NCBI GenBank assembly: GCA_017625835.1 | Contig: JAGAKF010000057.1 | Coordinates: forward strand, 14,662-78,661 | From: Clostridia bacterium | GTDB taxonomy: Bacteria > Bacillota > Clostridia > Oscillospirales > Acutalibacteraceae | Reading direction: 5' to 3' | Length of the DNA stretch: 64,000 bases | Shown: positions 1 to 64,000 of the stretch, one piece after another | Layout: each line of letters begins with the position of its first letter | How positions within the stretch are numbered: position 1 is the first letter of the stretch | Notes under the pieces: generated by a model | Told to the model about the DNA's origin: nothing | Databases searched by the model: none | What the model saw: only the letters and a program-made list of their open reading frames with translations | Made by a program: the position numbers and the translations under genes

Positions 1-818
1 AATATATTACCCATAAGGGTCAGATCGAAGCCGTTAATGCGATTAATTCGCTCGGTCTTGTCAAGCTGTTGTTTTACGGTGTTTACGATATGGCCAAGGA
101 ACTCGGCCTCAATTCCGAAAAATATCCTTTGTGGGAAGATATAATTGAGAACCTCAGCGATTTCCCGACGTTTATAAAACACGGTAAGCGTTGCTTCCGT
201 TATTCCAAGAGAGGCATACGTTGGAGAAACGAAAACACTGTCGGTCTTCAGCATATTTATCCTGCTTCGCAGATCGGTCTTGCTTCGGGCGAAAAGCTTC
301 TCAAGATTGCGCGGAACACATATTTCATCAACGACAGAAGACTTGACGACAACGGCTCAAACTCATATCTCCCCGCAGGTGCAAGAATCGGTGTTGAACC
401 TGAATTTCTTCTTGAAGGCATCCGTCAGAACATAAAAGAATTCGGACTTCCGAACAGACTTTTCCGTCATCACGGCGGTGGCATCGAGCACCTTACAACC
501 GTTCCTGCTACAATCAACGAAATGCTGATGCAAAGCCACGAAGGCATCATAAGGCTTTTCCCTTGCTGGAACAAAAAGTCCTCCGCTTCATTCGAAAATC
601 TTCGTGCGGACGGTGCTTTCCTTGTTTCTGCAGAGCTTGAAAACGAGCAGATCACTTCACTTAAAATAAAAAGCATCAAGGGAAGAAAATGTACCGTTGA
701 ATGTGCGGATATAAAGGCTGTCATCCGAGAGTCGGATAAAAAAGAAATCCCGTTCACAAAGGACGGAAATACAGTTTCTTTCGAAACACAGGCAGATACA
801 TCTTACGTGCTGATATAA
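1..818 (+). CDS. glycoside hydrolase, C-terminal part (GH95-like tail); 5' end lies outside the window
   Basis: Frame is open from nt 3 with no stop upstream of the TTG at 69, so the gene starts left of the window. The tail ...GIIRLFPCWNKK..LRADGAFLVSAELENEQITSLKIKS..GRKCTV resembles the C-terminal beta-sandwich of (alpha/alpha)6 glycosidases such as GH95. Confidence 0.55.
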   Translation, partial: YITHKGQIEAVNAINSLGLVKLLFYGVYDMAKELGLNSEKYPLWEDIIENLSDFPTFIKHGKRCFRYSKRGIRWRNENTVGLQHIYPASQIGLASGEKLLKIARNTYFINDRRLDDNGSNSYLPAGARIGVEPEFLLEGIRQNIKEFGLPNRLFRHHGGGIEHLTTVPATINEMLMQSHEGIIRLFPCWNKKSSASFENLRADGAFLVSAELENEQITSLKIKSIKGRKCTVECADIKAVIRESDKKEIPFTKDGNTVSFETQADTSYVLI

Positions 819-871
819 AGCAATAAAAATCCCCGAACACTTTTCCTCAACGGTTGGTATTCGGGGTTGTT

Positions 872-1465
872 TTATTGTCTGATTTTTTTACCTGAAACGA
901 TATAAATTTCGTCTGTTGAAATTCTTGTATCAACATCAAAATACGGTTTCATTGTTTCTGCCAATTCGTCCGCTTGCGGCAGAATCTTCGAAAAATTTTT
1001 TGCACTTCCCGAATGATGCTTCATGAGATCATTTCTGCTCATCCCGTGCGCAACCGTAATTCTTCCGCCAACTTCAAGGCACTTTGAAAGATTTTCAAAA
1101 AGCTGTTCACTGTCCGTAAAATGCGGAAACGCGTTGTAAATCATCACGCAGTCAAACCTTTCCGAAAATTCGGCTTGCTCCGCATCGGCACACACAAACT
1201 CAATGTTTTCGTGTGCCGAGAATTTGCTCTTTGCAATCCTGATCATTTTTTCCGAAATATCAACAGCGACACATTTTCTGACGTTTCGTGCAATATAATC
1301 GGGAACAAGAACGCCCGTGCCGCACGCAACGTCAAGGACCGCCTTGCCTGCCATTACTCCTGCAGCGTCGAAAATCTTATCAATTTTCCATTGTTCTTTG
1401 ATCATACAGTCGTCCCACGAATCGGCAACCGAATCAAAAAACTCCACAACTTCTTTTTTATCCAT
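872..1465 (-). CDS. class I SAM-dependent methyltransferase
   Basis: 197-aa ORF with SAM-binding motif VLDVACGTGVL and an acidic residue after beta-2 (VAVDIS). Confidence 0.8.
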   Translation of the reverse strand: MDKKEVVEFFDSVADSWDDCMIKEQWKIDKIFDAAGVMAGKAVLDVACGTGVLVPDYIARNVRKCVAVDISEKMIRIAKSKFSAHENIEFVCADAEQAEFSERFDCVMIYNAFPHFTDSEQLFENLSKCLEVGGRITVAHGMSRNDLMKHHSGSAKNFSKILPQADELAETMKPYFDVDTRISTDEIYIVSGKKIRQ

Positions 1466-1572
1466 TATAACCTCTTGTAAATTAAAGTTAAAAATTCAGC
1501 AATAACCTGCATTAATACTGTTTACAGAATTGTACCATATCTGTATAGAAAAATCTACAACATTCGACTATT

Positions 1573-1588
1573 CGGAGTGCAAGGGATT
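1573..1588. repeat. 15/16-nt direct copy of the tRNA-Ser 3' end (candidate distal att site)
   Basis: Direct comparison with 19223-19238. Confidence 0.5.
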
Positions 1589-1695
1589 TTGTCCCGGCGC
1601 TGCCCGCGCCTTTCGCCTCGCTTCGCTCGTTGCCCCGTCGGCAGAAACAGTCCACCGGACTGTTTCTTTCCGCAAACTTCGTTTGCTCCCTCCTT

Positions 1696-1711
1696 GTTCG
1701 AATCCCTTGCT
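1696..1711. repeat. 16/16-nt inverted copy of the tRNA-Ser T-arm/acceptor 3' segment
   Basis: gttcgaatcccttgct equals the tRNA sense strand GTTCGAATCCCTTGCT, in inverted orientation relative to the tRNA gene. Confidence 0.5.
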
Positions 1712-1725
1712 TTCAAAATCTAATC

Positions 1726-1770
1726 AAAAAAGTAAAGGTAGCTCCTTTCGGAACTACCTTTACTTTTTTT
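1726..1770. terminator. bidirectional intrinsic terminator hairpin
   Basis: A-run, 11-bp perfect stem agtaaaggtag/ctacctttact (1731-1741 / 1754-1764), then a T7 run. Confidence 0.6.
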
Positions 1771-1796
1771 GTGTTTACAGCTTAAAATGGCAACAA
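1765..1796. repeat. 32-bp direct repeat copy 1 (TTTTTTGTGTTTACAGCTYAAAATRGCAACAA)
   Basis: 30/32 identical to 2765-2796, offset exactly 1000 bp. Confidence 0.8.
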
Positions 1797-2135
1797 TCAT
1801 AAATTATCAATATCAGATTTGAAAATTTCAACATAACACTGACTACCATTATATAAGCTATCAGTTGTTGCTTCAATCTTTGACAATAGTTCGGTTGTAT
1901 TTACATCAAATTGCAGATGCTCAATTTCTTCAGGAAGTTCGTTCCTTGCAATACAAATAAATTCCCCTTTATCCCAATCAATATCGAAGCTTGTAACAAT
2001 TGTTGTTCCGTCTGAAATATCGAAAAATTTTTCTTCATTGTCTATAAAAGATTCATACAAAAATTCAAATAATGCCTCTTTTCCAATTTTAATTATACGA
2101 TATTTATTATCGGGTATTCTTTTGTTTTCATTCAT
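1797..2135 (-). CDS. hypothetical strongly acidic 112-aa protein
   Basis: ORF 4 nt downstream of the four-helix-bundle gene. By my count it has about 25 D/E against 11 K/R. No recognisable motif. Confidence 0.6.
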   Translation of the reverse strand: MNENKRIPDNKYRIIKIGKEALFEFLYESFIDNEEKFFDISDGTTIVTSFDIDWDKGEFICIARNELPEEIEHLQFDVNTTELLSKIEATTDSLYNGSQCYVEIFKSDIDNL

Positions 2136-2139
2136 AAAA

Positions 2140-2499
2140 TCAACACCTTACTTTATCAATGCTTTCCTTTAAAGTTTTACAACTTGAAATTAACATTCTT
2201 CTGATTCTACCACAAAGATTTCTGTACTTTTTATAAGTAAGCTCATCTATTGCATTTGTATTAAATAGGAGTTTTAACCAGCCTTCTGTTTCACTGCATT
2301 CTTTCAAAGAAATCTCAAATTTAGAAAGCATATCAGCTTTGCTTTGACCATAATTTGCTTCACGAATATTCGCATAAACACTGCTTGAACTTTTGCGAAT
2401 TTGAAATATAGTGTTTGACGAAGCTTTAATATTTTGGCAAAGTAATTCTATATCCGTCGCTAACCGTTCAGAATACATAAGCAGATAATTAGGAGACAT
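2140..2499 (-). CDS. four-helix-bundle protein (23S rRNA intervening-sequence protein / DGR Avd-like family)
   Basis: Family-typical core ...IRKSSSSVYANIREANYGQSKADMLSKFEISLKECSETEGWLKLL... Start placed at the ATG at 2499 (MSPNYLL) behind RBS AAGGAAG and a consensus promoter. The longer track ORF to 2748 runs through a non-coding repeat array. Confidence 0.75.
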   Translation of the reverse strand: MSPNYLLMYSERLATDIELLCQNIKASSNTIFQIRKSSSSVYANIREANYGQSKADMLSKFEISLKECSETEGWLKLLFNTNAIDELTYKKYRNLCGRIRRMLISSCKTLKESIDKVRC

Positions 2500-2521
2500 A
2501 TAACCACTTCCTTTTATAGTG

Positions 2522-2550
2522 ATTATACTATAAAGTTTTGCTAAAATCAA
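2522..2550 (-). promoter_or_regulatory. sigma-A type promoter of the four-helix-bundle gene
   Basis: On the minus strand: TTGATT, 17-nt spacer, TATAAT, about 20 nt upstream of the RBS. Confidence 0.6.
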
Positions 2551-2559
2551 TGCGTAGCA

Positions 2560-2716
2560 TTGTATATCATCAATTCCAAAGGAATTGCATATCATCAACT
2601 TCGCAAGAAGTTGTATATCATCAAGCCGACAGAAATACACACCTGCGGTGTGATGAGATACAAGGGCAGCATTGCCGCCCTTGGTGATATACACGCTGAC
2701 GCGTGATGATATACCA
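2560..2716. repeat. array of a 14-bp motif: 3 direct copies TTGYATATCATCAA plus 3 inverted degenerate copies, interleaved with mini-palindromes
   Basis: Direct copies at 2560-2573, 2585-2598 and 2611-2624. Inverted copies at 2651-2663, 2681-2694 and 2704-2716. Spacers are small palindromes (aattccaaaggaatt, acttcgcaagaagt, gggcagcattgccgccc, aagcctgtcggctt). Confidence 0.8.
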
Positions 2717-2733
2717 AGCCTGTCGGCTTGGAT

Positions 2734-2770
2734 AAAAAAATCCGACAAGTCGAAACTTGTCGGATTTTTT
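2734..2770. terminator. bidirectional intrinsic terminator hairpin
   Basis: A7 run, 11-bp perfect stem atccgacaagt/acttgtcggat, then a T6 run. Confidence 0.6.
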
Positions 2771-2796
2771 GTGTTTACAGCTCAAAATAGCAACAA
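2765..2796. repeat. 32-bp direct repeat copy 2
   Basis: 30/32 identical to 1765-1796. Confidence 0.8.
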
Positions 2797-2920
2797 GTCA
2801 AATGACCGTTTTAAATCCAGAGTTTGTCGCTTCTTTTGAAGCAAATGATAATATCGCACATTCGACCTTTCTCTTATAATAAAGTAAAATGTAATTACCA
2901 AGAAAAGAGGAGACGATCTT

Positions 2921-3085
2921 ATGTTTAATAGAAAGAAAAAAATCAAAATTAAACTTGACAGCTTTGAATGTAACTTACTTATCAACGGTATGAATGAGTT
3001 TCGCAATATGCTTTTGGCGGAGGACTTGCCCACTGAGGATGTTGACGAACTGCTTTTAAAACTCATTGATATTTATGAAAAGTAA
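2921..3085 (+). CDS. small hypothetical protein (54 aa, MFNRKKKIKIKLDSFECNLLINGMNEFRNMLLAEDLPTEDVDELLLKLIDIYEK)
   Basis: Not in the ORF track because it is under 60 aa. ATG preceded by RBS AGAGGAG. Its stop overlaps the RBS of the next ORF. Confidence 0.5.
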   Translation: MFNRKKKIKIKLDSFECNLLINGMNEFRNMLLAEDLPTEDVDELLLKLIDIYEK

Positions 3086-3098
3086 GGAGGTTGAATAT

Positions 3099-3371
3099 AT
3101 GTCGAATGTTATTGAAGAATTGTATTACGGCAATCTTGAACCGCAGGAACTGACGACGGAAATTACACCCAAGCTGAAAAAGAAGCTGAGTTCACTTGCA
3201 AAGAAAGAGGAAGAGCTGACAGCTATGCTCCCCGAAAAGGAAAAAGAGTTGTTTGCAAATTATGTGAATTCTCACAATGAATTTTCGAGTATAAGTAATT
3301 CGGACAGCTTCATATCAGGCTTCCGGCTCGGCGCGAGATTTGCATACGATACATTTGTTGAAAGAAAGTGA
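3099..3371 (+). CDS. hypothetical 90-aa protein common in Clostridial mobile elements
   Basis: ATG at 3099 behind RBS AAGGAGG (MSNVIEELYYGNLEPQE...), followed by a terminator. Confidence 0.6.
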   Translation: MSNVIEELYYGNLEPQELTTEITPKLKKKLSSLAKKEEELTAMLPEKEKELFANYVNSHNEFSSISNSDSFISGFRLGARFAYDTFVERK

Positions 3372-3397
3372 AAACCCGATTATTTTTTATTATTGCT

Positions 3398-3431
3398 TAT
3401 AACCATCGACTTGCTCGGTGGTTATTTTTTA
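3398..3431 (+). terminator. intrinsic terminator
   Basis: Stem ataaccatcga/tcggtggttat with one mismatch, followed by T6. Confidence 0.5.
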
Positions 3432-3490
3432 TCATATAAATAACACCATCGTTTACCAATGCTTTTTGGCTCCAATGGTGTCATTTATGT

Positions 3491-3766
3491 TTATGCAGCA
3501 TGTATTTTTTCTTTAATTTCTAAGCCACCTTTAACAATAATCAGTAACTCTTCATTATTTACAACTTTAATACAATCAATAATTCTTCGTACAACAATAT
3601 CATCAAACTCTCCGAAAGAAATATCAAAGCCTTCAAGAAGTTTATTTATCCTTTTTATCTCTTTTTCTGTTTCTTCCTGTGCATCCATTTGTATCTGTAT
3701 TTTTTTCTTTTCTTCTCGCAAAGCAGTTATTTGTAAATAAAGTTTAGATATTTCGTCAAAATATCT
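3491..3766 (-). pseudogene. C-terminal remnant of a large serine recombinase (coiled-coil plus terminal beta region)
   Basis: ...ITALREEKKKIQIQMDAQEETEKEIKRINKLLE...FDDIVVRRIIDCIKVVNNEELLIIVKGGLEIKEKI resembles only the extreme C-terminus of Clostridial large serine recombinases. No catalytic or zinc-ribbon domains lie upstream. Confidence 0.5.
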
Positions 3767-3996
3767 TTTTCTGCTGTCATACCGTGCCAACTGAAAAAGC
3801 CTATTGCCGCAAATGGTGCCGCACCCAAGATGCACACCCAGCTTAAGGTTTCTATACCGAATAAAGGTTTGAGTAAAAAATACAAGCCTACGGCTACACC
3901 GCAGGCAAGAATGGAAAAGATAAATTGACGAAGTGACAGACCGAAGTAGACACTTTCGGTATAGTCACCGATTTCACGGTTTATCTTTACTTCCAA
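3727..3996 (-). pseudogene. PrgI family (VirB3-like) T4SS protein, C-terminus replaced at a deletion junction
   Basis: MEVKINREIGDYTESVYFGLSLRQFIFS...HGMTAEK is typical PrgI. After about nt 3766 the sequence diverges and stops, and no VirB4 gene follows. Confidence 0.55.
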
Positions 3997-4017
3997 ATAG
4001 CATCAGCTCCTTTGTCA

Positions 4018-4857
4018 TTAAAGTCCCATCATTTCCTTAACAACACGGTCAGCCATTTTGACTGTGCCGACAAGGACAATCATGTTAAAGATAAGCTCGC
4101 CTACATAACTCCACACCTGATTAACAGCCGCCGCAGCTTCATCAACTACGGGCGGAGAATCTGCAAACAGAGAGAAGATTATACAGCCGAGTACGATAAT
4201 TGCACCTTCCAGACAGACGGCGGTATATGACTTGATAAAGCTCTTACCAACCGATGAGGAAGGCTCACCTGCAAATGATGAAAGCGGAACGGGTGCAATA
4301 GCTGTGTACAGATATATTTTGAAAAATCTGCCGTACACAGTCATTATCATAATGAAGGACAGTACCGTAATGAAAAGACTGCCGATAAGAGTTACCGCCC
4401 ACAAGGGAACGCTTTCCCAAAATCCGCAATCTTCAATGGCCGTTACTATACTGTCGGGCAAAACCGTCTGACTTACTGCACTAAGTCCTGATGCCGCCAT
4501 TATTTTTGATATAATACCCTGTACAATATCTATAAGAGCCATCATCAGCTCAAGACCGTAGTCAATGGATGCTTTGGCAAGAATAAAACGGATGAACATT
4601 TTGACCGCTATTTCAGGCCTTTTCATTTCCGCAAAGCTGCCGCAGGTTTTCATAACACCGACAACAAAAAAGAGCACTAAAAGCGAATAACCTATCGCCT
4701 GTAATGCTCCGTGTATGTTTGTTATGACATTCCATATTTCACCGCCCTTGAACTGTTCCGGGGACTGTGTTATTAATAGCCATATTTCGCTTAATTTATC
4801 GTTCCAAGTTTCAAGTGCTTTTTGCAAGTTTTGGACAACCCAATTACTTGATTCCAT
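4018..4857 (-). CDS. VirB6/TrbL-like polytopic membrane protein of Firmicutes conjugative elements
   Basis: 279 aa from the ATG at 4857 behind RBS GGGAGGA (MESSNWVVQNLQKALETW...). It has multiple TM helices and lies directly upstream of PrgI, as in Clostridial ICE T4SS modules. Confidence 0.6.
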   Translation of the reverse strand: MESSNWVVQNLQKALETWNDKLSEIWLLITQSPEQFKGGEIWNVITNIHGALQAIGYSLLVLFFVVGVMKTCGSFAEMKRPEIAVKMFIRFILAKASIDYGLELMMALIDIVQGIISKIMAASGLSAVSQTVLPDSIVTAIEDCGFWESVPLWAVTLIGSLFITVLSFIMIMTVYGRFFKIYLYTAIAPVPLSSFAGEPSSSVGKSFIKSYTAVCLEGAIIVLGCIIFSLFADSPPVVDEAAAAVNQVWSYVGELIFNMIVLVGTVKMADRVVKEMMGL

Positions 4858-4919
4858 TGGATTCCTCCCTTCTTGAAAGGATAAAGGAGTATGCAAAAGT
4901 TATTGCATACCCCTTTTTG

Positions 4920-5426
4920 TTATACAGTTATTTGCTTAATTGTTTTTCCTGACTGTTTAGCATAATTGACTGTGTTTGCTGTTCCGCCTTTACTGCCGTT
5001 CCAAACAGCTACAACAATATCTGATTTATCAACCATATATTTGTTTCGCTTCATCATACAATCAGCAGTGTAGTGTGTTTGCAACAACGTTTCCTTATCA
5101 GAAGCAATAATGGTATTGAAATATCTATCTCGGTACTTTTCAGTCCACTTTGCTGCTTGTGTTTCGCACGGTATTGCACATTCCAATGTAATTTGCGGAT
5201 ATGTCTTTTTTAGGTCAAGAACTATCTCAGCACAAATCATATCAACGCCTAAAGCCATTCCTGATATAAAGTGAAATGCGTTTTCTTTCTCAATTAATTC
5301 TGTAATAGTGTTTTTAATTTGCATTTTTAAATTTTTACACATCTCACACTCCTCATTCCAAAGAAATTTAAGAGTTTGAGGTCTGTGACCCGTAAAACAT
5401 ACTGTTTTTTCGACTGAGTTTGACAT
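4920..5426 (-). CDS. SLOG-fold protein (YpsA/DUF1273 family)
   Basis: Motifs CFTGHRP, ISGMALGVD and NGSKGGTANTV. Start at the ATG at 5426 behind RBS GGAGGA. Confidence 0.7.
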   Translation of the reverse strand: MSNSVEKTVCFTGHRPQTLKFLWNEECEMCKNLKMQIKNTITELIEKENAFHFISGMALGVDMICAEIVLDLKKTYPQITLECAIPCETQAAKWTEKYRDRYFNTIIASDKETLLQTHYTADCMMKRNKYMVDKSDIVVAVWNGSKGGTANTVNYAKQSGKTIKQITV

Positions 5427-5564
5427 TTGTTTATCCTCCATATATTACTTACAATCAACTTGTTTGACTGTAAGTTAGAGTTTACACTATATAAAACAAA
5501 TAATTTGTCGAAAAAAGAATTCTTAATAAAAAAAGTCTGCAACATATTAGTTACAGACTTTTCA

Positions 5565-5894
5565 TTAGTTTCTACTTGCAGTTTTTATCAGCGTTTCAAG
5601 AATAGCATAAATTCTTTCTTGCTCTTCAACCGGAAGTTTAGCTATTTCCTCAAAGAGTTGTGGACCCTTTGCTTGATGACTATTTTTTATAACATCTTGG
5701 AATATATCATCAGCACTGCAACCGATACAGTTAATAATATTTACAAGTATGTTAAGGTTTACAGAACTTCTTCCGCTTTCAATCGAATAAATGTAATTTG
5801 TAGAAACATTAGCCGCTTCAGCAACTTGTTCCTGAGTTAAATGATTAAATTTTCGATATTCTTTAAGACGAGAGCCAATATGTTTTAGTACCAT
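5565..5894 (-). CDS. XRE-family helix-turn-helix transcriptional regulator
   Basis: LTQEQVAEAANVSTNYIYSIESG HTH motif. A terminator follows (aagtctg...cagactt plus T-run on the minus strand). Confidence 0.8.
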   Translation of the reverse strand: MVLKHIGSRLKEYRKFNHLTQEQVAEAANVSTNYIYSIESGRSSVNLNILVNIINCIGCSADDIFQDVIKNSHQAKGPQLFEEIAKLPVEEQERIYAILETLIKTASRN

Positions 5895-6012
5895 TCTTTC
5901 ATCTCCTTACTAACACTGTCAGTAAAATATTTTGACTAACAATGATAGTATAATGCAAATTTTAGCCTTTAAACACCAACCTACAGAATAATGATTTGCT
6001 TGATAGTCAGTG

Positions 6013-6285
6013 TTATCCGGTAATAAGGTCAAGAATTTCTTTTGCAAAGGTGATAATAATACCACCCGCAACGGTAAGAAAGCCGTTTGCTCTCTGTGAG
6101 GGGTCGTGTGACTTAAGCGAGAGACCGACCTGAACAACACCGAAGCCGAGAATAATCATACCGACAGCACGGATAAGACCGAAGATGAAGGTTGAAAGGT
6201 TATTAACAACAGCTACGGGATCATCAGCCGCAAAGGCTGTAAGACCGAGAGAGCAGAACATTGTGATGCAAAGGATAATGCCCAC
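6013..6285 (-). CDS. Maff2 family small membrane protein (ICE-associated)
   Basis: ...IRAVGMIILGFGVVQVGLSLKSHDPSQRANGFLTVAGGIIITFAKEI is the Maff2 signature as I recall it. GTG start with a weak RBS, so the N-terminus is uncertain. Confidence 0.65.
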   Translation of the reverse strand: MGIILCITMFCSLGLTAFAADDPVAVVNNLSTFIFGLIRAVGMIILGFGVVQVGLSLKSHDPSQRANGFLTVAGGIIITFAKEILDLITG

Positions 6286-6365
6286 ATTCTTTCTTATTGT
6301 GCTTATTCAAGGTTTTAACCGAAGATAAGATTGCAGAAAAAAGATACGAGGAAAAGTTTTTAATT

Positions 6366-6794
6366 TTATTTTGCAATGTTTCTTTCTTTTCTTTCAGGTT
6401 CATTAGAACTAACCTCACCTTCATCAATCTCATTATCCTTATGGTCCATATCAAGCAGAGCGTTAAGCTCAGCCAAGCGTTCACTTTTTTCTTTGAGCTC
6501 CTGCTCCTTCGGGAACGGTCTTTCGATTTCTGCCTTTGCATTTTCAATCTGCTTTTCTGTTTCAGCAAGCTTCTCCTTACAGGCTTCAAGTCTATCAGGC
6601 AGACGAGAGATGAGATTATCAAGTCGAGTGATATTACCCTGAATATCACCGCCGACTGAAATTCCCGACTTGTTCTGCTGAAGGAATTTCATCCTCATCA
6701 TACCGTACCTGCCAAGAGTAACGTTCTCCTCCTCCGGCAGTTTGATGTTCGGGATTTTGTAATCTCCGACCTGTCTGTACTGAATCTGTGACAT
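6366..6794 (-). pseudogene. chimeric ORF: TnpV-like N-terminus joined to the coiled-coil tail of a large ICE helicase/methylase-type protein
   Basis: MSQIQYRQVGDYKIPNIKLPEEE..GRYGMMRMKFLQQNK is TnpV-like. It is followed by ...ITRLDNLISRLPDRLEACKEKLAETEKQIENAKAEIERPFPKEQELKEKSERLAELNALLDMD. RBS AAAGGAG precedes the ATG at 6794. Confidence 0.4.
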
Positions 6795-7194
6795 TTTCAT
6801 TGCTCCTTTCGGTAATTTCTTTTTCTTTTGCACCTTCATCATAGTCAATTTCCTTTTCTTTGACAAATGTGCGATTCCTTTTTCTCTCATTTTTCTGAAG
6901 ATTTTTTACCGTGCTTTCAATTTCTCTTATACCCATTTCGGAAATGTCGCTCAGAGCATTACCGAGCTGTACAACAACCTCTTGAGTGTTGAAATTGAAA
7001 ATAGCCTTGAAATCTTCAAAATCATAGAATGAGTCAGCATCAAGACCGCATCTTTTCATCATCATATATCCGATACTGCTTGAAAGTGCATCCTTAAAGA
7101 TTACAGAGATATTGTCAGAGTCAAGCTCTTCAAGAAAACTGCCTGCCTTTACTTCTTCAAGAACAGATATATAGTCGAGGGCATTATCCTCAAG
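6646..7194 (-). pseudogene. internal fragment of a large ICE protein, lacking a start codon region
   Basis: The frame is open from 7194 with no upstream start (...EDNALDYISVLEEVKAGSFLEELDSDNISVIFKDALSSSIGYMMMKRCGLDADSFYDFEDFKAIFNFNTQEV...). It abuts the truncated surface-protein gene and overlaps the next ORF in another frame. Confidence 0.4.
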
Positions 7195-8443
7195 TCAGAT
7201 TTTTAACCGACTGCTGATTTGAGTAAGCAGTACCGCTTCCGTCCGCCTTGGTATTCCACCCGGTGAACTTGTAGCCTGTCTTTACAAAACCGTTGGAAGT
7301 TAAATTTTTAGCTTTATCGTAGGTCATTGACATTGAAGCTGTTGAGCCGCTTGTACTGCCGTTGCCGTAGAACTTAATGGTGTAGGTTATAGGTGACCAA
7401 CGGGCATAAAGATAAACAGTTGCACCGTTTGTTGTAGTCAGGTTCTTAACTGACTGCTTATTGGAATATGAGGTGCCGCTGTTATCTGATTTTGTATTCC
7501 AATGGGAGAACTTGTATCCCGTTCTTACATAGCCGTTGGCGTTAAGGTTTTTAGCAACATCAAACTTCATATTCATACTCGAAGTGGTACCACTTGTATA
7601 TCCGTTACCGTCAAAGGCTATGATATATGAATTGGTGTCCCACTGAGCATAAAGAGTAACAGTACCGCCGTTTGTGGTAGTCAGATTTTTAACTGACTGC
7701 TTGTTATAATAGCTTGTACCGCTTCCGTCAGCTTTTGTGTTCCACCCTGTAAAGTGATAACCCGACTTAACAAAACCGTTTGCAGTAAGGTTTTTGGCAA
7801 CATCATAGGTCATTGACATAGATGCGGTTGAGCCGCTTGTACTGCCGTTACCGTTAAACTTTATAGTGTAGGTATTAGGCTTCCATTGAGCATAAAGCGT
7901 CATACTCACATTGCCTGTTTTGATGCCTGAATTAAGGTCTGTTGGCTTAATCGTGTTGTCGCTTTGGCTGAAGGTTGTGCCGCCCGATGAAGTAGTGCCC
8001 CAAGACTTGAAGGTATATCCCGTCTTGTAAAGACCAAAGGTACCGGCATTTGTAAGACCGTTATCCTTTGTTTTGTTATATGTCCAAGTTTGAATATACT
8101 TTGAGCTGTCAGCTTCCTTATACACTACCTTTGATGAAAGATAATATGTGTCGGAGCTGATTGAGCCCCCGTTAGCATTGAAGCTGACCTTCAATTTATA
8201 CGGGGACCACTGAGCATAAAGATTAACGGTTGCACCGTTAGTTTTGGTAAGATTTTTAACTGACTGCTTATTACTGTACGATGTGCCACTGCCATCAGCT
8301 TTGGTATTCCACCCGGTAAAATAATGACCTGTCTTTGTAAATCCGTTGGCGGTGAGCTTCTTTGCCGTACCGTAGGACATACTCATTGATGCCGTTGAGC
8401 CGCTTGTACTGCCGTTACCGTTAAATTTAATTGTATATGTTAT
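7190..8443. repeat. tandem coding repeats (about 225-240 bp units) of the surface protein
   Basis: Repeats are visible at protein and DNA level. Units 1, 3 and 5 are the most similar. Confidence 0.75.
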
Positions 8444-9304
8444 ATTCTGTGTTTCGTTGTAGGCTATACCAACACCGTAACCTTTGGTAAGGATTGTATT
8501 GAAGGTTGCTCTTGATGAACTGCCTATCTTTGATGCGGCTGTCCATAATCCCTGACCGTCGGGAGTGTATAACTTATTGGGCCATATACGGTTAGTGTAC
8601 GGAGCAATAAATCCCCAAGTTGAGGATGTTCCGTTACTTGAGCCGCCGTCAGAGCTTCCGCCCAAAACACTTCGTCCGCAATATGCCATTTCGGTTACGG
8701 TCAATGCCTGATATTCACCTGCAAGGCAAACATCAAAAAGAGGCTCAATAATTACCTTATCACCGTAAACCATATTGGAAACGCTGCCCACACCGAGTTT
8801 TGAAAGCACCTGATTGATATTGGCTTCATAGCTCTGCCATGTTTCAACACCACTCGGATTGGGAAGGTCTTTTACAAAGCTGATATTTGCTTCTTTGTAG
8901 CAGTTAGTGGTGTTGTAGGTAGTCGAAAGTGTGGAGTTTCTGTTGGAAATAACGCCCAGCTTATTATACTTCTTTGAAAACTTCGCAGAGGTTGAATAAG
9001 CGTGGTCACCGTTTGAGGTATCTCTGTAAACATCAATTACCTTTGTAACCTTCATGTTACCGTCCGCATCAACGGCAGAAAAGCGGTAGCCTACAACACA
9101 GTTTGAGTCTTCGGTGTCACGGATAACATAACCCGTGTTACTGCCGTTTACGGCATCAATACTGCCGCCTGCACTGTCACCGTCCCAAGAAAGGGCAAAG
9201 GCTGAAATGGGAATTGATGAAAAGAGAGTGAGAATAACAAGAAAAATTGATAATACTCTTTTAATAACTATCATCCTTTCCGATAAAAAGTAAAAGCCCG
9301 ACAT
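7190..9304 (-). CDS. secreted surface protein with Listeria-Bacteroides (Flg_new/InlB B-type) repeats, truncated within the fifth repeat
   Basis: Signal peptide (the probable true start is M11 at 9274, MIVIKRVLSIFLVILTLFSSIPISAFA), an N-terminal domain of about 250 aa with unknown function, then 5 repeats of about 75 aa (YTIKFNGNGSTSGSTASMSM.Y...L..NGF.KTGY.FTGWNTKADGSGTSYSNKQSVKNLT..NG.TV.LYAQW). The ORF stops after ...SVKNLT, in mid-repeat, with no wall anchor. Confidence 0.7.
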   Translation of the reverse strand: MSGFYFLSERMIVIKRVLSIFLVILTLFSSIPISAFALSWDGDSAGGSIDAVNGSNTGYVIRDTEDSNCVVGYRFSAVDADGNMKVTKVIDVYRDTSNGDHAYSTSAKFSKKYNKLGVISNRNSTLSTTYNTTNCYKEANISFVKDLPNPSGVETWQSYEANINQVLSKLGVGSVSNMVYGDKVIIEPLFDVCLAGEYQALTVTEMAYCGRSVLGGSSDGGSSNGTSSTWGFIAPYTNRIWPNKLYTPDGQGLWTAASKIGSSSRATFNTILTKGYGVGIAYNETQNITYTIKFNGNGSTSGSTASMSMSYGTAKKLTANGFTKTGHYFTGWNTKADGSGTSYSNKQSVKNLTKTNGATVNLYAQWSPYKLKVSFNANGGSISSDTYYLSSKVVYKEADSSKYIQTWTYNKTKDNGLTNAGTFGLYKTGYTFKSWGTTSSGGTTFSQSDNTIKPTDLNSGIKTGNVSMTLYAQWKPNTYTIKFNGNGSTSGSTASMSMTYDVAKNLTANGFVKSGYHFTGWNTKADGSGTSYYNKQSVKNLTTTNGGTVTLYAQWDTNSYIIAFDGNGYTSGTTSSMNMKFDVAKNLNANGYVRTGYKFSHWNTKSDNSGTSYSNKQSVKNLTTTNGATVYLYARWSPITYTIKFYGNGSTSGSTASMSMTYDKAKNLTSNGFVKTGYKFTGWNTKADGSGTAYSNQQSVKNLT

Positions 9305-9333
9305 TAAGCCGAGCTTTCATAGAGAATTTAATT

Positions 9334-10080
9334 TTAATGTGTGTGACAAGTTCTTGCTTTAACTGTCTTACCGCAATCGGGGCATTTTGTATCAACGGTA
9401 AATCTTACGCAAGTACCCTTTGAGCCGTCACCGATTTTCTTGGTGCAATCGTCACAGTATTTATTCGGGTCTTTCTTTTCTGAATACTTTGGACACTTTG
9501 AAATATCGTAGCAGGCGTTACCCCATTCATCAATAGCATAGAAGCTCTTACAGGAATGTGAGCCACAAAGGGAACATCCCTTCTTTTCAAGACTTACAAT
9601 AAATGAATGTGTTTCTTTGCTTTCACAGTGATGACCTGACTTGCCACAGGAGTATTCCTTAACGCTGTCATTATCTGAAGCAGGTGAACCTTCCTCCGTT
9701 GTCGGGGTCTTCTGCGTTGTTACAGGCTTGGGATTTTCCTCTTTTACCGTTGTCTGCGGCTTTGTTGTCGAGGGTGCCTTGGTCGTTGTGTCAGGCTCTG
9801 TTACTGCTTCGTCAATGGAGAGAATGTTTTTATCATCGTTTTCGATTTCCTGCACATTCTCCTCTGTTGTAGCTTCGTCTGTAATGTCCTCAAGAATGAG
9901 GTTTGTATCCGTTGTTTCCTCGCTCACTGTTGTTTCGGGGAATGTTGTTTCATCAGCCTTTCTGTCGCTGACTCCCTTGACAACAATTCCTACGATTATG
10001 AGACATACAACAATGATTGCGGCTATAAGGCCGGCAATAATCTTTTTGTAATTATCTCCCTTAACTGCTAAAATTGTCAT
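9334..10080 (-). CDS. membrane-anchored protein with a T/E/P-rich linker and a C-terminal Cys/His-rich domain
   Basis: N-terminal TM helix (IIAGLIAAIIVVCLIIVGIVV), a low-complexity linker, then 13 Cys in the last ~105 aa, including CSLC, CDDC and CPDC pairs. Confidence 0.7.
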   Translation of the reverse strand: MTILAVKGDNYKKIIAGLIAAIIVVCLIIVGIVVKGVSDRKADETTFPETTVSEETTDTNLILEDITDEATTEENVQEIENDDKNILSIDEAVTEPDTTTKAPSTTKPQTTVKEENPKPVTTQKTPTTEEGSPASDNDSVKEYSCGKSGHHCESKETHSFIVSLEKKGCSLCGSHSCKSFYAIDEWGNACYDISKCPKYSEKKDPNKYCDDCTKKIGDGSKGTCVRFTVDTKCPDCGKTVKARTCHTH

Positions 10081-10099
10081 TTTGAATTACCTCCTGAAT

Positions 10100-10579
10100 T
10101 TAAAATTTTTCACTTAATACTGATACAATTTCTATGGGTACATTTGCAGTATCAATTTTCTGACCTGCGAAATATATCGGTACTGAAATTGTGTAGTGAA
10201 TTACAATCTCAAGCTCATTTTCCTGTCTGAAACTCATCTCAGGATATGTCATTGAGTATTTGAGATTTCCTTCACTGTCATAACTATATAGCCGTGAAGC
10301 TGTTTCGTCTAATGTGCAAAAGTCACACAGAGCATCTGTGAACTCCTGCGGATTAACACTTTCGGTGTAGTCATTGCCTTGCTTGATGCTGTCATATATC
10401 CTTGTGGCATTCTGTGTTACAAAACTGTCAAGTACAACTTTACTGTTTTCTCTTGAAGTATCAATAAGGGAAACGGCAGAAGCATAGACAAATATACCAG
10501 AAAATATCATTACGATTACAAGAATGAGTACACAAACGGGTACATAGCTTTCAGCCTTTTTGTTTTTAAGTATATTCAT
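10100..10579 (-). CDS. pseudopilin-like (TadE/F-type) minor pilin candidate
   Basis: The N-terminus MNILKNKKAESYVPVCVLILVIVMIF shares the (R/K)AE.Y plus hydrophobic-helix signature with the pilins. Confidence 0.55.
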   Translation of the reverse strand: MNILKNKKAESYVPVCVLILVIVMIFSGIFVYASAVSLIDTSRENSKVVLDSFVTQNATRIYDSIKQGNDYTESVNPQEFTDALCDFCTLDETASRLYSYDSEGNLKYSMTYPEMSFRQENELEIVIHYTISVPIYFAGQKIDTANVPIEIVSVLSEKF

Positions 10580-10588
10580 TTATTGCAC

Positions 10589-10999
10589 CTACTTCCAATA
10601 CTTTTCGGAAATACCCGACCTCGTTGTACTAACAGTTACGGGTATCTTAAATGCACCGACACCTCTTACATAGGTATGAACAGACACTGTGACTGTCATT
10701 TTGTCACCAAGCTGTACTCTCTCATAGGTCGAGTTGTAGTATTCATCAGCGGATGCAACTACATCAAACTCAAAAAATGAGCTTCTGAGTTCTTCGCATC
10801 TTTCGTCAAACTCCTCACCGAAGGAGCCTTCCGAGGTTGCAGTTTCAATGAGAAAGCCGCTAACTGTGTCCAAATCCTGCCGCAGCATAAAAAAGGTGTA
10901 AATATTCAATGTTACAACAAGCACCATCATAAGTGCAATTATGCCAACGGCAATATCAATATAGCCTTCAGCTTTACGGTTTGAAATAATCTTTTTCAT
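10589..10999 (-). CDS. pseudopilin-like minor pilin candidate
   Basis: Start at the ATG at 10999 behind RBS AGGAGG. MKKIISNRKAEGYIDIAVGIIALMMVLVV carries the same signature. Confidence 0.55.
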   Translation of the reverse strand: MKKIISNRKAEGYIDIAVGIIALMMVLVVTLNIYTFFMLRQDLDTVSGFLIETATSEGSFGEEFDERCEELRSSFFEFDVVASADEYYNSTYERVQLGDKMTVTVSVHTYVRGVGAFKIPVTVSTTRSGISEKYWK

Positions 11000-11012
11000 A
11001 TTCATTACCTCC

Positions 11013-11882
11013 TTAACCGAAAAGAACACCGACAGAGCCCATTATCTGTGCGATAATAACCACAACATAAATGAGCATAAAGCAGAAAAGAAGGCTCATA
11101 GAAAGCTTCTTTACTTTCCTTGGTATCTTCTGTGCTTCAAGTCTTAATCTCTGTCTGTGGATGTCTGAAAACTTCATAGCAAGGCTCGACCAATATACAG
11201 GATTGCTGTCGCCTCGTATCATACCGATAAAACCACGGCAAACATCACTCATCATACTTGAGCCGACTCTTGCTTCAAGTCTTGTGATTGCCGCTTCCTG
11301 ATTACCCGAATTCATATCGGCTATTGTAATATCAAGCTCGTGCTTGAGTTCAGGCCCGGCATTACGGGAATATTCTGTAAGAATAGATAAAAGGCTTCTT
11401 TCGTGCTTCAAGGTCTTTTCTACATTGGCTACAAGCCTCGGTAATTCGTATTCAATCTTCGCTCTTTTCTCCTTTATCTTTCCTCCTACACTTTTCATAT
11501 TTATTCTGTAAAGAACGAAAGCAAGGAATATGACAACAGGACAAAGTATGGGGAAGATGAAATACAAGGGCACTGCAAACACACCGATAATGAGTGCTTT
11601 TACAATAGCGTTTGCCTTAAACATTTCGGGTGTAATATTCATCTGAGCAGTACGAAGGTCTGTTTCAAGCTCTATCCTTTTAAACTCATTCATAGGAATA
11701 CGCTTTGCTATTGCACCTGCAAAGCCGCCGAGCCATACATCAATACTGCTTGTCTTTTCCTGATGCTGTTTGGCAAGGTTTGTTATAGCCTTTGATGTTC
11801 TCATATACGGTACTTTAAAAGCATCTGCGAGGATAAAATAAAAGGCGATACCGAATAGCACACCAACAATAATCTTAATCAT
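11013..11882 (-). CDS. tadC: type II secretion system F-family membrane protein (TadC-like)
   Basis: 289-aa polytopic protein immediately downstream of the TadB-like gene and the CpaF ATPase. Confidence 0.7.
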   Translation of the reverse strand: MIKIIVGVLFGIAFYFILADAFKVPYMRTSKAITNLAKQHQEKTSSIDVWLGGFAGAIAKRIPMNEFKRIELETDLRTAQMNITPEMFKANAIVKALIIGVFAVPLYFIFPILCPVVIFLAFVLYRINMKSVGGKIKEKRAKIEYELPRLVANVEKTLKHERSLLSILTEYSRNAGPELKHELDITIADMNSGNQEAAITRLEARVGSSMMSDVCRGFIGMIRGDSNPVYWSSLAMKFSDIHRQRLRLEAQKIPRKVKKLSMSLLFCFMLIYVVVIIAQIMGSVGVLFG

Positions 11883-11896
11883 TTCTTTTATCCTCC

Positions 11897-12820
11897 TTAT
11901 GCCTTGTATTCAACGGGTTTAGTGAATTTGAGAAGGAACATATATGTCACGATAATAACCGCACCGCATGTTCCTAATACAATCTTACCCGGTGTTTCGT
12001 ATATGAGCGTATGAAACCAATCCTTGTTAAGCACATACAAAAGAGGGATATTGCCCACAACAAGACCTACCATTGTGTAATACTCTGTTCTTACTGCCGC
12101 CATCATTGTTGAAAGCTCACTGTTTATGATTTGAACATCCTGCAACTTATCAACAATGGGATGAAGTGTGTCTATAAGAGCTCTGTCGTCCTGACAACGA
12201 ATAAGAGCATCACACCATTCACGGAATATCTCGTCATCAACCTTTTCCTTAAGATTACGGAGTGCCTGCTTCACATTAGATGAAACTGTCAGAGCATCAC
12301 CGAGAAAAGCATTAAAATGCTCCCTTAACGGCGGCTTTATTGATATGATGTTTTCCTCGACTGCAAAGATAATATTCTCGTTTCTTTCGTAAGATGTTGT
12401 AATCGTTGAAAGAACACTTTGAAGTTCCTCTTTAATATGCTTATCATAATGTGAAAGACTGTTTCTGACATAGATGAAAGGTAAAAGGGCAAAGGCTACC
12501 GATAAGGCAGGAAGAAGGAATATGTTGTCAATGAGAACTGCAACTACCGCACCTGCCGCAAAAAGAACGAGTGAAGCACAGCAGACAAGAGCAAATTTAT
12601 TCTCCTGTCCCATAGCTGCCAACGCCGTCTGTGTATATGCAAGCTTTGAGCCGAGGCTCTTTTTCTTTTTACCTGCTCTCATATTTCTTGCTTTTTCTCT
12701 TAATGTTACTTTAGGCGTTGTAAGCCTCATAAGGTCCTCGGTAATCTGCTGCGGAGTCAGATTAAGAAAACAAACTATTGCTACAATGAGCAATAATGAA
12801 GAAATCATAGGCATAATCAC
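11897..12820 (-). CDS. tadB: type II secretion system F-family membrane protein (TadB-like)
   Basis: 307-aa polytopic protein. It overlaps the CpaF stop by 4 nt. Confidence 0.7.
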   Translation of the reverse strand: MIMPMISSLLLIVAIVCFLNLTPQQITEDLMRLTTPKVTLREKARNMRAGKKKKSLGSKLAYTQTALAAMGQENKFALVCCASLVLFAAGAVVAVLIDNIFLLPALSVAFALLPFIYVRNSLSHYDKHIKEELQSVLSTITTSYERNENIIFAVEENIISIKPPLREHFNAFLGDALTVSSNVKQALRNLKEKVDDEIFREWCDALIRCQDDRALIDTLHPIVDKLQDVQIINSELSTMMAAVRTEYYTMVGLVVGNIPLLYVLNKDWFHTLIYETPGKIVLGTCGAVIIVTYMFLLKFTKPVEYKA

Positions 12821-14133
12821 GAGTAATCAGCTCCCTTCTCCAGAAATTTTGAAAGAACATCCTGCGGAACACCGAACTGCATCAGCTTCTTTTTAAGACT
12901 GTCAGACATAATCTCCGGCTGTTCAAAGTGTCCCTCCGTTATGTTTTTACCCTTTTCAATAACATTCTTTGTGATGTTGAAACGGAAAAGTGTGTGGTAT
13001 GCTCTTTCACCGTTTGGAAGTATCTCACACTCGGTTATATCCATTATCTTTCTTTCGTTGTTCTCAAGCTTATGGGTATATACAACAATGGGAAAGGCTT
13101 GACCTGCCTGCATAAGCGAGGTCTTGAAGTCAATGGGAAATCTCTTCTGACAAAGAAGTGCTATTCTCATATGTGCCGCATCTGCTGCTGAAGCATGTAC
13201 CGTTGAAACAACGGTGTGTCCCGTAAGACTTGCTTCTACAGCCGAGTAACACTCAACATCTCGCATCTCACCGACACAAACAATATCAGGATTAAAACGA
13301 AGGGAAGCTACAACAAGATCTTCCTGAGTAATGTCATAGGCTTCATTATCCGAAGGTCTTGAAAGCGTGTGAACTACATTGTTCACTACCTTGCCTTTCT
13401 TATCCTTTCTCACAAGAGCGAGCTCACGGGAACCGCTTTCAATGGTGAAAACTCTCTTTCCGTCGGGAATGGTGGTAAGAAGTGCATTAAGAAGTGTTGT
13501 TTTACCCGAAGATGTGGCACCTGCTACAACAACAGAAACACCGTATCTCATACAGGTGCAGAGAAAATCAATCATCTTTTCTGTTGCATTGCCTGACTTG
13601 ATAATCTGTGTTCTGTTAACTCTTGACGGGTGAAGAAGTCGGATAGAAACACTCACACCGATTTCATCATCAACAACCGGGGCTTTAAGAGCCGTAATTC
13701 TTGTATTATTCGGCAAATGCCCCTGCGACATGGGAGAAGCATTGTCAATAATCATACCCGAATGATGAAGAAGTCTTTTAACAATATCCGTAGCATGTGT
13801 AGGAGAATAAAAATGCTCCTTTACCTTTTCAATCTTGCCGTTTGTGTAGGTTATGGCAATATCGTTCCAAGCATTGATATTTATTTCTTCAACATTATCT
13901 CTGCCGAGAAAGGGTGTAAGTATGGAATACTCTGCCATTTCAGAATAAATCTTGTCACAGAGCTTTTCATCCGTCATACCTTCAACGGAATACGCCGTGT
14001 CACGCAGATACTTTTCAATGTAGGATTTAAGCTGTGAGAGCTTTGTTGTATCGGTAAGTGTTGCGGCATATTTTGATGAGATATGCTCCTGAACCATAGA
14101 TAAAAGAGTAACAAAATCAATTTCACGATTCAT
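12817..14133 (-). CDS. tadA: CpaF/TadA-family pilus assembly ATPase
   Basis: Walker A GATSSGKTT, a Walker B/Asp box (IVCVGEMRD) and a His box (GHTVVSTVHA), typical of the VirB11/CpaF family. Confidence 0.9.
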   Translation of the reverse strand: MNREIDFVTLLSMVQEHISSKYAATLTDTTKLSQLKSYIEKYLRDTAYSVEGMTDEKLCDKIYSEMAEYSILTPFLGRDNVEEININAWNDIAITYTNGKIEKVKEHFYSPTHATDIVKRLLHHSGMIIDNASPMSQGHLPNNTRITALKAPVVDDEIGVSVSIRLLHPSRVNRTQIIKSGNATEKMIDFLCTCMRYGVSVVVAGATSSGKTTLLNALLTTIPDGKRVFTIESGSRELALVRKDKKGKVVNNVVHTLSRPSDNEAYDITQEDLVVASLRFNPDIVCVGEMRDVECYSAVEASLTGHTVVSTVHASAADAAHMRIALLCQKRFPIDFKTSLMQAGQAFPIVVYTHKLENNERKIMDITECEILPNGERAYHTLFRFNITKNVIEKGKNITEGHFEQPEIMSDSLKKKLMQFGVPQDVLSKFLEKGADYS

Positions 14134-14146
14134 TTATATCACTCCT

Positions 14147-14875
14147 TTAAATAACTCTGTTCACAAGAGCCGAAAGCCTTTTCTTGTACTCTTTTGCATT
14201 GAGCCTTTCATAAAGACTTCCGTCAAGAAGCTGCTGTTTTACCTGTCGGCAATAAGGAAGAACACAAGCGACATTTTTAAGATGTGTACAGACATCCTCC
14301 AAAGGTATATAGAGTTCGTGTTCCGTGATGTTTATTACCTTTAAGCTCTGCTCCGTTCCCGATGTGATAATCTTATCTCCGTAGGAATTGAGCCAAGTCA
14401 TACTTTTAAGGTCGGGTGTAATAACCTGAATAATATGGTCTGCTCTTGCGAGTGCCTGTTTTGAGATAAGGTCTGTATCCTCGTTTGTACAGTCAACGAA
14501 CACATAACCGTCAGTTGCCGCAAGAACATCAAGAAGATTTTTTACCTTCTCTTTTGTCGGTGTGGGGAAGCTGTACTTGCTGTCGCCGGACTTAAAACCG
14601 AGACAGCCGAAGTTTTTCATATTCTTAACTGTTACAAGGTTTTCAAGAAGCAGGTCACTTGTAATATCTGTTGAATCAAGAACGCTGCTTAAAGAGAAAA
14701 GCGAATCAGGTTTGTAATTCGGAAAAAGCATACCGATTGTAGGAACAGTAGTATCGGGTGAAATAAAGGTAACGGAGCAATCAGAGGTTGAAATGTAAAC
14801 CTCCTGTGCAAGCTTAAATGCAACAGTTGTCTTTCCGCTTCCCGGTGCTCCGCATACAGCAATTATTTTAGCCAT
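14147..14875 (-). CDS. P-loop ATPase, TadZ/CpaE-like pilus localisation protein
   Basis: Start at MAKIIAVCGAPGSGKTT (14875), overlapping the cpaB stop by 8 nt. The track's longer N-terminus overlaps cpaB. Confidence 0.6.
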   Translation of the reverse strand: MAKIIAVCGAPGSGKTTVAFKLAQEVYISTSDCSVTFISPDTTVPTIGMLFPNYKPDSLFSLSSVLDSTDITSDLLLENLVTVKNMKNFGCLGFKSGDSKYSFPTPTKEKVKNLLDVLAATDGYVFVDCTNEDTDLISKQALARADHIIQVITPDLKSMTWLNSYGDKIITSGTEQSLKVINITEHELYIPLEDVCTHLKNVACVLPYCRQVKQQLLDGSLYERLNAKEYKKRLSALVNRVI

Positions 14876-15611
14876 TGTTATCAGCACCTTCCTTGTCAGT
14901 TTTCGTTTCAAGGAACTTATCCTGCTTATCAAGGAATTTCTGTGCCTTTTCTGCATCACCTCTGAACACAAGAGCTACGTGCATTGATGCGTTTTCCTCA
15001 TAATTTGCAAGAACAGTGGCCTGCTTTGAGGAAACAAGAAGTGTAATAGTTGAGGGAAGCTCAAAGCTACCATCCTCATTTTCCACAACCTCTGTTTCAT
15101 CAACACCGCCCGATGTGGTAGTGGTGATTACTTTAACATATTTAAGCTCTGACGGGACCGTAGTTTTGCCTTCCTTGTCGGTTACATAAATACTAACTAT
15201 ATCACCGTTTTCGAGCTTACCCGAAAGACCGCCCGCAAAGGTATTGATGGTTACACTCATAGCAACCTTATCTCCGTTAAGAGAGCTGAAAACATTTGCT
15301 ACGGAGTTTTCATCATCTGTAATCTTTATTTCTGTTGCAAGGTCGCCTTTGAACAAATCAGCCTTTGCATATTTACCTACTACGGCATCCTTTGTTTTGA
15401 GTGCCTTTTCGGGAACGCTGTTTTTTGAGAGCTTCACAATTTCAATATCAGTTTCAGCAATCTTACTGCCGTGTGAAATATCCTTTGTGAAGCGGATTAC
15501 ATCGGTTTTCTGTTCGGATATTCTGTTGACGAGAGGAGAAACAAGAAATGTCACCGCAACAGCTAAAACGATACAGACAATACCGATTAAGGTTCTGTTT
15601 TTCATTTTCAT
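14868..15611 (-). CDS. cpaB: Flp pilus assembly protein CpaB/RcpC-like (SAM/SAF-type N-domain)
   Basis: N-terminal TM helix, then ...VIRFTKDISHGSKIAETDIEIVKL...VVGKYAKADLFKGDL, a SAF-like region, with matching locus position. Confidence 0.7.
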   Translation of the reverse strand: MKMKNRTLIGIVCIVLAVAVTFLVSPLVNRISEQKTDVIRFTKDISHGSKIAETDIEIVKLSKNSVPEKALKTKDAVVGKYAKADLFKGDLATEIKITDDENSVANVFSSLNGDKVAMSVTINTFAGGLSGKLENGDIVSIYVTDKEGKTTVPSELKYVKVITTTTSGGVDETEVVENEDGSFELPSTITLLVSSKQATVLANYEENASMHVALVFRGDAEKAQKFLDKQDKFLETKTDKEGADNNG

Positions 15612-15613
15612 TT

Positions 15614-16300
15614 TTAAAAACCTCCTTGTAAGAAAAATCCTGCTATATATCCTATTGAAAGATAGGGAACAAAAGGAAATGCAAGGTCGTCGTTTTTATC
15701 TTTACCTCTGTACTTAATGAGGGTATGAGCAATAGCAAGACACAGACCAACTATGAGTCCGAAGGTTGCGCTCCATAAGCCTAAAACTAATGCACACGCA
15801 CCCGTTAATTTAATATCAGCACCGCCTAAACCGCCGTTTGTTGCTACAGCGAATATGAGTAATACTCCAAAGAGAACAAGGGCAGATAAGACCATTTTGG
15901 GAATATCTGATACATCTGTACCGATAAATGAAGTGATTACTACCATAACCGAAGCTGCATCATTCAATGTTCTTGTGTGGTTGTCTGAAAGTGATGAGTA
16001 AAGAAGAATAAGGTAGAACACAGTTCCTTTTATAAGCATATCCGACAGACCGAACAGAAGGAGCATAGCAAGAGATACGCCTGCCGTAATGATATGACAG
16101 ACAATCATTTCCTTCTTTTTTTCCTTTTTGTATTCGGGTACCTTCTTAACAGCTAATCTCATCACCAGATGGATAAGTGTCAGATATGCGAGAGAAGCTA
16201 TAAAGTTAAACAAAGTTTCTTTATCCGAGTAAGCTACACCCGGTACATTACCTAAAGGGAGAATAGGATACATAGAGTTAATTAAGCTTGTTTTTATCAT
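15614..16300 (-). CDS. A24-family prepilin peptidase
   Basis: Polytopic 228-aa protein with the second catalytic Asp motif GGADIKL. Confidence 0.8.
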   Translation of the reverse strand: MIKTSLINSMYPILPLGNVPGVAYSDKETLFNFIASLAYLTLIHLVMRLAVKKVPEYKKEKKKEMIVCHIITAGVSLAMLLLFGLSDMLIKGTVFYLILLYSSLSDNHTRTLNDAASVMVVITSFIGTDVSDIPKMVLSALVLFGVLLIFAVATNGGLGGADIKLTGACALVLGLWSATFGLIVGLCLAIAHTLIKYRGKDKNDDLAFPFVPYLSIGYIAGFFLQGGF

Positions 16301-16312
16301 TGTTTTTCATTC

Positions 16313-16356
16313 CTTTGAAAAAAGTGGCGGAGCAGCCACTTTTAAACCACTCCGCC
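16313..16356 (-). terminator. intrinsic terminator/attenuator between the pilin genes and the assembly genes
   Basis: On the minus strand: aaaagtgg-ctgctccg-ccactttt followed by tttc. An alternative stem is ggcggag/ctccgcc. Confidence 0.55.
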
Positions 16357-16374
16357 TGAAAATTTTAAGTACCG

Positions 16375-16641
16375 TTAGCCTGCGTAGTTAAACAGTTCCT
16401 GAATCTTCTGTGTAACTGTGGGCATAATCGTTGTGTTAAAGAGAGCGTAAAGACCGCCGAGAAGAAGAGCACCGACAACAACTGCGATAAGGATTTTTAC
16501 ACCTGTATCGACATAAGCCTCAGCACGGATACCGACGAGGAGCTTGATGACCTTTGCCTTGATGACAGCCTCTGTACTCTTAGCGGCTGACTTTGCCTTT
16601 GATGAAAAACCTTTGAAAAATGACTTGATTTTCTTAAACAT
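16375..16641 (-). CDS. Flp/Tad-type pilin paralog 4 (88 aa, long Lys-rich leader)
   Basis: LLVGIRAEAYVDTGVKILIAVVVGALLLGGLYALF: Gly, then an AE.Y motif, then a hydrophobic helix. RBS AGGAGG. Confidence 0.7.
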   Translation of the reverse strand: MFKKIKSFFKGFSSKAKSAAKSTEAVIKAKVIKLLVGIRAEAYVDTGVKILIAVVVGALLLGGLYALFNTTIMPTVTQKIQELFNYAG

Positions 16642-16665
16642 ATTGAATTACCTCCTAAAATTTAA

Positions 16666-16932
16666 TTAACCTGCGTAGTTAAACAGTTCTGTGATTTTCT
16701 GTGTAACCGTGGGCATAATTGTGGTGTTGAAAAGGGCGTAAAGACCGCCGAGAAGAAGAGCACCGACAACAACTGCGATAAGGATTTTTACACCTGTATC
16801 GACATAAGCCTCGGCACGGATGCCGACGAGGAGCTTGATAACCTTTGCCTTGATGACAGCCTCTGTGCTTTTAGCGGCTGCCTTTGTCTTTGAACAAAGT
16901 CCTTTGAAAAATGACTTGATTTTCTTAAACAT
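16666..16932 (-). CDS. Flp/Tad-type pilin paralog 3
   Basis: Differs from paralog 4 at only a handful of residues. RBS AGGAGG. Confidence 0.7.
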   Translation of the reverse strand: MFKKIKSFFKGLCSKTKAAAKSTEAVIKAKVIKLLVGIRAEAYVDTGVKILIAVVVGALLLGGLYALFNTTIMPTVTQKITELFNYAG

Positions 16933-16957
16933 ATTGAATTACCTCCTAAAAATTTAT

Positions 16958-17224
16958 TTAACCTGCGTAGTTGAACAGCTCACCGATTCTCGTTTCGACG
17001 GCAGGCATAATGGTTGCATTAAACAGACCGTAGAGAAGGGTGAGAAGAAGGGCACCGACAACAACTGCGATAAGGATTTTTACACCTGTATCGACATAAG
17101 CCTCGGCACGGATACCGATGAGAAGCTTGATAACCTTTGCCTTGATCTTGGCTTCGGTATTTTCATAGGCTGACTTTGCTTTTGAGCAAACGCCCTTTAC
17201 GAATGACTTGATTTTCTTAAACAT
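16958..17224 (-). CDS. Flp/Tad-type pilin paralog 2
   Basis: Same architecture, with a divergent leader (SAYENTEA) and C-terminus. Confidence 0.7.
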   Translation of the reverse strand: MFKKIKSFVKGVCSKAKSAYENTEAKIKAKVIKLLIGIRAEAYVDTGVKILIAVVVGALLLTLLYGLFNATIMPAVETRIGELFNYAG

Positions 17225-17247
17225 ATCGAATTACCTCCTTGAATTTT

Positions 17248-17514
17248 TTAACCGGCGTAGTTGAACAGACCTTCAACCCTTGTTTCAACCGTGGGCATGA
17301 TGACTGTGTTGAACAGACCGTAGATAAGTGTGAGAACGAGTGCACCGACAACAACTGCGATAAGGATTTTTACACCTGTATCGACATAGGCTTCGGCACG
17401 GGTTCCGGCAACGAGTCTGATGACCTTTGCCTTGATGACTGCTTCTGTGTTTTCATAGGCTGACTTTGCCTTTGATGAAACACCTTTGAAAAATGACTTG
17501 ATTTTCTTAAACAT
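17248..17514 (-). CDS. Flp/Tad-type pilin paralog 1
   Basis: Same architecture (LVAGTRAEAYVDTGVKILIAVVVGALVL). Confidence 0.7.
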   Translation of the reverse strand: MFKKIKSFFKGVSSKAKSAYENTEAVIKAKVIRLVAGTRAEAYVDTGVKILIAVVVGALVLTLIYGLFNTVIMPTVETRVEGLFNYAG

Positions 17515-17534
17515 AAATAAATACCTCCTGAGAT

Positions 17535-17816
17535 TTAATTGAATTTTTCATCTGTTGCGATTTCGTAAGCGGCAAGCACCGCATCGGAAATCTGCTTACG
17601 GGTTTCTGTTGTGATGGGATGGGCAATGTCACTGCGACGAAGCTCACCTTCGCCTGTCTTCCATTTCTTGTAGGGCATGGAAACAAGCTTATTGCCGTCC
17701 TTTTCGATAACTGCGACACCGTGAATGACCATACTGCCGTCAATCACAACGTCGGCAAATGCCTTTACAGGTCTTTCGCCCTTAAAGGTTTTCTTGATTT
17801 CTACTTTGATGTTCAT
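17535..17816 (-). CDS. SpoVG-family protein
   Basis: MNIKVEIKKTFKGERPVKAFADVVIDGSMVIHGVAVIEKDGNKLVSMP... is a typical SpoVG fold signature. Start at the ATG at 17816. Confidence 0.75.
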   Translation of the reverse strand: MNIKVEIKKTFKGERPVKAFADVVIDGSMVIHGVAVIEKDGNKLVSMPYKKWKTGEGELRRSDIAHPITTETRKQISDAVLAAYEIATDEKFN

Positions 17817-17860
17817 AATAATTTTCCTTTCTTTTTTCAAATAAAAATAAGAGTAAAAGA

Positions 17861-18736
17861 TTACCTTGAACGGTTTTCTTTTACTCTTTCTAAATATCGG
17901 TTATAGAACTCGATAGCCTTGATAACAAAATCACAGTATTTCTCTTTGGGTACGCCTTTCGGGATGGCACCTTCAATGCGCTTATCTCTGAAAGGTGATT
18001 TTTCTCTCTGATTTGGTTTCGGCTCTTCCATAATAGTTTCTACAACCTCTGTTGTGAGATTACCTTCCTGATATGCCTTTCGCATACGGATGGTTTGGTC
18101 GTGAGACGGGGTTGCTTCGTTGTACTCCATAGCTTCCAAAAGGTCATATTGTATTTCTTCGGGTAAGTATGATATTTCAACCGCAGGTCGCATTGCTACT
18201 TTACCTTCGTCAACAAGGTCAAGCATTTCGGGTACAAGATAATTTAAGCGGATATATCTTTTAATCTGTGTTTCACTTTCTTTTACCTCAGCAGCCAATT
18301 CAGTATTCGAGCGTGTGCCTGTTAAATTCGGTCCCGTCGGGTCCGAATTATTCTTTGTTGGTCTTCCTGCTTGTCGCCTTAAAGCATCAAGCCTCATTTT
18401 ATACGCCCTTGCTTTTTCCGAGGGTAAAACCGCTTCTCTTTGAAGATTACTGTCCACCATTGATAATATCGCCTCATCTCTTGACATTTCCTTTACTCTT
18501 GCAGGTATTTTCTCATATCCCGCAATTTCAAAAGCTCTTTTTCGTCTGTGCCCTGATACCATTTCATACATTCCGTCTTCAACAGGTCTTATGATGACCG
18601 GCTGTATCAAGCCTCTTTCCTTGATGCTCTCAACAAGCTCATCCATACTTTCATCGTCTTTAACGAGATAGGGATGATGAAGAAAATCACGGATTTGTGT
18701 TAATGGCACATCAGTAAGCATTTCATTCTCTGTCAT
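17861..18736 (-). CDS. ParB/Srx-family N-terminal domain protein (mobile-element ParB-like)
   Basis: ParB box VSGHRRKRA, with an N-terminal IQPVIIRP motif. Confidence 0.8.
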   Translation of the reverse strand: MTENEMLTDVPLTQIRDFLHHPYLVKDDESMDELVESIKERGLIQPVIIRPVEDGMYEMVSGHRRKRAFEIAGYEKIPARVKEMSRDEAILSMVDSNLQREAVLPSEKARAYKMRLDALRRQAGRPTKNNSDPTGPNLTGTRSNTELAAEVKESETQIKRYIRLNYLVPEMLDLVDEGKVAMRPAVEISYLPEEIQYDLLEAMEYNEATPSHDQTIRMRKAYQEGNLTTEVVETIMEEPKPNQREKSPFRDKRIEGAIPKGVPKEKYCDFVIKAIEFYNRYLERVKENRSR

Positions 18737-19149
18737 ACATTAGCCTCCGATGAAATTTGCAATCGCCGCAATGATGTGGAGAAATACTGCCGTGTAAAGA
18801 CCGGGCAAGACAAGTAAACCGTGAATCATTTGTTTTTCCTCCTTGTATTATTTTTTTGAGGGTGACTTCACTTTACTTAAAGTCCTGTGATTTTTTTGAA
18901 CATTGTTTTTACCTCCTTGTTCGCAAATTTTTGTTAAATAAAAAATGCCGCTACTTTTTACAGTAACGGCTATGTATCTCTATTAAATTTTAGCAATAAA
19001 AAAAGACCGATATTTTCAGTCTTTAATCTTGAAAAAATCGATCTTAAAATTATGTTTATATTAAATTATTGGATATGTACGAGTTCATATCCCCACAGGC
19101 CTCAAAAACAGCTATTTTGTTGTCATAAAACGAAACTCTATTTTTGAGT

Positions 19150-19189
19150 CATAAAAACACCGAAACCCCTTGTAAAATCAAGGGGTTTC
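19150..19189 (-). terminator. intrinsic terminator downstream of tRNA-Ser
   Basis: 11-bp perfect stem gaaaccccttg/caaggggtttc (19162-19172 / 19179-19189), followed on the minus strand by GGTGTTTTTAT. Confidence 0.65.
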
Positions 19190-19219
19190 AAGGTTTGTTG
19201 CCTTTTTAGGCGTTAATTA

Positions 19220-19311
19220 TGGCGGAGAGCAAGGGATTCGAACCCTCGAACAGTTTATGGCTGTTACACGATTTCCAATCGTGCTCCTTCGGCCAGCTCG
19301 GACAACTCTCC
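19220..19311 (-). tRNA. tRNA-Ser (anticodon GGA), CCA encoded
   Basis: Minus-strand sequence GGAGAGTTGTCCGAGCTGGCCGAAGGAGCACGATTGGAAATCGTGTAACAGCCATAAACTGTTCGAGGGTTCGAATCCCTTGCTCTCCGCCA. It has a long variable arm, the T-loop TTCGAAT, and the anticodon loop TTGGAAA. Confidence 0.9.
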
Positions 19312-19333
19312 GTATCTGCCTTACAGCTTTTCT

Positions 19334-19362
19334 ATTATAACCAACAACTTATCAAAAATCAA
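19334..19362 (-). promoter_or_regulatory. sigma-A promoter for tRNA-Ser
   Basis: On the minus strand: TTGATT, 17-nt spacer, TATAAT, about 22 nt upstream of the tRNA 5' end. Confidence 0.55.
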
Positions 19363-19443
19363 GTACATTTTGAAATTTAATTTCATAAAGCAAGGCGCTT
19401 GCGGTAAAGAGCTTTCCTCCTCACCGCAAGTGCCGTTTTATTA

Positions 19444-21069
19444 TTACGAATTTTTTGCAATCATATCGTTTATTGTTTCTCTGATTGCGAGCATAGCTTC
19501 TGTTCCTCGGGGATAAAAACGGAACTTGATATCTCCGAATTTCTTTTCAAGCTTCTCAAGAACCTTCTCTCTGCCGATAAGACTTTCAAGAAGCTGCATT
19601 GCCCTCATATCCTGCAGAGATTCAAAAATAACTTCGCCTCGGATTGACATAATCGCTCCGTTTTCGTAAGGATAAACAAGGAACGAGTCGCCCGACGGGA
19701 ATGCACAGTCCGCATCGGTTACCTCGTAAGGATTGATGTGCCTTAATGAATGGGCAGAATTGTAGAAATTGAATCCCCACTGCAAAAAGCCCTTGATATC
19801 GTAGACATAAAGCTGAGTACCGATAATCCTTGTTGCCGAAAGCGGCATTGAGAAAAATCTGTTGCTCAGTTCCTCGCCCTGTCCGCAGCAATAATATGTC
19901 CAGCGGTTTTCAAAACCTTTTTCGATAAACTCTTCGATACTTCCCGTTGACGGAATCGGCTGTTTAATAAGACCTTTTTCATAAAATTCGTAGTCGGAAA
20001 GTGCATCAATAATCGTGAAATCCTTCAGAAGATCAACAATAACATTTTTCGCCTTTGTATAGGATTCTTCCTGCTCATCACTCGGCTCGTCCGAAACATG
20101 GAAATACGTTCTTTCTTTTATTCCAAGCTCTTCGATAACAGCAATAAGCTCAGGCAGAAAAGCGTGAAGAAAAGCAGAATACTCCTCGCCTGCCGCTTCG
20201 GTTTCCCAACCAAAAATGCGCTTGTATTCGCCGTCTGCCTGCGCCATAACTTTCGGTGCGGCAAAAGCACCCCACTGCGAAAACAGATGTGAAATTTCAA
20301 AATATTTTATTCCGCATTTTTCTGCAAGTGCAACCCAACGGCGGAACTTATCAAAATTGAAAGTATATGTATCCGCTTCTTTTTTGACATCAACAAGCTG
20401 AACCGTTGTGCGCTCTCCGCCGATTTTTGTATCAAGCGGAGGTGTGAACACCGGCGTAAGAATCATATTGTTTCCGCACTTTACAAACGCGTTCATAAAG
20501 CTTTCTATGCTGTTCCAATGTTCCTCAGAAAAAACAGGGAAATTGAAATAATCAGCGATGCAGTCCGCGTGGAACCATTCTGTGTTGATGAGTGTCTGCG
20601 CGGGAAGCACGGCATCAATAACGGTAAGAACAAGCTTCTCCGATGCGATCTCCTCGTCATCCTTATGAAGCTTAACTTTGATTTCATATTTTCCTGCATC
20701 TATATCACACGGAACTTCGACGGTTATCCATAACGCGAACCAATTCTGCGGTTTGATAAAATGCTCATTACACACGGGATAAAGCACGTCAGGAAAAAGT
20801 CCCGGTTCCGTGCGCTCCGCACAGAATGTTTTGTCGGGATAGCAAGGAAGCTCCGACGCAACATTTCCCACAGCACGGACAGTTATATATTTTTTAAGCT
20901 CCGATTCAACGCTGATCTTTGCAGTAAATCTTTCATCCGTTTTATATGCTATCTGGTAAGAATAGCGTTCACCTTTAAGAACCCTGGCTTTTTTTATTTC
21001 ATAAAATTCACCTTTGCCGTCAAGGTAAACCTTGCTCAAAGAAGATATCTGCTTAACCTGAATTTCCAT
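19444..21069 (-). CDS. DUF4091-domain putative glycoside hydrolase
   Basis: 541 aa from the ATG at 21069 (RBS GGAGG lies inside the track's GTG extension). Overall resemblance to the DUF4091 family (..NTEWFHADC..NMILTPVFTPPLDT..GGERTTVQLV). Confidence 0.6.
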   Translation of the reverse strand: MEIQVKQISSLSKVYLDGKGEFYEIKKARVLKGERYSYQIAYKTDERFTAKISVESELKKYITVRAVGNVASELPCYPDKTFCAERTEPGLFPDVLYPVCNEHFIKPQNWFALWITVEVPCDIDAGKYEIKVKLHKDDEEIASEKLVLTVIDAVLPAQTLINTEWFHADCIADYFNFPVFSEEHWNSIESFMNAFVKCGNNMILTPVFTPPLDTKIGGERTTVQLVDVKKEADTYTFNFDKFRRWVALAEKCGIKYFEISHLFSQWGAFAAPKVMAQADGEYKRIFGWETEAAGEEYSAFLHAFLPELIAVIEELGIKERTYFHVSDEPSDEQEESYTKAKNVIVDLLKDFTIIDALSDYEFYEKGLIKQPIPSTGSIEEFIEKGFENRWTYYCCGQGEELSNRFFSMPLSATRIIGTQLYVYDIKGFLQWGFNFYNSAHSLRHINPYEVTDADCAFPSGDSFLVYPYENGAIMSIRGEVIFESLQDMRAMQLLESLIGREKVLEKLEKKFGDIKFRFYPRGTEAMLAIRETINDMIAKNS

Positions 21070-21129
21070 TTTGTCTGCCTCCACTGTATTTTTCTTTATT
21101 TTAACACAATGAACGGCAGTTTGTAAACT

Positions 21130-21546
21130 TTATCTGCGTTTATTTACGGCAATAATTCCGCCCACGGCAGAAAAAACAATGTACACAGCGACAAAAATCC
21201 ATCCTGCCAAGGAAAGAGAAGTTCTTGCAATCAGCACAGCCGCAGTAATTATAACGGCACATGGAAGCAACGCGCTCAACGCACCAAACGCTATACCGTT
21301 TTTTCTGACAGGACGGACTGCAACGAAACCTCCCACCAGACCTGCAACTGCACCAAGAACAGAAATTATATATTTAAAAGACGAAACATCAGCATCGTTT
21401 TTCCACAGAATAAAAGCCGCAATAAGAGCTAGTACAACAAACACAACCATGCTGACGGCTGAGCCTATCAAAGTTTTTAATATCATATTTTTAACCGAGC
21501 TGTTCTGCGGTTTGGGTTTGGATTTTGATCTTCTCTTTTTTTTCAT
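21130..21546 (-). CDS. small polytopic membrane protein (YrzE/TIGR04086-like)
   Basis: Basic N-terminus followed by 4 predicted TM helices. Confidence 0.55.
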   Translation of the reverse strand: MKKKRRSKSKPKPQNSSVKNMILKTLIGSAVSMVVFVVLALIAAFILWKNDADVSSFKYIISVLGAVAGLVGGFVAVRPVRKNGIAFGALSALLPCAVIITAAVLIARTSLSLAGWIFVAVYIVFSAVGGIIAVNKRR

Positions 21547-21592
21547 AAAAAATCCCTCCTCATTTCAAACTATGAGAAGGGATTTTATATTA

Positions 21593-23293
21593 TTACTGAT
21601 TTCTTTTTATTTTAGCCGTCGTTGTTTTTGCAAATTCTTTTTCCATAATTTCAGTTTCTTTAATTGCCTTGTAAGCAACAACCTGACTGTTTACGTTACG
21701 GACAGCCTTTGAAACTGCTTTGCTTATTTCCTCGGGCGTAACATTTACGTTACCCGTTTCTGCAGAAACAACGCTGATGTCAGGGAAAATTCTTGCCTTG
21801 ACAATCGTATTTTCCTTGTCATCCTCAGCGCCTACGACCATACATTCTTTAACGACTTTTTCTTTCATAAGAAGCGCTTCAAGCTCTTCGGGGTAGATAT
21901 TCTTACCGTTTCGTGTAACGATAACGTTTTTGCTTCTTCCCTGAATATAATAGAAGCCGTCGCTGTCAACCGTTGCAAGGTCGCCCGTATGGAACCAACC
22001 GTCATAGTCAAAAACGGCATTTGTTGCTTCCTCGTTCTTATAGTAGCCGAGCATTATCATCGGACCTTTGACGCAAAGCTCGCCGACACCGTTTTCGTCG
22101 CAGTTGATAAGTTTCGCTTCAACGTTCGGGATCGGTCTGCCGATTGAGCCGTGCTTGCTTTCCTTGTCGCTGTTACAGATTACAATCGGAGAACATTCGG
22201 TAAGTCCGTAGCCCTGAAAAGTCTGTATACCGTAGCTGTTCATATCCTTGATTATGTTCGGTTCAATGCCTGCCGCACCTGAGATAATCAGGCGGATTTC
22301 GCCGCCGAAAGCATCCTTGATCTTTTTGAAGAAAAGGTCACTCGTATCAATTCCGAACTTTTTGCCTGCCTTATAAATCTTACTTGCAAAGCCGATTTTT
22401 GCTTTTGCTCCCTTTTCTTTTTCGAGAGCCTTCTGTATACGCGAATAAAACTTTTCGATAAGAAGCGGAACAACGATAAGAATATTCGGTCGGTACTCTT
22501 CAAGATTTTTCGTAATGTATCTTACGCCTTCGCAGAAGCAGATTGTTACACCGCCGTAAATACAGCAAAGGAAAGTAACCGTACATTCATAAGTATGGTG
22601 AATAGGGAGAACGGACATAATCCTTTCGCCCTTATTGATTTTAACAATGCCCATAATTGACATAATATCCGAGCAGATATTACGGCTACTGAGCATAACA
22701 GCCTTTGACATTCCTGTTGTACCCGAAGTAAAAAGGAGAACAGAAAGCTTGTTGCTGTCGGGTTCTGCATTGATATAATCTTCATTTCCGTCAGCGATAA
22801 GCTGAGCACCTTTTTTTACAAGAGCATCAAGAGAAAGGATTCCGTCCTCATCCTCTTTCTGATCCATACAGATATAAATCATACCTTCGGGAAGTTCATC
22901 ACGGTGTTCAAGCAATTTCTTGCCGAATTTTTTGTCGAAAATAATTGCTTTGGATTCTGAAACTTCAAGTATGCTTTTGATATCTGCAAACGGAAGCTCT
23001 TTATCTGTCGGCACAACAACGCCAACGCCGCAGACAACGGACATATAACTCATACACCACTTGTAACTGCTTGCCCCTGCAACGGCAATTCTGCAATCCT
23101 TAAGACCAAGGTCAAGAAGTGCAGTACCGAGAGAAAAAACATCATCGTGGTACTGGTTATAGCTGACATCAACAATCTGTTTTACGTCATTTTTAACTTT
23201 AAACGCCGGGCTGTTGCCGTAAAGTGCCATACTCTGAGTCAGGAGTTCACGGAAAGTATGGAATTCTCTGACTTCATATAACGGACGGTTCAT
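21593..23293 (-). CDS. AMP-binding long-chain acyl-CoA synthetase (paralog 1)
   Basis: AMP-binding motifs LFTSGTTGMSKAV, GYGLTE and TGDL. The ATG at 23293 is preferred over the GTG at 23305. Confidence 0.8.
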   Translation of the reverse strand: MNRPLYEVREFHTFRELLTQSMALYGNSPAFKVKNDVKQIVDVSYNQYHDDVFSLGTALLDLGLKDCRIAVAGASSYKWCMSYMSVVCGVGVVVPTDKELPFADIKSILEVSESKAIIFDKKFGKKLLEHRDELPEGMIYICMDQKEDEDGILSLDALVKKGAQLIADGNEDYINAEPDSNKLSVLLFTSGTTGMSKAVMLSSRNICSDIMSIMGIVKINKGERIMSVLPIHHTYECTVTFLCCIYGGVTICFCEGVRYITKNLEEYRPNILIVVPLLIEKFYSRIQKALEKEKGAKAKIGFASKIYKAGKKFGIDTSDLFFKKIKDAFGGEIRLIISGAAGIEPNIIKDMNSYGIQTFQGYGLTECSPIVICNSDKESKHGSIGRPIPNVEAKLINCDENGVGELCVKGPMIMLGYYKNEEATNAVFDYDGWFHTGDLATVDSDGFYYIQGRSKNVIVTRNGKNIYPEELEALLMKEKVVKECMVVGAEDDKENTIVKARIFPDISVVSAETGNVNVTPEEISKAVSKAVRNVNSQVVAYKAIKETEIMEKEFAKTTTAKIKRNQ

Positions 23294-23318
23294 TTTATCA
23301 CTCACTTAATTTTTATAC

Positions 23319-24593
23319 TTATTCTTCAAGAAGCTTTTCTATTGCCGCAAGCTTAACGCAGATACAAAGAAGTTCAACTGCCTTATTAAGCTCATCAACG
23401 TCGGGGAAAGACGGAGCAATTCTGATATTGCTGTCGTCAGGGTCAATACCGTACGGGTAGGTCGCACCGACTGTTGTGAGAGTAAGACCTGCCGCCTTGC
23501 AAAGCTCACCGACACGTTTTGCACAACCGTTCATAACGTAAAGGCTTACAAAATAACCGCCGTTGGGATTTTTCCAACGAGCAATGCCTGTTCCCTCAAA
23601 AGCCTCTGTCAGGCCGTTTGTAACAGCCTCAAACTTCGGTCTGAGAATATCAGCGTGTTTTTTCATATGAGCCTTGATACCGTCAAGGTTCTTGAAGTAT
23701 CTGACGTGTCTCATCTGATTCATCTTATCGTGTGAGATTGTCTGTACTGTCATTCTACTGAGAATTGCAGAAATATTTTTTTCTGATGCCGCAATAGCAG
23801 AAACACCTGCACCTGCAAAACTGATTTTTGATGTTGAGCAGACTTCGATAAACAGATCTTCACTGCCGTATTCCTTTGCAACATCAAAGATATTAAGAAG
23901 CTCATCGGGAGTATCATTGATATCGTGAACAAGATAAGCATTGTCCCAGATAACTCTGAAATCCTTTGCCGCAGGCTTGAGGGCCGCGAAACGTCTTACA
24001 ACCTCGTCGGAGAAAGTAATTCCGTCGGGGTTTGAATACTTCGGAACGCAGAAAATACCCTTTACGCTGCTGTCCTTTATAAGCTCCTCGATGCTGTCCA
24101 TATCAGGACCGTCATCGTTCATTTTAACCGTAATCATTTCAATTCCGAAATGTTCAAGAATTGAAAAATGTCTGTCATAACCCGGTGCGGGACAAAGGAA
24201 CTTGATATTTCCCTGCTTCATCCACGGTTCACCGTCACTGCCCATAACCATACACTGAGCAATGTAGTCGTACATAATTGTAAGGCTTGCTGTGCCGTAC
24301 ATAACAACGTTCTTCGACTCAACACCCATAAGCTCTGCAAAGAGCTCTCTTGCCTCAGGAATGCCGAGAAGAAGGCCGTAGTTTCTTGTGTCAAAGCCGT
24401 CAACTGTCTTGAAGTCACTTGTTGATACGAAAACATCAAGAAGTCCGTTACTCAGGTCCAGCTGTGCCTTGTTCGGCTTACCTCTTGACATATCAAGGCT
24501 TAAGCCAAGCTGTTTGAACTCTTCGTATTTCTTTTCAAGCTCACTTTTCAGTGAAAGAAGTTCATCTTTTGATAAATCTTTATACAGTGCCAT
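23319..24593 (-). CDS. class I/II PLP-dependent aminotransferase
   Basis: Start at MALYKDL behind RBS GGAGG. Fold-type I aminotransferase-like, with a candidate PLP lysine in CSTSKISFAG. Confidence 0.7.
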   Translation of the reverse strand: MALYKDLSKDELLSLKSELEKKYEEFKQLGLSLDMSRGKPNKAQLDLSNGLLDVFVSTSDFKTVDGFDTRNYGLLLGIPEARELFAELMGVESKNVVMYGTASLTIMYDYIAQCMVMGSDGEPWMKQGNIKFLCPAPGYDRHFSILEHFGIEMITVKMNDDGPDMDSIEELIKDSSVKGIFCVPKYSNPDGITFSDEVVRRFAALKPAAKDFRVIWDNAYLVHDINDTPDELLNIFDVAKEYGSEDLFIEVCSTSKISFAGAGVSAIAASEKNISAILSRMTVQTISHDKMNQMRHVRYFKNLDGIKAHMKKHADILRPKFEAVTNGLTEAFEGTGIARWKNPNGGYFVSLYVMNGCAKRVGELCKAAGLTLTTVGATYPYGIDPDDSNIRIAPSFPDVDELNKAVELLCICVKLAAIEKLLEE

Positions 24594-24635
24594 TGTTCCT
24601 CCAAATTTAAAGGGCACATTCAGTGCCCCTTTTTA

Positions 24636-25589
24636 TTAGTCTTCTTTATCCATATGCTTTGCAATGAAAGCTTTAATCTTGTTTTCATACTCTTCCTTAG
24701 CATTGTAGTAGCTGAAAGCATGAGCGGTATTTTCTACCCACAAACAGTCCTTTTCAACGGGACAAGCTTCATAAAGACGCTTGCCGTGGTCGAACGGAAC
24801 GACCTGATCCAACTCACCGTGAACGAAAAGAATCGGATTCTTAGCCTTGTTCATATTCTTAAGAGGATTGCTCTCCTCGAAGAAGTAGCCTGCCTTAAGC
24901 TTGCTGAAAACGCTTCCGACTTTTACAGCAGGCATAAACTTGAAGCCGATTATATCCTTAAGTCCTTCGTTGATAATTTCAGGTGCGCTTGCAAAGCCGC
25001 AGTCTTCAATAATAATCTTAACCTGATCCGGCGGTGACATTTCGTTGCAGTTCATAACTGTTGCCGCACCCATTGAAATACCGTGAAGGATGATTTCAAT
25101 ATCCTCACCGAAACGGTTTATAAGATAGTCTACCCACAAAAGGATATTTTTTGCATCAGGAGCACCGAAGCCGATGTAGTCACCCTCGCTTCTGCCGTGA
25201 GCCGTAAGGTCAGGAAGAAGATAGTTGTAGCCGAGATCGTTATGATAGAACGGTGCAAAGTGGCTGAATTCGTCGGGGCCGTTACATTTGTAACCGTGAA
25301 CGCATATTACAAACCTCTTTGATTCCTTTTCAGCAGGAAGGAACCAGGCTCTCATATTGTCGCCGTTAAATGCTTTGAGTGAGATATCTTCCGGATCGCA
25401 GTTATAGAAATTACGGTTGTTTCTCTCTCTTACACTCGCACGCTTGATGTAAATTTCACGTGTCTCAGGCTTTTTTTCCTTCAAAGGATCGGGACGTTTG
25501 ATAACGAAATCGCACGCCATATTTCCTGCAACTGCTACTGCAGCTGTTGCGCCAAGAACGACTCTTGCAACTGTACCTTTCTTACTCAT
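24636..25589 (-). CDS. alpha/beta hydrolase
   Basis: Nucleophile elbow GISMG, an N-terminal TM/signal segment, and a C-terminal HG.LD..V motif. Confidence 0.7.
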   Translation of the reverse strand: MSKKGTVARVVLGATAAVAVAGNMACDFVIKRPDPLKEKKPETREIYIKRASVRERNNRNFYNCDPEDISLKAFNGDNMRAWFLPAEKESKRFVICVHGYKCNGPDEFSHFAPFYHNDLGYNYLLPDLTAHGRSEGDYIGFGAPDAKNILLWVDYLINRFGEDIEIILHGISMGAATVMNCNEMSPPDQVKIIIEDCGFASAPEIINEGLKDIIGFKFMPAVKVGSVFSKLKAGYFFEESNPLKNMNKAKNPILFVHGELDQVVPFDHGKRLYEACPVEKDCLWVENTAHAFSYYNAKEEYENKIKAFIAKHMDKED

Positions 25590-25608
25590 AATATCATCTC
25601 ACTTTAAA

Positions 25609-26067
25609 TTAATTTTTCTCACCAAGGAGTTTTGCAAGTTCATCCATAAATGTGTTAATGTCTTTAAACTGGCGGTAAACCGAAGCGAAGCGAACGTATG
25701 CAACTTCGTCAGTATCCTTAAGCTTATCCATTGCCAATTCGCCGATACGTGTAGCAGTAACTTCACGGTCAAGTGAATTCTGAAGTGTGAGTTCGATTTC
25801 GTCAACGATGTTTTCGATTGTATCAATCGAAACAGGACGCTTTTCGCAAGCTCTCAAAAGGCCGTTGAACAACTTCGCACGGTCAAAAGACTCTCTTGAC
25901 TTATCCTTCTTGACAACGATGATCGGCACGCTTTCGATAACCTCATAGGTTGTGAATCTCTTCGCGCAGCTTGTACATTCTCTGCGACGGCGGATACGTT
26001 CACCTTCATCTGTAGGACGGGAGTCTATAACCTTGCTCTCTGAAAAACCGCAAAACGGGCACTTCAT
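25609..26067 (-). CDS. nrdR: transcriptional repressor NrdR
   Basis: MKCPFCG...[12 protein letters not shown] zinc ribbon plus an ATP-cone, 152 aa. Confidence 0.95.
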
Positions 26068-26151
26068 ATTCAGTCACTTCCTTACACTTAGCGCATAATA
26101 GCACATTATTTATCGTATTATACCATAGATCAGTATATAATTTCAATATTT

Positions 26152-26928
26152 TTATAAGAGATTTTCCAAATAGGTTTTTGCCGTTCTCAGTTCTTCGTAT
26201 TCACCGTAATTCTGACGGTAAAGCTCGATTATTGCGGTTTTGTCGTATCCGACACCTGAAAGCGCAGCAAACAGCTTTTTGAAGTCGTATTCCCCTGCTC
26301 CGGGTGCAAGACATTCCTGTCCCGGCATGCCGTCGCTTATATGCACCTGATAAATCTTCTCACCAAGCAGATTTATGAAATCGAATGCACTTTCGCTGCA
26401 ACGTCTGCACTGCTTTATATCAAGCACCATTCTGAAGCTTTCTCCGACGATATCCGCTAATGCTTTCATAAATAAAGGATTTCCGCAATGATGATTATGA
26501 ACATTTTCGTGTGCAATGTGTATCCCCTCTCGCAATGCCGCTTCGTGAAGAGGGACGTAGCTTTCGGCATATTCCGCAGGAGTTGTCTCGATATACATTC
26601 TTCCGCCGTGGAGGACAACCATTTCCGCACCGAGCTCATTTGCCGCTTCAAAGTAATGCTTGTAAAACTCAATTCCGTCAAGTACCCTACGCTTGTATCC
26701 GCCGAAAAACAGGATCGGTTCGTATGCGGACGTAAACGGATGAATTGAGCGTATCTCAATCCCGTAATATTCTTTTATTGTTTTAAGCTCGCTGATAATC
26801 GGTTTTTTCAGCTCTGAATAAGAATTGAAAAATATTTCAGAAGTCTTTGCTCCGAGCTCACCGACAGTTTTCAAGGACTCCTCCGTCTGCAACGGATAAA
26901 GACAAGAGGACGAAATTCCGATCTGCAT
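26152..26928 (-). CDS. sugar phosphate isomerase/epimerase (xylose isomerase-like TIM barrel)
   Basis: Start at MQIGISSS (ATG 26928). Family-typical length and HxH/E pattern. Confidence 0.65.
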   Translation of the reverse strand: MQIGISSSCLYPLQTEESLKTVGELGAKTSEIFFNSYSELKKPIISELKTIKEYYGIEIRSIHPFTSAYEPILFFGGYKRRVLDGIEFYKHYFEAANELGAEMVVLHGGRMYIETTPAEYAESYVPLHEAALREGIHIAHENVHNHHCGNPLFMKALADIVGESFRMVLDIKQCRRCSESAFDFINLLGEKIYQVHISDGMPGQECLAPGAGEYDFKKLFAALSGVGYDKTAIIELYRQNYGEYEELRTAKTYLENLL

Positions 26929-27038
26929 ACAATCACCTGCTTTTATCAATTATAAATATGATACCACCTTTTTGATTAGTAGTAAAGAATGTAAAACCGG
27001 CATAAATATTATGAAATTGTTAATTTTTAGAAAAGGGG

Positions 27039-27067
27039 TTGATTTTTTCAGTAAATGTGGCTAAAAT
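27039..27067 (+). promoter_or_regulatory. groESL promoter
   Basis: TTGATT, 17-nt spacer, TAAAAT, immediately upstream of CIRCE. Confidence 0.6.
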
Positions 27068-27071
27068 AGAT

Positions 27072-27098
27072 TTAGCACTCAACACAAGAGAGTGCCAA
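27072..27098 (+). promoter_or_regulatory. CIRCE operator (HrcA binding site)
   Basis: TTAGCACTC-N9-GAGTGCCAA, against the consensus TTAGCACTC-N9-GAGTGCTAA. Confidence 0.9.
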
Positions 27099-27104
27099 AT
27101 TTAA

Positions 27105-29075
<1,971 letters not shown>

Positions 29076-29128
29076 GAAAGAGTGCAGTGCGCACTTTCAA
29101 TGAAATCCGATTTAATCTAAAAAACCAA

Positions 29129-29162
29129 ACAGGCTTACGGCAAAACCGTAAGCCTGTTTTTT
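29129..29162. terminator. bidirectional intrinsic terminator
   Basis: 12-bp perfect stem acaggcttacgg/ccgtaagcctgt plus T6. Confidence 0.75.
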
Positions 29163-29166
29163 ATAA

Positions 29167-29961
29167 TCAATCCTTATCAAGTACTGCATCAAAACTTTCG
29201 CAATCTTTTACATTACTATCCGAAACTTCTATCGAAACAATCCAACCCGCTACATCATCCGTGAAAACCTGCGGATTATTCGTCTGTCTGATATGAACAC
29301 AAACGGAATCTGAATTAAAATCTATGTCCTTCAACCCAAATCGAAGTGTTCCGCTCGGAGCACTCACATAAACCAACAGCAGTGTATTTCTTTCAAAAAA
29401 ATCTTCATCATATTTTTTCGCAGTTTCCTCAAAAGACGGCATTTCGTCATAACCTTCATTTATAAAAATGTCCTCGCCGTACTCTGACATTAATCGTTCA
29501 AGCTCCTGCTGTGTATCTATTTTAAAAATCGGCAAATGTTTTTCCTCATTTTCATTCAATTTGCTTTTGTTCAAAGCACCGTTTAAAAGCGAATTATACG
29601 CACTGTGATTCCAACTACTTACATACGAAACCTTAGCTTTCAATTTTGTCTGTTCCGTGTTTTCTTCTTTGTTATCGGCAATCGTTTTCGATATTTCATT
29701 TTTCTTCATTTTATCTGTTTGGTTAATTATCATTTCTTGTGTTTGCTTTGTTATATTAACCGATGTGGAAGTATCTTTCTGCTCATTTGTCAGAATAACC
29801 GATGTTTCCATATCGTAATCAACAGTATCAAACGGCTCAATCGCTCTTGTCTGCTGATCTTTTTTTATTATTCCGAACACAGAAATTAAACAAACACAAG
29901 TACAAGCCAAAAGCGACATAAAAATTAAAACTTTCTTTTTGAGACTAAAATCTTTCTTCAT
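29167..29961 (-). CDS. hypothetical membrane-anchored/secreted protein
   Basis: N-terminal TM helix. Last gene of the ECF sigma cluster. Confidence 0.55.
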   Translation of the reverse strand: MKKDFSLKKKVLIFMSLLACTCVCLISVFGIIKKDQQTRAIEPFDTVDYDMETSVILTNEQKDTSTSVNITKQTQEMIINQTDKMKKNEISKTIADNKEENTEQTKLKAKVSYVSSWNHSAYNSLLNGALNKSKLNENEEKHLPIFKIDTQQELERLMSEYGEDIFINEGYDEMPSFEETAKKYDEDFFERNTLLLVYVSAPSGTLRFGLKDIDFNSDSVCVHIRQTNNPQVFTDDVAGWIVSIEVSDSNVKDCESFDAVLDKD

Positions 29962-29987
29962 AGTAATATACCTCCTTTAACCGTTTC

Positions 29988-30671
29988 TCACTTATTTATC
30001 TTTTTCACACCGTGTGCCTCGGCACATCTCGTAGTTATGACAATCTCATAATAAAACGTATCTCCTTCCAGATGTATCAACAGATATTTTTCTCCGTTGA
30101 CATCTTTAATTACTTTTTTCATATATGATTTATCAATATTGATTTTAGAATAATCTTCATCATCCACAAAATTCATCGCACAGCGCACGTACATCAAACG
30201 ATAGTTTTCTTTTTCTTCATCAGTAAGATGTGGGCTATCGATATATTCATGTGTACCTTCAAAACCTGTGTAAAAAGTAGTGGGATCTCCGTTCTGTCCT
30301 GCTGACTCACCATGATTAGTTGTGATAGCGTCTTCCCCAACACTTGGCTTTTCTACATATTTATCAGTTTTGGCGGATATTTGTGTACTTGATTTTTCAG
30401 CAAGAGTTGTGCTGGTTGGGTTCGTGTTATTTGTGCTTTCGCCTGTGCTACTGTTGCTTGAAGAATTCAAATACACATCAGTAACATCATTTTTATTAAG
30501 ATTGACATTGGTTCTAGCCTTGCTCATTGCGAATATCGCAGCAATACAGATACATAAACACGAAATTGTAGTGACAGATGTCACAATTTTTTTGTTTCGC
30601 ACCTTTATTGCTTTTTCTGCAACAGCTTTCTTTGCCATTATTCTCTCATATGTTTCATCATAAGTTCTCAT
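29988..30671 (-). CDS. hypothetical single-pass membrane protein (possible anti-sigma partner)
   Basis: Overlaps the sigma gene stop. Short cytoplasmic N-terminus, a TM helix, and an S/T/N-rich linker. No zf-HC2 motif seen. Confidence 0.5.
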   Translation of the reverse strand: MRTYDETYERIMAKKAVAEKAIKVRNKKIVTSVTTISCLCICIAAIFAMSKARTNVNLNKNDVTDVYLNSSSNSSTGESTNNTNPTSTTLAEKSSTQISAKTDKYVEKPSVGEDAITTNHGESAGQNGDPTTFYTGFEGTHEYIDSPHLTDEEKENYRLMYVRCAMNFVDDEDYSKINIDKSYMKKVIKDVNGEKYLLIHLEGDTFYYEIVITTRCAEAHGVKKINK

Positions 30672-31215
30672 AAACAAAACCATCCTTTCCCAGTTGAGTT
30701 TTCAGCGCTTTTCTTGCCTTATAAACAAGATTTCCTGTTGTATGTACGCTTTTCCCTACAATCTTTGAAGCGTCTTTATTGCACATACCTTCAAAATACA
30801 CAAGCCAAAGTATTTGCTGATATTCAGGCGATAATTTTTTCATGGAACGGTGCAACTGAATTTTCTGTTCTTCTTTTAAATACATTCGTTCCAGCTCTAT
30901 TTCTTCGTCTGAAAGTTCCGAGAGGTTGTCCAATGGCAATTTCCCGTGGCGCACATTTTTTCTCCAATAATCTCTTGCCATATTTCCCGCAATAGTATAC
31001 AACCATGTTTTGAAGGAGGCTTTTCCGTTGTATTTCGGCTTTTTCATAATCAGCTTCAAGAACACATCTTCCGCAATATCTTCAGCTTCCGTTGTATTCT
31101 GTGTAAAAGAATTGATATACAAAATCAATCCATCACGGTATAAACATATAATATCAACAATACCTTTTTCGTCCCCTTCAAGAAAACGGCGGTAGCTACT
31201 TGCACCGTTATCCAT
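30658..31215 (-). CDS. ECF-type RNA polymerase sigma-70 family factor
   Basis: Region 2 (EDIAEDVFLKL...FKTWLYTIAGNMARDYWR) and a region 4 HTH (ASKIVGKSVHTTGNLVYKARKAL). ATG at 31215 behind RBS GGAGG. Confidence 0.8.
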   Translation of the reverse strand: MDNGASSYRRFLEGDEKGIVDIICLYRDGLILYINSFTQNTTEAEDIAEDVFLKLIMKKPKYNGKASFKTWLYTIAGNMARDYWRKNVRHGKLPLDNLSELSDEEIELERMYLKEEQKIQLHRSMKKLSPEYQQILWLVYFEGMCNKDASKIVGKSVHTTGNLVYKARKALKTQLGKDGFVYENL

Positions 31216-31402
31216 ATAAAGCCTCCTTTCCGAAAGGATAATTAAACCTTTCATCTATTATACGAAATAAACCAAAAAAATTCACACTATTTTTATTAAA
31301 TGCCATAATTTGCAAGTATTTTACTTTTTTTGCCGTATCTGTGTTTACTTTTCCTTTAAAAGTTGGTAAAATGAGTTTATAAATGTTCTGAGGTGATATT
31401 TT

Positions 31403-32470
31403 ATGAGTAAAAAATTAGGCGTCGCAATCATTGGTTGCGGTAACATTTCAGGTTCACACATCCCGAATTATCTTAAGCTTGATAATGTTGAAGTCAGATA
31501 TTTCTGCGACATTATCCCCGAAAGAGCAGACAAAGCTGTTGAAAAGTACGGCTGCGGTACTGCAGTTTATAACTACAAGGAGCTTCTCGGTAAGGACGAT
31601 ATCGACATCGTTTCTGTCTGCACACACAACGACTTCCACGCTCCGATTTCAATCGACTTTATGCGCGACGGCAAGGACGTTCTCTGTGAGAAGCCTGCCG
31701 CAAGAACTGTTGAAGAAGCTCTTGAGATGCAGAAGGTTGCTCACGAGACAGGCAGAATGCTTCAGATCGGTGTTGTTAACCGTTTCTGCGACAACGTAAA
31801 TCACGTTAAAAACCTTATCGCTTCAGGCGAACTCGGTGAGGTTTATCAGGTATATGTAAGTTTCCGCGCTCACCGTTCAATCCCGGGCCTCGGCGGCGAC
31901 TTCACAAACAAGGCAAAATCAGGCGGCGGTGTTCTCATCGACTGGGGTGTTCATTATCTTGACCTTACCCTCTACTGCCTCGGCGACCCGACTCCCCTTA
32001 CCTGCTCAGGTGAAGCTTACTGCAAGCTCGGCAAAGATATGAAAAACTACGTTTATACGGGTATGTGGGCAGAAGATTCTTCTGACAAAGAAAACGGCAC
32101 ATATGACGTTGACGATTTCGTTTCAGGCTTCATCCGCACAACGGGTGCAAACATCACATTCAACGGCGCATGGGCACAGAACATCGGTCAGTCAGAAACT
32201 TTTGTTGACTTCATGGGTACAAAAGCAGGCGTTCGTCTCTACTACGGCGGCAAGTTCACAATTTATTCTACAATGAACGGTATGCTCACGGAAATCAAGA
32301 CAGACTACGCTTCATCAGGCTTCGATTACTTTGCAGAAATCAAGGCTTTCGTTGACTCTGTTGCGACAAGAGAGCCGAACCAGGCACATATCGACAAGGC
32401 AATCCTTACTTCAAAACTTCTTGATGCTATTTACAGATCATCTGACGAGCAGAAAGAAATCATTTTATAA
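31403..32470 (+). CDS. Gfo/Idh/MocA family oxidoreductase
   Basis: N-terminal Rossmann motif VAIIGCGNIS and the EKP motif (LCEKPAA). Confidence 0.8.
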   Translation: MSKKLGVAIIGCGNISGSHIPNYLKLDNVEVRYFCDIIPERADKAVEKYGCGTAVYNYKELLGKDDIDIVSVCTHNDFHAPISIDFMRDGKDVLCEKPAARTVEEALEMQKVAHETGRMLQIGVVNRFCDNVNHVKNLIASGELGEVYQVYVSFRAHRSIPGLGGDFTNKAKSGGGVLIDWGVHYLDLTLYCLGDPTPLTCSGEAYCKLGKDMKNYVYTGMWAEDSSDKENGTYDVDDFVSGFIRTTGANITFNGAWAQNIGQSETFVDFMGTKAGVRLYYGGKFTIYSTMNGMLTEIKTDYASSGFDYFAEIKAFVDSVATREPNQAHIDKAILTSKLLDAIYRSSDEQKEIIL

Positions 32471-32487
32471 TAACGGAGGAAGTTTAA

Positions 32488-33210
32488 ATGGAAACCAGAA
32501 TTTTTGAAAATGCAGAAGAAATCGCAGTTGCAGCTGCTGAACTTTACAAGGAGCTCATAAACAACAAGCCGAACGCAGTTCTCGGTCTCGCAACAGGCGC
32601 AACTCCCGTTCATACATACAATAACCTTATCAAAATGTACGAAAACGGCGAAATCAGCTTCAAGGATATCACAACATTCAACCTTGACGAATACTGCGAC
32701 CTCGACAAGAACGACAAGAACAGCTATTACACATTTATGCACGAAAACCTTTTCTCAAAGGTTGACATTGACGAGAGCAAGGTAAACTTCCTTGACGGTA
32801 ACGCTCCCGACTGTGACGCTGAAAGCAAGAGATATGCTGAGGCTATCAAGGCTGCAGGCGGAATCGATCTTCAGCTCCTCGGTATCGGCACAAACGGCCA
32901 TATCGCATTCAACGAGCCTGCAGATGAATTCACAGACGAGGCTTTCAAGGTTACTCTTACTCAGAGCACAATCGATTCCAACCAGAAATATTTCGGTGAT
33001 GTTCCGATGCCGAGATACGCAATGACAATGGGTATCGGCTCAATTATGCGTTCAAAGAAGATTCTTCTCATCGCAACAGGCGAAGCTAAGGCTGATGCAG
33101 TCAAGGCTCTTCATTCAGGCGAAGTTACACCGAGAATCCCCTGCTCAATCCTCAATCAGCACGATGACGTTATCATCATGCTTGACAAGGGCGCAGCAAA
33201 ATTGTTATAA
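32488..33210 (+). CDS. nagB: glucosamine-6-phosphate deaminase
   Basis: LGLATGATP and LLGIGTNGHIAFNEP motifs, 240 aa. Confidence 0.9.
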   Translation: METRIFENAEEIAVAAAELYKELINNKPNAVLGLATGATPVHTYNNLIKMYENGEISFKDITTFNLDEYCDLDKNDKNSYYTFMHENLFSKVDIDESKVNFLDGNAPDCDAESKRYAEAIKAAGGIDLQLLGIGTNGHIAFNEPADEFTDEAFKVTLTQSTIDSNQKYFGDVPMPRYAMTMGIGSIMRSKKILLIATGEAKADAVKALHSGEVTPRIPCSILNQHDDVIIMLDKGAAKLL

Positions 33211-33382
33211 TTCCGCAAAAATCCAACCGTCTTATGCAACACATAAGGCGGTTTTTGTTTTTTTACATTCATTTTTCAAACATAAATTTTGTACAATTTG
33301 ACATTTCTGTCGTATTGTTATTGCCTTTTTTTCGTGTGTATGTTATAATTTCTTCAATTATGAATGAGACGAGGTATTCATT

Positions 33383-35029
33383 ATGAAACCAATGAAAGCA
33401 AATGTTGCAGGAAGAAAATGTCCCCCGCTCCCTAAATTTGAAACAGTCAAAGAAATCGTTCTCTACGGTGCTCAGGCAGGTGGAGATAAATTACAGTACA
33501 AATATCATAATTTCAAAGACGAGATTGAAAGCAAAACTTTCAACGAAGTTAACTATGAATTCAGAGGTATCGGTGAGTACCTTTACAAAAAAGGTCTCGC
33601 AGGCAAGAAGGTTGCAATCCTCAGCGAAAACTGCTACTACTGGATTGCTTGTTACTTCGCTGTTATCACAGGTAATATGACGGTTATCCCGATGGACCCG
33701 AAGCTTCCCGACGAGGACCTTACGGACGTTATCGTAAGAAGTGATTGCGACGCTATCATTTACTCAAAGGATTTCGTTTCTTCAATCGAGATGATGAAGA
33801 AGACTGAGGGCGTTGTACTTACAGAGTACATCAAGCTCGAGGATTACTACGATATTATCGAAGAAGGTCACGCTTACGCTAAAGAAACAGGCAAGAGCTA
33901 TCTTGACGAAGAAGTTAAGCCCGATGACGTTGCATTCATCGTTTACACATCAGGTACAACAGGCAAGAGCAAGGGCGTTATGCTCACTCAGGGCAGTGTT
34001 GCCGCTGACGCTGTTGCAGGCGTTAAGTCTGCACCGAGCGGACACGCAATCGGCTTCCTTCCTCTTCACCATACATATTCATGGGTAAGCGCACTCTTTA
34101 CAGGCTGTCTGCTTTCAGAGTGGGGCTTCATCTGTAAGAGCATCAAGGACATCCAGAAGGACCTCGCAGAGTATCATCCGCACAATTTCGCAGGTGTTCC
34201 TCTCGCAGTTGAAACAATTTACAAGAAAATCTGGTTCACGGCAAAGAAGACAGGCCGTGACGAAGTTCTTAAAAAAGGTCTCAAGATCAGCAACTTCCTT
34301 ATGAAGCTCGGCATTGACAAGAGAAGAAAGATTTTCAGCACAATTATTGATAACCTTGGCGGCGAGCTTGCACTCATCATCTGTGGCGGTGCTTACCTTG
34401 ACGAAAAGTACGAGCGCGGTATGTACGACCTTGGTATCCACATCGTTAACGGCTACGGTATTACAGAGTGTTCACCCGCTATCACAGCAAACAATCCTGA
34501 CCACTTCAAGTTCGGAAGCTGCGGTACTCCGCTTGAGTGTAACGAGATCAAGATCAACGATCCCGACGAAGAAGGCGTTGGTGAGATTTACGTTCGCGGT
34601 AAGAACGTTATGAAGGGTTACTACAAGGATCCCGAAGCAACAGCAGAAGCTTTTGACGGCGAATGGTTCAAAACAGGCGACTACGGTTACATTGACGAGG
34701 ACGGCTTCCTCTTCTTCCGCGGAAGAAAGAAGAACCTCATCGTTCTCAGCAACGGTAAAAACGTTTCTCCCGAAGAGATAGAGGACAAGCTTTCAACAAT
34801 CGAATACGTTAAGGAAGTTGTCGTTTACGACGAAAACGGATTTATCACAGCTGAATTATTCCTTGATGCAATCGAAGTTCCCGATGCAAAAGAGAGAATC
34901 AAGAACGACGTTAACGAAATTAATAAAAAGCTTCCCGGCTACAAGCAGGTTGCAAAAATCAAAACTCGTGACACAGAGTTCCCGAAGACAACAACTCTTA
35001 AGATTCTCAGAAACAACAGAGATAAATAA
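33383..35029 (+). CDS. AMP-binding long-chain acyl-CoA synthetase (paralog 2)
   Basis: VYTSGTTGKSKGV, GYGITE and TGDYG motifs. Confidence 0.8.
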   Translation: MKPMKANVAGRKCPPLPKFETVKEIVLYGAQAGGDKLQYKYHNFKDEIESKTFNEVNYEFRGIGEYLYKKGLAGKKVAILSENCYYWIACYFAVITGNMTVIPMDPKLPDEDLTDVIVRSDCDAIIYSKDFVSSIEMMKKTEGVVLTEYIKLEDYYDIIEEGHAYAKETGKSYLDEEVKPDDVAFIVYTSGTTGKSKGVMLTQGSVAADAVAGVKSAPSGHAIGFLPLHHTYSWVSALFTGCLLSEWGFICKSIKDIQKDLAEYHPHNFAGVPLAVETIYKKIWFTAKKTGRDEVLKKGLKISNFLMKLGIDKRRKIFSTIIDNLGGELALIICGGAYLDEKYERGMYDLGIHIVNGYGITECSPAITANNPDHFKFGSCGTPLECNEIKINDPDEEGVGEIYVRGKNVMKGYYKDPEATAEAFDGEWFKTGDYGYIDEDGFLFFRGRKKNLIVLSNGKNVSPEEIEDKLSTIEYVKEVVVYDENGFITAELFLDAIEVPDAKERIKNDVNEINKKLPGYKQVAKIKTRDTEFPKTTTLKILRNNRDK

Positions 35030-35079
35030 TTTCAAAGACCGAGGAAAATCCTCGGTCTTTGCTTTTAAAATGTTTACTT

Positions 35080-35250
35080 TTACATAAAGGTATCCATAAT
35101 ATTATTTGCCGTCTTCATTGCCTTGTTTGCCATTTTCTTGTAGTTCATCTTTTTTGAACCTTTCATTGAACCGCCGATGAGTGCTGTTGCACCGCCGACG
35201 AGCATTCCGACGCCGATACCTTTCATCACGTTTGATGTTGTACTTTTCAT
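35080..35250 (-). CDS. small Gly-rich hydrophobic/basic protein (56 aa)
   Basis: Not in the ORF track. ATG preceded by RBS GAGGAGGG at 7 nt. Sequence MKSTTSNVMKGIGVGMLVGGATALIGGSMKGSKKMNYKKMANKAMKTANNIMDTFM. Confidence 0.45.
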   Translation of the reverse strand: MKSTTSNVMKGIGVGMLVGGATALIGGSMKGSKKMNYKKMANKAMKTANNIMDTFM

Positions 35251-35353
35251 TCAAAATCCCTCCTCGGAATTATTGTTTGCAGAACGTGCAACAATATTCT
35301 TGGTTGCTTTTTTCAGTCATAATTGATATAATATCTTCCAGATAATTTCGGAG

Positions 35354-36205
35354 ATGATAATTTTGGAAAATCAGAAAAAAATTGCATTGATCAACGATAT
35401 GTCCTGCATTGGAAAATGCTCGCTTACTGCCGCTATTCCTATTATATCCGCCTGCGGCTTTCAGGCTGTACCTTTGCCGACGGGAATTTTTTCCGCACAG
35501 TCAGAATTTGACGGTTTTGTCTGTGCCGATCTTACGGACAAAATGCAAGCCTTTGCCGACCATTGGAAAAATATCGGAATACGCTTTGACGCGATTTACA
35601 CGGGCTACCTTGCGACAAAAGAACAGGCGGAAACCGTAAAAAGATTTCTGATTGATTTCAAAAAAAGTGATACACTTTGCATCGTCGATCCCGTTATGGG
35701 CGATAACGGCAACTTTTACAGTCAGATTGACGAAAGCTTTATTTCCGAAATGCGTTTTCTCTGCACGATGGCAGACGTGATCACTCCGAACGTTACCGAA
35801 GCCGAGATGATTGCGGGCATTGAGTGTACCCAAGCACCTTATAGCACGGAACATATAAAAGAGCTTCTTTGGAACCTTCGCAACCTCGGTACGGGACGGA
35901 TTGTCATTACGGGAATTGAAAGCGAGGACGGACAGATCGGATGCGCTGTTTACGACAGCTACACAAGAAAAGCAAATATGTTTTTCACTCCTAAATCCGA
36001 CGGACGTTTCCCGGGCGCAGGCGATGTTTTCGCTTCGTCACTTGTTTCGGCAATTATGAAAGGTAAAGAATTTACGGATGCTGTTCAGATTGCGATGTCC
36101 TTTACCTGCAACTGCGTCGAAAAAACAGCATTATCAGACGAGCCGCGAGGCTTCGGCCTTCAGTTCGAACTACAGATAGAGAATCTTATTAAAGCGGTGA
36201 AATAA
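35354..36205 (+). CDS. pyridoxal/pyridoxamine kinase family protein
   Basis: Ribokinase-like fold with the N-terminus ALINDMSCIGKCSL typical of PdxK/PdxY-type kinases and a C-terminal GAGD motif. The start could instead be the TTG at 35366. Confidence 0.7.
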   Translation: MIILENQKKIALINDMSCIGKCSLTAAIPIISACGFQAVPLPTGIFSAQSEFDGFVCADLTDKMQAFADHWKNIGIRFDAIYTGYLATKEQAETVKRFLIDFKKSDTLCIVDPVMGDNGNFYSQIDESFISEMRFLCTMADVITPNVTEAEMIAGIECTQAPYSTEHIKELLWNLRNLGTGRIVITGIESEDGQIGCAVYDSYTRKANMFFTPKSDGRFPGAGDVFASSLVSAIMKGKEFTDAVQIAMSFTCNCVEKTALSDEPRGFGLQFELQIENLIKAVK

Positions 36206-36720
36206 TGGCAACACTCAATATTGTTTTAGTCGAACCTGAAATTCCTCAGAACACGGGAAATATCGCGCGCACCTGTGCCGCAACGGGAACAAGGCTCCAC
36301 ATCGTTGAACCGATGGGATTTAAAATTGACGACAGAAAATTAAAAAGAGCAGGGCTTGATTACTGGCACCTGCTCGACATTACATATTACAAAAATCTGG
36401 ATGATTTTTTTGAGAAAAATCCGAAAGGCGAATACAGATTTTTCACGACCAAGGCTCAGCACCGCCATACGGACGTTGAATACCACGACGACGTGTTTCT
36501 CTTCTTCGGAAAAGAAACAAAGGGATTGCCCGAGCAGTTGCTCTTCGACAATCCCGAAAAATGTGTTCGTATTCCGATGATCAACGACTCCTCGGCGAGA
36601 AGCCTTAACCTTTCGAATTCAGTTGCAATTGCTGTTTACGAAGTGCTTCGTCAGTGGGACTATCCCGACCTTCTGTGTGCAGGAAAGCTCACGCAATTCA
36701 ACTGGGAAGATGCCGAGTAA
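36205..36720 (+). CDS. trmL: tRNA (cytidine/uridine-2'-O)-methyltransferase TrmL
   Basis: SpoU/TrmL signature LVEPEIPQNTGNIARTC...SLNLSNSVAIAVYE. Confidence 0.85.
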   Translation: MATLNIVLVEPEIPQNTGNIARTCAATGTRLHIVEPMGFKIDDRKLKRAGLDYWHLLDITYYKNLDDFFEKNPKGEYRFFTTKAQHRHTDVEYHDDVFLFFGKETKGLPEQLLFDNPEKCVRIPMINDSSARSLNLSNSVAIAVYEVLRQWDYPDLLCAGKLTQFNWEDAE

Positions 36721-38937
36721 TTATTTCGTCGTGCTTCCGAATCCGCCGTTGCGGACATCAGTCACATCATCATCAAATGTGATACCGTACTCAACGAAAA
36801 TACCCTGGGCAAAGCCCTGACCTTTTTTGACTTCAACGATTTTTCCTTCGTTGGAGTCATTTGTTATTTTAATAAAGATATGTCCTTCATTATCCGAGTA
36901 GAAATAATCGCTGTCGATTATGCCGACGGTGTTATTGAGCTGAAGACGGAACTTGAAGCCGAGTCCGCTTCGCGGATAAACCTTAAGCACCCAGCCTTCC
37001 TCGATTTCACAACGGATACCCGTCGGGATTTTAATTGTCTCGCCGGGTTTAAGAGTAAAGTCGACAGGACTGAAAATATCGTAACCTGCAGAACCTGAAG
37101 TTGCACGGCGCGGAAGCATTATCTCGTCGTAAATCGTCTTTATCTCATCGGGTGTTCCGCCGAAATCATCTGCCCATGTATCGCAGAAGTTTTCAAAGCT
37201 AACCTTGCTGAACTGTGCAACACGCTTGATGTCAGAAGCTTTGTTTCTACGGATTCTTCTTTCCCTCTTCTTTTCTTTTTCAGCTTCTTTTTCCTTGTCT
37301 TTTTCTCTATCTTTCTTCTTCTCTGTTTCTTCCGCAACAAATTTGCCCTTATGGACCACATCGATTACGTGATGTGCCTGTTCGAATGCTTTAACACCAA
37401 GCTTCTGCACGGGAGCAATCGAAGGAAGGAAATGGTCAATATCGTGCTTGAGATATTCTGCTATTGCGGTAATCGGCGGTTTACTTGACGGCAAGAAAGA
37501 AACTTCATCGTCATCAAAAGTAAACTTGATAATTCGCTGACAGACAGCCTCAATCGGTCGCACGTGAATCGTAAGTTCATTCTGCGTTGTCCAGGCTGCT
37601 GTTGCATTCGCCGTAAACGGCATCTGCGCAAGAGTCATCGGACTACGACGTGGTTTACCGTCCATACCGCAGACAATTTTGTTCTGCTCATCGCCCTCAA
37701 CCCAGCTCATTGTGCAGGTATCCTCGAAGAATTCAAATACAACATCAGTAATGCCGCCTGCTCTGTCTCCTGACATATAAACAATCGGCATCGGGAGCAT
37801 ACTTGCAGGAAAGCCTGCGGCAGAAAGAACCATATTCTTTGAAAATTTCATTTTCTTTCCGTGAAGCCACTCTTCAAGGAGACTTCTCTGCATTGCGGGA
37901 AGATCATCGTCAAGCGCGGCCAATGCAGGTTTCTCTTCGGGAGTTACTTCCGAATCGTCTTCTATAAGGCACTTCGGGAAATGGCGCCAGATGCAGTCAC
38001 GCGTTTTCTGTTCGTTGACTTCGCCTGCTGTCATAATAAACGAAGCGTCATAATCCTTTGCAACAATACCGAACTGAGAAAACATTCCGTCAGCTCTGTA
38101 ACCGTTAACGCCCGCACAGCGCCAGAAGCAGTAGCCGTAACCTGACTGTGAATCGGGAGACTTGTTTACTGCGGAATTGTCCGCCTGAATCTTCTGAGAT
38201 TTATGAACCCAATCAGCAGGAATAATCTGCTGACCGTTAAACATACCCTTCTGCTGGTAGCAAAGCGTAAATTTTGCAACGTCTTCGGTTTTAAGGAAGA
38301 GGCCCCATCCGCCTGCTTCAATACCGTCAATGTCGTGCTCCCAGAACGGAATATCAATTCCGAGAGGCTCAAACAGACGCGGTGTAAGGTATTCGATAAC
38401 GCTCATACCTGTAACCTTTGTAAGCATTGCGCAGAGCATATACTGGTTTTCGCTTATGTATTCCCAACCCTCACCGGGTTTGAATTTCCACGGAGCGTCA
38501 AAGAAATCCTTGATCCACTGATTCTTGCCCTTGTCAGTGAAAACGCTTACGCTTTTGCCCGACTGCATTGAGAGAAGATGATGCACATTAAGGAGCTCCA
38601 GGTTTTCGTCAGGCTCATCCTCGCAGTATTCGGGAAAAATATCAATAAGCCTTGTATCAAGAGACAGAAGACCTTCATTGATTGCAAATCCGACCGCCGC
38701 AGAAGTAAAACTCTTGCTGACGGAATACATTGCGTGTGGCATATCTGCCGAATACGGATCTGCCCAAGATTCAAAAGCAACCTTACCGTGCCTTAAAATC
38801 ATAATGCTGTGGACTTCGATTCCGCTTTCTTTAAAATCTTTTATGAGCTCGGCAACTTCTCTTGAAGAAACGCCGACCTGCTCAGGGTAGTCAGCCCTTT
38901 CGAGGCTGATTTTTCTTTTATTTTCCAAACCTATCAC
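36721..38937 (-). CDS. fusion protein: beta-lactamase-family serine hydrolase + K/E-rich linker + dUTPase
   Basis: N-terminal SxxK motif (YSVSKSF). The C-terminal ~170 aa carry dUTPase motifs SAGYDIF, VGIIDSDY and GGFGSTTK. It is a single uninterrupted ORF with no in-frame start at the dUTPase boundary. Confidence 0.7.
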   Translation of the reverse strand: MIGLENKRKISLERADYPEQVGVSSREVAELIKDFKESGIEVHSIMILRHGKVAFESWADPYSADMPHAMYSVSKSFTSAAVGFAINEGLLSLDTRLIDIFPEYCEDEPDENLELLNVHHLLSMQSGKSVSVFTDKGKNQWIKDFFDAPWKFKPGEGWEYISENQYMLCAMLTKVTGMSVIEYLTPRLFEPLGIDIPFWEHDIDGIEAGGWGLFLKTEDVAKFTLCYQQKGMFNGQQIIPADWVHKSQKIQADNSAVNKSPDSQSGYGYCFWRCAGVNGYRADGMFSQFGIVAKDYDASFIMTAGEVNEQKTRDCIWRHFPKCLIEDDSEVTPEEKPALAALDDDLPAMQRSLLEEWLHGKKMKFSKNMVLSAAGFPASMLPMPIVYMSGDRAGGITDVVFEFFEDTCTMSWVEGDEQNKIVCGMDGKPRRSPMTLAQMPFTANATAAWTTQNELTIHVRPIEAVCQRIIKFTFDDDEVSFLPSSKPPITAIAEYLKHDIDHFLPSIAPVQKLGVKAFEQAHHVIDVVHKGKFVAEETEKKKDREKDKEKEAEKEKKRERRIRRNKASDIKRVAQFSKVSFENFCDTWADDFGGTPDEIKTIYDEIMLPRRATSGSAGYDIFSPVDFTLKPGETIKIPTGIRCEIEEGWVLKVYPRSGLGFKFRLQLNNTVGIIDSDYFYSDNEGHIFIKITNDSNEGKIVEVKKGQGFAQGIFVEYGITFDDDVTDVRNGGFGSTTK

Positions 38938-38949
38938 CTCAAAAATAAT

Positions 38950-40176
38950 TTACTGTGCTTTCTTACTTTTATCTCTTTTTTTGAAAAAGAACACCTGTGC
39001 TGCAATTATTGCTCCGCCACAGAGAACAACTGCAATAAACCGTCCGATTGTGAAATCGAACTTAAGAGTAACTGCCTTTTTTTCGCCCGGGGTAAGATTA
39101 TCGTATGCAGACTGCAGGGCGTGGCGCGCATTCTGCAACTCAGATAAAGAACCTGTACCGCTAAGGAGATTCTGCGCCGTTTCCAGAGCTGATTTAAAAT
39201 CATTCTCCGTATCCGTCGTATGCGGCTGAAGATCAGTTGACTTGTATAAATCAACGTAGTAACTAAGCGTTTCCCTTTCGTCGTCGATCTGCGCAAGATA
39301 TTCGTTGAACTGCTCGGGATAATCGGTTTCAATTACGGAATACCCGTTTACAATAAGGTCGTCCCAGCCTCTTTCGCTGTCGGGACGTTTACCGCTTCGT
39401 CCGTTTACCGTTGAAACCATTGCTTTGCCGTTTTTGTCAAAACGTTTCATAAGAAAATCGTCGTAAAGCACACCGTTTGCATTTGCGCTTCCGAGCTCAA
39501 CTATGTTCATTCCGTTTTCGAAGGACTTCTTCACGGCTGAAGTTGCCAGGAAAATTATGTTGCCCTGATAGTTGCCGAAAACAGTAATGTCATCATAAGC
39601 AGACGTTGTCTTTACGATATCCGATATTGAATCCGAAACAAAACGGAAAACCACCTTGTCTGTTGCGTCAAGCTCTTTCACCTGAGCGTAAACCGATTCA
39701 AAATCTTCACAGTAAGTATTAAGGATAATAACCGAATCTTCACTTGTTTCCGAAACAACAGCCTCAAGGCTTGCAACGTGGCAATCAGTTTTTTTGTTGT
39801 GTGCAGATCCGTTGCCTGCACGAAGATACAGCGACGTCAACTCCTCAAGAGTTTTTTCGGCTACTGCCCCCGAAACAGTATTGCCCTCGGCATCAACAAC
39901 CATTCTGTCCGTTGTATCGTCCGCCATAAGGACAACCTTTTTGTCCTCGGTCACCTGAAGATCAACTGAAACAAAACCGTATTCCGACCCTGCCTTTACA
40001 GCTTCTGCTGAATTTTCGGGGTAAGAATGCCAGTCACCTCTGTGGACAATACAGATGATTTTTTCTGCCGAATCAAGGTCTTCTTTTGTCGCCGCGCCGG
40101 CACTCGTCACAAAGGTATTTGCCAGAAGTGTCAGAACCAATACCGATAATGCTATTTTATTCAAAAAACGAACCAT
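38950..40176 (-). CDS. glycerophosphodiester phosphodiesterase family protein, secreted with a C-terminal membrane anchor
   Basis: Signal peptide, GDPD motif VHRGDWHSYPENS, and a C-terminal TM helix followed by KKRDKSKK. Confidence 0.7.
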   Translation of the reverse strand: MVRFLNKIALSVLVLTLLANTFVTSAGAATKEDLDSAEKIICIVHRGDWHSYPENSAEAVKAGSEYGFVSVDLQVTEDKKVVLMADDTTDRMVVDAEGNTVSGAVAEKTLEELTSLYLRAGNGSAHNKKTDCHVASLEAVVSETSEDSVIILNTYCEDFESVYAQVKELDATDKVVFRFVSDSISDIVKTTSAYDDITVFGNYQGNIIFLATSAVKKSFENGMNIVELGSANANGVLYDDFLMKRFDKNGKAMVSTVNGRSGKRPDSERGWDDLIVNGYSVIETDYPEQFNEYLAQIDDERETLSYYVDLYKSTDLQPHTTDTENDFKSALETAQNLLSGTGSLSELQNARHALQSAYDNLTPGEKKAVTLKFDFTIGRFIAVVLCGGAIIAAQVFFFKKRDKSKKAQ

Positions 40177-40256
40177 TTTGTTCTCCTATGTCTGATTTTT
40201 ATATTATTGTAGCACAAAATTCATAAAAAATAAAGAAAAAATTTTTATATTTTTTA

Positions 40257-40273
40257 GCAAACAAATGTTTGCT
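40257..40273. promoter_or_regulatory. candidate LexA (SOS) operator
   Basis: Perfect palindrome AGCAAACAAATGTTTGCT about 60 nt upstream of lexA. It resembles the Gram-positive CGAAC-N4-GTTCG box with a variant core. Confidence 0.5.
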
Positions 40274-40331
40274 TTTTATGAAATTATGTGTTATAATGAC
40301 CTCAAGAATAGTGTAAAGAAGGGATTTTGCA

Positions 40332-40919
40332 ATGCAGATTAACGATACACAACGAAAAATATATGAATTCCTTGTTGAAAGAAGTACTGACGGTGTGCCA
40401 CCTTCCGTGCGAGAAATCGGTGCAGCAGTCGGCCTTCGTTCAACGTCATCCGTTCAGTCTAATCTCGACGCACTCGAGGCAGCAGGTTACATTCAGCGTG
40501 ACCCTCTCCTCAAGCGTTCAATCCGCATTATGGGACAGGCCGACAACGTAACTCAGGTGCCGATTCTCGGTACCGTTACTGCAGGTGCGCCGATCCTTGC
40601 CGTTGAGCAGATTGAAGGCTACTTCCCCTACACGGGAACTGTTACAAGGGACAAGCCTCTCTTCGCGCTTCACGTCCGCGGTGAAAGTATGATTCAGGCA
40701 GGCATACTTGACGGTGACCTTGTTATTGCAGAAAAAACACCGTTCGCAAGGAACGGTGAAATCGTTATCGCTATGGTTGATGACGAAGCAACGTGTAAAA
40801 CATTCTATAAGGAAAACGGACATTTCCGTCTTCAGCCCGAAAACGATACTTACGAGCCGATTATTGTTGACGACTGTTCCATTCTCGGTAAAGTCGTTGC
40901 GGTTATGAGATACTATTAA
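40332..40919 (+). CDS. lexA: LexA repressor
   Basis: Winged-helix N-terminus, an Ala-Gly cleavage region (VTAGAP), and the S24 peptidase Ser (GESM) / Lys (CKTF). Confidence 0.95.
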   Translation: MQINDTQRKIYEFLVERSTDGVPPSVREIGAAVGLRSTSSVQSNLDALEAAGYIQRDPLLKRSIRIMGQADNVTQVPILGTVTAGAPILAVEQIEGYFPYTGTVTRDKPLFALHVRGESMIQAGILDGDLVIAEKTPFARNGEIVIAMVDDEATCKTFYKENGHFRLQPENDTYEPIIVDDCSILGKVVAVMRYY

Positions 40920-40959
40920 TCCGAAGAAACAAAAAATCACCGCAAAAGCGGTGATTTTT

Positions 40960-41310
40960 TTATATTGTAAGAATTCCGATAATCCACAGTGAAATAAAGA
41001 CAAAGACAACAGCGATGATTATGTATAGGTAATACATTATAGTTTTAAGAATGTACTTGAACTTCTTTTCCTTATTATCTGCAAGTGCGGCACGCTCTGC
41101 GCTGACCTTCTGCGCAGCAATGATGATCGTCACGAGAAGAATAAGAGCAACAACAACACCAACTATAAAAGGAAGTTCAAAGTCGCTTGTCCGTAAAAAA
41201 TAGCCGGCAACAGCGACAGCCAGGGAAATTACAAGCCATATGTACTTTTCAAACGGTTTCGGAAGCTTTTCTGTTTTCACAGTCTTTTCCTGTTCATTCA
41301 TCGCTATCAC
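40960..41310 (-). CDS. hypothetical membrane protein
   Basis: 116 aa with three hydrophobic helices. Confidence 0.5.
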   Translation of the reverse strand: MIAMNEQEKTVKTEKLPKPFEKYIWLVISLAVAVAGYFLRTSDFELPFIVGVVVALILLVTIIIAAQKVSAERAALADNKEKKFKYILKTIMYYLYIIIAVVFVFISLWIIGILTI

Positions 41311-41460
41311 CCCTTATAAATCAAGATCGGAAATATAATATCACACTAAAACATTAAATTCAATACAAAGATTAATTTTTATTACTATTGCATTGTAATT
41401 TTCTGTATGATAAAATTAAAATGTTATTTTCTTTCAAATAAAAGCAAGGAGGCTTATATT

Positions 41461-42582
41461 ATGCAGAAAAGAAAATTTGAAAATCTTGGCGCTGAAGCTT
41501 CACTCCTCGGCTTCGGTTGTATGCGTTTCCCGATGAAAGACGGAAAAATCGACGAGGTTGAAGCCGAAAAACTGCTTGACCGCGCAATGCAGGCAGGCGT
41601 TAATTACTACGACACAGCTTATCCTTACCACGACGGTGAAAGCGAACCTTTCGTTGGTAAGGCTTTGAAAAAATACGACAGAGAGTCATTCTACCTTGCA
41701 ACAAAACTGCCGATCTGGAAGCTTGATTCAATCGCAGACGTTGAAAGAATCTTCAATGACCAGTTGGAAAGACTCGGCGTTGACTACGTTGACTTCTACC
41801 TTCTACACGCAGTTGATATGGAGAAATGGAAGACTATTCTTGAGCTTGGTATCCTTGACTACTGCGACAATCTTAAGAAAGAGGGCAAAATCCGTTATTT
41901 CGGCTTCTCGTTCCACGATGAATACGAAGCTTTTGAGGAAATTATTTCTTACAGAAAGTGGGATTTTGTTCAGCTTCAGCTTAACTACATTGATATCCGT
42001 GAGCAGGCAGGACTTCGCGGTGTTGAGCTCTGCAAGAAGCTCGGTGTGCCGATCATCGTAATGGAACCCGTAAAGGGCGGTACGCTCGCAAAGCTTCCCG
42101 ATGAAGTTGAGGCAAAGTTCAAGGCCGTTGACCCCGATGCAACAACAGCTTCCTGGGCAATGCGCTGGTGCGGAACGCTTGACGGAGTCAAGGTCATCCT
42201 CAGCGGTATGAGCACAATGGAGCAGGTTGAAGATAACCTTAAAACTTTCGGCGACTTCAAGGTGCTTGACGAAAGTGAAAAAGCTCTTGTTCAGGATGTT
42301 GCAGATACGCTCAACAGCAGAATGAGAAACGGATGCACAGACTGCCGTTACTGTATGCCCTGCCCCGCAGGCGTCAATATTCCCGCAAACTTCGACCGTT
42401 GGAACAAGTATGCAGTTTACGGAAACGTCGAGGACGCGAAAAACCGTTGGGCAAACCTTAAAGATGAAGAAAAAGCGCACAACTGCATTGAGTGCGGTGC
42501 ATGCGAAACAAAATGTCCGCAGAAAATCAGCATCCGCGAAGACCTTGCAAGACTTCAGAAAGAGATGGATGCACTTAAATGA
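41461..42582 (+). CDS. aldo/keto reductase with a C-terminal 4Fe-4S ferredoxin-type domain
   Basis: ATG at 41461 behind RBS AAGGAGG. AKR core (YYDTAYPYHDGESE) plus CRYCMPCP and CIECGACETKCP cluster motifs. Confidence 0.8.
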   Translation: MQKRKFENLGAEASLLGFGCMRFPMKDGKIDEVEAEKLLDRAMQAGVNYYDTAYPYHDGESEPFVGKALKKYDRESFYLATKLPIWKLDSIADVERIFNDQLERLGVDYVDFYLLHAVDMEKWKTILELGILDYCDNLKKEGKIRYFGFSFHDEYEAFEEIISYRKWDFVQLQLNYIDIREQAGLRGVELCKKLGVPIIVMEPVKGGTLAKLPDEVEAKFKAVDPDATTASWAMRWCGTLDGVKVILSGMSTMEQVEDNLKTFGDFKVLDESEKALVQDVADTLNSRMRNGCTDCRYCMPCPAGVNIPANFDRWNKYAVYGNVEDAKNRWANLKDEEKAHNCIECGACETKCPQKISIREDLARLQKEMDALK

Positions 42583-43118
42583 AAAGGAAATCCAAAGCAA
42601 CAAAAACAGCCCTCGGCGCAATGCTGACGGCGCTCAGCATTGTTCTACCGCAGCTTTTCCACCTTACGGGCATACCTCAGGTCGGCGCCGTTTTTCTGCC
42701 GATGCATATTCCCGTTCTGCTTGCAGGGTTTACTCTCGGACCTGTATATGGTTCATTTATCGGAATAATTGCGCCCATCGTCAGCCACCTGCTTACAAAT
42801 ATGCCTGCTTCGGCAAGGTTACCGTTTATGGTAGTTGAGCTTCTGGTTTACGGCCTCGCAAGCGGACTTTTTTATCACACGCTGAAACTCAAGAATAAAA
42901 AATTCGGCACTGTGATTTCACTTGTTCTCGCAATGATTATCGGCCGTGTTTTCTATGCCATTGCCCTTGTTATTGCAGGCAAGGTTTTCGGCATTGAGGC
43001 AGGCGGTGCAATCGCGGCTGTAACGGCAACTGTTACGGGAAGCTACGGAATCGGACTTCAGCTTATCACCATTCCGCCTGTCGTATATGCTGTTAAAAGA
43101 GGTGGATTCATCAAGTGA
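42579..43118 (+). CDS. ECF transporter S-component-like membrane protein
   Basis: 179-aa polytopic protein. Its start overlaps the upstream stop (ATGA). Confidence 0.6.
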   Translation: MKRKSKATKTALGAMLTALSIVLPQLFHLTGIPQVGAVFLPMHIPVLLAGFTLGPVYGSFIGIIAPIVSHLLTNMPASARLPFMVVELLVYGLASGLFYHTLKLKNKKFGTVISLVLAMIIGRVFYAIALVIAGKVFGIEAGGAIAAVTATVTGSYGIGLQLITIPPVVYAVKRGGFIK

Positions 43119-43540
43119 GTGACATTCTTACAGCAAAAGATTTGCTGAAAAAAGAAAATGCAACGTTCGTTGCCGTCAACGGAGAAAAGATTTTTATATC
43201 TCATTCACGCGGAGTTGCGCCGATTATCGAAATAATCGACAGCGATGCCGAACTGCTTTGCGGTGCATCAGTAGCGGACAAAGTTATCGGCAAGGCGGCG
43301 GCAATGTTGCTTTCCAAATACAAAGTCAAGGAAATTCACGCTTTACTCGTCAGCGAAAAAGCGCTTGAATATCTTGACAAAAAAAGTATTTCCGTTACTT
43401 ACGACAACGTCGTTGCGCATATAATAAACCGTAACAAAACAGATATGTGCCCGATGGAAAAATGCGTGCTTAACACAACTGACGAAGACGAGGCAGAAGA
43501 GCTTATCCGCCGTAAACGTCAGGAATTAATGAACAGATAA
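43115..43540 (+). CDS. DUF1893 domain protein
   Basis: GTG start overlapping the upstream stop (GTGA). ...SHSRGVAPIIEIID...DKVIGKAAAMLL resembles DUF1893 (TM1506-like). Confidence 0.55.
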   Translation: MSDILTAKDLLKKENATFVAVNGEKIFISHSRGVAPIIEIIDSDAELLCGASVADKVIGKAAAMLLSKYKVKEIHALLVSEKALEYLDKKSISVTYDNVVAHIINRNKTDMCPMEKCVLNTTDEDEAEELIRRKRQELMNR

Positions 43541-43552
43541 GGAGAAATTATT

Positions 43553-43897
43553 ATGCCGATGATATCAACAAAAACATCAACACCCATCACTGCTGAGCAG
43601 GAGCTTATCCTTAAAGACAAGCTCGGAAAAGCAATCGAATGCCTTGCCGGCAAAAGCGATGCCTGGCTTATGCTCGGCTTTGAAGACAACTGCAGACTCT
43701 GGTTCAGGGGCGACAATTCAGCTCCCCTCGCTTACGTTGAAGTAAGCGCGCTCGGAAAAATCAATCCGTCCGATGCCGAAGACCTTACGGCAGAAATCTG
43801 CAACATTTTTAAAGAAGTTCTCGGAATTGACGGAAGCGGTGTTTACGTAAAATACGAAGAAACCGACAAATGGGGCTTCAATGGCGGAAATTTCTGA
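43553..43897 (+). CDS. MIF/tautomerase-superfamily protein (Pro-1)
   Basis: MP at the N-terminus, 114 aa, MIF-like length and pattern. Confidence 0.6.
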   Translation: MPMISTKTSTPITAEQELILKDKLGKAIECLAGKSDAWLMLGFEDNCRLWFRGDNSAPLAYVEVSALGKINPSDAEDLTAEICNIFKEVLGIDGSGVYVKYEETDKWGFNGGNF

Positions 43898-43986
43898 TAA
43901 AATAATAAAAAGAAAGGCGGTAAAGTGTTGACTTTACCGCTTTAAAGTATTATACTAATTGAAATTGTTTAAAAGGAAGACAAACT

Positions 43987-45630
43987 ATGCCGATTACAGA
44001 AATACTTGACAAGAACGCGACGCTCTATCCCGATGACGTCGCCCTTATCGAAATCAACCCAAAAAATGAAGCTGAAGGTGCCCGTGTTACATGGCGTGAC
44101 TATTCACTTATCGAGGCAAAGCCTGACGAAGCTTACCGCCGTGAAATCACTTGGAAAGACTTCAATAAAAAGTCTAACCGTTTTGCCAACCTCCTTATGA
44201 CAAGAGGTATCAAAAAAGGTGACAAAGTTTCTATTCTTATGATGAACTGCCTTGAATGGTTGCCGATTTATTTTGGTATCCTTAAGGCGGGTGCAATCGC
44301 TGTTCCTCTCAACTACCGTTATACAGCTGAAGAAATCAAATACTGCGTAAACAAATCTGATTCCGAGTTCGTTGTTTTCGGACCCGAGTTCATCGGACGT
44401 ATTGAGGAAATCTGCCACAGAATGCCCAAAGTAAAAATGTGGCTTTACGCAGGCGAAGGCTGTCCGACTTTTGCAGAGAGCTACGAGTCACTTATCCAGT
44501 ACTGTTCAACTCACGCTCCGAAAGTTGAAATCAGCGATGACGATTACGGTGCAATCTACTTCTCTTCGGGAACAACAGGTTTCCCGAAGGCAATCTTACA
44601 TAAACACGAAAGCCTTGTTCACGCGGCACGCGTTGAGCAGAACCACCACTCACAGACAAAGGATGACGTTTTCCTTTGCATCCCTCCCCTTTACCATACA
44701 GGTGCGAAGATGCACTGGTTCGGTTCATTCCTTGTTGGCGGTAAAGCAGTTCTTCTCAAGGGTATCAAGCCCGAATGGATCTTAAAGGCTGTTTCTGAAG
44801 AAAAATGTTCTATCGTCTGGCTTCTCGTGCCATGGGCTCAGGATATTCTTGACTACATTGACCGCGGTGACATCAACCTTGACGATTATGAACTTTCACA
44901 GTGGAGACTTATGCACATCGGCGCTCAGCCGGTTCCGCCGAGCCTCATCAGACGTTGGAAGTCAATTTTCCCGAACCATGACTACGATACAAACTACGGC
45001 CTCAGCGAATCAATCGGACCGGGTTGCGTTCACCTCGGCGTTGAAAACATTCACAAGGTCGGCGCAATCGGTAAAGCAGGTTTCGGTTGGGAAGTTAAAA
45101 TTGTTGATATGCAAAGAAACGAAGTTGCACAGGGTGATGTCGGCGAGCTTGCAGTTAAGGGCCCGGGCGTTATGACCTGCTACTACAACGACGAGCAGTC
45201 AACAAACGAAGTTCTCGCTGACGGCTGGCTCTTCACAGGCGATATGGCTCAGGAAGACGAGGACGGATTCATCTATCTCGTTGACCGTAAAAAGGACGTT
45301 ATTATCTCCGGCGGTGAAAACCTTTATCCCGTTCAGATTGAAGACTTCCTTCGCAAGAATGATGCAATCAAGGACGTTGCAGTTATCGGTATTCCCGACG
45401 CCCGTCTTGGTGAAATTGCAGCAGCTGTTATCGAAGTTAAGCCCGAATGCACTCTTACTGAAGAAGATGTCAACGACTTCTGCCTTGACCTTCCGAAGTA
45501 TAAGAGACCGAGAAAGATTATCTTCAGCGAAGTTCCGCGTAACCCGACAGGTAAAATCGAAAAGCCTGTTCTTCGTAAAAGATACTGCGGTGAAAGCGTC
45601 GTTGCTCAACAGAACGAAATCAATAAATAA
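43987..45630 (+). CDS. AMP-binding acyl-CoA synthetase (paralog 3, medium-chain/aryl type)
   Basis: YFSSGTTGFPKAI, YGLSE, TGDMA and GKIEK motifs. Confidence 0.8.
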   Translation: MPITEILDKNATLYPDDVALIEINPKNEAEGARVTWRDYSLIEAKPDEAYRREITWKDFNKKSNRFANLLMTRGIKKGDKVSILMMNCLEWLPIYFGILKAGAIAVPLNYRYTAEEIKYCVNKSDSEFVVFGPEFIGRIEEICHRMPKVKMWLYAGEGCPTFAESYESLIQYCSTHAPKVEISDDDYGAIYFSSGTTGFPKAILHKHESLVHAARVEQNHHSQTKDDVFLCIPPLYHTGAKMHWFGSFLVGGKAVLLKGIKPEWILKAVSEEKCSIVWLLVPWAQDILDYIDRGDINLDDYELSQWRLMHIGAQPVPPSLIRRWKSIFPNHDYDTNYGLSESIGPGCVHLGVENIHKVGAIGKAGFGWEVKIVDMQRNEVAQGDVGELAVKGPGVMTCYYNDEQSTNEVLADGWLFTGDMAQEDEDGFIYLVDRKKDVIISGGENLYPVQIEDFLRKNDAIKDVAVIGIPDARLGEIAAAVIEVKPECTLTEEDVNDFCLDLPKYKRPRKIIFSEVPRNPTGKIEKPVLRKRYCGESVVAQQNEINK

Positions 45631-45667
45631 CAAAAAGGTAGCAACTTTTGGTTGCTACCTTAATTTT

Positions 45668-48103
45668 TTATTTTTCTGTAATCGGCACGCCCTTGACGCT
45701 TCCGCTTTCTTTCGGAATGAAGATTGTTTTTATCTCCTGCGGTTTGAAATCGAAAGCAAACTTTCTGTCAAGAAGCTTGAAATCAAATTCTGCCATAACA
45801 GGTTTTGACGCACATTCAACAGCTCGTGCAATGTAACCCGTACCGTCCTCGGAAAGCTTTAATGAAGTTACGATAACATTGTCACAGTCGACGGTAATTC
45901 CCTCGTAAACAGGCGGCAATGTTCCCTTATGGTGAGTTTCCTGGTAAAGCTGAAGCGGCATATTAAGCACTTCTGCATCCTTTACAACTGCCGTAAACTC
46001 ATCCTTTGTGTGCGGAACGAGTTCGTATTCGAGCTCAAGCTCATCCATATCAATGAAAGCGATTTCATCGTCGCGGAAACGCTGACCGTAGTGGTCAAGG
46101 AAAGCGCAGGTACGTGCGGCGATCATTCGCATTTCGTTGTCCTTAACGCAGAAGCTGTATCTGCCGTTGTTTATAAGAGCCACACCGCCATTGTCACCCT
46201 GGACGGAAATCCACTTCTGTGCAGGCTCTTCAAGTCCGTCGGGAGCTTTTTTGATAAAGCCGAACGGCATTGAGTAAACAGCCTCGGGATTTTCAACATT
46301 CATCGGGAATGTCAGCTTAAGAATCTTGTACTGTTCCTTGAAGTTGATTCTGCACTTAACAGCTACTTTCGGACTGTCCTTATAAAGAGTGAAATACTGT
46401 TCAAGCTTCGAATCGTTATAATATGAAGTTACTTTAAGCGTTGCACGAAGAGCACCTGTTTCAAGAATTTTGAACTCAGCTTTTGCGAATGAGCCGATAT
46501 CCTTGTTATAGTCAAAAACCATATGGCCCCAGGTGTCGCTTTCAATATCTTCGCAGACAACAGCCTTCATAGGTGCTGAACAATAGTCTTTATTTTCGAG
46601 CTTATTAAAATAAGATTTAATTGCACCGTCAGCATCAAACTCAACTTTTACAATGCTGTTTTCGATTGAATTTTCTGTGATAACAAACTGATTTTCGATT
46701 TCCTGTGCCTCGTGATTCTGGTCTTCCTTATAGATGAAGTATGTTGCATATCCGAATGCAGGCATCTCGACTTCAAACATACACATATTTACGTGATCGC
46801 CGTCAGTATACGGAGCACGTACAAGCTGGAACGGCACGTCATTATCGTCAGAATCCACAACTCCCGACACCCACTGTGTACCGAAGCATACATACTCTTT
46901 TACGGGGAATGAATGAGGATTGAAAACAACCATCGGGCTGCCCTCGCCCTCACGCACCCAGAGTCTGCCGCGCTGTTCGGGAACACCGTTTTCGAAGAAT
47001 TTCGTTGTATTCACCCTCCACGAAATACGCTCTGCGGCAAATGTGCCGACTTCAAGCGCAACTTCCTTGGCACAACCGAATGCAGAATAAGCATCGTCAT
47101 AAGCAGGCTTGATCGAACAACCTGCAAGAATATCGTGGAACTGGTTGAACATAACTCTCTGCCAGGCTCTTTCAATTCTGTCGGTCTGAGTTTGTGAACC
47201 AGTGAGAACATTTGCCATAACGTCAATTTTCTCGGCATAAACAAGTCCGTTTTCTGCCTGACGGTTAAGCATTTTAACCTTTGAATTTGCGCTGTAACAA
47301 CCGCTTGCGTGGTGCTGTAAATCTTCTTTTATTACAGGGAAATCGTCGGGTTCGTTGTTGCGCACATAATCAAAATAAGCATCAACACCCGAATAGATGT
47401 ATTTTTCTTTTCCGTCACCCTCGCGGAGCTTCTCTGCCATCTGCAGAGTTTCGATTGACGGTCCGCCGCCGTGATTGCCGACACCGTAAGCAAGCATCTG
47501 CGAATGAGGCTGTGACTCGTAACGTTCAATTCGTTCCGCCCTGAGGCTGTCACCATAGCCGTCAAGGATTCTGAAAGCAAGAACTCTGCTTCCGTCGGGA
47601 CTCTCCCACCAATGAAGATTTTCAAACGGAAGGTTCGGCTTTTCGGGGCCTCTGTGCGGACGCATATAAACGTAATTTTTTATGCCTGACTTCGCCATAA
47701 GCTGTGGAAGCATACCGTTGTGACCGAAAGAGTCAACGTTGTATGCCGTTTCAGCTTTTTTGCCGAAGTTCTCTGTATAGAATTTCTGCGAATAAAGGAA
47801 GTGACGGGCAAAAGCTTCGCCTGACGGGATATTGCAGTCGGGTTGAACCCACATTGCGCCTGTATACTGCCATCTGCCCTCTTCGACCTTTTTCTTTATT
47901 TCTTCAAACATTTCAGGCTCGCTGTATTTGATCCATTGGTAGTAGCCTGCGCACGCTGAAGTGAAAACATAATCCGGGAATTCTTCCATTCTGTCAAGTG
48001 CCGCCTTGAAGGTAGACTTAACAAGAGCAAGACCTTCGGGCACTCTCCACTGCCATACGGGGTCAAGGTGTGCATTGCCCATCAGAAAATATTTTTTATC
48101 CAT
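45668..48103 (-). CDS. GH38 alpha-mannosidase (cytoplasmic)
   Basis: ATG at 48103 behind RBS AAGGAGA. The N-terminus GNAHLDPVWQW and the region GVGNHGGGP are typical of GH38. No signal peptide. Confidence 0.75.
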   Translation of the reverse strand: MDKKYFLMGNAHLDPVWQWRVPEGLALVKSTFKAALDRMEEFPDYVFTSACAGYYQWIKYSEPEMFEEIKKKVEEGRWQYTGAMWVQPDCNIPSGEAFARHFLYSQKFYTENFGKKAETAYNVDSFGHNGMLPQLMAKSGIKNYVYMRPHRGPEKPNLPFENLHWWESPDGSRVLAFRILDGYGDSLRAERIERYESQPHSQMLAYGVGNHGGGPSIETLQMAEKLREGDGKEKYIYSGVDAYFDYVRNNEPDDFPVIKEDLQHHASGCYSANSKVKMLNRQAENGLVYAEKIDVMANVLTGSQTQTDRIERAWQRVMFNQFHDILAGCSIKPAYDDAYSAFGCAKEVALEVGTFAAERISWRVNTTKFFENGVPEQRGRLWVREGEGSPMVVFNPHSFPVKEYVCFGTQWVSGVVDSDDNDVPFQLVRAPYTDGDHVNMCMFEVEMPAFGYATYFIYKEDQNHEAQEIENQFVITENSIENSIVKVEFDADGAIKSYFNKLENKDYCSAPMKAVVCEDIESDTWGHMVFDYNKDIGSFAKAEFKILETGALRATLKVTSYYNDSKLEQYFTLYKDSPKVAVKCRINFKEQYKILKLTFPMNVENPEAVYSMPFGFIKKAPDGLEEPAQKWISVQGDNGGVALINNGRYSFCVKDNEMRMIAARTCAFLDHYGQRFRDDEIAFIDMDELELEYELVPHTKDEFTAVVKDAEVLNMPLQLYQETHHKGTLPPVYEGITVDCDNVIVTSLKLSEDGTGYIARAVECASKPVMAEFDFKLLDRKFAFDFKPQEIKTIFIPKESGSVKGVPITEK

Positions 48104-48113
48104 AGATTTCTCC

Positions 48114-49133
48114 TTATTTATAGCATTCAACTACTGTCATATCTGCACCTGTGATTGAGAATTTATCCTTGATTACTTCGGGAATGAAGAAATAATCGCC
48201 CTTTGCGATTGCCTTTTCGTAACCGTCACCAATGATTTTGCCCTCGCCCTCGGTTACAACGTAAATGCAAGCGCCCTTATCAAGGACAAAATTACCGCCG
48301 TCAAAGATAATTTTTCTGACCTTAAAGCTTTCTGTAATGCTTTCGTCGATTACAGACTGATAGTCAACTCCCGATTCACTCTTAAGCGGTTTGCTTGAAA
48401 GGGGTACCGGGAAAGTTTTTTCCATGTCAAAGCATTCAAGTGCCGTCTTTTTATCAAGGCCGAGGTACATCTCGTTATCGGAAAGTCTGTATTCACCGCA
48501 CCAGCGTTCAGGCTGAATTGTGAAATCTGTCGGCTCCTGAACCTCAAGAAGAAGACAGCCTGCACCGATCGCGTGAACCATTTTTGCAGGGATGTAGATT
48601 ATATCGCCTGCTTTAACGGGGTAAGATTCAAGCAGTTTTTCCATCGCTGTGAGGCTTGTTTCACTGCCTTCGATAGCTTTTTCAAACTGTTCCATAGTCA
48701 CGCCTTTTTTAAAGCCGTAAAAAATCTTGGCATCGGGTCTTGTCGCAAGGATAACCCAGCTTTCTTCCTTACCGTAGTTTGACTTGAAGTGTTCTCTTGA
48801 AAAAGCCTTATCGGGGTGAGCCTGAACAGGCAATCTGATTGCACTGTCAAGAATTTTTGTAAGGATACCGATATCCTCTCGGTCTCCGATAAGCTCATTT
48901 TTATATTCTTTAAGGGCATCGCTGAGATAAAGGTCAGAATCCTTGATCTTTGAAATGCCCTCGTATTCGTCTGTACTGCCCTCATTAAGAGCGTGAACGG
49001 CAGAAACTACCCATTCTTCGGGGTAATTGCCGTCACTTGAGTCGTCAGAAAAGAAATCCGCAAAAAGCTTTCCGCCTGTGTAAACGCGGAAAACACGGTT
49101 CTTTTCAAAAAACATCGGATAATCAAAAAACAT
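48114..49133 (-). CDS. class I mannose-6-phosphate isomerase
   Basis: Cupin with the VQAHPDK zinc-site motif and the HAIGAG motif. Confidence 0.75.
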   Translation of the reverse strand: MFFDYPMFFEKNRVFRVYTGGKLFADFFSDDSSDGNYPEEWVVSAVHALNEGSTDEYEGISKIKDSDLYLSDALKEYKNELIGDREDIGILTKILDSAIRLPVQAHPDKAFSREHFKSNYGKEESWVILATRPDAKIFYGFKKGVTMEQFEKAIEGSETSLTAMEKLLESYPVKAGDIIYIPAKMVHAIGAGCLLLEVQEPTDFTIQPERWCGEYRLSDNEMYLGLDKKTALECFDMEKTFPVPLSSKPLKSESGVDYQSVIDESITESFKVRKIIFDGGNFVLDKGACIYVVTEGEGKIIGDGYEKAIAKGDYFFIPEVIKDKFSITGADMTVVECYK

Positions 49134-49137
49134 AAAA

Positions 49138-50430
49138 TCACCTGTATATTATAAGTTTCTGTGCTTCGTCAATATTCTCTGCCTTGCCGACCGCAACGAG
49201 CGAAGTCAATGCCGCACCGTAAGCGGCTTCTTCCTCGTAACGCGGAATTTTTATTTCCGCCGAAAAGATTTCGGACACTACTTTCTGCAAAGCAAGGTTC
49301 TTTCTTATTCCGTTGCCCGAGCAGACAATCTGTTCTGTTTTGCCGCCTGCGTACATTGAATAAAGCTCATTTGCGATTGCATAAAGCATCGCAACGGCCA
49401 TATCCCCTGCCGTAAAATTATCCTGCGACATATTCGAAAATCCGCCACGGATTGTCGGGTCCGAACGTGTTCCGCAGAAGCGGCTGTCCGCAACGAGATC
49501 CGTCTGCGTCTTTTCTTCAAGCATTTTGTCAATCTGCTTGTAAAGCGATTGCGGTTTTTCGCCCATTGCCATTTCTACAACGGAGGCAAAGAAGCGCTCA
49601 AGCATCGAGAATGCACGTCCTCCGCAGAGTGCCGCACCGACGATGAGGTATCGTTTTCCGTCGTAGGGTCTCGATTCGATCCCCTCACCTTTTACGGGTT
49701 CGGAATTAAGATAAGAAATCTGCGAGCCTGTGCCGACATTCAGAAGAGGCGCATTGATGCCGACAGAACCAATAAAGCTTGCCTGGTTGTCACCGACTGC
49801 AACGGAAACCTTGATGCCGTTCCATTCACCCACCGTACGGAAATCTGACGTAACTTCGGGAAGCATACCGTTGTCGAGAGTGAACTTGTTTTCAACAATA
49901 TCAAAGCAACCAAAGCTTGCGGCATTTGTGATATGCATAAGCGCTTTTTTTGCTCCCGTAAGCTTCATCGCGATGTAGTCGCCGATCGTACACACACCGA
50001 CAGCATTTTCGGGAACAAGGGAATTTTCGCGGTTATAAAAGTCTGTTACAAGACCGTATCCCGCAAAACTTCCGAGATGCTGTGCATAGGTTTTGCCGTC
50101 CTTGTATGGGAGATTTCCTCTCTCATCCTGCCAGATATAAAGCGGACTTACGGCATTACCGTCAGCATCATAGTACATTATACCGTGCATCTGGTTAGAT
50201 ATGCCGAGAGAATCAACCTCACCTTCAGGCTTGTTTATAAAAAGATGGTTAATTACTTCAAAAACCTTTTCCTCGATAATCGCAACGTCCTGAATTTTTT
50301 CCCAGACGTTCGGCGTTCCGATAAAAGAATCGTTATTATGAGTTGCCGTGCAAATAATCTTGCCCGTTGTTGAATCCATCAGCGCAGCGCAGATGCTCGT
50401 TGTGCCGATGTCTATACCGATTGAATACAT
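49138..50430 (-). CDS. FGGY-family sugar kinase (sedoheptulokinase-like short form)
   Basis: N-terminal IGIDIGTTS, then GDNQASF and NVGTGSQ motifs, 430 aa. Confidence 0.7.
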   Translation of the reverse strand: MYSIGIDIGTTSICAALMDSTTGKIICTATHNNDSFIGTPNVWEKIQDVAIIEEKVFEVINHLFINKPEGEVDSLGISNQMHGIMYYDADGNAVSPLYIWQDERGNLPYKDGKTYAQHLGSFAGYGLVTDFYNRENSLVPENAVGVCTIGDYIAMKLTGAKKALMHITNAASFGCFDIVENKFTLDNGMLPEVTSDFRTVGEWNGIKVSVAVGDNQASFIGSVGINAPLLNVGTGSQISYLNSEPVKGEGIESRPYDGKRYLIVGAALCGGRAFSMLERFFASVVEMAMGEKPQSLYKQIDKMLEEKTQTDLVADSRFCGTRSDPTIRGGFSNMSQDNFTAGDMAVAMLYAIANELYSMYAGGKTEQIVCSGNGIRKNLALQKVVSEIFSAEIKIPRYEEEAAYGAALTSLVAVGKAENIDEAQKLIIYR

Positions 50431-50439
50431 AGTTTCACC

Positions 50440-52767
50440 TCAGCAGCCGAGATTTGATGACTTCGGGTCAAGACGCTTGATGATATCCTGCTGAATTGCA
50501 GGAGAAAGATCAAGGAAGTTAACGAATGTGCCGTGAATTCGCATAATGTAAACTCCGCTCGGAGCATACTTCTTCGGATTTTCAAGCACTTTCTTAAGGA
50601 TTTCTGCCGTTGTAACGTTAACATAGAGATAGAACGGTGCAACGCCCTCGTTGAGCTCGTTGAAGAATAGAGGATTGATAATCTTATCTCTGAATTCAAT
50701 GCCCTTGCCCTCGTCTGTATTGCTTGTGAAATACTTCGGGTCAATTCCGAGGTGTGAAGCATAACCGCCGTTAAACTTATTGAACGGGAGCTTCATATTT
50801 GAAAGCATACGGAAGCCGAGTCCGTTTTCCGCACTGCCGTAAAGCGGGTCAACACCGTAGCCGAGCATATCTCTTGACTTTCTTCCGTCCGGAGTTGCAC
50901 CAACCCAGTAGCCGTAAAGAAGGTGCGTTGACGGGCTTGAGAAATCGGGACGGAAGCTGTTGCCGAGGTAATTCTTTGCGCCTGCAACGATATCTGCAAC
51001 CTTTGAAGCAACCTCAGCCGCGTAGTTGTCCACCTTTTCGATGTTGTTGCCGAATTTATCTGCTGAAAGAAGGAATTCACGTAAATCCTCGTATCCTTCA
51101 AAGTTTGCCTTGAGTGCAGGAACGAGCTTGTCGGCATCCTCGGGACGTTCGCTGAGGAGCTTATCGATTGCGCTGAATGAGTCCGCGATTACGGATGTAC
51201 CGTGGATAAGGCAACCGCTACCGTTGTATTTTGTTCCCTGAGCGTTGAAATCACGCATATCAATGCCGTTTTTAAGACCGCCCATAAAGCATGAAAGGAA
51301 CGGCACGCGCTGAGTTGAAAGGGCTACTGATGCACCGTTTGCTGCCCCTGCCATTTCTTCAACGAAGAATTCAACATTCTTATAGAACTCTTCCTGAATA
51401 TTTTCAAGAGAAGCCGCCTTTGTGTCTGCAAGACGTTCGCCCGTTACGGTTGAAATACCGCCTGTGAGTGTCATTTCAAGAATCTTCGGGAGGTTAAGCC
51501 AGCTGTTTGTTGTGTTGCCGTTGTCCTTTCCCATAATGAGAGGCTCCTGACAGCCTGCGATTGAAATATCAGGGAGATCTTCTGCATCGACACCGTTTGC
51601 ACCAAGAACCTCAAAGAGTGAATCGTCATTGAACATTGACGGAGTAAGCACGCCCGGAGTGAAGAAAAATCTGCCAAGCTCCTCATAAAGTTTCTGCGGA
51701 GTGTTTTTATGAAGCTTGACTGAAAGAATCGGCTGAGGAAGGTTCATATCAAAATATGCGTCAAGCATTGCATATGAAGTATCATTTGTAAGATCGTTTC
51801 CGTCATTGTCACGTCCGCTGATGATGATGTTCTGAGAAATCGCCCAGCTTCTGTCCGCAACGTTGAAGAAAACAAGGAAATGCTTGAAAAGGCCTGCAAC
51901 CGTGTCGCGGTCAAGTCCGTTTCTGTAAGGCTCAAAAATTCTGTCCGCATTACCGACGGAGAAAGCAAACGGGTTCGGGGTCTGCTCAAGGCACATCATC
52001 TGCCACATAAGAATGAATGCCTGCATTGCCTCGTACATATTTTCTGCTCCGTTTTCAGGCACCTTGCGGAGAGTTGCGATCATAAGCTCAAGCTCTGCCT
52101 TGCGCTCGCCGTCTGCCTCTGCAAGCTTTGCCTCTGCAAGGTCAGCGTACTTGTTTGCAAGAGCAATAACGCTTTCAAGAGCGATTCTGAATGCCTTGTA
52201 GCCGTTGCCGTCCTTGTCTTTGATTTCGTCAATCATTGAACGTACACCGTTTTTGATTGCATAACGGAAATCAGGAATCAGGTGTCCCGTAACCTGCTCA
52301 ACGAAATAGATAACTTCCTTTGTGCTGTTCTCGCACTTTGCATATGTTTCGCCGAGTTTCACGGCATAGTCAGTCTTGCTGAACTCCGTTTTTGCCGTTT
52401 CAATACGCTCTGCCGTGAATTCATCATTCGGCTCAATATCGCCGAAAACTGCCGCAGGGTCACAGTAACCGCTGAAACCCTCAACCTTGAATGACGGATT
52501 GATAAGAGCGTAGCTTCTTGCAAAAGCATCGTCCTGAGTGCCTGCAAAAATCTGATTGTCATCAATCCAGAGCGGAACTATATCAACGAGCTCACGAAGA
52601 ATGTATGCTTTCTTCACTTCTTCGCTTTCGTTCTTATATTTTTCCTGAAGCGCAAGTTCGGCCTCTTTAGCGATGAACCAGCCGTCAAGGCGCATCTTTG
52701 CTCGTTCATTTACGAAAAGAGCCTTTGCCTTTTTTGTTAATTTTTCCGGAGTGTAAATATTTGTCAT
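50440..52767 (-). CDS. glycyl radical enzyme, eliminase/dehydratase class, unknown substrate
   Basis: ATG at 52767 behind RBS AAAGGAGA. C-terminal glycyl-radical motif RIHGTFVNFLDLSPAIQQDIIKR. Active-site loop AGCQEP (Cys-x-Glu) rather than the PFL Cys-Cys. Confidence 0.8.
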   Translation of the reverse strand: MTNIYTPEKLTKKAKALFVNERAKMRLDGWFIAKEAELALQEKYKNESEEVKKAYILRELVDIVPLWIDDNQIFAGTQDDAFARSYALINPSFKVEGFSGYCDPAAVFGDIEPNDEFTAERIETAKTEFSKTDYAVKLGETYAKCENSTKEVIYFVEQVTGHLIPDFRYAIKNGVRSMIDEIKDKDGNGYKAFRIALESVIALANKYADLAEAKLAEADGERKAELELMIATLRKVPENGAENMYEAMQAFILMWQMMCLEQTPNPFAFSVGNADRIFEPYRNGLDRDTVAGLFKHFLVFFNVADRSWAISQNIIISGRDNDGNDLTNDTSYAMLDAYFDMNLPQPILSVKLHKNTPQKLYEELGRFFFTPGVLTPSMFNDDSLFEVLGANGVDAEDLPDISIAGCQEPLIMGKDNGNTTNSWLNLPKILEMTLTGGISTVTGERLADTKAASLENIQEEFYKNVEFFVEEMAGAANGASVALSTQRVPFLSCFMGGLKNGIDMRDFNAQGTKYNGSGCLIHGTSVIADSFSAIDKLLSERPEDADKLVPALKANFEGYEDLREFLLSADKFGNNIEKVDNYAAEVASKVADIVAGAKNYLGNSFRPDFSSPSTHLLYGYWVGATPDGRKSRDMLGYGVDPLYGSAENGLGFRMLSNMKLPFNKFNGGYASHLGIDPKYFTSNTDEGKGIEFRDKIINPLFFNELNEGVAPFYLYVNVTTAEILKKVLENPKKYAPSGVYIMRIHGTFVNFLDLSPAIQQDIIKRLDPKSSNLGC

Positions 52768-52780
52768 AGTGCATTCTCCT

Positions 52781-53485
52781 TTAAGTTGCAGTAACGTTAA
52801 GTCCGTTGGCAACAAATAAATTTTTAAATTCAGTAATTGTTTCGTCAGACACAAAGCCGTCAGTTATCTCGTATTCCTGTGTCCACTTATCCTTTCCGAA
52901 TTCGTGGTAAGCAAGAAATTCGAAGACTGTGTTTGCCGTATCGAAACGCTTGAAATAATCGACAAATCCATGAGGATTATCGTTTATATTCTTAATAACA
53001 GGTATTCTTATATGAAGCTGTCTTCCCGAAGCAAAGATTTTTTCGAGATTTGCCTTCACCGCTTCGTTGCCTACGCCTATCCATTTTTTATGAATATCTG
53101 TATCGTAGTGCTTGAAATCAGTTATAAGATAGTCGACATTTTCTGCAATTTTCATAAGATGCGGACTTGAAGCGTTTGTTTCAATCGCTGTGTTTATGCC
53201 CTCATCCTGAAGCTTTTTAAGAAGCTCAATAAGCTCGTCGTGCTGAAGCGCACATTCGCCACCCGTGAAAGTGACTCCGCCGCCGTCAAAAAACATCATA
53301 CGGCTTCGTTTTGCCTCGTCAAGAAGCTCGTCAACCGTATAAATTTTCGCATCGGAACCGTCAGCATTCATGCTTTCAGGATTCGAACACCATTTGCATC
53401 GGAAATTGCAACCTTGCAAATGATATACAAGCCTGTTTCCGGGTCCGTCCTGTGAATAATTGAATCCTTTTTGCAGAATTTTCAT
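52781..53485 (-). CDS. glycyl-radical enzyme activating protein (radical SAM), short form
   Basis: CNFRCKWC CxxxCxxC motif near the N-terminus. 234 aa with no additional Cys-cluster insert. Confidence 0.85.
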   Translation of the reverse strand: MKILQKGFNYSQDGPGNRLVYHLQGCNFRCKWCSNPESMNADGSDAKIYTVDELLDEAKRSRMMFFDGGGVTFTGGECALQHDELIELLKKLQDEGINTAIETNASSPHLMKIAENVDYLITDFKHYDTDIHKKWIGVGNEAVKANLEKIFASGRQLHIRIPVIKNINDNPHGFVDYFKRFDTANTVFEFLAYHEFGKDKWTQEYEITDGFVSDETITEFKNLFVANGLNVTAT

Positions 53486-53525
53486 CGCACTACCCCATAT
53501 ATAATACCTTTATAATATTAGTTTG

Positions 53526-53554
53526 ATTGTATACTTTGACGAACCATTTGTCAA
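53526..53554 (-). promoter_or_regulatory. candidate promoter of the GRE operon, overlapped by a palindrome
   Basis: On the minus strand: TTGACA, 17-nt spacer, TACAAT. The -35 is part of the inverted repeat TTGAC-N10-GTCAA. Confidence 0.45.
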
Positions 53555-53609
53555 GAAATAAAATAAATTGTATATATGCAATAAAAAATATAATATTTCT
53601 GCATTTCGC

Positions 53610-53638
53610 TTGACTTTTTACAAAATAATTGTATAATT
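53610..53638 (+). promoter_or_regulatory. candidate arg operon promoter
   Basis: TTGACT, 17-nt spacer, TATAAT. Confidence 0.55.
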
Positions 53639-53647
53639 ATTCATTAT
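53630..53647. promoter_or_regulatory. candidate ARG box (ArgR/AhrC operator)
   Basis: TTGTATAATTATTCATTA resembles TNTGAATWWWWATTCANW and overlaps the -10. A second partial half-site, ATGAATAT, follows. Confidence 0.4.
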
Positions 53648-53668
53648 CAATGAATATAGGGTGATTAG

Positions 53669-54604
53669 GTGAAAAAGATTTTTATTGACGGAAAAGCAGG
53701 CACAACAGGACTGCGTATTTATGAAAGATTAAGCGAAAGAAAAGACATTGAGCTTATGCTTATTTCTGACGAATTGCGTAAAGACGTAAACGCAAGAAAA
53801 GAGATGCTCAACTCCTGCGATATTGCATTTCTCTGCCTTCCCGATGCGGCGGCTATGGAGTCCGTTTCGCTTATCGAGAATCCCGACGTAAAGGTTCTTG
53901 ACACATCAACGGCACACCGTACAAACCCTGCATGGGCTTACGGCTTTCCCGAGCTTTCGGACGCTCACAGAGAAAAGATTATTTCTTCTAACCGTATCGC
54001 TGTTCCGGGTTGCCACGCAAGCGGTTTCATCTCCCTTGTTTATCCCCTTGTTGAAAAAGGTGTTATTTCTGAGGATGCTCTTCTCACCTGTCATTCACTT
54101 ACAGGCTACAGCGGGGGCGGAAACAAGATGATCGGTGAATATGAAAGCCCCGAAGTTGAAGAAGCATACGGTTCACCGCGTCAGTACGGTCTCGCACAGA
54201 CACACAAGCATCTGCCCGAAATGACGGCAATTACGGGAATAAAGAACGCTCCTGCATTCACTCCGATCGTTGCAAACTACTATAGCGGTATGCTTGTAAC
54301 CGTTCCTTTGTTCAAAGAGCAGTTAAACGGAGCAAATTTAGAAGAAATAAAGAAAATTTATAGTGCAAAATACCACGGACCTGTGGTACAATATAAGTCT
54401 GACATCGGCGAGGGCGGATTTATCTGTTCAAACAAGCTTTCATTCAACGATGGTATGGAAATCTTCGTTGAGGGTAACGAGGACAGAATTATGCTTATGG
54501 CACGTTACGACAACCTTGGTAAGGGTGCTTCGGGTGCCGCTATCCAAAATATGAATATTATTCTCGGTGTCGACGAAACTACAGGACTTAATTTTGAGGT
54601 GTAA
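53669..54604 (+). CDS. argC: N-acetyl-gamma-glutamyl-phosphate reductase
   Basis: GTG start, Rossmann N-terminus, catalytic Cys in VPGCHASG, 311 aa short form. Confidence 0.9.
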   Translation: MKKIFIDGKAGTTGLRIYERLSERKDIELMLISDELRKDVNARKEMLNSCDIAFLCLPDAAAMESVSLIENPDVKVLDTSTAHRTNPAWAYGFPELSDAHREKIISSNRIAVPGCHASGFISLVYPLVEKGVISEDALLTCHSLTGYSGGGNKMIGEYESPEVEEAYGSPRQYGLAQTHKHLPEMTAITGIKNAPAFTPIVANYYSGMLVTVPLFKEQLNGANLEEIKKIYSAKYHGPVVQYKSDIGEGGFICSNKLSFNDGMEIFVEGNEDRIMLMARYDNLGKGASGAAIQNMNIILGVDETTGLNFEV

Positions 54605-54607
54605 GAA

Positions 54608-55819
54608 ATGAAAGAGATTACAGGCGGAATATGCGCTGCTAAAGGATTCAAAGCAAACGGTATACATTGCGGAATCAGAAAGAACAAGACAAAGAGAGAC
54701 CTTTCTCTTATCACAAGTGACGTCAAGGCTGCAGCTGCAGCTGTTTATACAACAAATCTCGTTAAGGGCGCTCCCCTTACCGTTACGAAAAAACATATTG
54801 CTGACGGATACGCTCAGGCAGTTATCTGCAACAGCGGTAATGCAAACACCTGCAACGCAAACGGAATTGAGATTGCAGAGCAGATGAGCGAGCTTGTTGA
54901 AAAAGCAACAGGCATTTCAAAAGATGACGTTGTTATCGCTTCAACAGGTGTTATCGGTCAGGTGCTTGACATTACTCCTATTGCAAACGGAATGGACGAG
55001 CTTGCATCAGGCCTCGGCAACCACAGCGACTTTGCCGCTGAGGGCATTATGACAACTGACACAGTTAAGAAAGAAATCGCAATCAGCTTTGAAATTGACG
55101 GTGTTGAATGCAAAATCGGCGGTATTGCAAAGGGAAGCGGTATGATCCACCCGAATATGGCAACAATGCTTGTTTTCATCACAACTGACGTCGCTATCGC
55201 TCCCGAGCTTCTTCAGAAGGCTCTGAGCACAGATATCGCTTCAACATTCAATATGGTAAGCGTTGACGGCGACACTTCAACAAACGATATGGTAACAGTT
55301 CTTGCCAACGGTATGGCAGGCAATAAGATCATTGATAAAGAAGACGAGAATTTTGCAGAGTTCTGCAAGGCTCTCAACAGCGTAACAGTTTTTCTCTGCA
55401 GAAAGATTGCAGGCGATGGCGAAGGCGCAACCAAGCTTCTCGAATGTAAAGTAACAGGTGCGGCGGACGAAAAAACAGCAAAGACTGTTGCAAAGTCAGT
55501 TATCTGTTCTTCACTTCTCAAGGCTGCAATGTTCGGCGCTGACGCTAACTGGGGCCGTGTTCTCTGCGCTATCGGTTACAGCGGTGCTGACGTTGACGTT
55601 AACAAAATCGACGTAAGCTTCGAATCTTCAAAGGGCAGACTTGACGTTTGCGTAAATGGTGCAGGAATCGAATTTTCTGAAGAAAAAGCAAAGGAAATCC
55701 TTCTTGAAAAAGAAATTGATATCCTCGTTGAGCTCAATTCTGGCGATGCAGATGCAACTGCATGGGGTTGCGACCTCACATACGATTACGTTAAAATCAA
55801 CGGCGATTACAGAACCTAA
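54608..55819 (+). CDS. argJ: bifunctional ornithine acetyltransferase / N-acetylglutamate synthase
   Basis: Autoprocessing site PNMATML and the C-terminal YVKINGDYRT. Confidence 0.95.
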   Translation: MKEITGGICAAKGFKANGIHCGIRKNKTKRDLSLITSDVKAAAAAVYTTNLVKGAPLTVTKKHIADGYAQAVICNSGNANTCNANGIEIAEQMSELVEKATGISKDDVVIASTGVIGQVLDITPIANGMDELASGLGNHSDFAAEGIMTTDTVKKEIAISFEIDGVECKIGGIAKGSGMIHPNMATMLVFITTDVAIAPELLQKALSTDIASTFNMVSVDGDTSTNDMVTVLANGMAGNKIIDKEDENFAEFCKALNSVTVFLCRKIAGDGEGATKLLECKVTGAADEKTAKTVAKSVICSSLLKAAMFGADANWGRVLCAIGYSGADVDVNKIDVSFESSKGRLDVCVNGAGIEFSEEKAKEILLEKEIDILVELNSGDADATAWGCDLTYDYVKINGDYRT

Positions 55820-55831
55820 GGGGTGCTAAAA

Positions 55832-56722
55832 ATGAGAATTTCAAATCCGGACAGAGCTCACGTTCTTACTCACGCTCTGCCGTACATACAGAAATATGCA
55901 AATAAAATCCTCGTTGTCAAATACGGCGGAAACGCTATGATCAACGAAGACCTCAAGCAGTCCGTTATGAGCGACATCATCCTTCTTTCCACTGTCGGAA
56001 TCAAGGTTGTGCTTGTTCACGGCGGCGGTCCCGAAATTACGGATATGCTCGCAAAAATCGGCAAGGAGACAAAATTCGTAAACGGTCTTCGCGTTACGGA
56101 CAAGGAAACTGCAGAAATCGTGCAGATGGTTCTTGCAGGTAAGATCAACAAAAGCCTCGTAAGCCTCATTGAGTCCAAGGGCGGTAAGGCAATCGGTCTC
56201 AGCGGTGCTGACGGTCATATGATCATCGCAAAGCCACGCTGTGAGGAACTCGGCTTCGTCGGCGATATCGAAAAAGTTGACGTTACTCCGATTCTCGACA
56301 CTCTTTCAATGGGCTACATCCCCGTCGTTTCAACAGTCGGTTGCGACAAGCAGGGCAACGTTTACAACATCAATGCTGACACGGTTGCGGCAAAAATCGC
56401 AGGCGAGCTCAAGGCAGAAAGCCTTATTTCAATGACAGACATTGAGGGTATCCTCCGCGACAAAGATGATCCGTCATCTCTTATTTCAAGAATCTTTATC
56501 GAGGACGCTCCGAAGCTTACCGAAGAAGGAATTATTTCAGGCGGTATGATTCCGAAAGTTCAGTGCTGTGTTGACGCTATCAACTGGGGCGTGCGCAAGG
56601 TTTTCGTAATCGACGGCAGAGTTAAACATTCAATCATTATTGAAATTCTTACCGACGAAGGTATCGGCACGATGTTCGTCAAGGGCGAGGATTACAAGAA
56701 AAGACACCCGGAGGCAAAATAA
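55832..56722 (+). CDS. argB: acetylglutamate kinase
   Basis: VVKYGGNAM and VHGGGP motifs. The ATG at 55832 is preferred over the GTG at 55823. Confidence 0.95.
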   Translation: MRISNPDRAHVLTHALPYIQKYANKILVVKYGGNAMINEDLKQSVMSDIILLSTVGIKVVLVHGGGPEITDMLAKIGKETKFVNGLRVTDKETAEIVQMVLAGKINKSLVSLIESKGGKAIGLSGADGHMIIAKPRCEELGFVGDIEKVDVTPILDTLSMGYIPVVSTVGCDKQGNVYNINADTVAAKIAGELKAESLISMTDIEGILRDKDDPSSLISRIFIEDAPKLTEEGIISGGMIPKVQCCVDAINWGVRKVFVIDGRVKHSIIIEILTDEGIGTMFVKGEDYKKRHPEAK

Positions 56723-57889
56723 ATGAGCATTACAGCAAATGATAAACAATATATAGCCAACACCTATGCACGTTTCCCCGTTGAGCTTGTCAGCGGTAAG
56801 GGCGCAATCCTCAAGGATTCCGAGGGTAAGGAATACATCGACCTCGGCGCAGGAATCGCAGTTAACGTTTTCGGTGTTGCAGACGATGAGTGGTTGGCAG
56901 CGGTTACAAACCAGCTTTCAACTCTCACTCATACATCAAACCTCTACTTCACAGAGCCTTGCTCCACTCTTGCAAAGATGCTCTGCGAAAGAACAGGTAT
57001 GAAAAAGGCTTTCTTCGGCAACAGCGGTGCGGAAGCTAACGAATGCGCAATCAAGGTTGCACGCCGCTACGCTTTTGACAAGTACGGCGACGAAAGCCAT
57101 TCAACAATTATCACTCTTAAAAACAGCTTCCACGGCAGAACGATCGCAACTCTCACTGCAACAGGCCAAGACGGCTATCACACACATTTCGGTCCGTTCG
57201 TTGAAGGCTTTGTTTACGCTGAAGCAAACAACATCGAAAGCGTAAAGAAGCTTGCTGAGGAAAACAACTGCGTTGCAATTATGATGGAGCTCGTTCAGGG
57301 CGAAGGCGGCGTATGCAAGCTCGACAAGGAGTTTGTTGACGAAGTCAAGAAGCTTGCTGACGAGAAAGAAATGCTTATCATCATTGACGAGGTTCAGACA
57401 GGTAACGGCAGAACAGGTTCACTTTATACTTTCCAGCAGTATGACCTTATGCCCGACATCGTGACAACGGCAAAGGGCATTGGTGGCGGTCTTCCGATCG
57501 GTATTGCGATGCTCGGCGAAAAGGTTCAGGATGTTCTTGTTCCCGGTTCACACGGAACAACATTCGGAGGAAATCCTGTTTGCTGTGCAGGTGCATGCAA
57601 CATTCTTTCAAGAATCGACGATGAGCTTCTCAGCGAAGTAAGAGCAAAGTCAGCTTATATCTTCGAAGAATTTGAAGGAGCAAAGGGAGTTAAGGGTGTC
57701 AGCGGTCTCGGCCTTATGATCGGCATCGAAACAGAAAAGGACGCAAAGGAAATCGTTAAATCCTGCCTTGAAAAGGGTGTTCTTGTTCTTACGGCAAAGA
57801 CGAAGATCAGACTTCTTCCCCCGCTTAACATCAGCTGGGACGAGCTTAAAAAAGCTGTTGCAATTCTTAAGGAAACTATTGCAGAATAA
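56723..57889 (+). CDS. argD: acetylornithine aminotransferase
   Basis: Class III aminotransferase with DEVQTG and TTAKGIGGG (PLP Lys). Confidence 0.9.
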   Translation: MSITANDKQYIANTYARFPVELVSGKGAILKDSEGKEYIDLGAGIAVNVFGVADDEWLAAVTNQLSTLTHTSNLYFTEPCSTLAKMLCERTGMKKAFFGNSGAEANECAIKVARRYAFDKYGDESHSTIITLKNSFHGRTIATLTATGQDGYHTHFGPFVEGFVYAEANNIESVKKLAEENNCVAIMMELVQGEGGVCKLDKEFVDEVKKLADEKEMLIIIDEVQTGNGRTGSLYTFQQYDLMPDIVTTAKGIGGGLPIGIAMLGEKVQDVLVPGSHGTTFGGNPVCCAGACNILSRIDDELLSEVRAKSAYIFEEFEGAKGVKGVSGLGLMIGIETEKDAKEIVKSCLEKGVLVLTAKTKIRLLPPLNISWDELKKAVAILKETIAE

Positions 57890-57956
57890 TTCAATATTAA
57901 TACAAATAATAAAAGGGACGGTTTTTCCGTCCCTTAATTTTTTGTGAGGTGAATTT

Positions 57957-58937
57957 ATGTGCACTGCAATCAGCTTTAAAACAAAAAACCATTACTTCGG
58001 CAGAACACTCGACCTTGAATATCATTACAATGAAAGCGTAGTAATTACACCGAGGAATTTCCCGTTTGTCTTCACTAACAAATCCGAATCAAAGCATCAC
58101 CTTGCTTTAATCGGCATTGCAACGGTTATGGACTCCTATCCTCTTTACTACGAAGCGACGAACGAGGCAGGGCTGAGCATGGCAGGGCTTAACTTCCCGG
58201 GCAATGCAGTTTTTCATCCGATTGATAAAGATAAAGAAAACGTTGCTCCGTTCGAGTTTATACCGTACATTCTCACACAATGCAAAAGCGTTGATGAAGC
58301 AAAAATGTTGCTTACCAATATAAATTTAGCTGACATTGATTTTCGCCCTGATCTGAAAGCAGCGCCGCTTCATTGGATAATCTCGGATAAAAACGAAAGC
58401 ATAACCGTTGAGTCGGTAAAAGAGGGATTTAAAATATATGACAATCCCATCGGCGTGCTGACAAACAATCCACCGTTTGACTGGCATATGACAAACCTTG
58501 CTAATTACATCAACCTGACACCGGAAGAACCCGAGAACGCCTTTGCACCGTCGGAGGAAATCCGAACGTTTTCCAAGGGAATGGGTGCCGTCGGTCTGCC
58601 GGGAGACTTTTCTTCCGCTTCGCGGTTTGTGAGAGTTGCTTTTACAAAATTAAATTCAGTCTGCGGTGACGGTGAAGAAGAAAGCGTAAATCAGTTTTTC
58701 CGTATTCTCGGCACGGTTTTCAACGTGCGCGGTTCGGTGCGTCTTGCGGATAACAAATATCAGACAACCATTTACACCTCTTGCTGTAACACGGATAAAG
58801 GTATTTTTTATTACACAACTTACGAAAACCCACAGATATGTGTGATTGATATGCATAAGGAAAACCTTGACGGTGACCGGCTTTATGAGTATCCGCTTGA
58901 TCATACTTTAAAATTCCTGACAAATTCGGGGGTGTAG
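57957..58937 (+). CDS. choloylglycine hydrolase family Ntn hydrolase (bile salt hydrolase-like)
   Basis: MCTAISF with the Cys-2 nucleophile, 326 aa, conserved NLANY region. Confidence 0.8.
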   Translation: MCTAISFKTKNHYFGRTLDLEYHYNESVVITPRNFPFVFTNKSESKHHLALIGIATVMDSYPLYYEATNEAGLSMAGLNFPGNAVFHPIDKDKENVAPFEFIPYILTQCKSVDEAKMLLTNINLADIDFRPDLKAAPLHWIISDKNESITVESVKEGFKIYDNPIGVLTNNPPFDWHMTNLANYINLTPEEPENAFAPSEEIRTFSKGMGAVGLPGDFSSASRFVRVAFTKLNSVCGDGEEESVNQFFRILGTVFNVRGSVRLADNKYQTTIYTSCCNTDKGIFYYTTYENPQICVIDMHKENLDGDRLYEYPLDHTLKFLTNSGV

Positions 58938-58973
58938 GAATGTTTTGATTATAATTAATCTAAAATTAAGCAT

Positions 58974-59174
58974 AGCTCCCCTTGTCAGGGGAGCTGTCGA
59001 ACGAAGTGAGACGGAGGGGTAGTTAACTTTTCGTTATCTCTCCCTCCGTCAAAACCTCCGGTTTTGCCACCTCCCTCGTCAGAGGGAGGTTTGGCACCTG
59101 CTAAATCTAATAAGCCCGACAAATCCGAATGAAAAGTCGGATAATTCGCTGTTTTCGGTTCGGGAACCCGAACC
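58974..59174. repeat. GC-rich hairpin-dense intergenic element
   Basis: Perfect stems: agctcccc/ggggagct (58974-58995), gacggaggg/ccctccgtc (59010-59050), caaaacc/ggttttg (59050-59066), acctccctc/gagggaggt (59069-59090) and ggttcggg/cccgaacc (59157-59174). Confidence 0.6.
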
Positions 59175-59244
59175 CTGCGAACCATTGAGATTAAATTGTG
59201 TTCGCATGGGAACATATTATGTTTCCACAAAAAGAGTATACTCT

Positions 59245-59910
59245 TCAGTCTAAATTCTCCCAATACTTTATAAACCATCCGTTATCATGTCCAATGCAGA
59301 CTGTTTTTGATTCTTCTAATATATAAGAAAGATTCTCGCTGAAATTTTTAAATTTCTTAATTGTTTTTACTAAACTGATAAACACATAATACAACCCCAC
59401 CGTAATCAGCGTGATCAAGAGCGCAAAACCTGAAAACTCTTCAAATAATGCAACAAGAGAAACAACCGTCATAACAAGACAAACTGCAGCCATTGAAAAT
59501 AATGAAGCTGATGAAAATAGTAAAAGTTTCTTTTTATCTGCGCTTTGGTGATATTCATATGAAACTCTATTATTACCATTGACCTGCAATAAACTGAACA
59601 TAAAAATTGTGTAAAAATGATAATATCTTTCATTTATCGTAATACGTTTCGGTGCGTTTTTGATGTCGATATATAAATCAAAATTAATTAACAAGATTAA
59701 CTTAATCAAGATATTTCTTACACTATCGTTATCAAAATACTTCGCTATACACAAGCATACAGAATTATTTTCAGCTTTGAATATTCGCAACGTGTCATTT
59801 GCTTCGGCTTCTATCGTTTGCATACTGTTTGCTAAAACAATTTGCTGTCTATCCTGCCAATCAACAATAATATTATGTTTTGTACAATTGTTTATTGTAT
59901 AAGCTTTCAT
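59245..59910 (-). CDS. hypothetical membrane protein (AT-rich orphan)
   Basis: 221-aa ORF with three C-terminal TM helices. Visibly more AT-rich than its neighbours. Confidence 0.5.
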   Translation of the reverse strand: MKAYTINNCTKHNIIVDWQDRQQIVLANSMQTIEAEANDTLRIFKAENNSVCLCIAKYFDNDSVRNILIKLILLINFDLYIDIKNAPKRITINERYYHFYTIFMFSLLQVNGNNRVSYEYHQSADKKKLLLFSSASLFSMAAVCLVMTVVSLVALFEEFSGFALLITLITVGLYYVFISLVKTIKKFKNFSENLSYILEESKTVCIGHDNGWFIKYWENLD

Positions 59911-60109
59911 TGTCTTTACCTTCTAATACTTTTATCAATATAATTATACATTTTTTCCTAAATCAAGTCAATTAAAGCTACAGACAGGCAGAATACCTGT
60001 CCCCATAACCATTATTCGAGACAGGTATATAGGGCGGTAGCTTGCTGCCAGCTTCTGAATTCGGGCACAAAAAAAGACGGCGAAAATTCGCCGTCTTTCC
60101 TTAATAATT

Positions 60110-61981
60110 TTATCTTACGCTTTCGTAAAGCTCTACGAACTTACCTGCAACATTTGATGCTGTATGCTCACCGAAGGAGATAAGGCACCATGTGTCTGTG
60201 TCAAATTCGTCGTCTTTTTCGTCGTATTTCATACCTGCCATTACGAACTCCTGGTCAGGCTCGATGTAACCGATAGCGTCGTTTGCAAGGTCGAAGATGA
60301 TTGTGTTCTCGCCGAACATATCGCGGTAGCAATCATACTCAAAACCTTCAAGACCCTTACCGCCCTTAAGCATTTCGCCGTAGTGTTCACCCGGGCTGAT
60401 AAGAACTTTGAGTGAGTCGCCAAGCTCCATGTAACCGCACTCTGTTACTTCGTAGTACTTGCCTGTTGAGCTGTCGTAAAGGAAGAAGTAGTCTGTGATA
60501 CCTGACTTACCGATGATGTCAAGAAGAACGTTTGAAACCTCGATAACATACTGCATATGCTTGATGTTAAGAAGCGGCTTAACGGGCTCTTCCTCAACAG
60601 GTGTCCAGCCTTCGTACCATACTGTGTAGTTTTCCTGACCCTCGTACTTTGCAACGTCAAGGAAGTCGCCAAGCTCGAAGTTAAGAGCCTTACACTCAGC
60701 TTCTGTCAATTCCATACCAAGAAGGAAGTAACCGATTTCCCAACCATAACGTACAGCTTCTTCATATCTTGTAAGGTCAAGTCCGTCGTTTGAATAGTGA
60801 CGGTCGTATGTAATTGTACCTACCATACCCTGAATGAATATGAAATTGTAGCCTGCTGCGTTAAGAACTTCTTCCGTGTAAGGAATGAAGTCAGCAGAAA
60901 TAACTGTGTGGCCAAAACCTGAGTTTTCAGGATGAACGCCGAATGTTGCGATGATTGTGGGAGTTGCACCCTTCTTGTCAGGTGTGAACTCAAGACGGTA
61001 CATATTTCCATCGTAGTTATCGGGATATGTTCTGTCGCGAAGGTAATGGTCGCCGATATCCATTGTTGCGAGTGTAAGTTCGCCTGTCTTCATGTCTGCA
61101 GTTGCATCCTTGATTGACTTAGCTGTCTGGTCAATAATTGTCTGAAGGAACTTACGGTCAACACCGCTCTGAAGGTCAGCAAGACCGAGAGCACCGAGTG
61201 TGATGTTGTTAAGAACATTGTTTACTGTGTTGTCCCATACGCCCTGAAGGTCGATACCTGAGTGAGTATGAGTAACAGAAACGTTGATGCTTACGATATC
61301 GTTAGCCTCTGCAAAATCTGCAACAGCAGCACGGATAAGTCTTACGTCTGCATTTGCGATACCGATTGCGTCAAGAACACAGAAAGCAACCTTGCCTCTG
61401 CCTGAACCGTCATCAAGAACGATTGTACGAACCCAGAGACCGTCAAAAGTTTCTGTTGTTTCAGCCATAAGGCCGTAACCGCCCATTGTGTACGGAACTG
61501 TGCCGAAGTCATCGGGAAGGATTGATTCCTGAGCATAGCCGAGGCTCCATCTTGCACCTGCTGCAGGCTCATCAAGGAACTCGTCCATACCTGCATAGAA
61601 GTTGCCATACTCATCAATGTTGAAATCCTTGTAAGAATTCAACGCGGGAGTTGACGGAATGAAGAGGTTGAGAACTCGTCCTATTACTGTGATAAGAACG
61701 TTTGAAAGAGTGTTTACAACCTTTGCAATGCAGTTCATAAATACAGTCTTTGCGCTTGTTGATGAAAGAGCTTCGAAATCATCGCCGAACTTGTCCGCGA
61801 AGTCGGTAACGAAACCTAAAGCAGATTCAAAATCAATACCTGCGCCTGCAAGTGCATCGTTTACTGTTGTGTCGGTTACTGTTTCTTCAACAGTTGTCTC
61901 AGCAAAAGCCGGTACCGCAGCGGGAACCATAAGGCTCAAGCAAAGAATAACCGAGATAACAGAAAGAAGTAATTTTTTCAT
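60110..61981 (-). CDS. secreted hydrolase, neutral-ceramidase N-terminal-domain-like
   Basis: ATG at 61981 behind RBS AAAGGAGA. Signal peptide, and the motif VSVTHTHSG resembles the ceramidase zinc-site motif. A terminator follows. Confidence 0.4.
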   Translation of the reverse strand: MKKLLLSVISVILCLSLMVPAAVPAFAETTVEETVTDTTVNDALAGAGIDFESALGFVTDFADKFGDDFEALSSTSAKTVFMNCIAKVVNTLSNVLITVIGRVLNLFIPSTPALNSYKDFNIDEYGNFYAGMDEFLDEPAAGARWSLGYAQESILPDDFGTVPYTMGGYGLMAETTETFDGLWVRTIVLDDGSGRGKVAFCVLDAIGIANADVRLIRAAVADFAEANDIVSINVSVTHTHSGIDLQGVWDNTVNNVLNNITLGALGLADLQSGVDRKFLQTIIDQTAKSIKDATADMKTGELTLATMDIGDHYLRDRTYPDNYDGNMYRLEFTPDKKGATPTIIATFGVHPENSGFGHTVISADFIPYTEEVLNAAGYNFIFIQGMVGTITYDRHYSNDGLDLTRYEEAVRYGWEIGYFLLGMELTEAECKALNFELGDFLDVAKYEGQENYTVWYEGWTPVEEEPVKPLLNIKHMQYVIEVSNVLLDIIGKSGITDYFFLYDSSTGKYYEVTECGYMELGDSLKVLISPGEHYGEMLKGGKGLEGFEYDCYRDMFGENTIIFDLANDAIGYIEPDQEFVMAGMKYDEKDDEFDTDTWCLISFGEHTASNVAGKFVELYESVR

Positions 61982-62126
61982 AATGTATCTCCTTTCGATT
62001 CGAAGTATGACTAAACATACCATAGTAGGTTAATTATATCATATTTTTGTATTTTTACAATATAAAACAATGAAATAATTTTTTGTTTAAAATAACGAAA
62101 AGGAGGTTTAAAACCTCCTTTTAAAA

Positions 62127-63170
62127 TTATTTACCTATCATCATCTGCATCGCATTGAGCAGAATATAAACCAAAAGTGCATTTCTTCTTTTGCAGAAAG
62201 CAAAAAACAGCTTCCAATGAATCGGGAAATATCCGAATTCAAGGTTCTTATATGCCTTAACATACTGCTCGGAAGAAAGAATATTTTTAAGATTGCGGAT
62301 TCTCGTTTTATGAAATTCCTTATTGCAAAGCTCGTTAAGGCCAAGACCGATCATACTCAGGCAGATACGGTTATCAAGAGCCTTGTGAAAATCTTCGCCG
62401 AGTTCGTTTTCATTAAGATATTTTCTGATCCTCGAATAAAGCTCCGACCACTGTGAAAACAGCTTCGCTTTATAGCTCCTTGTAAGCGACGTTTCATTGT
62501 CCTTACGGTAATGGTTGTACGGTTTATCAATAAAACTGCACTTTTTTGCAAAACCGAAGTAGTACATATTGAAAAGCAGATCTTCAGTACCGATGATTTT
62601 CGTATCAACGAACTGAAGGTTGTTTTCTTTTATAAAGCTTGCTGTGTAAAGCTTACCCCACGCCGTTACGAGGGCGTCTGTGTTTTCAGGATTTCTCAGT
62701 TCTTCGCCCGTAAGCCCTGCAAGGCGACGGTGCAGGTCGCGTGTTTCTGCCTGGTCAAAAGTACGGTCACCGTCAAAAATTTTCTTTTCAACCGACTTCT
62801 CAGCAAACTCACGGACATAACCCCAAAGAACCGTATCCGAGCTGCTGTTTTGCGCAACGGTTACTACCGTTTCAATCGCTTCGGTATCCATCCAGTCGTC
62901 AGAATCGAGGAAAACGATGTAATCCCCTGTCGAAGCTTTGATTCCTGCATTTCTTGCGCCCGAAAGTCCTGTGTTTTTCTGAGTGATTATTTTTATCCGG
63001 CTGTCTTTCTTTGCATACTCTTCAAGAATTGCATAAGAGTTGTCGGGCGAGCCGTCATTGACACAGATTATTTCCAAATCTGCATACGTTTGATTCACAA
63101 TACTGTCAAGACACTTCGGCAGGTATTTTTCAACATTATAAACGGGAATAATAACGCTGACCGATTTCAT
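62127..63170 (-). CDS. family 2 glycosyltransferase
   Basis: VSVIIPVYNVEKYLPKCLDSIVNQTY...DGSPD...DSDD motifs. Confidence 0.85.
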   Translation of the reverse strand: MKSVSVIIPVYNVEKYLPKCLDSIVNQTYADLEIICVNDGSPDNSYAILEEYAKKDSRIKIITQKNTGLSGARNAGIKASTGDYIVFLDSDDWMDTEAIETVVTVAQNSSSDTVLWGYVREFAEKSVEKKIFDGDRTFDQAETRDLHRRLAGLTGEELRNPENTDALVTAWGKLYTASFIKENNLQFVDTKIIGTEDLLFNMYYFGFAKKCSFIDKPYNHYRKDNETSLTRSYKAKLFSQWSELYSRIRKYLNENELGEDFHKALDNRICLSMIGLGLNELCNKEFHKTRIRNLKNILSSEQYVKAYKNLEFGYFPIHWKLFFAFCKRRNALLVYILLNAMQMMIGK

Positions 63171-63182
63171 AAGCAACGTCCT

Positions 63183-63683
63183 TTAATCTTTATTTTTTCT
63201 GAAAATCAACAACTTACTGAAAACATAATTAAGAAGAACGACGATAACGGCAAGAATAGCTTTAATGATATATTCACCGCCGACAGGTCCTATCGTAAGA
63301 GGCACATCAAGGTGAAGCCATTTGATCATAACAAGAATTCCCACTTCCTCAACCCCGAGAGTAAGCAATCTTGCGCCCGTGAAAGACGGAATCTCTTTTG
63401 CAAGAACGCTTGGCGCCCAGCTTTTACTTTCAAAGACAAAAAACTTGTTTGTAACATAAGCAAAAACGACAGCAACCACCCAAGCGATTATGTTGGAAAT
63501 CATAATATCAACAAACTTATTGAAAATCGCGAGAGAAACTAGATTCACGACAGTCGTCATAACTCCGAAGAAAAGATATAAAAAGACTTCCTTTGAAAGC
63601 ACTTTCTCAATAAGATTCATCAGCTTTTCATTTTTGATGAACTTTCTGCAAATTGCGTGAATTTTTTCAAATAACTTATCCAT
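63183..63683 (-). CDS. GtrA family membrane protein
   Basis: Four TM helices, ends ...NYVFSKLLIFRK, and lies directly upstream of the GT2 gene. Confidence 0.75.
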   Translation of the reverse strand: MDKLFEKIHAICRKFIKNEKLMNLIEKVLSKEVFLYLFFGVMTTVVNLVSLAIFNKFVDIMISNIIAWVVAVVFAYVTNKFFVFESKSWAPSVLAKEIPSFTGARLLTLGVEEVGILVMIKWLHLDVPLTIGPVGGEYIIKAILAVIVVLLNYVFSKLLIFRKNKD

Positions 63684-63841
63684 AAAAACTCCCATAAAAA
63701 TCAAAATCAGAAAATATACAAACTTCTAAAATTATAATACCGCATTGAATTTCTGTCAAGCAAATAGGCTCTTGCATTTTTTTCTAAGTGTGTTAGAATA
63801 CTATATTAGTTAATGAAACATCATAAAAGGAGGCGAAAAGA

Positions 63842-64000
63842 ATGTCAGCAAGAGTTGAAAGAGCAGTGGAGCTTTTCAAGAGTGGATTTAACTGTTCACA
63901 GGCTGTTTTTGCCGCCTTTGCAGGCGAATTTGGAATGGACGAAGAAACAGCGCTCAAGGTTTCGGCAGGTCTTGGCGGAGGTGTCGGCCGTTCACGCGAA
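63842..64000 (+). CDS. C_GCAxxG_C_C family protein, 3' end outside the window
   Basis: RBS AAAGGAGG. MSARVERAVELFKSGFNCSQAVFAAFAGEFGMDEETALKVSAGLGGGVG is the family signature. Confidence 0.75.
   Translation, partial: MSARVERAVELFKSGFNCSQAVFAAFAGEFGMDEETALKVSAGLGGGVGRSRE

Follow-up and report, generated by a model that had tools for sequence, protein, structure and literature searches.

A conserved 26-nt motif closes small gene cassettes and a decayed conjugative element behind tRNA genes in Acutalibacteraceae

Two repeats and a 1-kb cassette in a tRNA-Ser(GGA) island

The window, by which we mean the whole 64,000-nt stretch of Clostridia bacterium DNA that was analyzed, contains the direct repeats TTTTTTGTGTTTACAGCTTAAAATGGCAACAA (1765-1796) and TTTTTTGTGTTTACAGCTCAAAATAGCAACAA (2765-2796). 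Direct reading bears out the preliminary description of this DNA in that the two are identical at 30 of 32 positions and start exactly 1000 bp apart. A repeat search of the window grouped both as one family, D16, at 94%, and a search for their 26-nt core with up to 3 mismatches returned these two copies as the sole matches in 64 kb, with an expectation of 0.00 over 100 shuffles. Both repeats are preceded by an A-run, a stem-loop and a T-run, and the flanks of the two copies share no similarity on either side. Read in the sense of the cargo genes, the features follow one another as tRNA-Ser, a decayed element, motif copy 2, hairpin 2, a long "class A" hairpin, a four-helix-bundle gene, an acidic gene, motif copy 1, hairpin 1 and a pseudo-tRNA-Ser remnant (Table 1).

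Table 1. Features of the island, in order of window position
Feature	Position	Strand	Basis or remark
GC-rich, strongly folding pseudo-tRNA element	1571..1725	-	fold z-score -8.9
Hairpin 1: A-run, stem-loop, T-run	1726..1770	.	-23.3 kcal/mol; terminator-like site in scan
Motif copy 1, GTGTTTACAGCTTAAAATGGCAACAA	1771..1796	+	distal end of 1-kb cassette
Cargo gene 2: 112-aa acidic protein	1797..2135	-	stop codon touches repeat 1
Cargo gene 1: 119-aa four-helix-bundle protein (23S rRNA-IVS protein/Avd-like family)	2140..2499	-	PF05635 2.9e-18; TIGR02436 3.5e-20
Promoter-like site TTGATT-17-TATAAT	2522..2550	-	10/12 consensus positions; for both cargo genes
Class A long branched hairpin	2548..2733	.	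fold z-score -10.7; tRNA-proximal part of cassette unit
Hairpin 2: A-run, perfect 10-bp stem, T-run	2734..2770	.	proximal end of cassette unit
Motif copy 2, GTGTTTACAGCTCAAAATAGCAACAA	2771..2796	+	distal terminal arm (P'-like) of neighboring conjugative element
Decayed integrative conjugative element, body	2797..19194	-	gene content and relative L041/L136
Large serine recombinase remnant, C-terminal 114 aa	3491-3835		C-terminus common with L041/L136 protein; DNA 95.8% identical
Proximal terminal arm, TTGTTGCCTTTTTAGGCGTTAATTA	19195..19219	+	imperfect inverted copy of motif; abuts tRNA-Ser
tRNA-Ser(GGA)	19220..19311	-	tRNA scan; CCA end is the integration point

The cassette was originally described as having a promoter of its own, an Avd-like four-helix-bundle gene and an acidic 112-aa gene ending against repeat 1, and all of these held up. 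Nothing significant was found for the four-helix-bundle protein in PADLOC or PHROGs, and the acidic protein had no match in Pfam, NCBIfam, PADLOC or PHROGs. The acidic protein has 128 homologous clusters in Clostridia, and its AF2 model is confident (pLDDT 87.8) with no fold match in PDB. As regards a diversity-generating retroelement, the one other gene of the cassette has no RT domain, the neighboring genes do not encode RTs, and the repeat search of the window contained no TR/VR-like pair. A four-helix-bundle gene was also seen directly behind a tRNA in a more distant genome (L148).

In the class A hairpin three TTGTATATCATCAA arms are paired to as many complementary arms, and small hairpins that vary lie between them. 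When it was aligned with 14 copies from other genomes the arms proved invariant, and the small hairpins carried compensating substitutions across the aligned copies. The pseudo-tRNA element ends in AAAATCCCTTGCACTCCGAA (the reverse complement of 1571-1590), a degenerate copy of the tRNA-Ser(GGA) 3' end. L015 has a homolog of this element behind the true tRNA-Ser and L040 has one behind tRNA-Arg(ACG), and both end in ~19-20 nt of the 3' end of the tRNA in question. In the window the element is probably where the tRNA-Ser island as a whole has its distal boundary. The element matched no Rfam family and was not called by the tRNA/tmRNA scan. Rfam 15 gave no match at gathering score across the entire window, and at E-value thresholds the 1400-3000 interval gave sub-threshold, terminator-driven matches only.

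Both hairpins had been reported as perfect 11-bp stems, which is not what we find, since the stems are 10 bp plus A/T extensions. Hairpin 1, the left junction partner of motif copy 1, has a 10-bp stem with one mismatch, 3 further pairs and a TTTC loop, while hairpin 2 pairs TCCGACAAGT with ACTTGTCGGA around a CGAA loop (-20.0 kcal/mol). The two stems are indeed unrelated in sequence, as stated earlier. Each is a GC-containing stem-loop downstream of a gene, with a folding energy of -20 to -23 kcal/mol and 6-7 T following it; hairpin 1 was called by the terminator scan and is shaped like a bidirectional intrinsic terminator. The hairpins, whose UUCG/GNRA-type loops lie on the cargo-sense strand, are best read as intrinsic terminators.

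Distribution of the motif and shuffling of its surroundings

Exact matches to the 26-nt motif occur at 46 loci in ~40 Acutalibacteraceae/Clostridia species, and with up to 6 mismatches there are 60+ copies, which stand in same-orientation arrays of 2-4. The edges of the motif are sharp, with a T-run at -5..0, 26 conserved positions and noise from +27. A T-rich tract lies upstream at all 64 scored motif sites and a strong hairpin at 58 of them. The motif always comes after a variable-sequence hairpin and T-run, and always at the far end of a unit. No match was found in IMG/VR viral contigs, and in JGI metagenome contigs the motif appeared in only four contigs of ~1 kb each, which were uninformative. 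In agreement with the earlier remark that the repeat resembles no known att, attC, CRISPR or IS end, we obtained no attC, dif, CRISPR or IS end match among those testable. Literature searches returned no description of the motif, nor of CCA-end targeting by a serine recombinase.

Several other identities for the motif were considered and discarded. As a plus-strand promoter (TTTACA with a downstream -10) it has no consistent -10, and the transcript would run antisense into the cargo. As coding sequence it fails on stop codons in the flanks, the variable positions being fixed by the search pattern. The copy number is far too low for a DNA-uptake sequence, the hairpin arms are not conserved as an oriT would have it, and there is no intron beyond the 26 nt for the 5' end of a group IIC intron placed after a terminator. 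The resemblance of ATRGCAAC to the tRNA T-loop ATTCGAAC is probably coincidental (1-nt offset, 4-5/8 matches).

The small units span 0.24-1.8 kb, carry no recombinase and share one layout of terminator hairpin, long structured hairpin, promoter, cargo and motif. Their cargo varies and consists of four-helix-bundle genes, membrane proteins, enzymes or nothing. Around 20 related cassettes have a common promoter, TTGTAA...TGTGATATAAT, and ~20 cassettes share a 19-nt 5'-UTR box, the inverted complement of which stands next to the motif as a 3' box. A gene-less unit of 240 bp (motif, long hairpin, terminator hairpin) was found in L006, L009, L017 and L046, with 95-98% identity where compared (L009 and L046 against L017); it adjoins tRNA-Thr, tRNA-Arg and tRNA-Gln in L006, L009 and L046.

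Identical cargo is found behind differing hairpins and left contexts, and identical left context before differing cargo. Hairpins are also shuffled relative to long hairpins (L021 versus L037) and long hairpins relative to promoters (L021 versus L033), and this shuffling at the hairpin, long-hairpin and promoter boundaries indicates that recombination is not confined to the motif. The preliminary description had pointed to conserved structure and flanks with a varying stem sequence. Being terminator-like and themselves shuffled, the hairpins do not resemble conserved recombination-site components.

The cassette of the window, too, has moved. L019 matches positions 1765-2771 with 96.6% identity over 1009 nt; there the unit sits directly on tRNA-Arg(CCG), and homology to the window breaks off exactly where the T-run ends. 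Hairpin 2, unchanged or nearly so, directly abuts tRNA-Arg(CCG) in L019, L001, L024 and L032 and tRNA-Gln(CTG) in L018, and the junction motif|GTCAAATGACCG at copy 2 recurs in L027 and L041. Other cassettes lie between motif copies elsewhere, and relatives carry the same cassette with a single copy, the far side being a tRNA gene in L019. A simple local tandem duplication of an intergenic segment, which would account for the exact 1000-bp spacing and for there being just two copies in the window, is already refuted by the motif's presence at many loci with unrelated flanks in ~40 species and by the cassette in L019; with the flanks of the window copies also unrelated on both sides, we assign it next to no probability. 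As originally proposed, this is not ordinary intergenic DNA; mobile or shuffled cassettes have the motif as their conserved boundary.

Ends of the conjugative element and tRNA CCA junctions

The element that separates the cassette from tRNA-Ser is 16.4 kb long and carries genes for DUF6809, PrgI, TrbL-like, YpsA, HTH and TnpV proteins, a Flg_new surface protein, a T2SSE ATPase, a prepilin peptidase and ParB, as well as four tandem 88-aa genes. Next to motif copy 2, two plus-strand genes (2921-3085 and 3099-3371) are oriented away from it. At its other end the proximal arm matches copy 2 at 17 of 25 positions, and motif copies with T at the variable Y position at 18 of 25; the match has a shuffle p of about 9e-5 and is the joint-best non-self match in the 64-kb window. 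Ten genomes carry the exact arm, in each case against TGG, where a tRNA has its CCA end; the tRNA may be that for Ser, Cys, Gln(CTG), Gln(TTG), Thr or Pro (six species in the ten genomes). In two genomes the element body is 96-97% identical over 4.6-6.8 kb, at tRNA-Gln(CTG) in the one and tRNA-Gln(TTG) in the other. The partner arm predicted for the variant element end TTCGTTCGTCATATTGGAACGAAATCA was not found in the loci examined.

These ends change the reading of the two window repeats as attL and attR flanking an inserted cassette. The view that they bound a mobile cassette stands, whereas their pairing as the attL and attR of one element does not, because copy 1 closes the four-helix-bundle/acidic cassette and copy 2 closes the 16-kb conjugative element, whose true partner site is the imperfect inverted copy at 19195-19219 beside tRNA-Ser.

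Anchoring on tRNA genes extends to the arrays in general. Of 47 loci, 31 have a tRNA at a distance of one unit past the last motif, in every case on the strand of the cargo, and junctions without a conjugative element read hairpin-T-run|TGG in 30 of 30 cases. Given enough sequence, arrays begin exactly at the CCA end of a tRNA gene, and they use at least 8 tRNA species, the conjugative element at least 6. No circular joint and no true occupied/empty pair with identical flanks was recovered. An exact-protein look-up of the neighboring methyltransferase gave same-species contigs only and no empty site; three of the four other methyltransferase contigs end within ~330 nt of the gene on the island side.

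As a conserved RNA- or expression-level 3'-UTR element (for stability, a 3'-derived sRNA or protein binding), with cassettes reshuffled by homologous or illegitimate recombination between repeated expression modules such as promoter, UTRs, motif and terminators, the motif would be well placed in the small units, where it always falls between the cargo stop codon and a terminator with cargo-sense UUCG/GNRA loops, as copy 1 does in the window. The ~20 cassettes with shared promoter and 19-nt 5'-UTR box would permit 5'/3' pairing, the motif may form a short stem (GCT...RGC) with T12:R19 remaining able to pair, and module boundaries besides the motif are shuffled too. Beside copy 2, however, the element genes point away and thus leave no 3' UTR there, and the motif is kept in gene-less units. 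Nor does such a role explain the inverted copy at the other end of the element or the exact CCA junctions at six tRNA species, and 26-45 nt is short for RecA-dependent exchange. We consider this explanation rather unlikely.

A candidate enzyme comes from the intact relative L041/L136, in which serine recombinase genes of 551, 291 and 516 aa occupy the element position. The 551-aa protein carries Resolvase, Recombinase and Zn_ribbon_recom domains (PF00239 2.8e-31, PF07508 5.8e-21, PF13408 4.7e-14) and is encoded ~700 nt from the motif. L041/L136 is the sole intact example that physically links a serine recombinase to the motif. Its recombinase has one other close homolog, in L137 (82% identity), where no motif lies within 3 kb and the element continues past the region examined. 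A search by regex only, which is a weak test, found serine and tyrosine recombinase signatures neither in the window nor in the 8-kb loci except L041.

We also weighed a single-stranded DNA system, in which an HUH-type (IS200/IS605, IS91, Helitron-like) or integron-type enzyme would read the folded hairpin and insert beside T-runs. Such a system would suit the kept hairpin structure with varying stem sequence and an invariant end sequence adjoining it. Helitron and IS91 elements have a conserved 5' end, a 3'-end hairpin and no target duplication, and the units have the same topology; the long hairpins further contain GCGAAGC-type mini-hairpins, which are very stable in ssDNA. We judge it quite improbable all the same, as neither the window nor the loci showed a gene for an HUH transposase, Rep or IntI, no second subterminal hairpin lies beside the motif, there are no attC core sites (RYYYAAC/GTTRRRY), the hairpins resemble normal terminators and have RNA-typical loops, and the conjugative element has inverted end arms and serine recombinases.

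The reconstructed sites of the element are attL TTTTT-TG-TGTTTAC and attR TTAATTA-TG-GCGG, with element-free junctions TTTTT-TG-GCCC. The joined ends comprise 25 + TG + 25 nt, ~50 bp with imperfect dyad symmetry, and the attP/attB reconstruction leaves only TG in common. Sole sharing of the TG dinucleotide is the pattern expected for a large serine recombinase. It contrasts with the 6-8 bp of identical overlap that tyrosine recombinases need, and so counts against a Xer/dif-like or other tyrosine-recombinase core in which a variable 8-nt spacer separates two short inverted arms, TGTTTACA and TRGCAACA, the cassettes being counterparts of pdif modules or IMEX elements. With its weak palindrome and its variable positions (13, 16-17 and 19) clustered in the middle, the motif fits such a core, and its reverse complement has a TGTAAAC that is presumably also present in the XerD arm of Firmicute dif. 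The other arm, however, is unlike the XerC side of dif, regex gave no tyrosine recombinase signature near any array, and the arrays stop at a tRNA CCA and not at a further copy of the site. A core of this kind appears very improbable.

Possible mechanism and comparison with known systems

Taken together, these data incline us, if only slightly, to the reading that the motif forms the conserved distal terminus of integrative units inserting exactly at tRNA 3' CCA ends in Acutalibacteraceae, the small units being non-autonomous and arriving by accretion. The 26-nt motif is most likely a recombinase-binding arm. We infer that a serine recombinase acts on it with crossover at the TG, and that accretion is the route taken by the small cassettes. 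The autonomous members would be conjugative elements whose ends are the motif and its imperfect inverted copy; joined, these ends would form an attP-like imperfect palindrome of ~52 bp, ...TTAATTA-TG-TGTTTACAG... The target would be ...terminator-TTTTT-TG-G(tRNA), the shared TG being the last two bases of CCA. The small units would be non-autonomous, CIME-like passengers, gained or lost when an element excises via the outer or the inner motif junction, and accretion would build the arrays behind tRNAs.

For the window this mechanism predicts particular joints. The circular joint of the element would read ...TTTAGGCGTTAATTA-TG-TGTTTACAGCTCAAAATAGC..., and that of the cassette (hairpin-2 T-run and motif 1) ...ACTTGTCGGATTTTT-TG-TGTTTACAGCTTAAAATGGCAACAATCATAA... 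The cassette-empty site, with the hairpin-1 T-run next to motif 2 and the element, would be ...CTACCTTTACTTTTT-TG-TGTTTACAGCTCAAAATAGCAACAAGTCAAATG..., and the element-empty site, with hairpin 2 next to tRNA-Ser, ...CGGATTTTT-TG-GCGGAGAGCAAGG...

Some observations run against this model. The small units have no inverted proximal arm, and the motif|hairpin joint is attL-like, which by normal large-serine-recombinase rules is no integration substrate. The presumed attB is not sequence-specific, its right arm being any of at least 6 tRNA ends and its left arm a variable terminator hairpin; for a site-specific serine recombinase, an attB made of a variable hairpin plus any tRNA end would be unusually loose.

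A review (PMC5704250) describes CIMEs, accretion in tandem, and elements of serine recombinases that have very short flanking repeats. The arrays resemble CIME/ICE accretion of the ICESt1/ICESt3 type (PMC5704250) in that recombinase-less units stand in tandem with an ICE at one chromosomal target, bounded by copies of the element's attachment sequence, and that alternative excision could in principle mobilise or leave units. In the window the cassette, with only the four-helix-bundle and acidic genes, lies between two motif copies and adjoins the element at tRNA-Ser, its sites being of the distal-arm type only. The known cases differ in that they rely on tyrosine integrases and that the tRNA 3' end forms part of their att repeats. 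In the present arrays a 26-nt motif from the element end, with no relation to the tRNA, is what is repeated, the junction falls exactly after CCA at many tRNA species, and the units are tiny (0.24-1.8 kb), promoter-bearing and without the element's proximal arm.

With Tn4451/Tn5397-type transposons and phage or ICE serine integrases the element shares a Resolvase + Recombinase + Zn-ribbon recombinase at one end, and with large-serine-recombinase elements an inferred attP of ~50 bp with imperfect dyad symmetry and a putative core of only 2 bp common to attP and attB. Unlike the generic CCA and variable terminator seen here, those elements usually have one specific target, often within a gene. 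The ssrA islands of Dehalococcoides reportedly combine a tandem arrangement with a serine recombinase. The stacking of units behind a stable-RNA gene recalls these genomic islands, which target ssrA (tmRNA; PMC3146451).

Likeness to integron arrays lies in the small same-orientation units with diverse cargo, in the conserved site beside a variable-sequence hairpin and in the single platform. The arrays here differ from those of integrons in lacking IntI and attC R/L core boxes, in having a tRNA 3' end for a platform and in their host, a Firmicute; to our knowledge integrons are essentially unknown in Firmicutes. An IntI tyrosine integrase was found neither by Pfam/NCBIfam on the neighboring genes nor by regex on the window and the 46 loci, the latter a weak test. 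Each boundary consists of A-run, hairpin, T-run and GTGTTTACAG..., conserved on one side and with no flanking GTTRRRY/RYYYAAC pair. Integron cassettes are mostly promoterless and expressed from Pc, whereas the cassettes here carry their own promoters and terminators.

The tycheposons of Prochlorococcus reportedly accumulate at tRNA genes as arrays of integrative elements and of modules with cargo alone, cargo being shuffled from strain to strain, and their att sites are said to be partial tRNA sequences. We know of no tycheposon equivalent of the 26-nt motif, of the exact CCA junction or of the promoter/terminator unit architecture. Tycheposons are the subject of a preprint (bioRxiv 10.1101/2020.12.28.424599).

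What we describe looks like a previously undescribed, integron-like gene-capture system. More tentatively, and as a possibility we rather doubt than believe, Acutalibacteraceae may carry an integron-like platform on which a serine recombinase stacks self-expressed cassettes at tRNA CCA ends and conjugative elements with the same end motif ferry them between species. If this holds, it would be a cassette-array system in Firmicutes that uses a serine rather than a tyrosine recombinase and tRNA 3' ends as its platform. Precise integration directly behind the CCA of many different tRNA genes would be an unusual property for a recombinase, as the known tRNA-targeting integrases cross over inside one specific tRNA, and such an enzyme may be of interest to mobile-element biology and genome engineering. 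The motif, the inverted arm and the CCA junction would together give a handle on accessory-gene flux in poorly cultured ruminant gut Clostridia, and the cassettes would provide a genomic context for the enigmatic four-helix-bundle ("23S rRNA IVS protein") genes that are recurrent cargo here.

The boundary motif and its tRNA anchor

The repeats, their 1000-bp spacing, the hairpins with mutually unrelated stems, the two-gene interval and its promoter are all present in the sequence as the preliminary description had them. Within the window the 26-nt core of the repeats (GTGTTTACAGCTYAAAATRGCAACAA, hereafter the motif) has no third match at ≤3 mismatches, with none expected by chance. A search beyond this DNA, as had been proposed, found the core in 46 loci (L-numbers below) from ~40 Acutalibacteraceae, Oscillospiraceae or 'Clostridia' MAG species, mostly of the ruminant gut, this count coming from an exact-match scan of one genome per species; more than 60 copies were obtained when six mismatches were allowed. 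A T-rich tract lies immediately 5' of the motif in all 64 scored copies and is preceded by a strong hairpin in 58 of them, with stems of many unrelated sequence types. The conservation profile passes from a T-run (-5 to 0) through 26 conserved positions to noise from +27, with leftover variation at positions 13, 16-17, 19 and 26; this conservation is partly a product of the site-finding method, which its sharp edges are not. The motif is a family-wide boundary element. Local duplication as the source of the two repeats is excluded by the unrelated contexts of the 46 loci and by L019, in which the same cassette is found at tRNA-Arg(CCG).

Features of the window and of related loci (coordinates refer to the window unless a locus is named)
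Feature	Location	Strand	Details
32-nt repeats (motif copies 1 and 2)	1765-1796 and 2765-2796		differ at two positions; starts 1000 bp apart; repeat family D16
Hairpin 1	1726-1770		A-run, stem-loop, T-run, then motif copy 1; fold -23.3 kcal/mol
Hairpin 2	2734-2770		A-run, stem-loop, T-run, then motif copy 2; fold -20.0 kcal/mol
Four-helix-bundle (4HB) gene, 119 aa	between motif copies	minus	PF05635 / TIGR02436
Acidic 112-aa protein gene	between motif copies	minus	no family match; stop codon touches copy 1
Promoter-like site	2550-2522		TTGATT-17-TATAAT; upstream of cassette genes
'Class A' branched long hairpin, 190 nt	2548-2733		upstream of cassette promoter; three TTGTATATCATCAA arms and complements; z = -10.7
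Decayed integrative conjugative element, ~16.4 kb	2797-19219		between motif copy 2 and tRNA-Ser
Element gene content	right of 2796		DUF6809, PrgI, TrbL-like, YpsA, HTH, TnpV, T2SSE ATPase, prepilin peptidase, ParB
Element terminal arm, 25 nt	19195-19219		TTGTTGCCTTTTTAGGCGTTAATTA; directly against TGG of tRNA-Ser
tRNA-Ser(GGA)	19220-19311	minus
'Pseudo-tRNA' elements	1571-1725; L015 2609-3011; L040 4090-4210		GC-rich, strongly folding
Shared promoter block and 5' box (examples)	L034 1500-1620; L037 4050-4130

Except at the conjugative-element junctions of the window, L027 and L041, the nearest gene right of the motif is encoded on the opposite strand and terminates 0-60 nt from it, so that the order in the cargo sense is stop codon, motif, terminator. 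Read in this sense the hairpin loops are for the most part UUCG or GAAA, and the hairpins are thus most simply interpreted as ordinary terminators.

In 31 of 47 loci a tRNA gene stands one unit past the last motif, at a distance of 190-2300 nt except in the window with its 16-kb element, and in most of the tRNA-less loci the available sequence ends first. The anchoring tRNA is on the cargo strand in every case and never on the other side of the array, and the species found are Arg(CCG), Gln(CTG), Gln(TTG), Ser(GGA), Thr(GGT), Cys(GCA), Lys(TTT) and Ala(CGC). All 30 junctions lacking a conjugative element read A-run, hairpin, T-run and then TGG, which places the beginning of the unit at the first base past CCA. 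The earlier suggestion of a site-specifically delimited cassette was right in spirit, the motif being the unit boundary in tRNA-anchored arrays, but the repeats do not form an attL/attR-like pair: they belong to two neighbouring units of such an array, and their hairpins are read as terminators.

Two further tRNA-related features were observed. In L040 a tRNA-Ala gene (3777-3852) lies inside the array, with a class C long hairpin before it and its own terminator after it, in the manner of cargo or of a second anchor. The pseudo-tRNA elements, each followed by its own terminator, end in ~19-20 nt of the nearby tRNA's 3' end (Ser, or Arg-ACG), and the Ser-type copies (window, L015) also start with inverted T-arm sequence. 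They gave no family match in Rfam; either a second integration system that overlaps tRNAs may have left them behind, or they may be tRNA-like RNAs.

Cargo and exchange among units

Different cassettes do sit between motif copies elsewhere, in same-orientation arrays of two to four copies spaced by 240-1800 bp (L017, L021, L037, L044, L046). Cargo is very diverse: units may be empty, hold a whole conjugative element, or encode a methyltransferase, small membrane proteins, lipoproteins or one of several distinct 4HB proteins. Further cargo genes resemble those for an acetyltransferase, a glyoxalase-like protein and a P-loop kinase, names that come from ORF reading and not from a family scan. One cargo was seen behind differing hairpins or left contexts, and one left context before differing cargo. 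The window unit (1765-2771) is 96.6% identical to L019 over 1009 nt, and homology stops precisely with the final T of hairpin 2, where L019 continues into its tRNA. A single-copy relative, as envisaged earlier, exists in that L019 has the cassette with one motif; its other side is the tRNA gene and the second motif is absent.

The 4HB gene of the window cassette is a member of the '23S rRNA intervening-sequence protein / Avd' family. Neither a reverse transcriptase nor a template repeat was found alongside it, and identity as a DGR was rejected on this ground. Homologues of the acidic protein form 128 clusters in Clostridia, every one unnamed. AF2 gave a confident model of the protein (pLDDT 87.8), which had no fold match in the PDB, and PADLOC and PHROGs searches returned no match. 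The gene pair recurs in L019 and in the more distant Clostridia contig L148; further acidic-protein homologues stand by themselves. In L148 (2400-3510) the pair lies directly behind tRNA-Arg. The ~130-nt direct repeats that bracket it open with CCAAAC and include a purine/pyrimidine long hairpin; the locus has no 26-nt motif, and no terminator separates tRNA-Arg from the 4HB gene. This arrangement hints that stable-RNA genes are a more general target of 4HB cassettes, as with 23S rRNA intervening sequences.

A gene-less unit of ~240 bp, consisting of motif, long hairpin and terminator hairpin, recurs in L006, L009, L017 and L046 (95-98% identity for L009 and L046 compared with L017), which suggests that these three parts are the minimal unit. 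It adjoins tRNA-Thr, tRNA-Arg and tRNA-Gln in L006, L009 and L046, and the same hairpin touches the tRNA every time. In these four loci the motif directly follows the long hairpin; in a second gene-less type (L031, L042, L043, right of the motif) its fusion point is 13 nt past the promoter's ...CCCGATTGTAA. Gene-less units could be expression sites that are empty or mobile units in minimal form.

Shuffling reaches beyond the motif: L021 and L037 have the long hairpin in common and differ in terminator, while L021 and L033 have cargo and promoter in common and differ in long hairpin. The class A long hairpin has 14 further copies in other loci, with invariant 14-nt arms (TTGTATATCATCAA and complement), differing numbers of arm-plus-mini-hairpin modules, and mini-hairpins, many of GCGAAGC type, that vary by compensating substitutions. 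Analogous long hairpins in other units are made of other short repeats (ATGAAGT, GTGAAGA, TGAATAA, ATGAAAT). Such structures could be RNAs, ssDNA promoters or origins, or protein array sites.

About 20 cassettes (L001-L046) share a promoter block, GGGCGGGACACCCGCAC-CCGATTGTAATTT...TGTGATATAAT, with a 5' box, CTCGAYAAATAAGAATTTG, behind it. This box is the inverted complement, with two central mismatches, of a 3' box, CAAATTCCAATTTATCKAG, located between cargo and motif in ~22 of 63 sites. The pair could serve mRNA-end pairing or be a second recombination-site pair flanking the cargo. The conserved promoter and paired UTR boxes, together with the small-unit layout, would suit a purely RNA-level role of the motif as a 3'-UTR element, a reading that fits small units; the genes beside copy 2, however, point away from it, and the CCA junctions are left without explanation.

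The conjugative element and its ends

The junction of the motif with GTCAAATGACCG is also present in L027 and L041, with three different left contexts in all. An intact relative (L041/L136) has three recombinase genes here: one encodes a large serine recombinase of 551 aa with Resolvase, Recombinase and Zn-ribbon domains and is located ~700 nt from the motif, and the other two lie behind it. Of the 551-aa gene's counterpart the window has only the last 114 codons (3491-3835), indicating that the window element is decayed.

At the far end the terminal arm is unchanged in ten genomes (window; L065, L155-L162) and lies at the tRNA CCA end every time. The tRNAs comprise six species, namely Ser, Cys (two genomes), Gln-CTG (three), Gln-TTG (two), Thr and Pro, and integration specificity seems to be for the end of a tRNA gene and not for one particular tRNA. 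Element bodies at tRNA-Gln(CTG) and tRNA-Gln(TTG) in two genomes are 96-97% identical over 4.6-6.8 kb, which argues for recent movement. The arm is an imperfect inverted motif, matching copy 2 at 17/25 positions and copies with T at the variable Y position at 18/25 (shuffle p ~9e-5); just one other non-self site in the window reaches 17/25. An RNA-level role leaves this inverted arm unexplained.

In a related element (L060, L066, L069, L070; left of a ParB homologue) another arm, TTCGTTCGTCATATTGGAACGAAATCA, preceded by a homologous hairpin, is fused to the tRNA TGG. It looks like a swapped putative recombinase-binding arm, and no partner motif for it was found among the loci compared. Within the window element, four tandem 291-bp repeats (16375-17538) each encode an 88-aa protein (MFKKIKSFFKG..., hydrophobic core) and adjoin the T2SSE ATPase and prepilin peptidase genes; these proteins may be pilin paralogues. 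The 243-bp repeats at 7154-8440, inside a 704-aa surface protein gene, correspond to Listeria-Bacteroides (Flg_new) repeat domains. Three same-species assemblies with the window's methyltransferase (L048, L050, L051) break within ~330 nt of that gene on the island side, and such breaks in independent assemblies are consistent with disruption by the island's repeated elements.

A proposed route of spread

When joined in silico, the element ends (...GGCGTTAATTA-TG-TGTTTACAGCT...) form an imperfect palindrome of ~52 bp. Element-free tRNA junctions follow the pattern ...hairpin-TTTTT-TG-G(tRNA), and the two observed element junctions read TTTTT-TG-TGTTTAC and TTAATTA-TG-GCGG. The deduced attP and attB thus have TG alone in common at the exchange point, the last two bases of CCA. 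Large serine recombinases use a ~50-bp dyad attP and a 2-bp core, while a tyrosine recombinase requires a longer identical overlap. Because dyad and core match the large serine recombinase pattern, for which we point to PMC5704250, the motif would be one recombinase-binding arm of the element. The attB deduced here, any tRNA end plus any terminator, is loose and atypical of this family. The 2-bp core that the two sites share speaks against a dif/Xer-like site, and a hairpin-guided ssDNA enzyme or integron-type recombination lacks any associated gene in the window and the related loci as well as the defining site features.

Small units have the motif arm and neither recombinase nor inverted arm. 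The least strained account of their spread would be cis-mobilisation through accretion, which is known for CIME/ICE tandems (PMC5704250). The element would insert between the tRNA and an existing unit; excision via the outer motif junction would then carry the unit along, and excision via the inner junction in a new host would leave it directly on the tRNA. The window order (tRNA-Ser, element, motif 2, cassette, motif 1) is the composite that this route demands. Accretion explains neither how new units originate nor how hairpins, long hairpins and promoters are exchanged.

The unit architecture and motif distribution are well supported, and the enzymology (serine recombinase, TG crossover, accretion) we infer from one intact relative and junction logic. 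Neither the motif nor targeting of CCA ends across tRNA species is described in the literature searched. Of the known kinds of system, we place it with serine-recombinase integrative elements and accretion arrays, and its outcome is integron-like.

Follow-up and report, generated by a model that had tools for sequence, protein, structure and literature searches.

The window, a stretch of 64,000 nucleotides from a Clostridia bacterium, encodes an uncharacterised, oxygen-sensitive glycyl radical enzyme (GRE). The PFL-like fold, the C-x-E loop, the RIHG motif and the adjoining activase support its assignment to the Cys-x-Glu eliminase/isomerase type. We tentatively propose that its operon may carry out a PTS-independent, kinase-coupled radical C-O cleavage by which an anhydro-hexitol or hexitol would be converted to a deoxy-ketose, the PMI-like isomerase and the GH38 mannosidase serving as a mannose feeder branch. 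If true, this would probably give gut Clostridia a new anaerobic pathway for using a sugar alcohol or an anhydro-sugar. No paper on a GRE coupled with an FGGY kinase was found in the literature library searched.

The operon and its radical enzyme

Five minus-strand genes follow each other in the order activase, GRE, FGGY kinase, PMI-like cupin and GH38, separated by 13, 9, 4 and 10 nt.

45635..45661, both strands: terminator-like hairpin, 11-12 bp stem followed by T-runs on either strand
45668..48103, minus strand: short-type GH38 alpha-mannosidase, 811 aa (Pfam GH38 N, middle and C domains)
48114..49133, minus strand: class I PMI-like cupin isomerase, 339 aa (Pfam PMI_typeI_cat, MPI_cupin_dom, Cupin_2)
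49138..50430, minus strand: short FGGY kinase, 430 aa (Pfam FGGY_N and FGGY_C)
50440..52767, minus strand: GRE, 775 aa (Pfam PF02901, PFL-like, 346 bits)
50524..50541, minus strand: glycyl radical motif RIHGTF with Gly746; R743, H745 and G746 invariant
51541..51558, minus strand: Cys loop AGCQEP with thiyl-radical Cys406 and general base Glu408
52781..53485, minus strand: activase, a GRE-activating radical SAM protein, 234 aa (Pfam Radical_SAM, 75 bits, and Fer4_12)
53526..53554, minus strand: sigma-70-type promoter-like site TTGACA-17-TACAAT, 11 of 12 consensus matches

All open reading frames and gaps agree with the original prediction of five minus-strand genes at these coordinates, 4-13 nt apart; likewise the motifs AGCQEP and RIHGTF and the C-terminal sequence ...RIHGTFVNFLDLSPAIQQDIIKR translate exactly as quoted there. 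The promoter-like site is located about 40 nt 5' of the activase ATG in a 183-nt divergent region common to the operon and argC. The hairpin lies directly 3' of the GH38 stop and is common to a convergent acyl-CoA ligase gene. Because one strong promoter-like site and one strong terminator-like hairpin bracket the five genes, these look like one transcription unit, as judged from consensus matches. The mechanical GRE reading frame opens at TTG 52854; the ATG at 52767 is preferred as start because of an AGGAG ribosome-binding site 8 nt 5' and a homologue length of 773-776 aa.

The GRE carries the motifs EQTPNPFAFS, WAISQN, IAGCQEP, GSGCLIHG and RIHGTF. No variation occurs at C406, Q407 and E408 across 75 sequences of its own clade (A) and 70 of a sister clade (B). 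In NCBIfam the protein stays under every equivalog and subfamily cut-off, the best model being TIGR01774 (238.7 vs a cut-off of 678.2), and its identity with each solved GRE lies at only 20-27%, with glycerol dehydratase (GD) as top PDB match (1.4e-55). This bears out the earlier view of an uncharacterised eliminase-type GRE. An AF2 model (pLDDT 86.7) submitted to Foldseek appears roughly equidistant from all Cys-x-Glu GREs (TM 0.80-0.85).

His162 aligns with GD His164, the proposed proton donor of that enzyme. According to a hand mapping from the PDB-match alignment, GD H164, C433 and E435 seem to be retained, and GD H281, S282, Y339, D447 and Y640 become, by alignment only, F267, A268, S311, T420 and S610. 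Of eight residues which presumably contact glycerol in the GD pocket, five become smaller. The pocket is predicted to be widened, with Ser, Thr, Asn and Gln along its walls.

The partner proteins are divergent as well. The activase scores 173.8 vs a cut-off of 174.35 for TIGR02494, in two stretches. It is a minimal PFL-AE-like form with the cysteines CX3CX2C only (C26/C30/C33), and a cysteine map against a 288-aa sister-clade activase showed no ferredoxin-like auxiliary-cluster insert. The kinase belongs to a divergent, sedoheptulokinase-like subfamily, a homologue being named 'sedoheptulokinase' by one JGI source, and matches no equivalog (XylB model, 81 bits vs a cut-off of 380). The PMI-like protein reaches 87 vs a cut-off of 116 with TIGR00218 (manA) and matches 1QWR in the PDB (2e-15); its metal ligands Q104, H106, E124 and H187 do not vary among 69 orthologues. 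The solved structures nearest to the GH38 protein are Ams1-type mannosidases, and the MngB equivalog is missed (100.7 vs 1138).

Conserved neighbours in two clades

The GRE family is large and unnamed; at least 584 species genomes in GTDB and no fewer than 500 metagenome contigs encode a relative. The 80 genome loci that were examined all belong to MAGs or uncultured assemblies, and almost every one bears the label Acutalibacteraceae, Ruminococcaceae or Clostridia. Ruminant or human gut is the source of many. Counting only loci with enough flank, the activase adjoins the GRE in 64 of 65, an FGGY kinase follows it in 71 of 72 and a PMI-like gene adjoins in 64 of 68. A GH38 gene adjoins in no more than 14 of 57 loci of related species, and these GH38 genes come from three distinct lineages. 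Within the genus it is an exact gene-sized indel when compared with L016, L017 and L019, both flanks being common. The conserved partners are activase, FGGY kinase and PMI-like cupin; GH38 is an optional accessory 3' gene. The label 'mannoside-catabolism operon' is not fully supported: a GH38 is in the same apparent transcript, but the low GH38 count, the indel among congeners and the different surroundings of clade B speak against it.

A GH63/MGH1-like hydrolase is near the cluster in L052 and L059, and in L079 a six-hairpin glycosidase together with a GH38 lies upstream. The GH38 linkage is not chance; three GH38 lineages as well as GH63/MGH1-like and six-hairpin glycosidases recur beside the cluster. 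Neither tight clustering of the GRE with a known enzyme nor an unconserved mannosidase/PMI linkage was found. A fourth GH38 type, 1423 aa long, occurs in the neighbourhood of a GRE with 31% identity. GREs with 37% and 35% identity likewise have FGGY kinases beside them. In the window and in the 80 clade A loci no FSA (fructose-6-phosphate aldolase), DeoC, GldA or sugar transporter was found near the operon.

The GREs of clade B are 58-65% identical to that of the window, with near-identical active-site segments. Their loci are polyol and rare-sugar islands with FGGY kinases, FSA (309 bits vs a cut-off of 214, with 34-35% identity to FsaA and FsaB of E. coli), DeoC (247 vs a cut-off of 117) and GldA (391 vs a cut-off of 336). 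They carry CUT2 ABC transporters, ROK, DeoR and GntR regulators, Zn-dependent and mannitol-type polyol dehydrogenases, and also rhamnulokinase and a FucA-like aldolase. An FGGY kinase is within 10 kb of most clade B GREs, usually directly beside activase or GRE; in L142 and L151 activase, GRE, GntR, kinase and FSA follow each other on one strand. No GH38 adjoins the GRE in clade B, and a PMI-like gene is present in only 3 of 53 loci.

The kinase subfamily co-varies with the GRE pocket. The variant Y267/W609/A610/C669 accompanies XylB-type kinases, and F267/F609/S-or-A610/Y669, the signature of the window, accompanies sedoheptulokinase-like kinases. From this co-variation we infer that GRE and kinase act on a common carbon skeleton.

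Proposed pathway and competing readings

In the proposed pathway the activase would place the glycyl radical on Gly746, and Cys406 would abstract hydrogen at a carbinol carbon of its substrate, a neutral compound at the hexose level that has no carbonyl group. The likeliest candidates would be hexitols or 1,5-anhydro-hexitols, perhaps in the manno configuration. Glu408 would deprotonate the hydroxyl and the adjacent C-O bond would cleave, i.e., by ring opening or water loss, giving a deoxy-ketose such as 1-deoxy-fructose. Either before or after this step the sedoheptulokinase-like FGGY kinase would phosphorylate the terminal carbon. A class I aldolase encoded elsewhere, in relatives presumably the locally encoded FSA or DeoC, would then yield glyceraldehyde-3-phosphate and a small carbonyl compound as electron sink. 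Most simply, the PMI-like isomerase and, in this lineage, GH38 would form a feeder branch on the same transcript that converts imported alpha-mannosides via mannose to fructose-6-phosphate.

The kinase coupling is argued from the kinase count in clade A, the clade B kinases, the kinases beside the 37%- and 35%-identical GREs and the pocket co-variation. The polyol and rare-sugar context is carried over from clade B on the basis of its GRE identity and its near-identical active-site segments, and the E. coli YbiW/PflD pathway, with FSA and GldA downstream, is a known parallel. Several points speak against the pathway. Aldolase, GldA and transporter genes are missing near the clade A operons. 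A deoxy-ketose route gives the PMI-like gene, though nearly universal, nothing to do, and only a parallel mannose branch accounts for it. That some clade B loci have FSA and others DeoC would imply different deoxy products despite nearly the same active sites. The recurring GH38, GH63/MGH1-like and rhamnosidase-like glycosidases may indicate a glycoside or its aglycone as substrate. Further, 1,5-anhydromannitol is rare in nature, and we know of no precedent for a hexitol dehydratase.

A second reading takes the aglycone as GRE substrate, as originally suggested; we consider it unlikely. GH38, or a glycosidase encoded elsewhere, would hydrolyse an intracellular mannoside (mannosylglycerate or a mannosyl-polyol), kinase and PMI-like isomerase would convert mannose to fructose-6-phosphate, and the GRE would dehydrate the aglycone, e.g., turning glycerate into pyruvate or malonate semialdehyde, or glycerol into 3-hydroxypropanal. 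Every gene of the apparently co-transcribed operon thereby gets a job. The three GH38 lineages, the glycosidases in L052, L059 and L079 and the 1423-aa GH38 agree with it. GH38 and GH63 are to our knowledge the two families known for mannosylglycerate hydrolysis, and glycerol dehydratase is the top match in sequence and structure with the His/Cys/Glu triad retained. The assignment is, however, not fully supported: GH38 is missing from 43 of 57 loci with a clean indel within the genus, and clade B has the same active-site residues in polyol islands where GH38 does not adjoin and PMI-like genes are scarce. The GH38 protein is far from MngB, the GD pocket residues are unconserved, and the kinase is a ketose-type FGGY enzyme whose subfamily follows the GRE pocket.

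It is quite improbable that the GRE represents a diverged dehydratase of short-chain diols (1,2-propanediol, glycerol or ethylene glycol), acting as electron sink in sugar or deoxy-sugar fermentation. The best PDB matches point there, and rhamnulokinase, FucA-like aldolase and GldA of clade B could together make 1,2-propanediol; yet the shortfall against TIGR01774 and the smaller residues mapped by alignment to five of the eight presumed GD contacts argue otherwise, genes for a microcompartment shell, aldehyde dehydrogenase and alcohol dehydrogenase are absent from operon and window, and the tight, co-varying sugar-kinase pairing is left without explanation.

Very improbable is a chemistry unseen in the superfamily, i.e., radical beta-elimination across C2-C1 of an alpha-mannoside to 1,5-anhydrofructose and aglycone, or O-alkyl removal from a sugar: the recurring glycosidases of several families, the enlarged polar pocket and the analogy to C1-O5 cleavage by YbiW/PflD (PMC13450708) fit, but the reading is pure inference, a glycoside lyase would make the hydrolase of its own operon superfluous, glycosidases are absent from most loci, and FSA and DeoC remain unexplained.

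Comparison with known systems

The best matches are the B12-independent glycerol dehydratase of Clostridium butyricum (1R8W/1R9D) and GRE 1,2-propanediol dehydratases (5I2G, 9RCO), with 1.4e-55 and TM 0.83-0.85. They share the catalytic Cys, Glu and His with the window GRE, whereas identity is 22-27%, TIGR01774 is missed by 440 bits, F, A, S, T and S stand in place of five GD pocket residues, and the context of a 1,3-propanediol dehydrogenase or microcompartment is lacking. The L-fucose and L-rhamnose pathways (isomerase, FGGY kinase, aldolase) similarly place a cupin-type aldose-ketose isomerase and an FGGY kinase side by side, and mannoside catabolism by class I PMI and GH38 (B. subtilis PMI 1QWR, E. 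coli MngB) shares the logic from mannose to fructose-6-phosphate. Unlike in both, PMI-like protein, kinase and GH38 are all under equivalog cut-offs here and a radical enzyme sits between activase and kinase; unlike in the former, the operon has no aldolase.

YbiW and PflD, the two sugar GREs known so far, are described as 1,5-anhydroglucitol-6-phosphate and 1,5-anhydromannitol-6-phosphate C-O lyases of E. coli 'anhydroglycolysis' (Ma et al., JACS 2024, as related in PMC13450708 and PMC12441222). They act after PTS phosphorylation (PMC12441222, PMC13450708), and FSA and GldA are the downstream enzymes (PMC13450708). They too are Cys-x-Glu GREs with sugar-level substrates, the His aligned with GD His164 is common to them and the window GRE, and their genes adjoin FSA and GldA as in clade B. 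They differ in identity to the window GRE (22-27%), in the length of the activases PflC and YbiY (292-299 aa vs the minimal 234 aa here), in the Gly motif (RVAG vs RIHG) and in an active-site strand which here has a 2-residue insertion (EQTPNPFAFS vs ES--N[GA][HS]S[LV]S). In the window operon an aldolase is lacking and a PMI-like gene and GH38 are present, and where the E. coli enzymes have PTS partners, the GRE of the window has an FGGY kinase.

The operon and the class of its glycyl radical enzyme

Five genes lie on the minus strand exactly where the original prediction had placed them, separated by gaps of 13, 9, 4, and 10 nt. The two motifs it had claimed for the glycyl radical enzyme (GRE) both translate exactly from the window sequence.

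Genes and motifs of the operon (window coordinates)
52781-53485, minus strand, GRE activase, open reading frame
50440-52767, minus strand, GRE, start ATG at 52767
51541-51558, minus strand, AGCQEP, Cys loop of the GRE, exact translation
50524-50541, minus strand, RIHGTF, glycine motif of the GRE, exact translation
49138-50430, minus strand, FGGY kinase, open reading frame
48114-49133, minus strand, PMI-like cupin, open reading frame
45668-48103, minus strand, GH38, open reading frame

The GRE start at 52767 is preceded by AGGAG 8 nt upstream and agrees with the length of the homologues (773-776 aa). By consensus match, a near-consensus promoter-like site, TTGACA-17-TACAAT, is positioned about 40 nt 5' of the activase gene; 3' of the GH38 stop follows a strong terminator-like hairpin, both strands matched. 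An Rfam search of the window returned no riboswitch or leader RNA. The neighbors on either side are unrelated to the operon: argCJBD, which runs divergently, and an acyl-CoA ligase gene, which converges on it. Nowhere else in the 64-kb window is there a sugar transporter, an aldolase, or a regulator to serve the operon, and no gene for FSA, GldA, a transporter, or a regulator is found near it.

Other parts of the window deserve a brief record. In a single 738-aa ORF (36721-38937, minus strand) a beta-lactamase-like domain (PF00144, residues 29-303) is combined with a dUTPase domain at the C-terminus (PF00692, residues 605-736); the ORF is an odd fusion or a read-through of two genes. At 41407-43897 (plus strand) an aldo/keto reductase with a fused 4Fe-4S dicluster domain comes first; behind it lie an ECF transporter S-component, a TM1506/DUF1893 protein, and a MIF-like tautomerase. 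Together they may constitute a small cluster without assigned function. Genes for a GH123 glycosidase (19444-21084, minus strand), a GDPD phosphodiesterase (38950-40176, minus strand), a choloylglycine (bile salt) hydrolase family protein (57957-58937, plus strand), and a ceramidase-like protein (60110-62023, minus strand) hint at a gut organism which acts on host or dietary lipids and glycolipids.

The sole Pfam domain seen in the GRE is PF02901 (PFL-like, 346 bits). Its AF2 model (pLDDT 86.7, pTM 0.89) matches more than 40 GRE chains with TM-scores of 0.80-0.85 (Foldseek). By its ten-stranded barrel fold, glycine motif, Cys loop, and activase the protein is a member of the PFL-like division of the GRE superfamily. 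PF01228 (Gly_radical) did not reach E<=1e-3 on the window GRE; it is recorded for the 32-45%-identical representatives P0126, P0132, P0140, and P0141. In the motif RIHG746TF, R743 and G746 are invariant in the family and align with RVAG of the C. butyricum B12-independent glycerol dehydratase (GD) and of PflD and YbiW, the anhydro-alditol-6-phosphate C-O lyases of E. coli. R-I-H-G instead of R-V-A-G is unusual, as is a 2-residue insertion in the strand EQTPNPFAFS. The catalytic Cys406 is invariant and the adjoining activase carries CX3CX2C (C26/C30/C33); the glycyl radical itself is predicted from sequence. As originally claimed, the loop A-G-C406-Q-E408-P is of the Cys-x-Glu type, a single Cys with a Glu two residues on, and not the Cys-Cys of PFL. 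Cys-x-Glu defines the 1,2-eliminase/isomerase class of GREs (PMC13450708).

Among solved structures the best sequence match is GD (1.4e-55), with A. fulgidus PFL2, PflD, and a propanediol dehydratase next in rank. NCBIfam cut-offs served as a test of enzyme-specific (equivalog) membership. The window GRE scores 238.7 against TIGR01774, the PFL2/glycerol dehydratase subfamily (cut-off 678.2), and 180.9 against the PflD-type PRK09983 (cut-off 1109). HypD (187/1100, score/cut-off), CutC (147/1050), the sulfopropanediol dehydratases HpsG/HpfG (176/1000), IAD (116/1100), HPAD (48/1150), and PFL (66/994) are all rejected since every cut-off is missed. Membership in the YbiW/PflD group is likewise rejected: identities are 22.7% and 26.5%, PRK09983 is missed, and the window has no PTS or FSA gene. 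The model superposes about equally on all Cys-x-Glu GREs at 20-24% identity (glycerol/propanediol dehydratases, PflD, YbiW, HypD, HplG, CutC, IslA). The protein thus is a separate, deep branch within the eliminase/isomerase class, close to no single one of them. The window GRE matches none of the characterized enzymes tested.

Gene neighborhoods in close and distant relatives

The closest proteins, 79-99% identical, stem from MAGs and, where named, are called 'hypothetical protein' or 'pyruvate formate lyase family protein'. An exhaustive profile search revealed a graded family (63, 54, 45, 38, 37, 35, 32, and 31% identity), beyond which follow generic GREs, about 30% identical, that align only from about residue 160 on. 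In the representative P0129 (36-38% identical) the catalytic Cys is replaced by Asp (loop GVVGDELP) and the glycine site reads RVPGA; this relative may have degenerated or been repurposed. P0129 was part of alignment A1, which served for both GRE structure modeling and the genome scan, and was left out of functional inference.

In a motif scan across GTDB, with one genome for each species, at least 584 loci proved to encode a relative. The best 80 of these (clade A) have 68-96% identity; every one is a MAG or an uncultured assembly, almost all carry the label Acutalibacteraceae, Ruminococcaceae, or Clostridia, and many are from ruminant, horse, and human gut. Counting only loci with enough flank, the activase adjoins the GRE in 64/65, an FGGY kinase is present in 71 of 72, the PMI-like gene in 64 of 68, and GH38 in 14 of 57. 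In most loci the layout is the four-gene core with neither a regulator nor a transporter adjoining; a few have a ROK or LysR regulator. Of the genes originally described as packed with the GRE, activase, kinase, and PMI-like gene are kept, whereas GH38 mostly is not. A literature search retrieved no characterized pathway of this architecture. Searches for GRE with mannosidase or with polyols gave nothing relevant, for GRE with FGGY none, and for anhydroglucitol with aldolase and hydroxyacetone only a 2026 GRE review. The original view of a novel GRE in a mannoside operon stands in part: the GRE matches no characterized enzyme tested and no pathway in the literature searched, yet its defining partner is the sugar kinase, together with the PMI-like cupin, and not the mannosidase.

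The window kinase is an FGGY family member as FGGY_N and FGGY_C are above cut-offs; it reaches no equivalog (XylB 81, cut-off 380), and 'sedoheptulokinase' is the name given by one source to a 65%-identical homologue. The PMI-like protein scores 87.2 against TIGR00218 (cut-off 116.2) and 23.5 against PMI_typeI_cat (cut-off 22). Its metal ligands Q104, H106, E124, and H187 are invariant. Around the phosphate-binding Arg there is an insertion of 8-9 residues, on whose placement phmmer and MAFFT disagree; the AF2 model is poor (pLDDT 61.7, catalytic half below 50).

A sister clade (clade B) was sampled by a metagenome scan seeded with the 63%-identical relative. The scan gave 80 loci, many from human gut, with GREs 58-65% identical to that of the window. 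Gene content was recorded within 10 kb at the 53 loci with enough flank.

Genes near the GRE in sister-clade loci
Activase, 50/53
Zn-dependent polyol dehydrogenase, 25/53
GntR regulator, 25/53
XylB-type kinase, 21/53
Other FGGY kinases, 21/53
ROK, 20/53
DeoR, 19/53
CUT2 ABC transporter, 16-18/53
Class II aldolase, 15/53
Sedoheptulokinase-like kinase, 15/53
FSA, 11/53
Class II FBP aldolase, 8/53
PfkB kinase, 7/53
DeoC, 6/53
Mannitol dehydrogenase family, 5/53
PMI-like, 3/53
GldA, 2/53

Curated models confirm xylulokinase (478-513 bits, cut-off 380), FSA (309, cut-off 214; 34-35% identical to E. coli FsaA and FsaB), deoxyribose-phosphate aldolase (247, cut-off 117), glycerol dehydrogenase (391, cut-off 336), and also rhamnulokinase and D-psicose 3-epimerase in these islands. 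In two of them (L142, L151) activase, GRE, GntR, sedoheptulokinase-like kinase, and FSA follow each other on one strand, in L151 with a CUT2 transporter upstream. Farther out, a 37%-identical GRE has a sugar ABC transporter on one side and a xylulokinase on the other, and a 35%-identical one shares its neighborhood with an FGGY kinase, a class II aldolase, a RuBisCO-like protein, a KpsF/GutQ isomerase, a PfkB kinase, and a lyxose isomerase.

The activases differ. That of the window and its clade is minimal, 234 aa with CX3CX2C as its only cysteines; a 288-aa sister-clade activase (L009:1692-2558) has an extra Cys-rich insert (Cys57/72/75/80), and those beside more distant relatives, 311-330 aa, have ferredoxin-type domains. 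Pairing a Cys-x-Glu GRE with a minimal, PFL-AE-like activase is unusual.

The GRE pocket and the place of GH38

Clades A and B are essentially identical in every segment that aligns to known GRE active-site elements. Common to both are E157, Q158, H162, N265, A268, S270, S311, Q312, N313, C406, Q407, E408, K414, N418, T419, T420, R505, K513, C519, H522, R606, D608, S613, T614, H615, R743, H745, and G746. This near-identity suggests the same chemistry in both clades, and the same or a closely related substrate. A few pocket positions vary (window numbering; sister-clade loci L100-L179). Y267/W609/A610/C669 goes with the XylB-type kinase, Zn dehydrogenase, and FSA of the sister clade, and F267/F609/S-or-A610/Y669, the signature of the window, with a sedoheptulokinase-like kinase. 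That the pocket variants track the FGGY subtype argues that kinase and GRE handle one carbon skeleton.

The gene at 45668-48103 codes for a member of the GH38 alpha-mannosidase family: its N-terminal, middle, and C-terminal domains reach 186, 58, and 101 bits (Pfam), and the protein contains NAHLDPVW and VDSFGH, which we take to be the metal-binding and nucleophile motifs. An MngB-type mannosylglycerate-6-phosphate route is not supported (100.7, MngB equivalog cut-off 1138). Of the 14 clade A loci with GH38, seven have the short type of the window (69-97% identical), six a different protein of 1023-1037 aa which is just 24-26% identical, and in one a short paralogue lies upstream, beside genes for a six-hairpin glycosidase and a ROK regulator. 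A fourth GH38 type resides near a 31%-identical GRE, and a GH63/MGH1-like hydrolase is close to the operon in two clade A lineages. Three loci from the genus of the window (L016, L017, L019) are collinear with it at 81-85% nucleotide identity and share the argC and acyl-CoA ligase flanks. They lack window positions ~45636-48112, an exact GH38-sized indel from the PMI-like stop to the common terminator. An adjacency by chance is rejected as three GH38 lineages adjoin the cluster; an obligatory link is equally rejected by 14/57 loci and the clean indel among close relatives. GH38 thus is a recurrent yet dispensable accessory gene. A different gene occupies its place, directly 3' of the PMI-like gene, in a clade A lineage approximately 80% identical to the window GRE (L001, L002, L006, and about 20 other loci): a fusion of flavin reductase, rubredoxin, and rubrerythrin of about 392 aa, which could be an oxidative-stress shield for an O2-sensitive enzyme or mere lineage synteny.

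These data bear on the suggestion that the GRE acts on the aglycone of a mannoside. Action on an aglycone would account for all five genes and for the recurring GH38 and GH63-like hydrolases. Yet 43 of the 57 loci do without GH38, and the sister-clade context as well as the co-variation of kinase and GRE pocket speak against it, so that we consider it improbable.

The comparison with GD was mapped by hand from a phmmer alignment. His281, Ser282, Tyr339, Asp447, and Tyr640 of GD, reportedly also glycerol contacts in its structure, correspond to Phe267, Ala268, Ser311, Thr420, and Ser610 in the window GRE. Kept are His164, Cys433, and Glu435, cited in the 2026 GRE review, as His162, Cys406, and Glu408. 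On this mapping the pocket would be bigger than that of a C3-diol enzyme and rich in Ser, Thr, Asn, and Gln. A glycerol/propanediol dehydratase is rejected because the TIGR01774 cut-off is missed and the pocket residues are changed. In keeping with the original view, the enzyme does not group with a known one: equivalog cut-offs are missed throughout and the GD pocket is not kept. A short-chain diol dehydratase is quite unlikely in view of pocket residues and gene context. The least likely of these rival readings, though conceivable, is that the radical breaks a glycosidic or an ether C-O bond, e.g., of a mannoside.

A possible sugar-alcohol route and its relation to known systems

In one tentative and rather bold reading, the family comprises radical sugar-alcohol dehydratases. 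A hexitol or pentitol would be converted directly to a 1-deoxy-ketose or 2-deoxy-aldose, which would enter glycolysis by way of an FGGY kinase and an aldolase of the FSA or DeoC type. The reading that we favor, likewise with caution, is the more general one of a kinase-coupled radical route that needs no PTS; from the observed gene content, motifs, and conservation we infer its steps. Cys406 would abstract a hydrogen atom from the carbinol carbon, Glu408 would deprotonate the hydroxyl, and the vicinal C-O bond would be lost, possibly with His162 as the acid. The product would be a deoxy-ketose, plausibly phosphorylated by the XylB- or sedoheptulokinase-type kinase and then cut by a class I aldolase. 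E. coli XylB reportedly phosphorylates 1-deoxy-xylulose. Candidate substrates are 1,5-anhydro-hexitols (ring opening, with precedent) or hexitols and pentitols (dehydration, without precedent). The polyol dehydrogenases in the sister islands favor polyols; the GRE branch then would be the redox-balancing arm of the pathway. In the lineage of the window, PMI-like protein and GH38 would most simply constitute a co-transcribed mannose branch, from alpha-mannoside via mannose to fructose-6-phosphate, and the kinase might be shared between both branches.

The favored route has weak points. The PMI-like gene, though near-universal, would have nothing to do in a deoxy-ketose route, neither aldolase nor transporter genes are found near any clade A operon, and FSA-linked and DeoC-linked relatives would imply different products. 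The dehydratase reading, if true, would amount to an NAD-independent, redox-balancing 'radical polyol glycolysis', described for no GRE and widespread in human and ruminant gut Clostridia.

Several reactions of gut microbes with consequences for the host are the work of GREs, among them those that form trimethylamine, p-cresol, and H2S precursors and those by which hydroxyproline is used. Whole GRE clades are still unassigned, as the 2026 review of the field stresses. The present family is large: at least 584 species-level genomes have a relative, and the examined loci stem largely from gut samples; no curated equivalog model covers it. It is consistently wired to sugar kinases, in relatives also to polyol dehydrogenases, FSA, DeoC, and GldA. 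Its assignment would probably show by what route sugar alcohols or anhydro-sugars are fermented in strict anaerobes that lack a matching PTS, with dietary polyols, silage mannitol, and 1,5-anhydroglucitol as the substrates at stake, and could give radical enzymology a new substrate class or bond cleavage. The comparative data already yield a short list of substrates and coupled assays; hence the question is directly testable. The operon is less a surprise in itself than a well-defined and widespread target that can be tested directly.

The only described sugar GRE pathway is that of YbiW and PflD, whose substrates are first phosphorylated by the PTS. The two enzymes break the C1-O5 bond of 1,5-anhydroglucitol-6-phosphate or 1,5-anhydromannitol-6-phosphate to form 1-deoxy-fructose-6-phosphate, which aldolases split into glyceraldehyde-3-phosphate and hydroxyacetone (PMC13450708; PMC12441222). 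In E. coli the neighbors of YbiW/PflD are fsaA or fsaB and gldA. The family of the window GRE shares these kinds of downstream enzymes, FSA and GldA, in its relatives. It belongs to an unrelated Cys-x-Glu GRE lineage and has an FGGY kinase instead of a PTS. It may best be read as a kinase-coupled, PTS-independent radical route.
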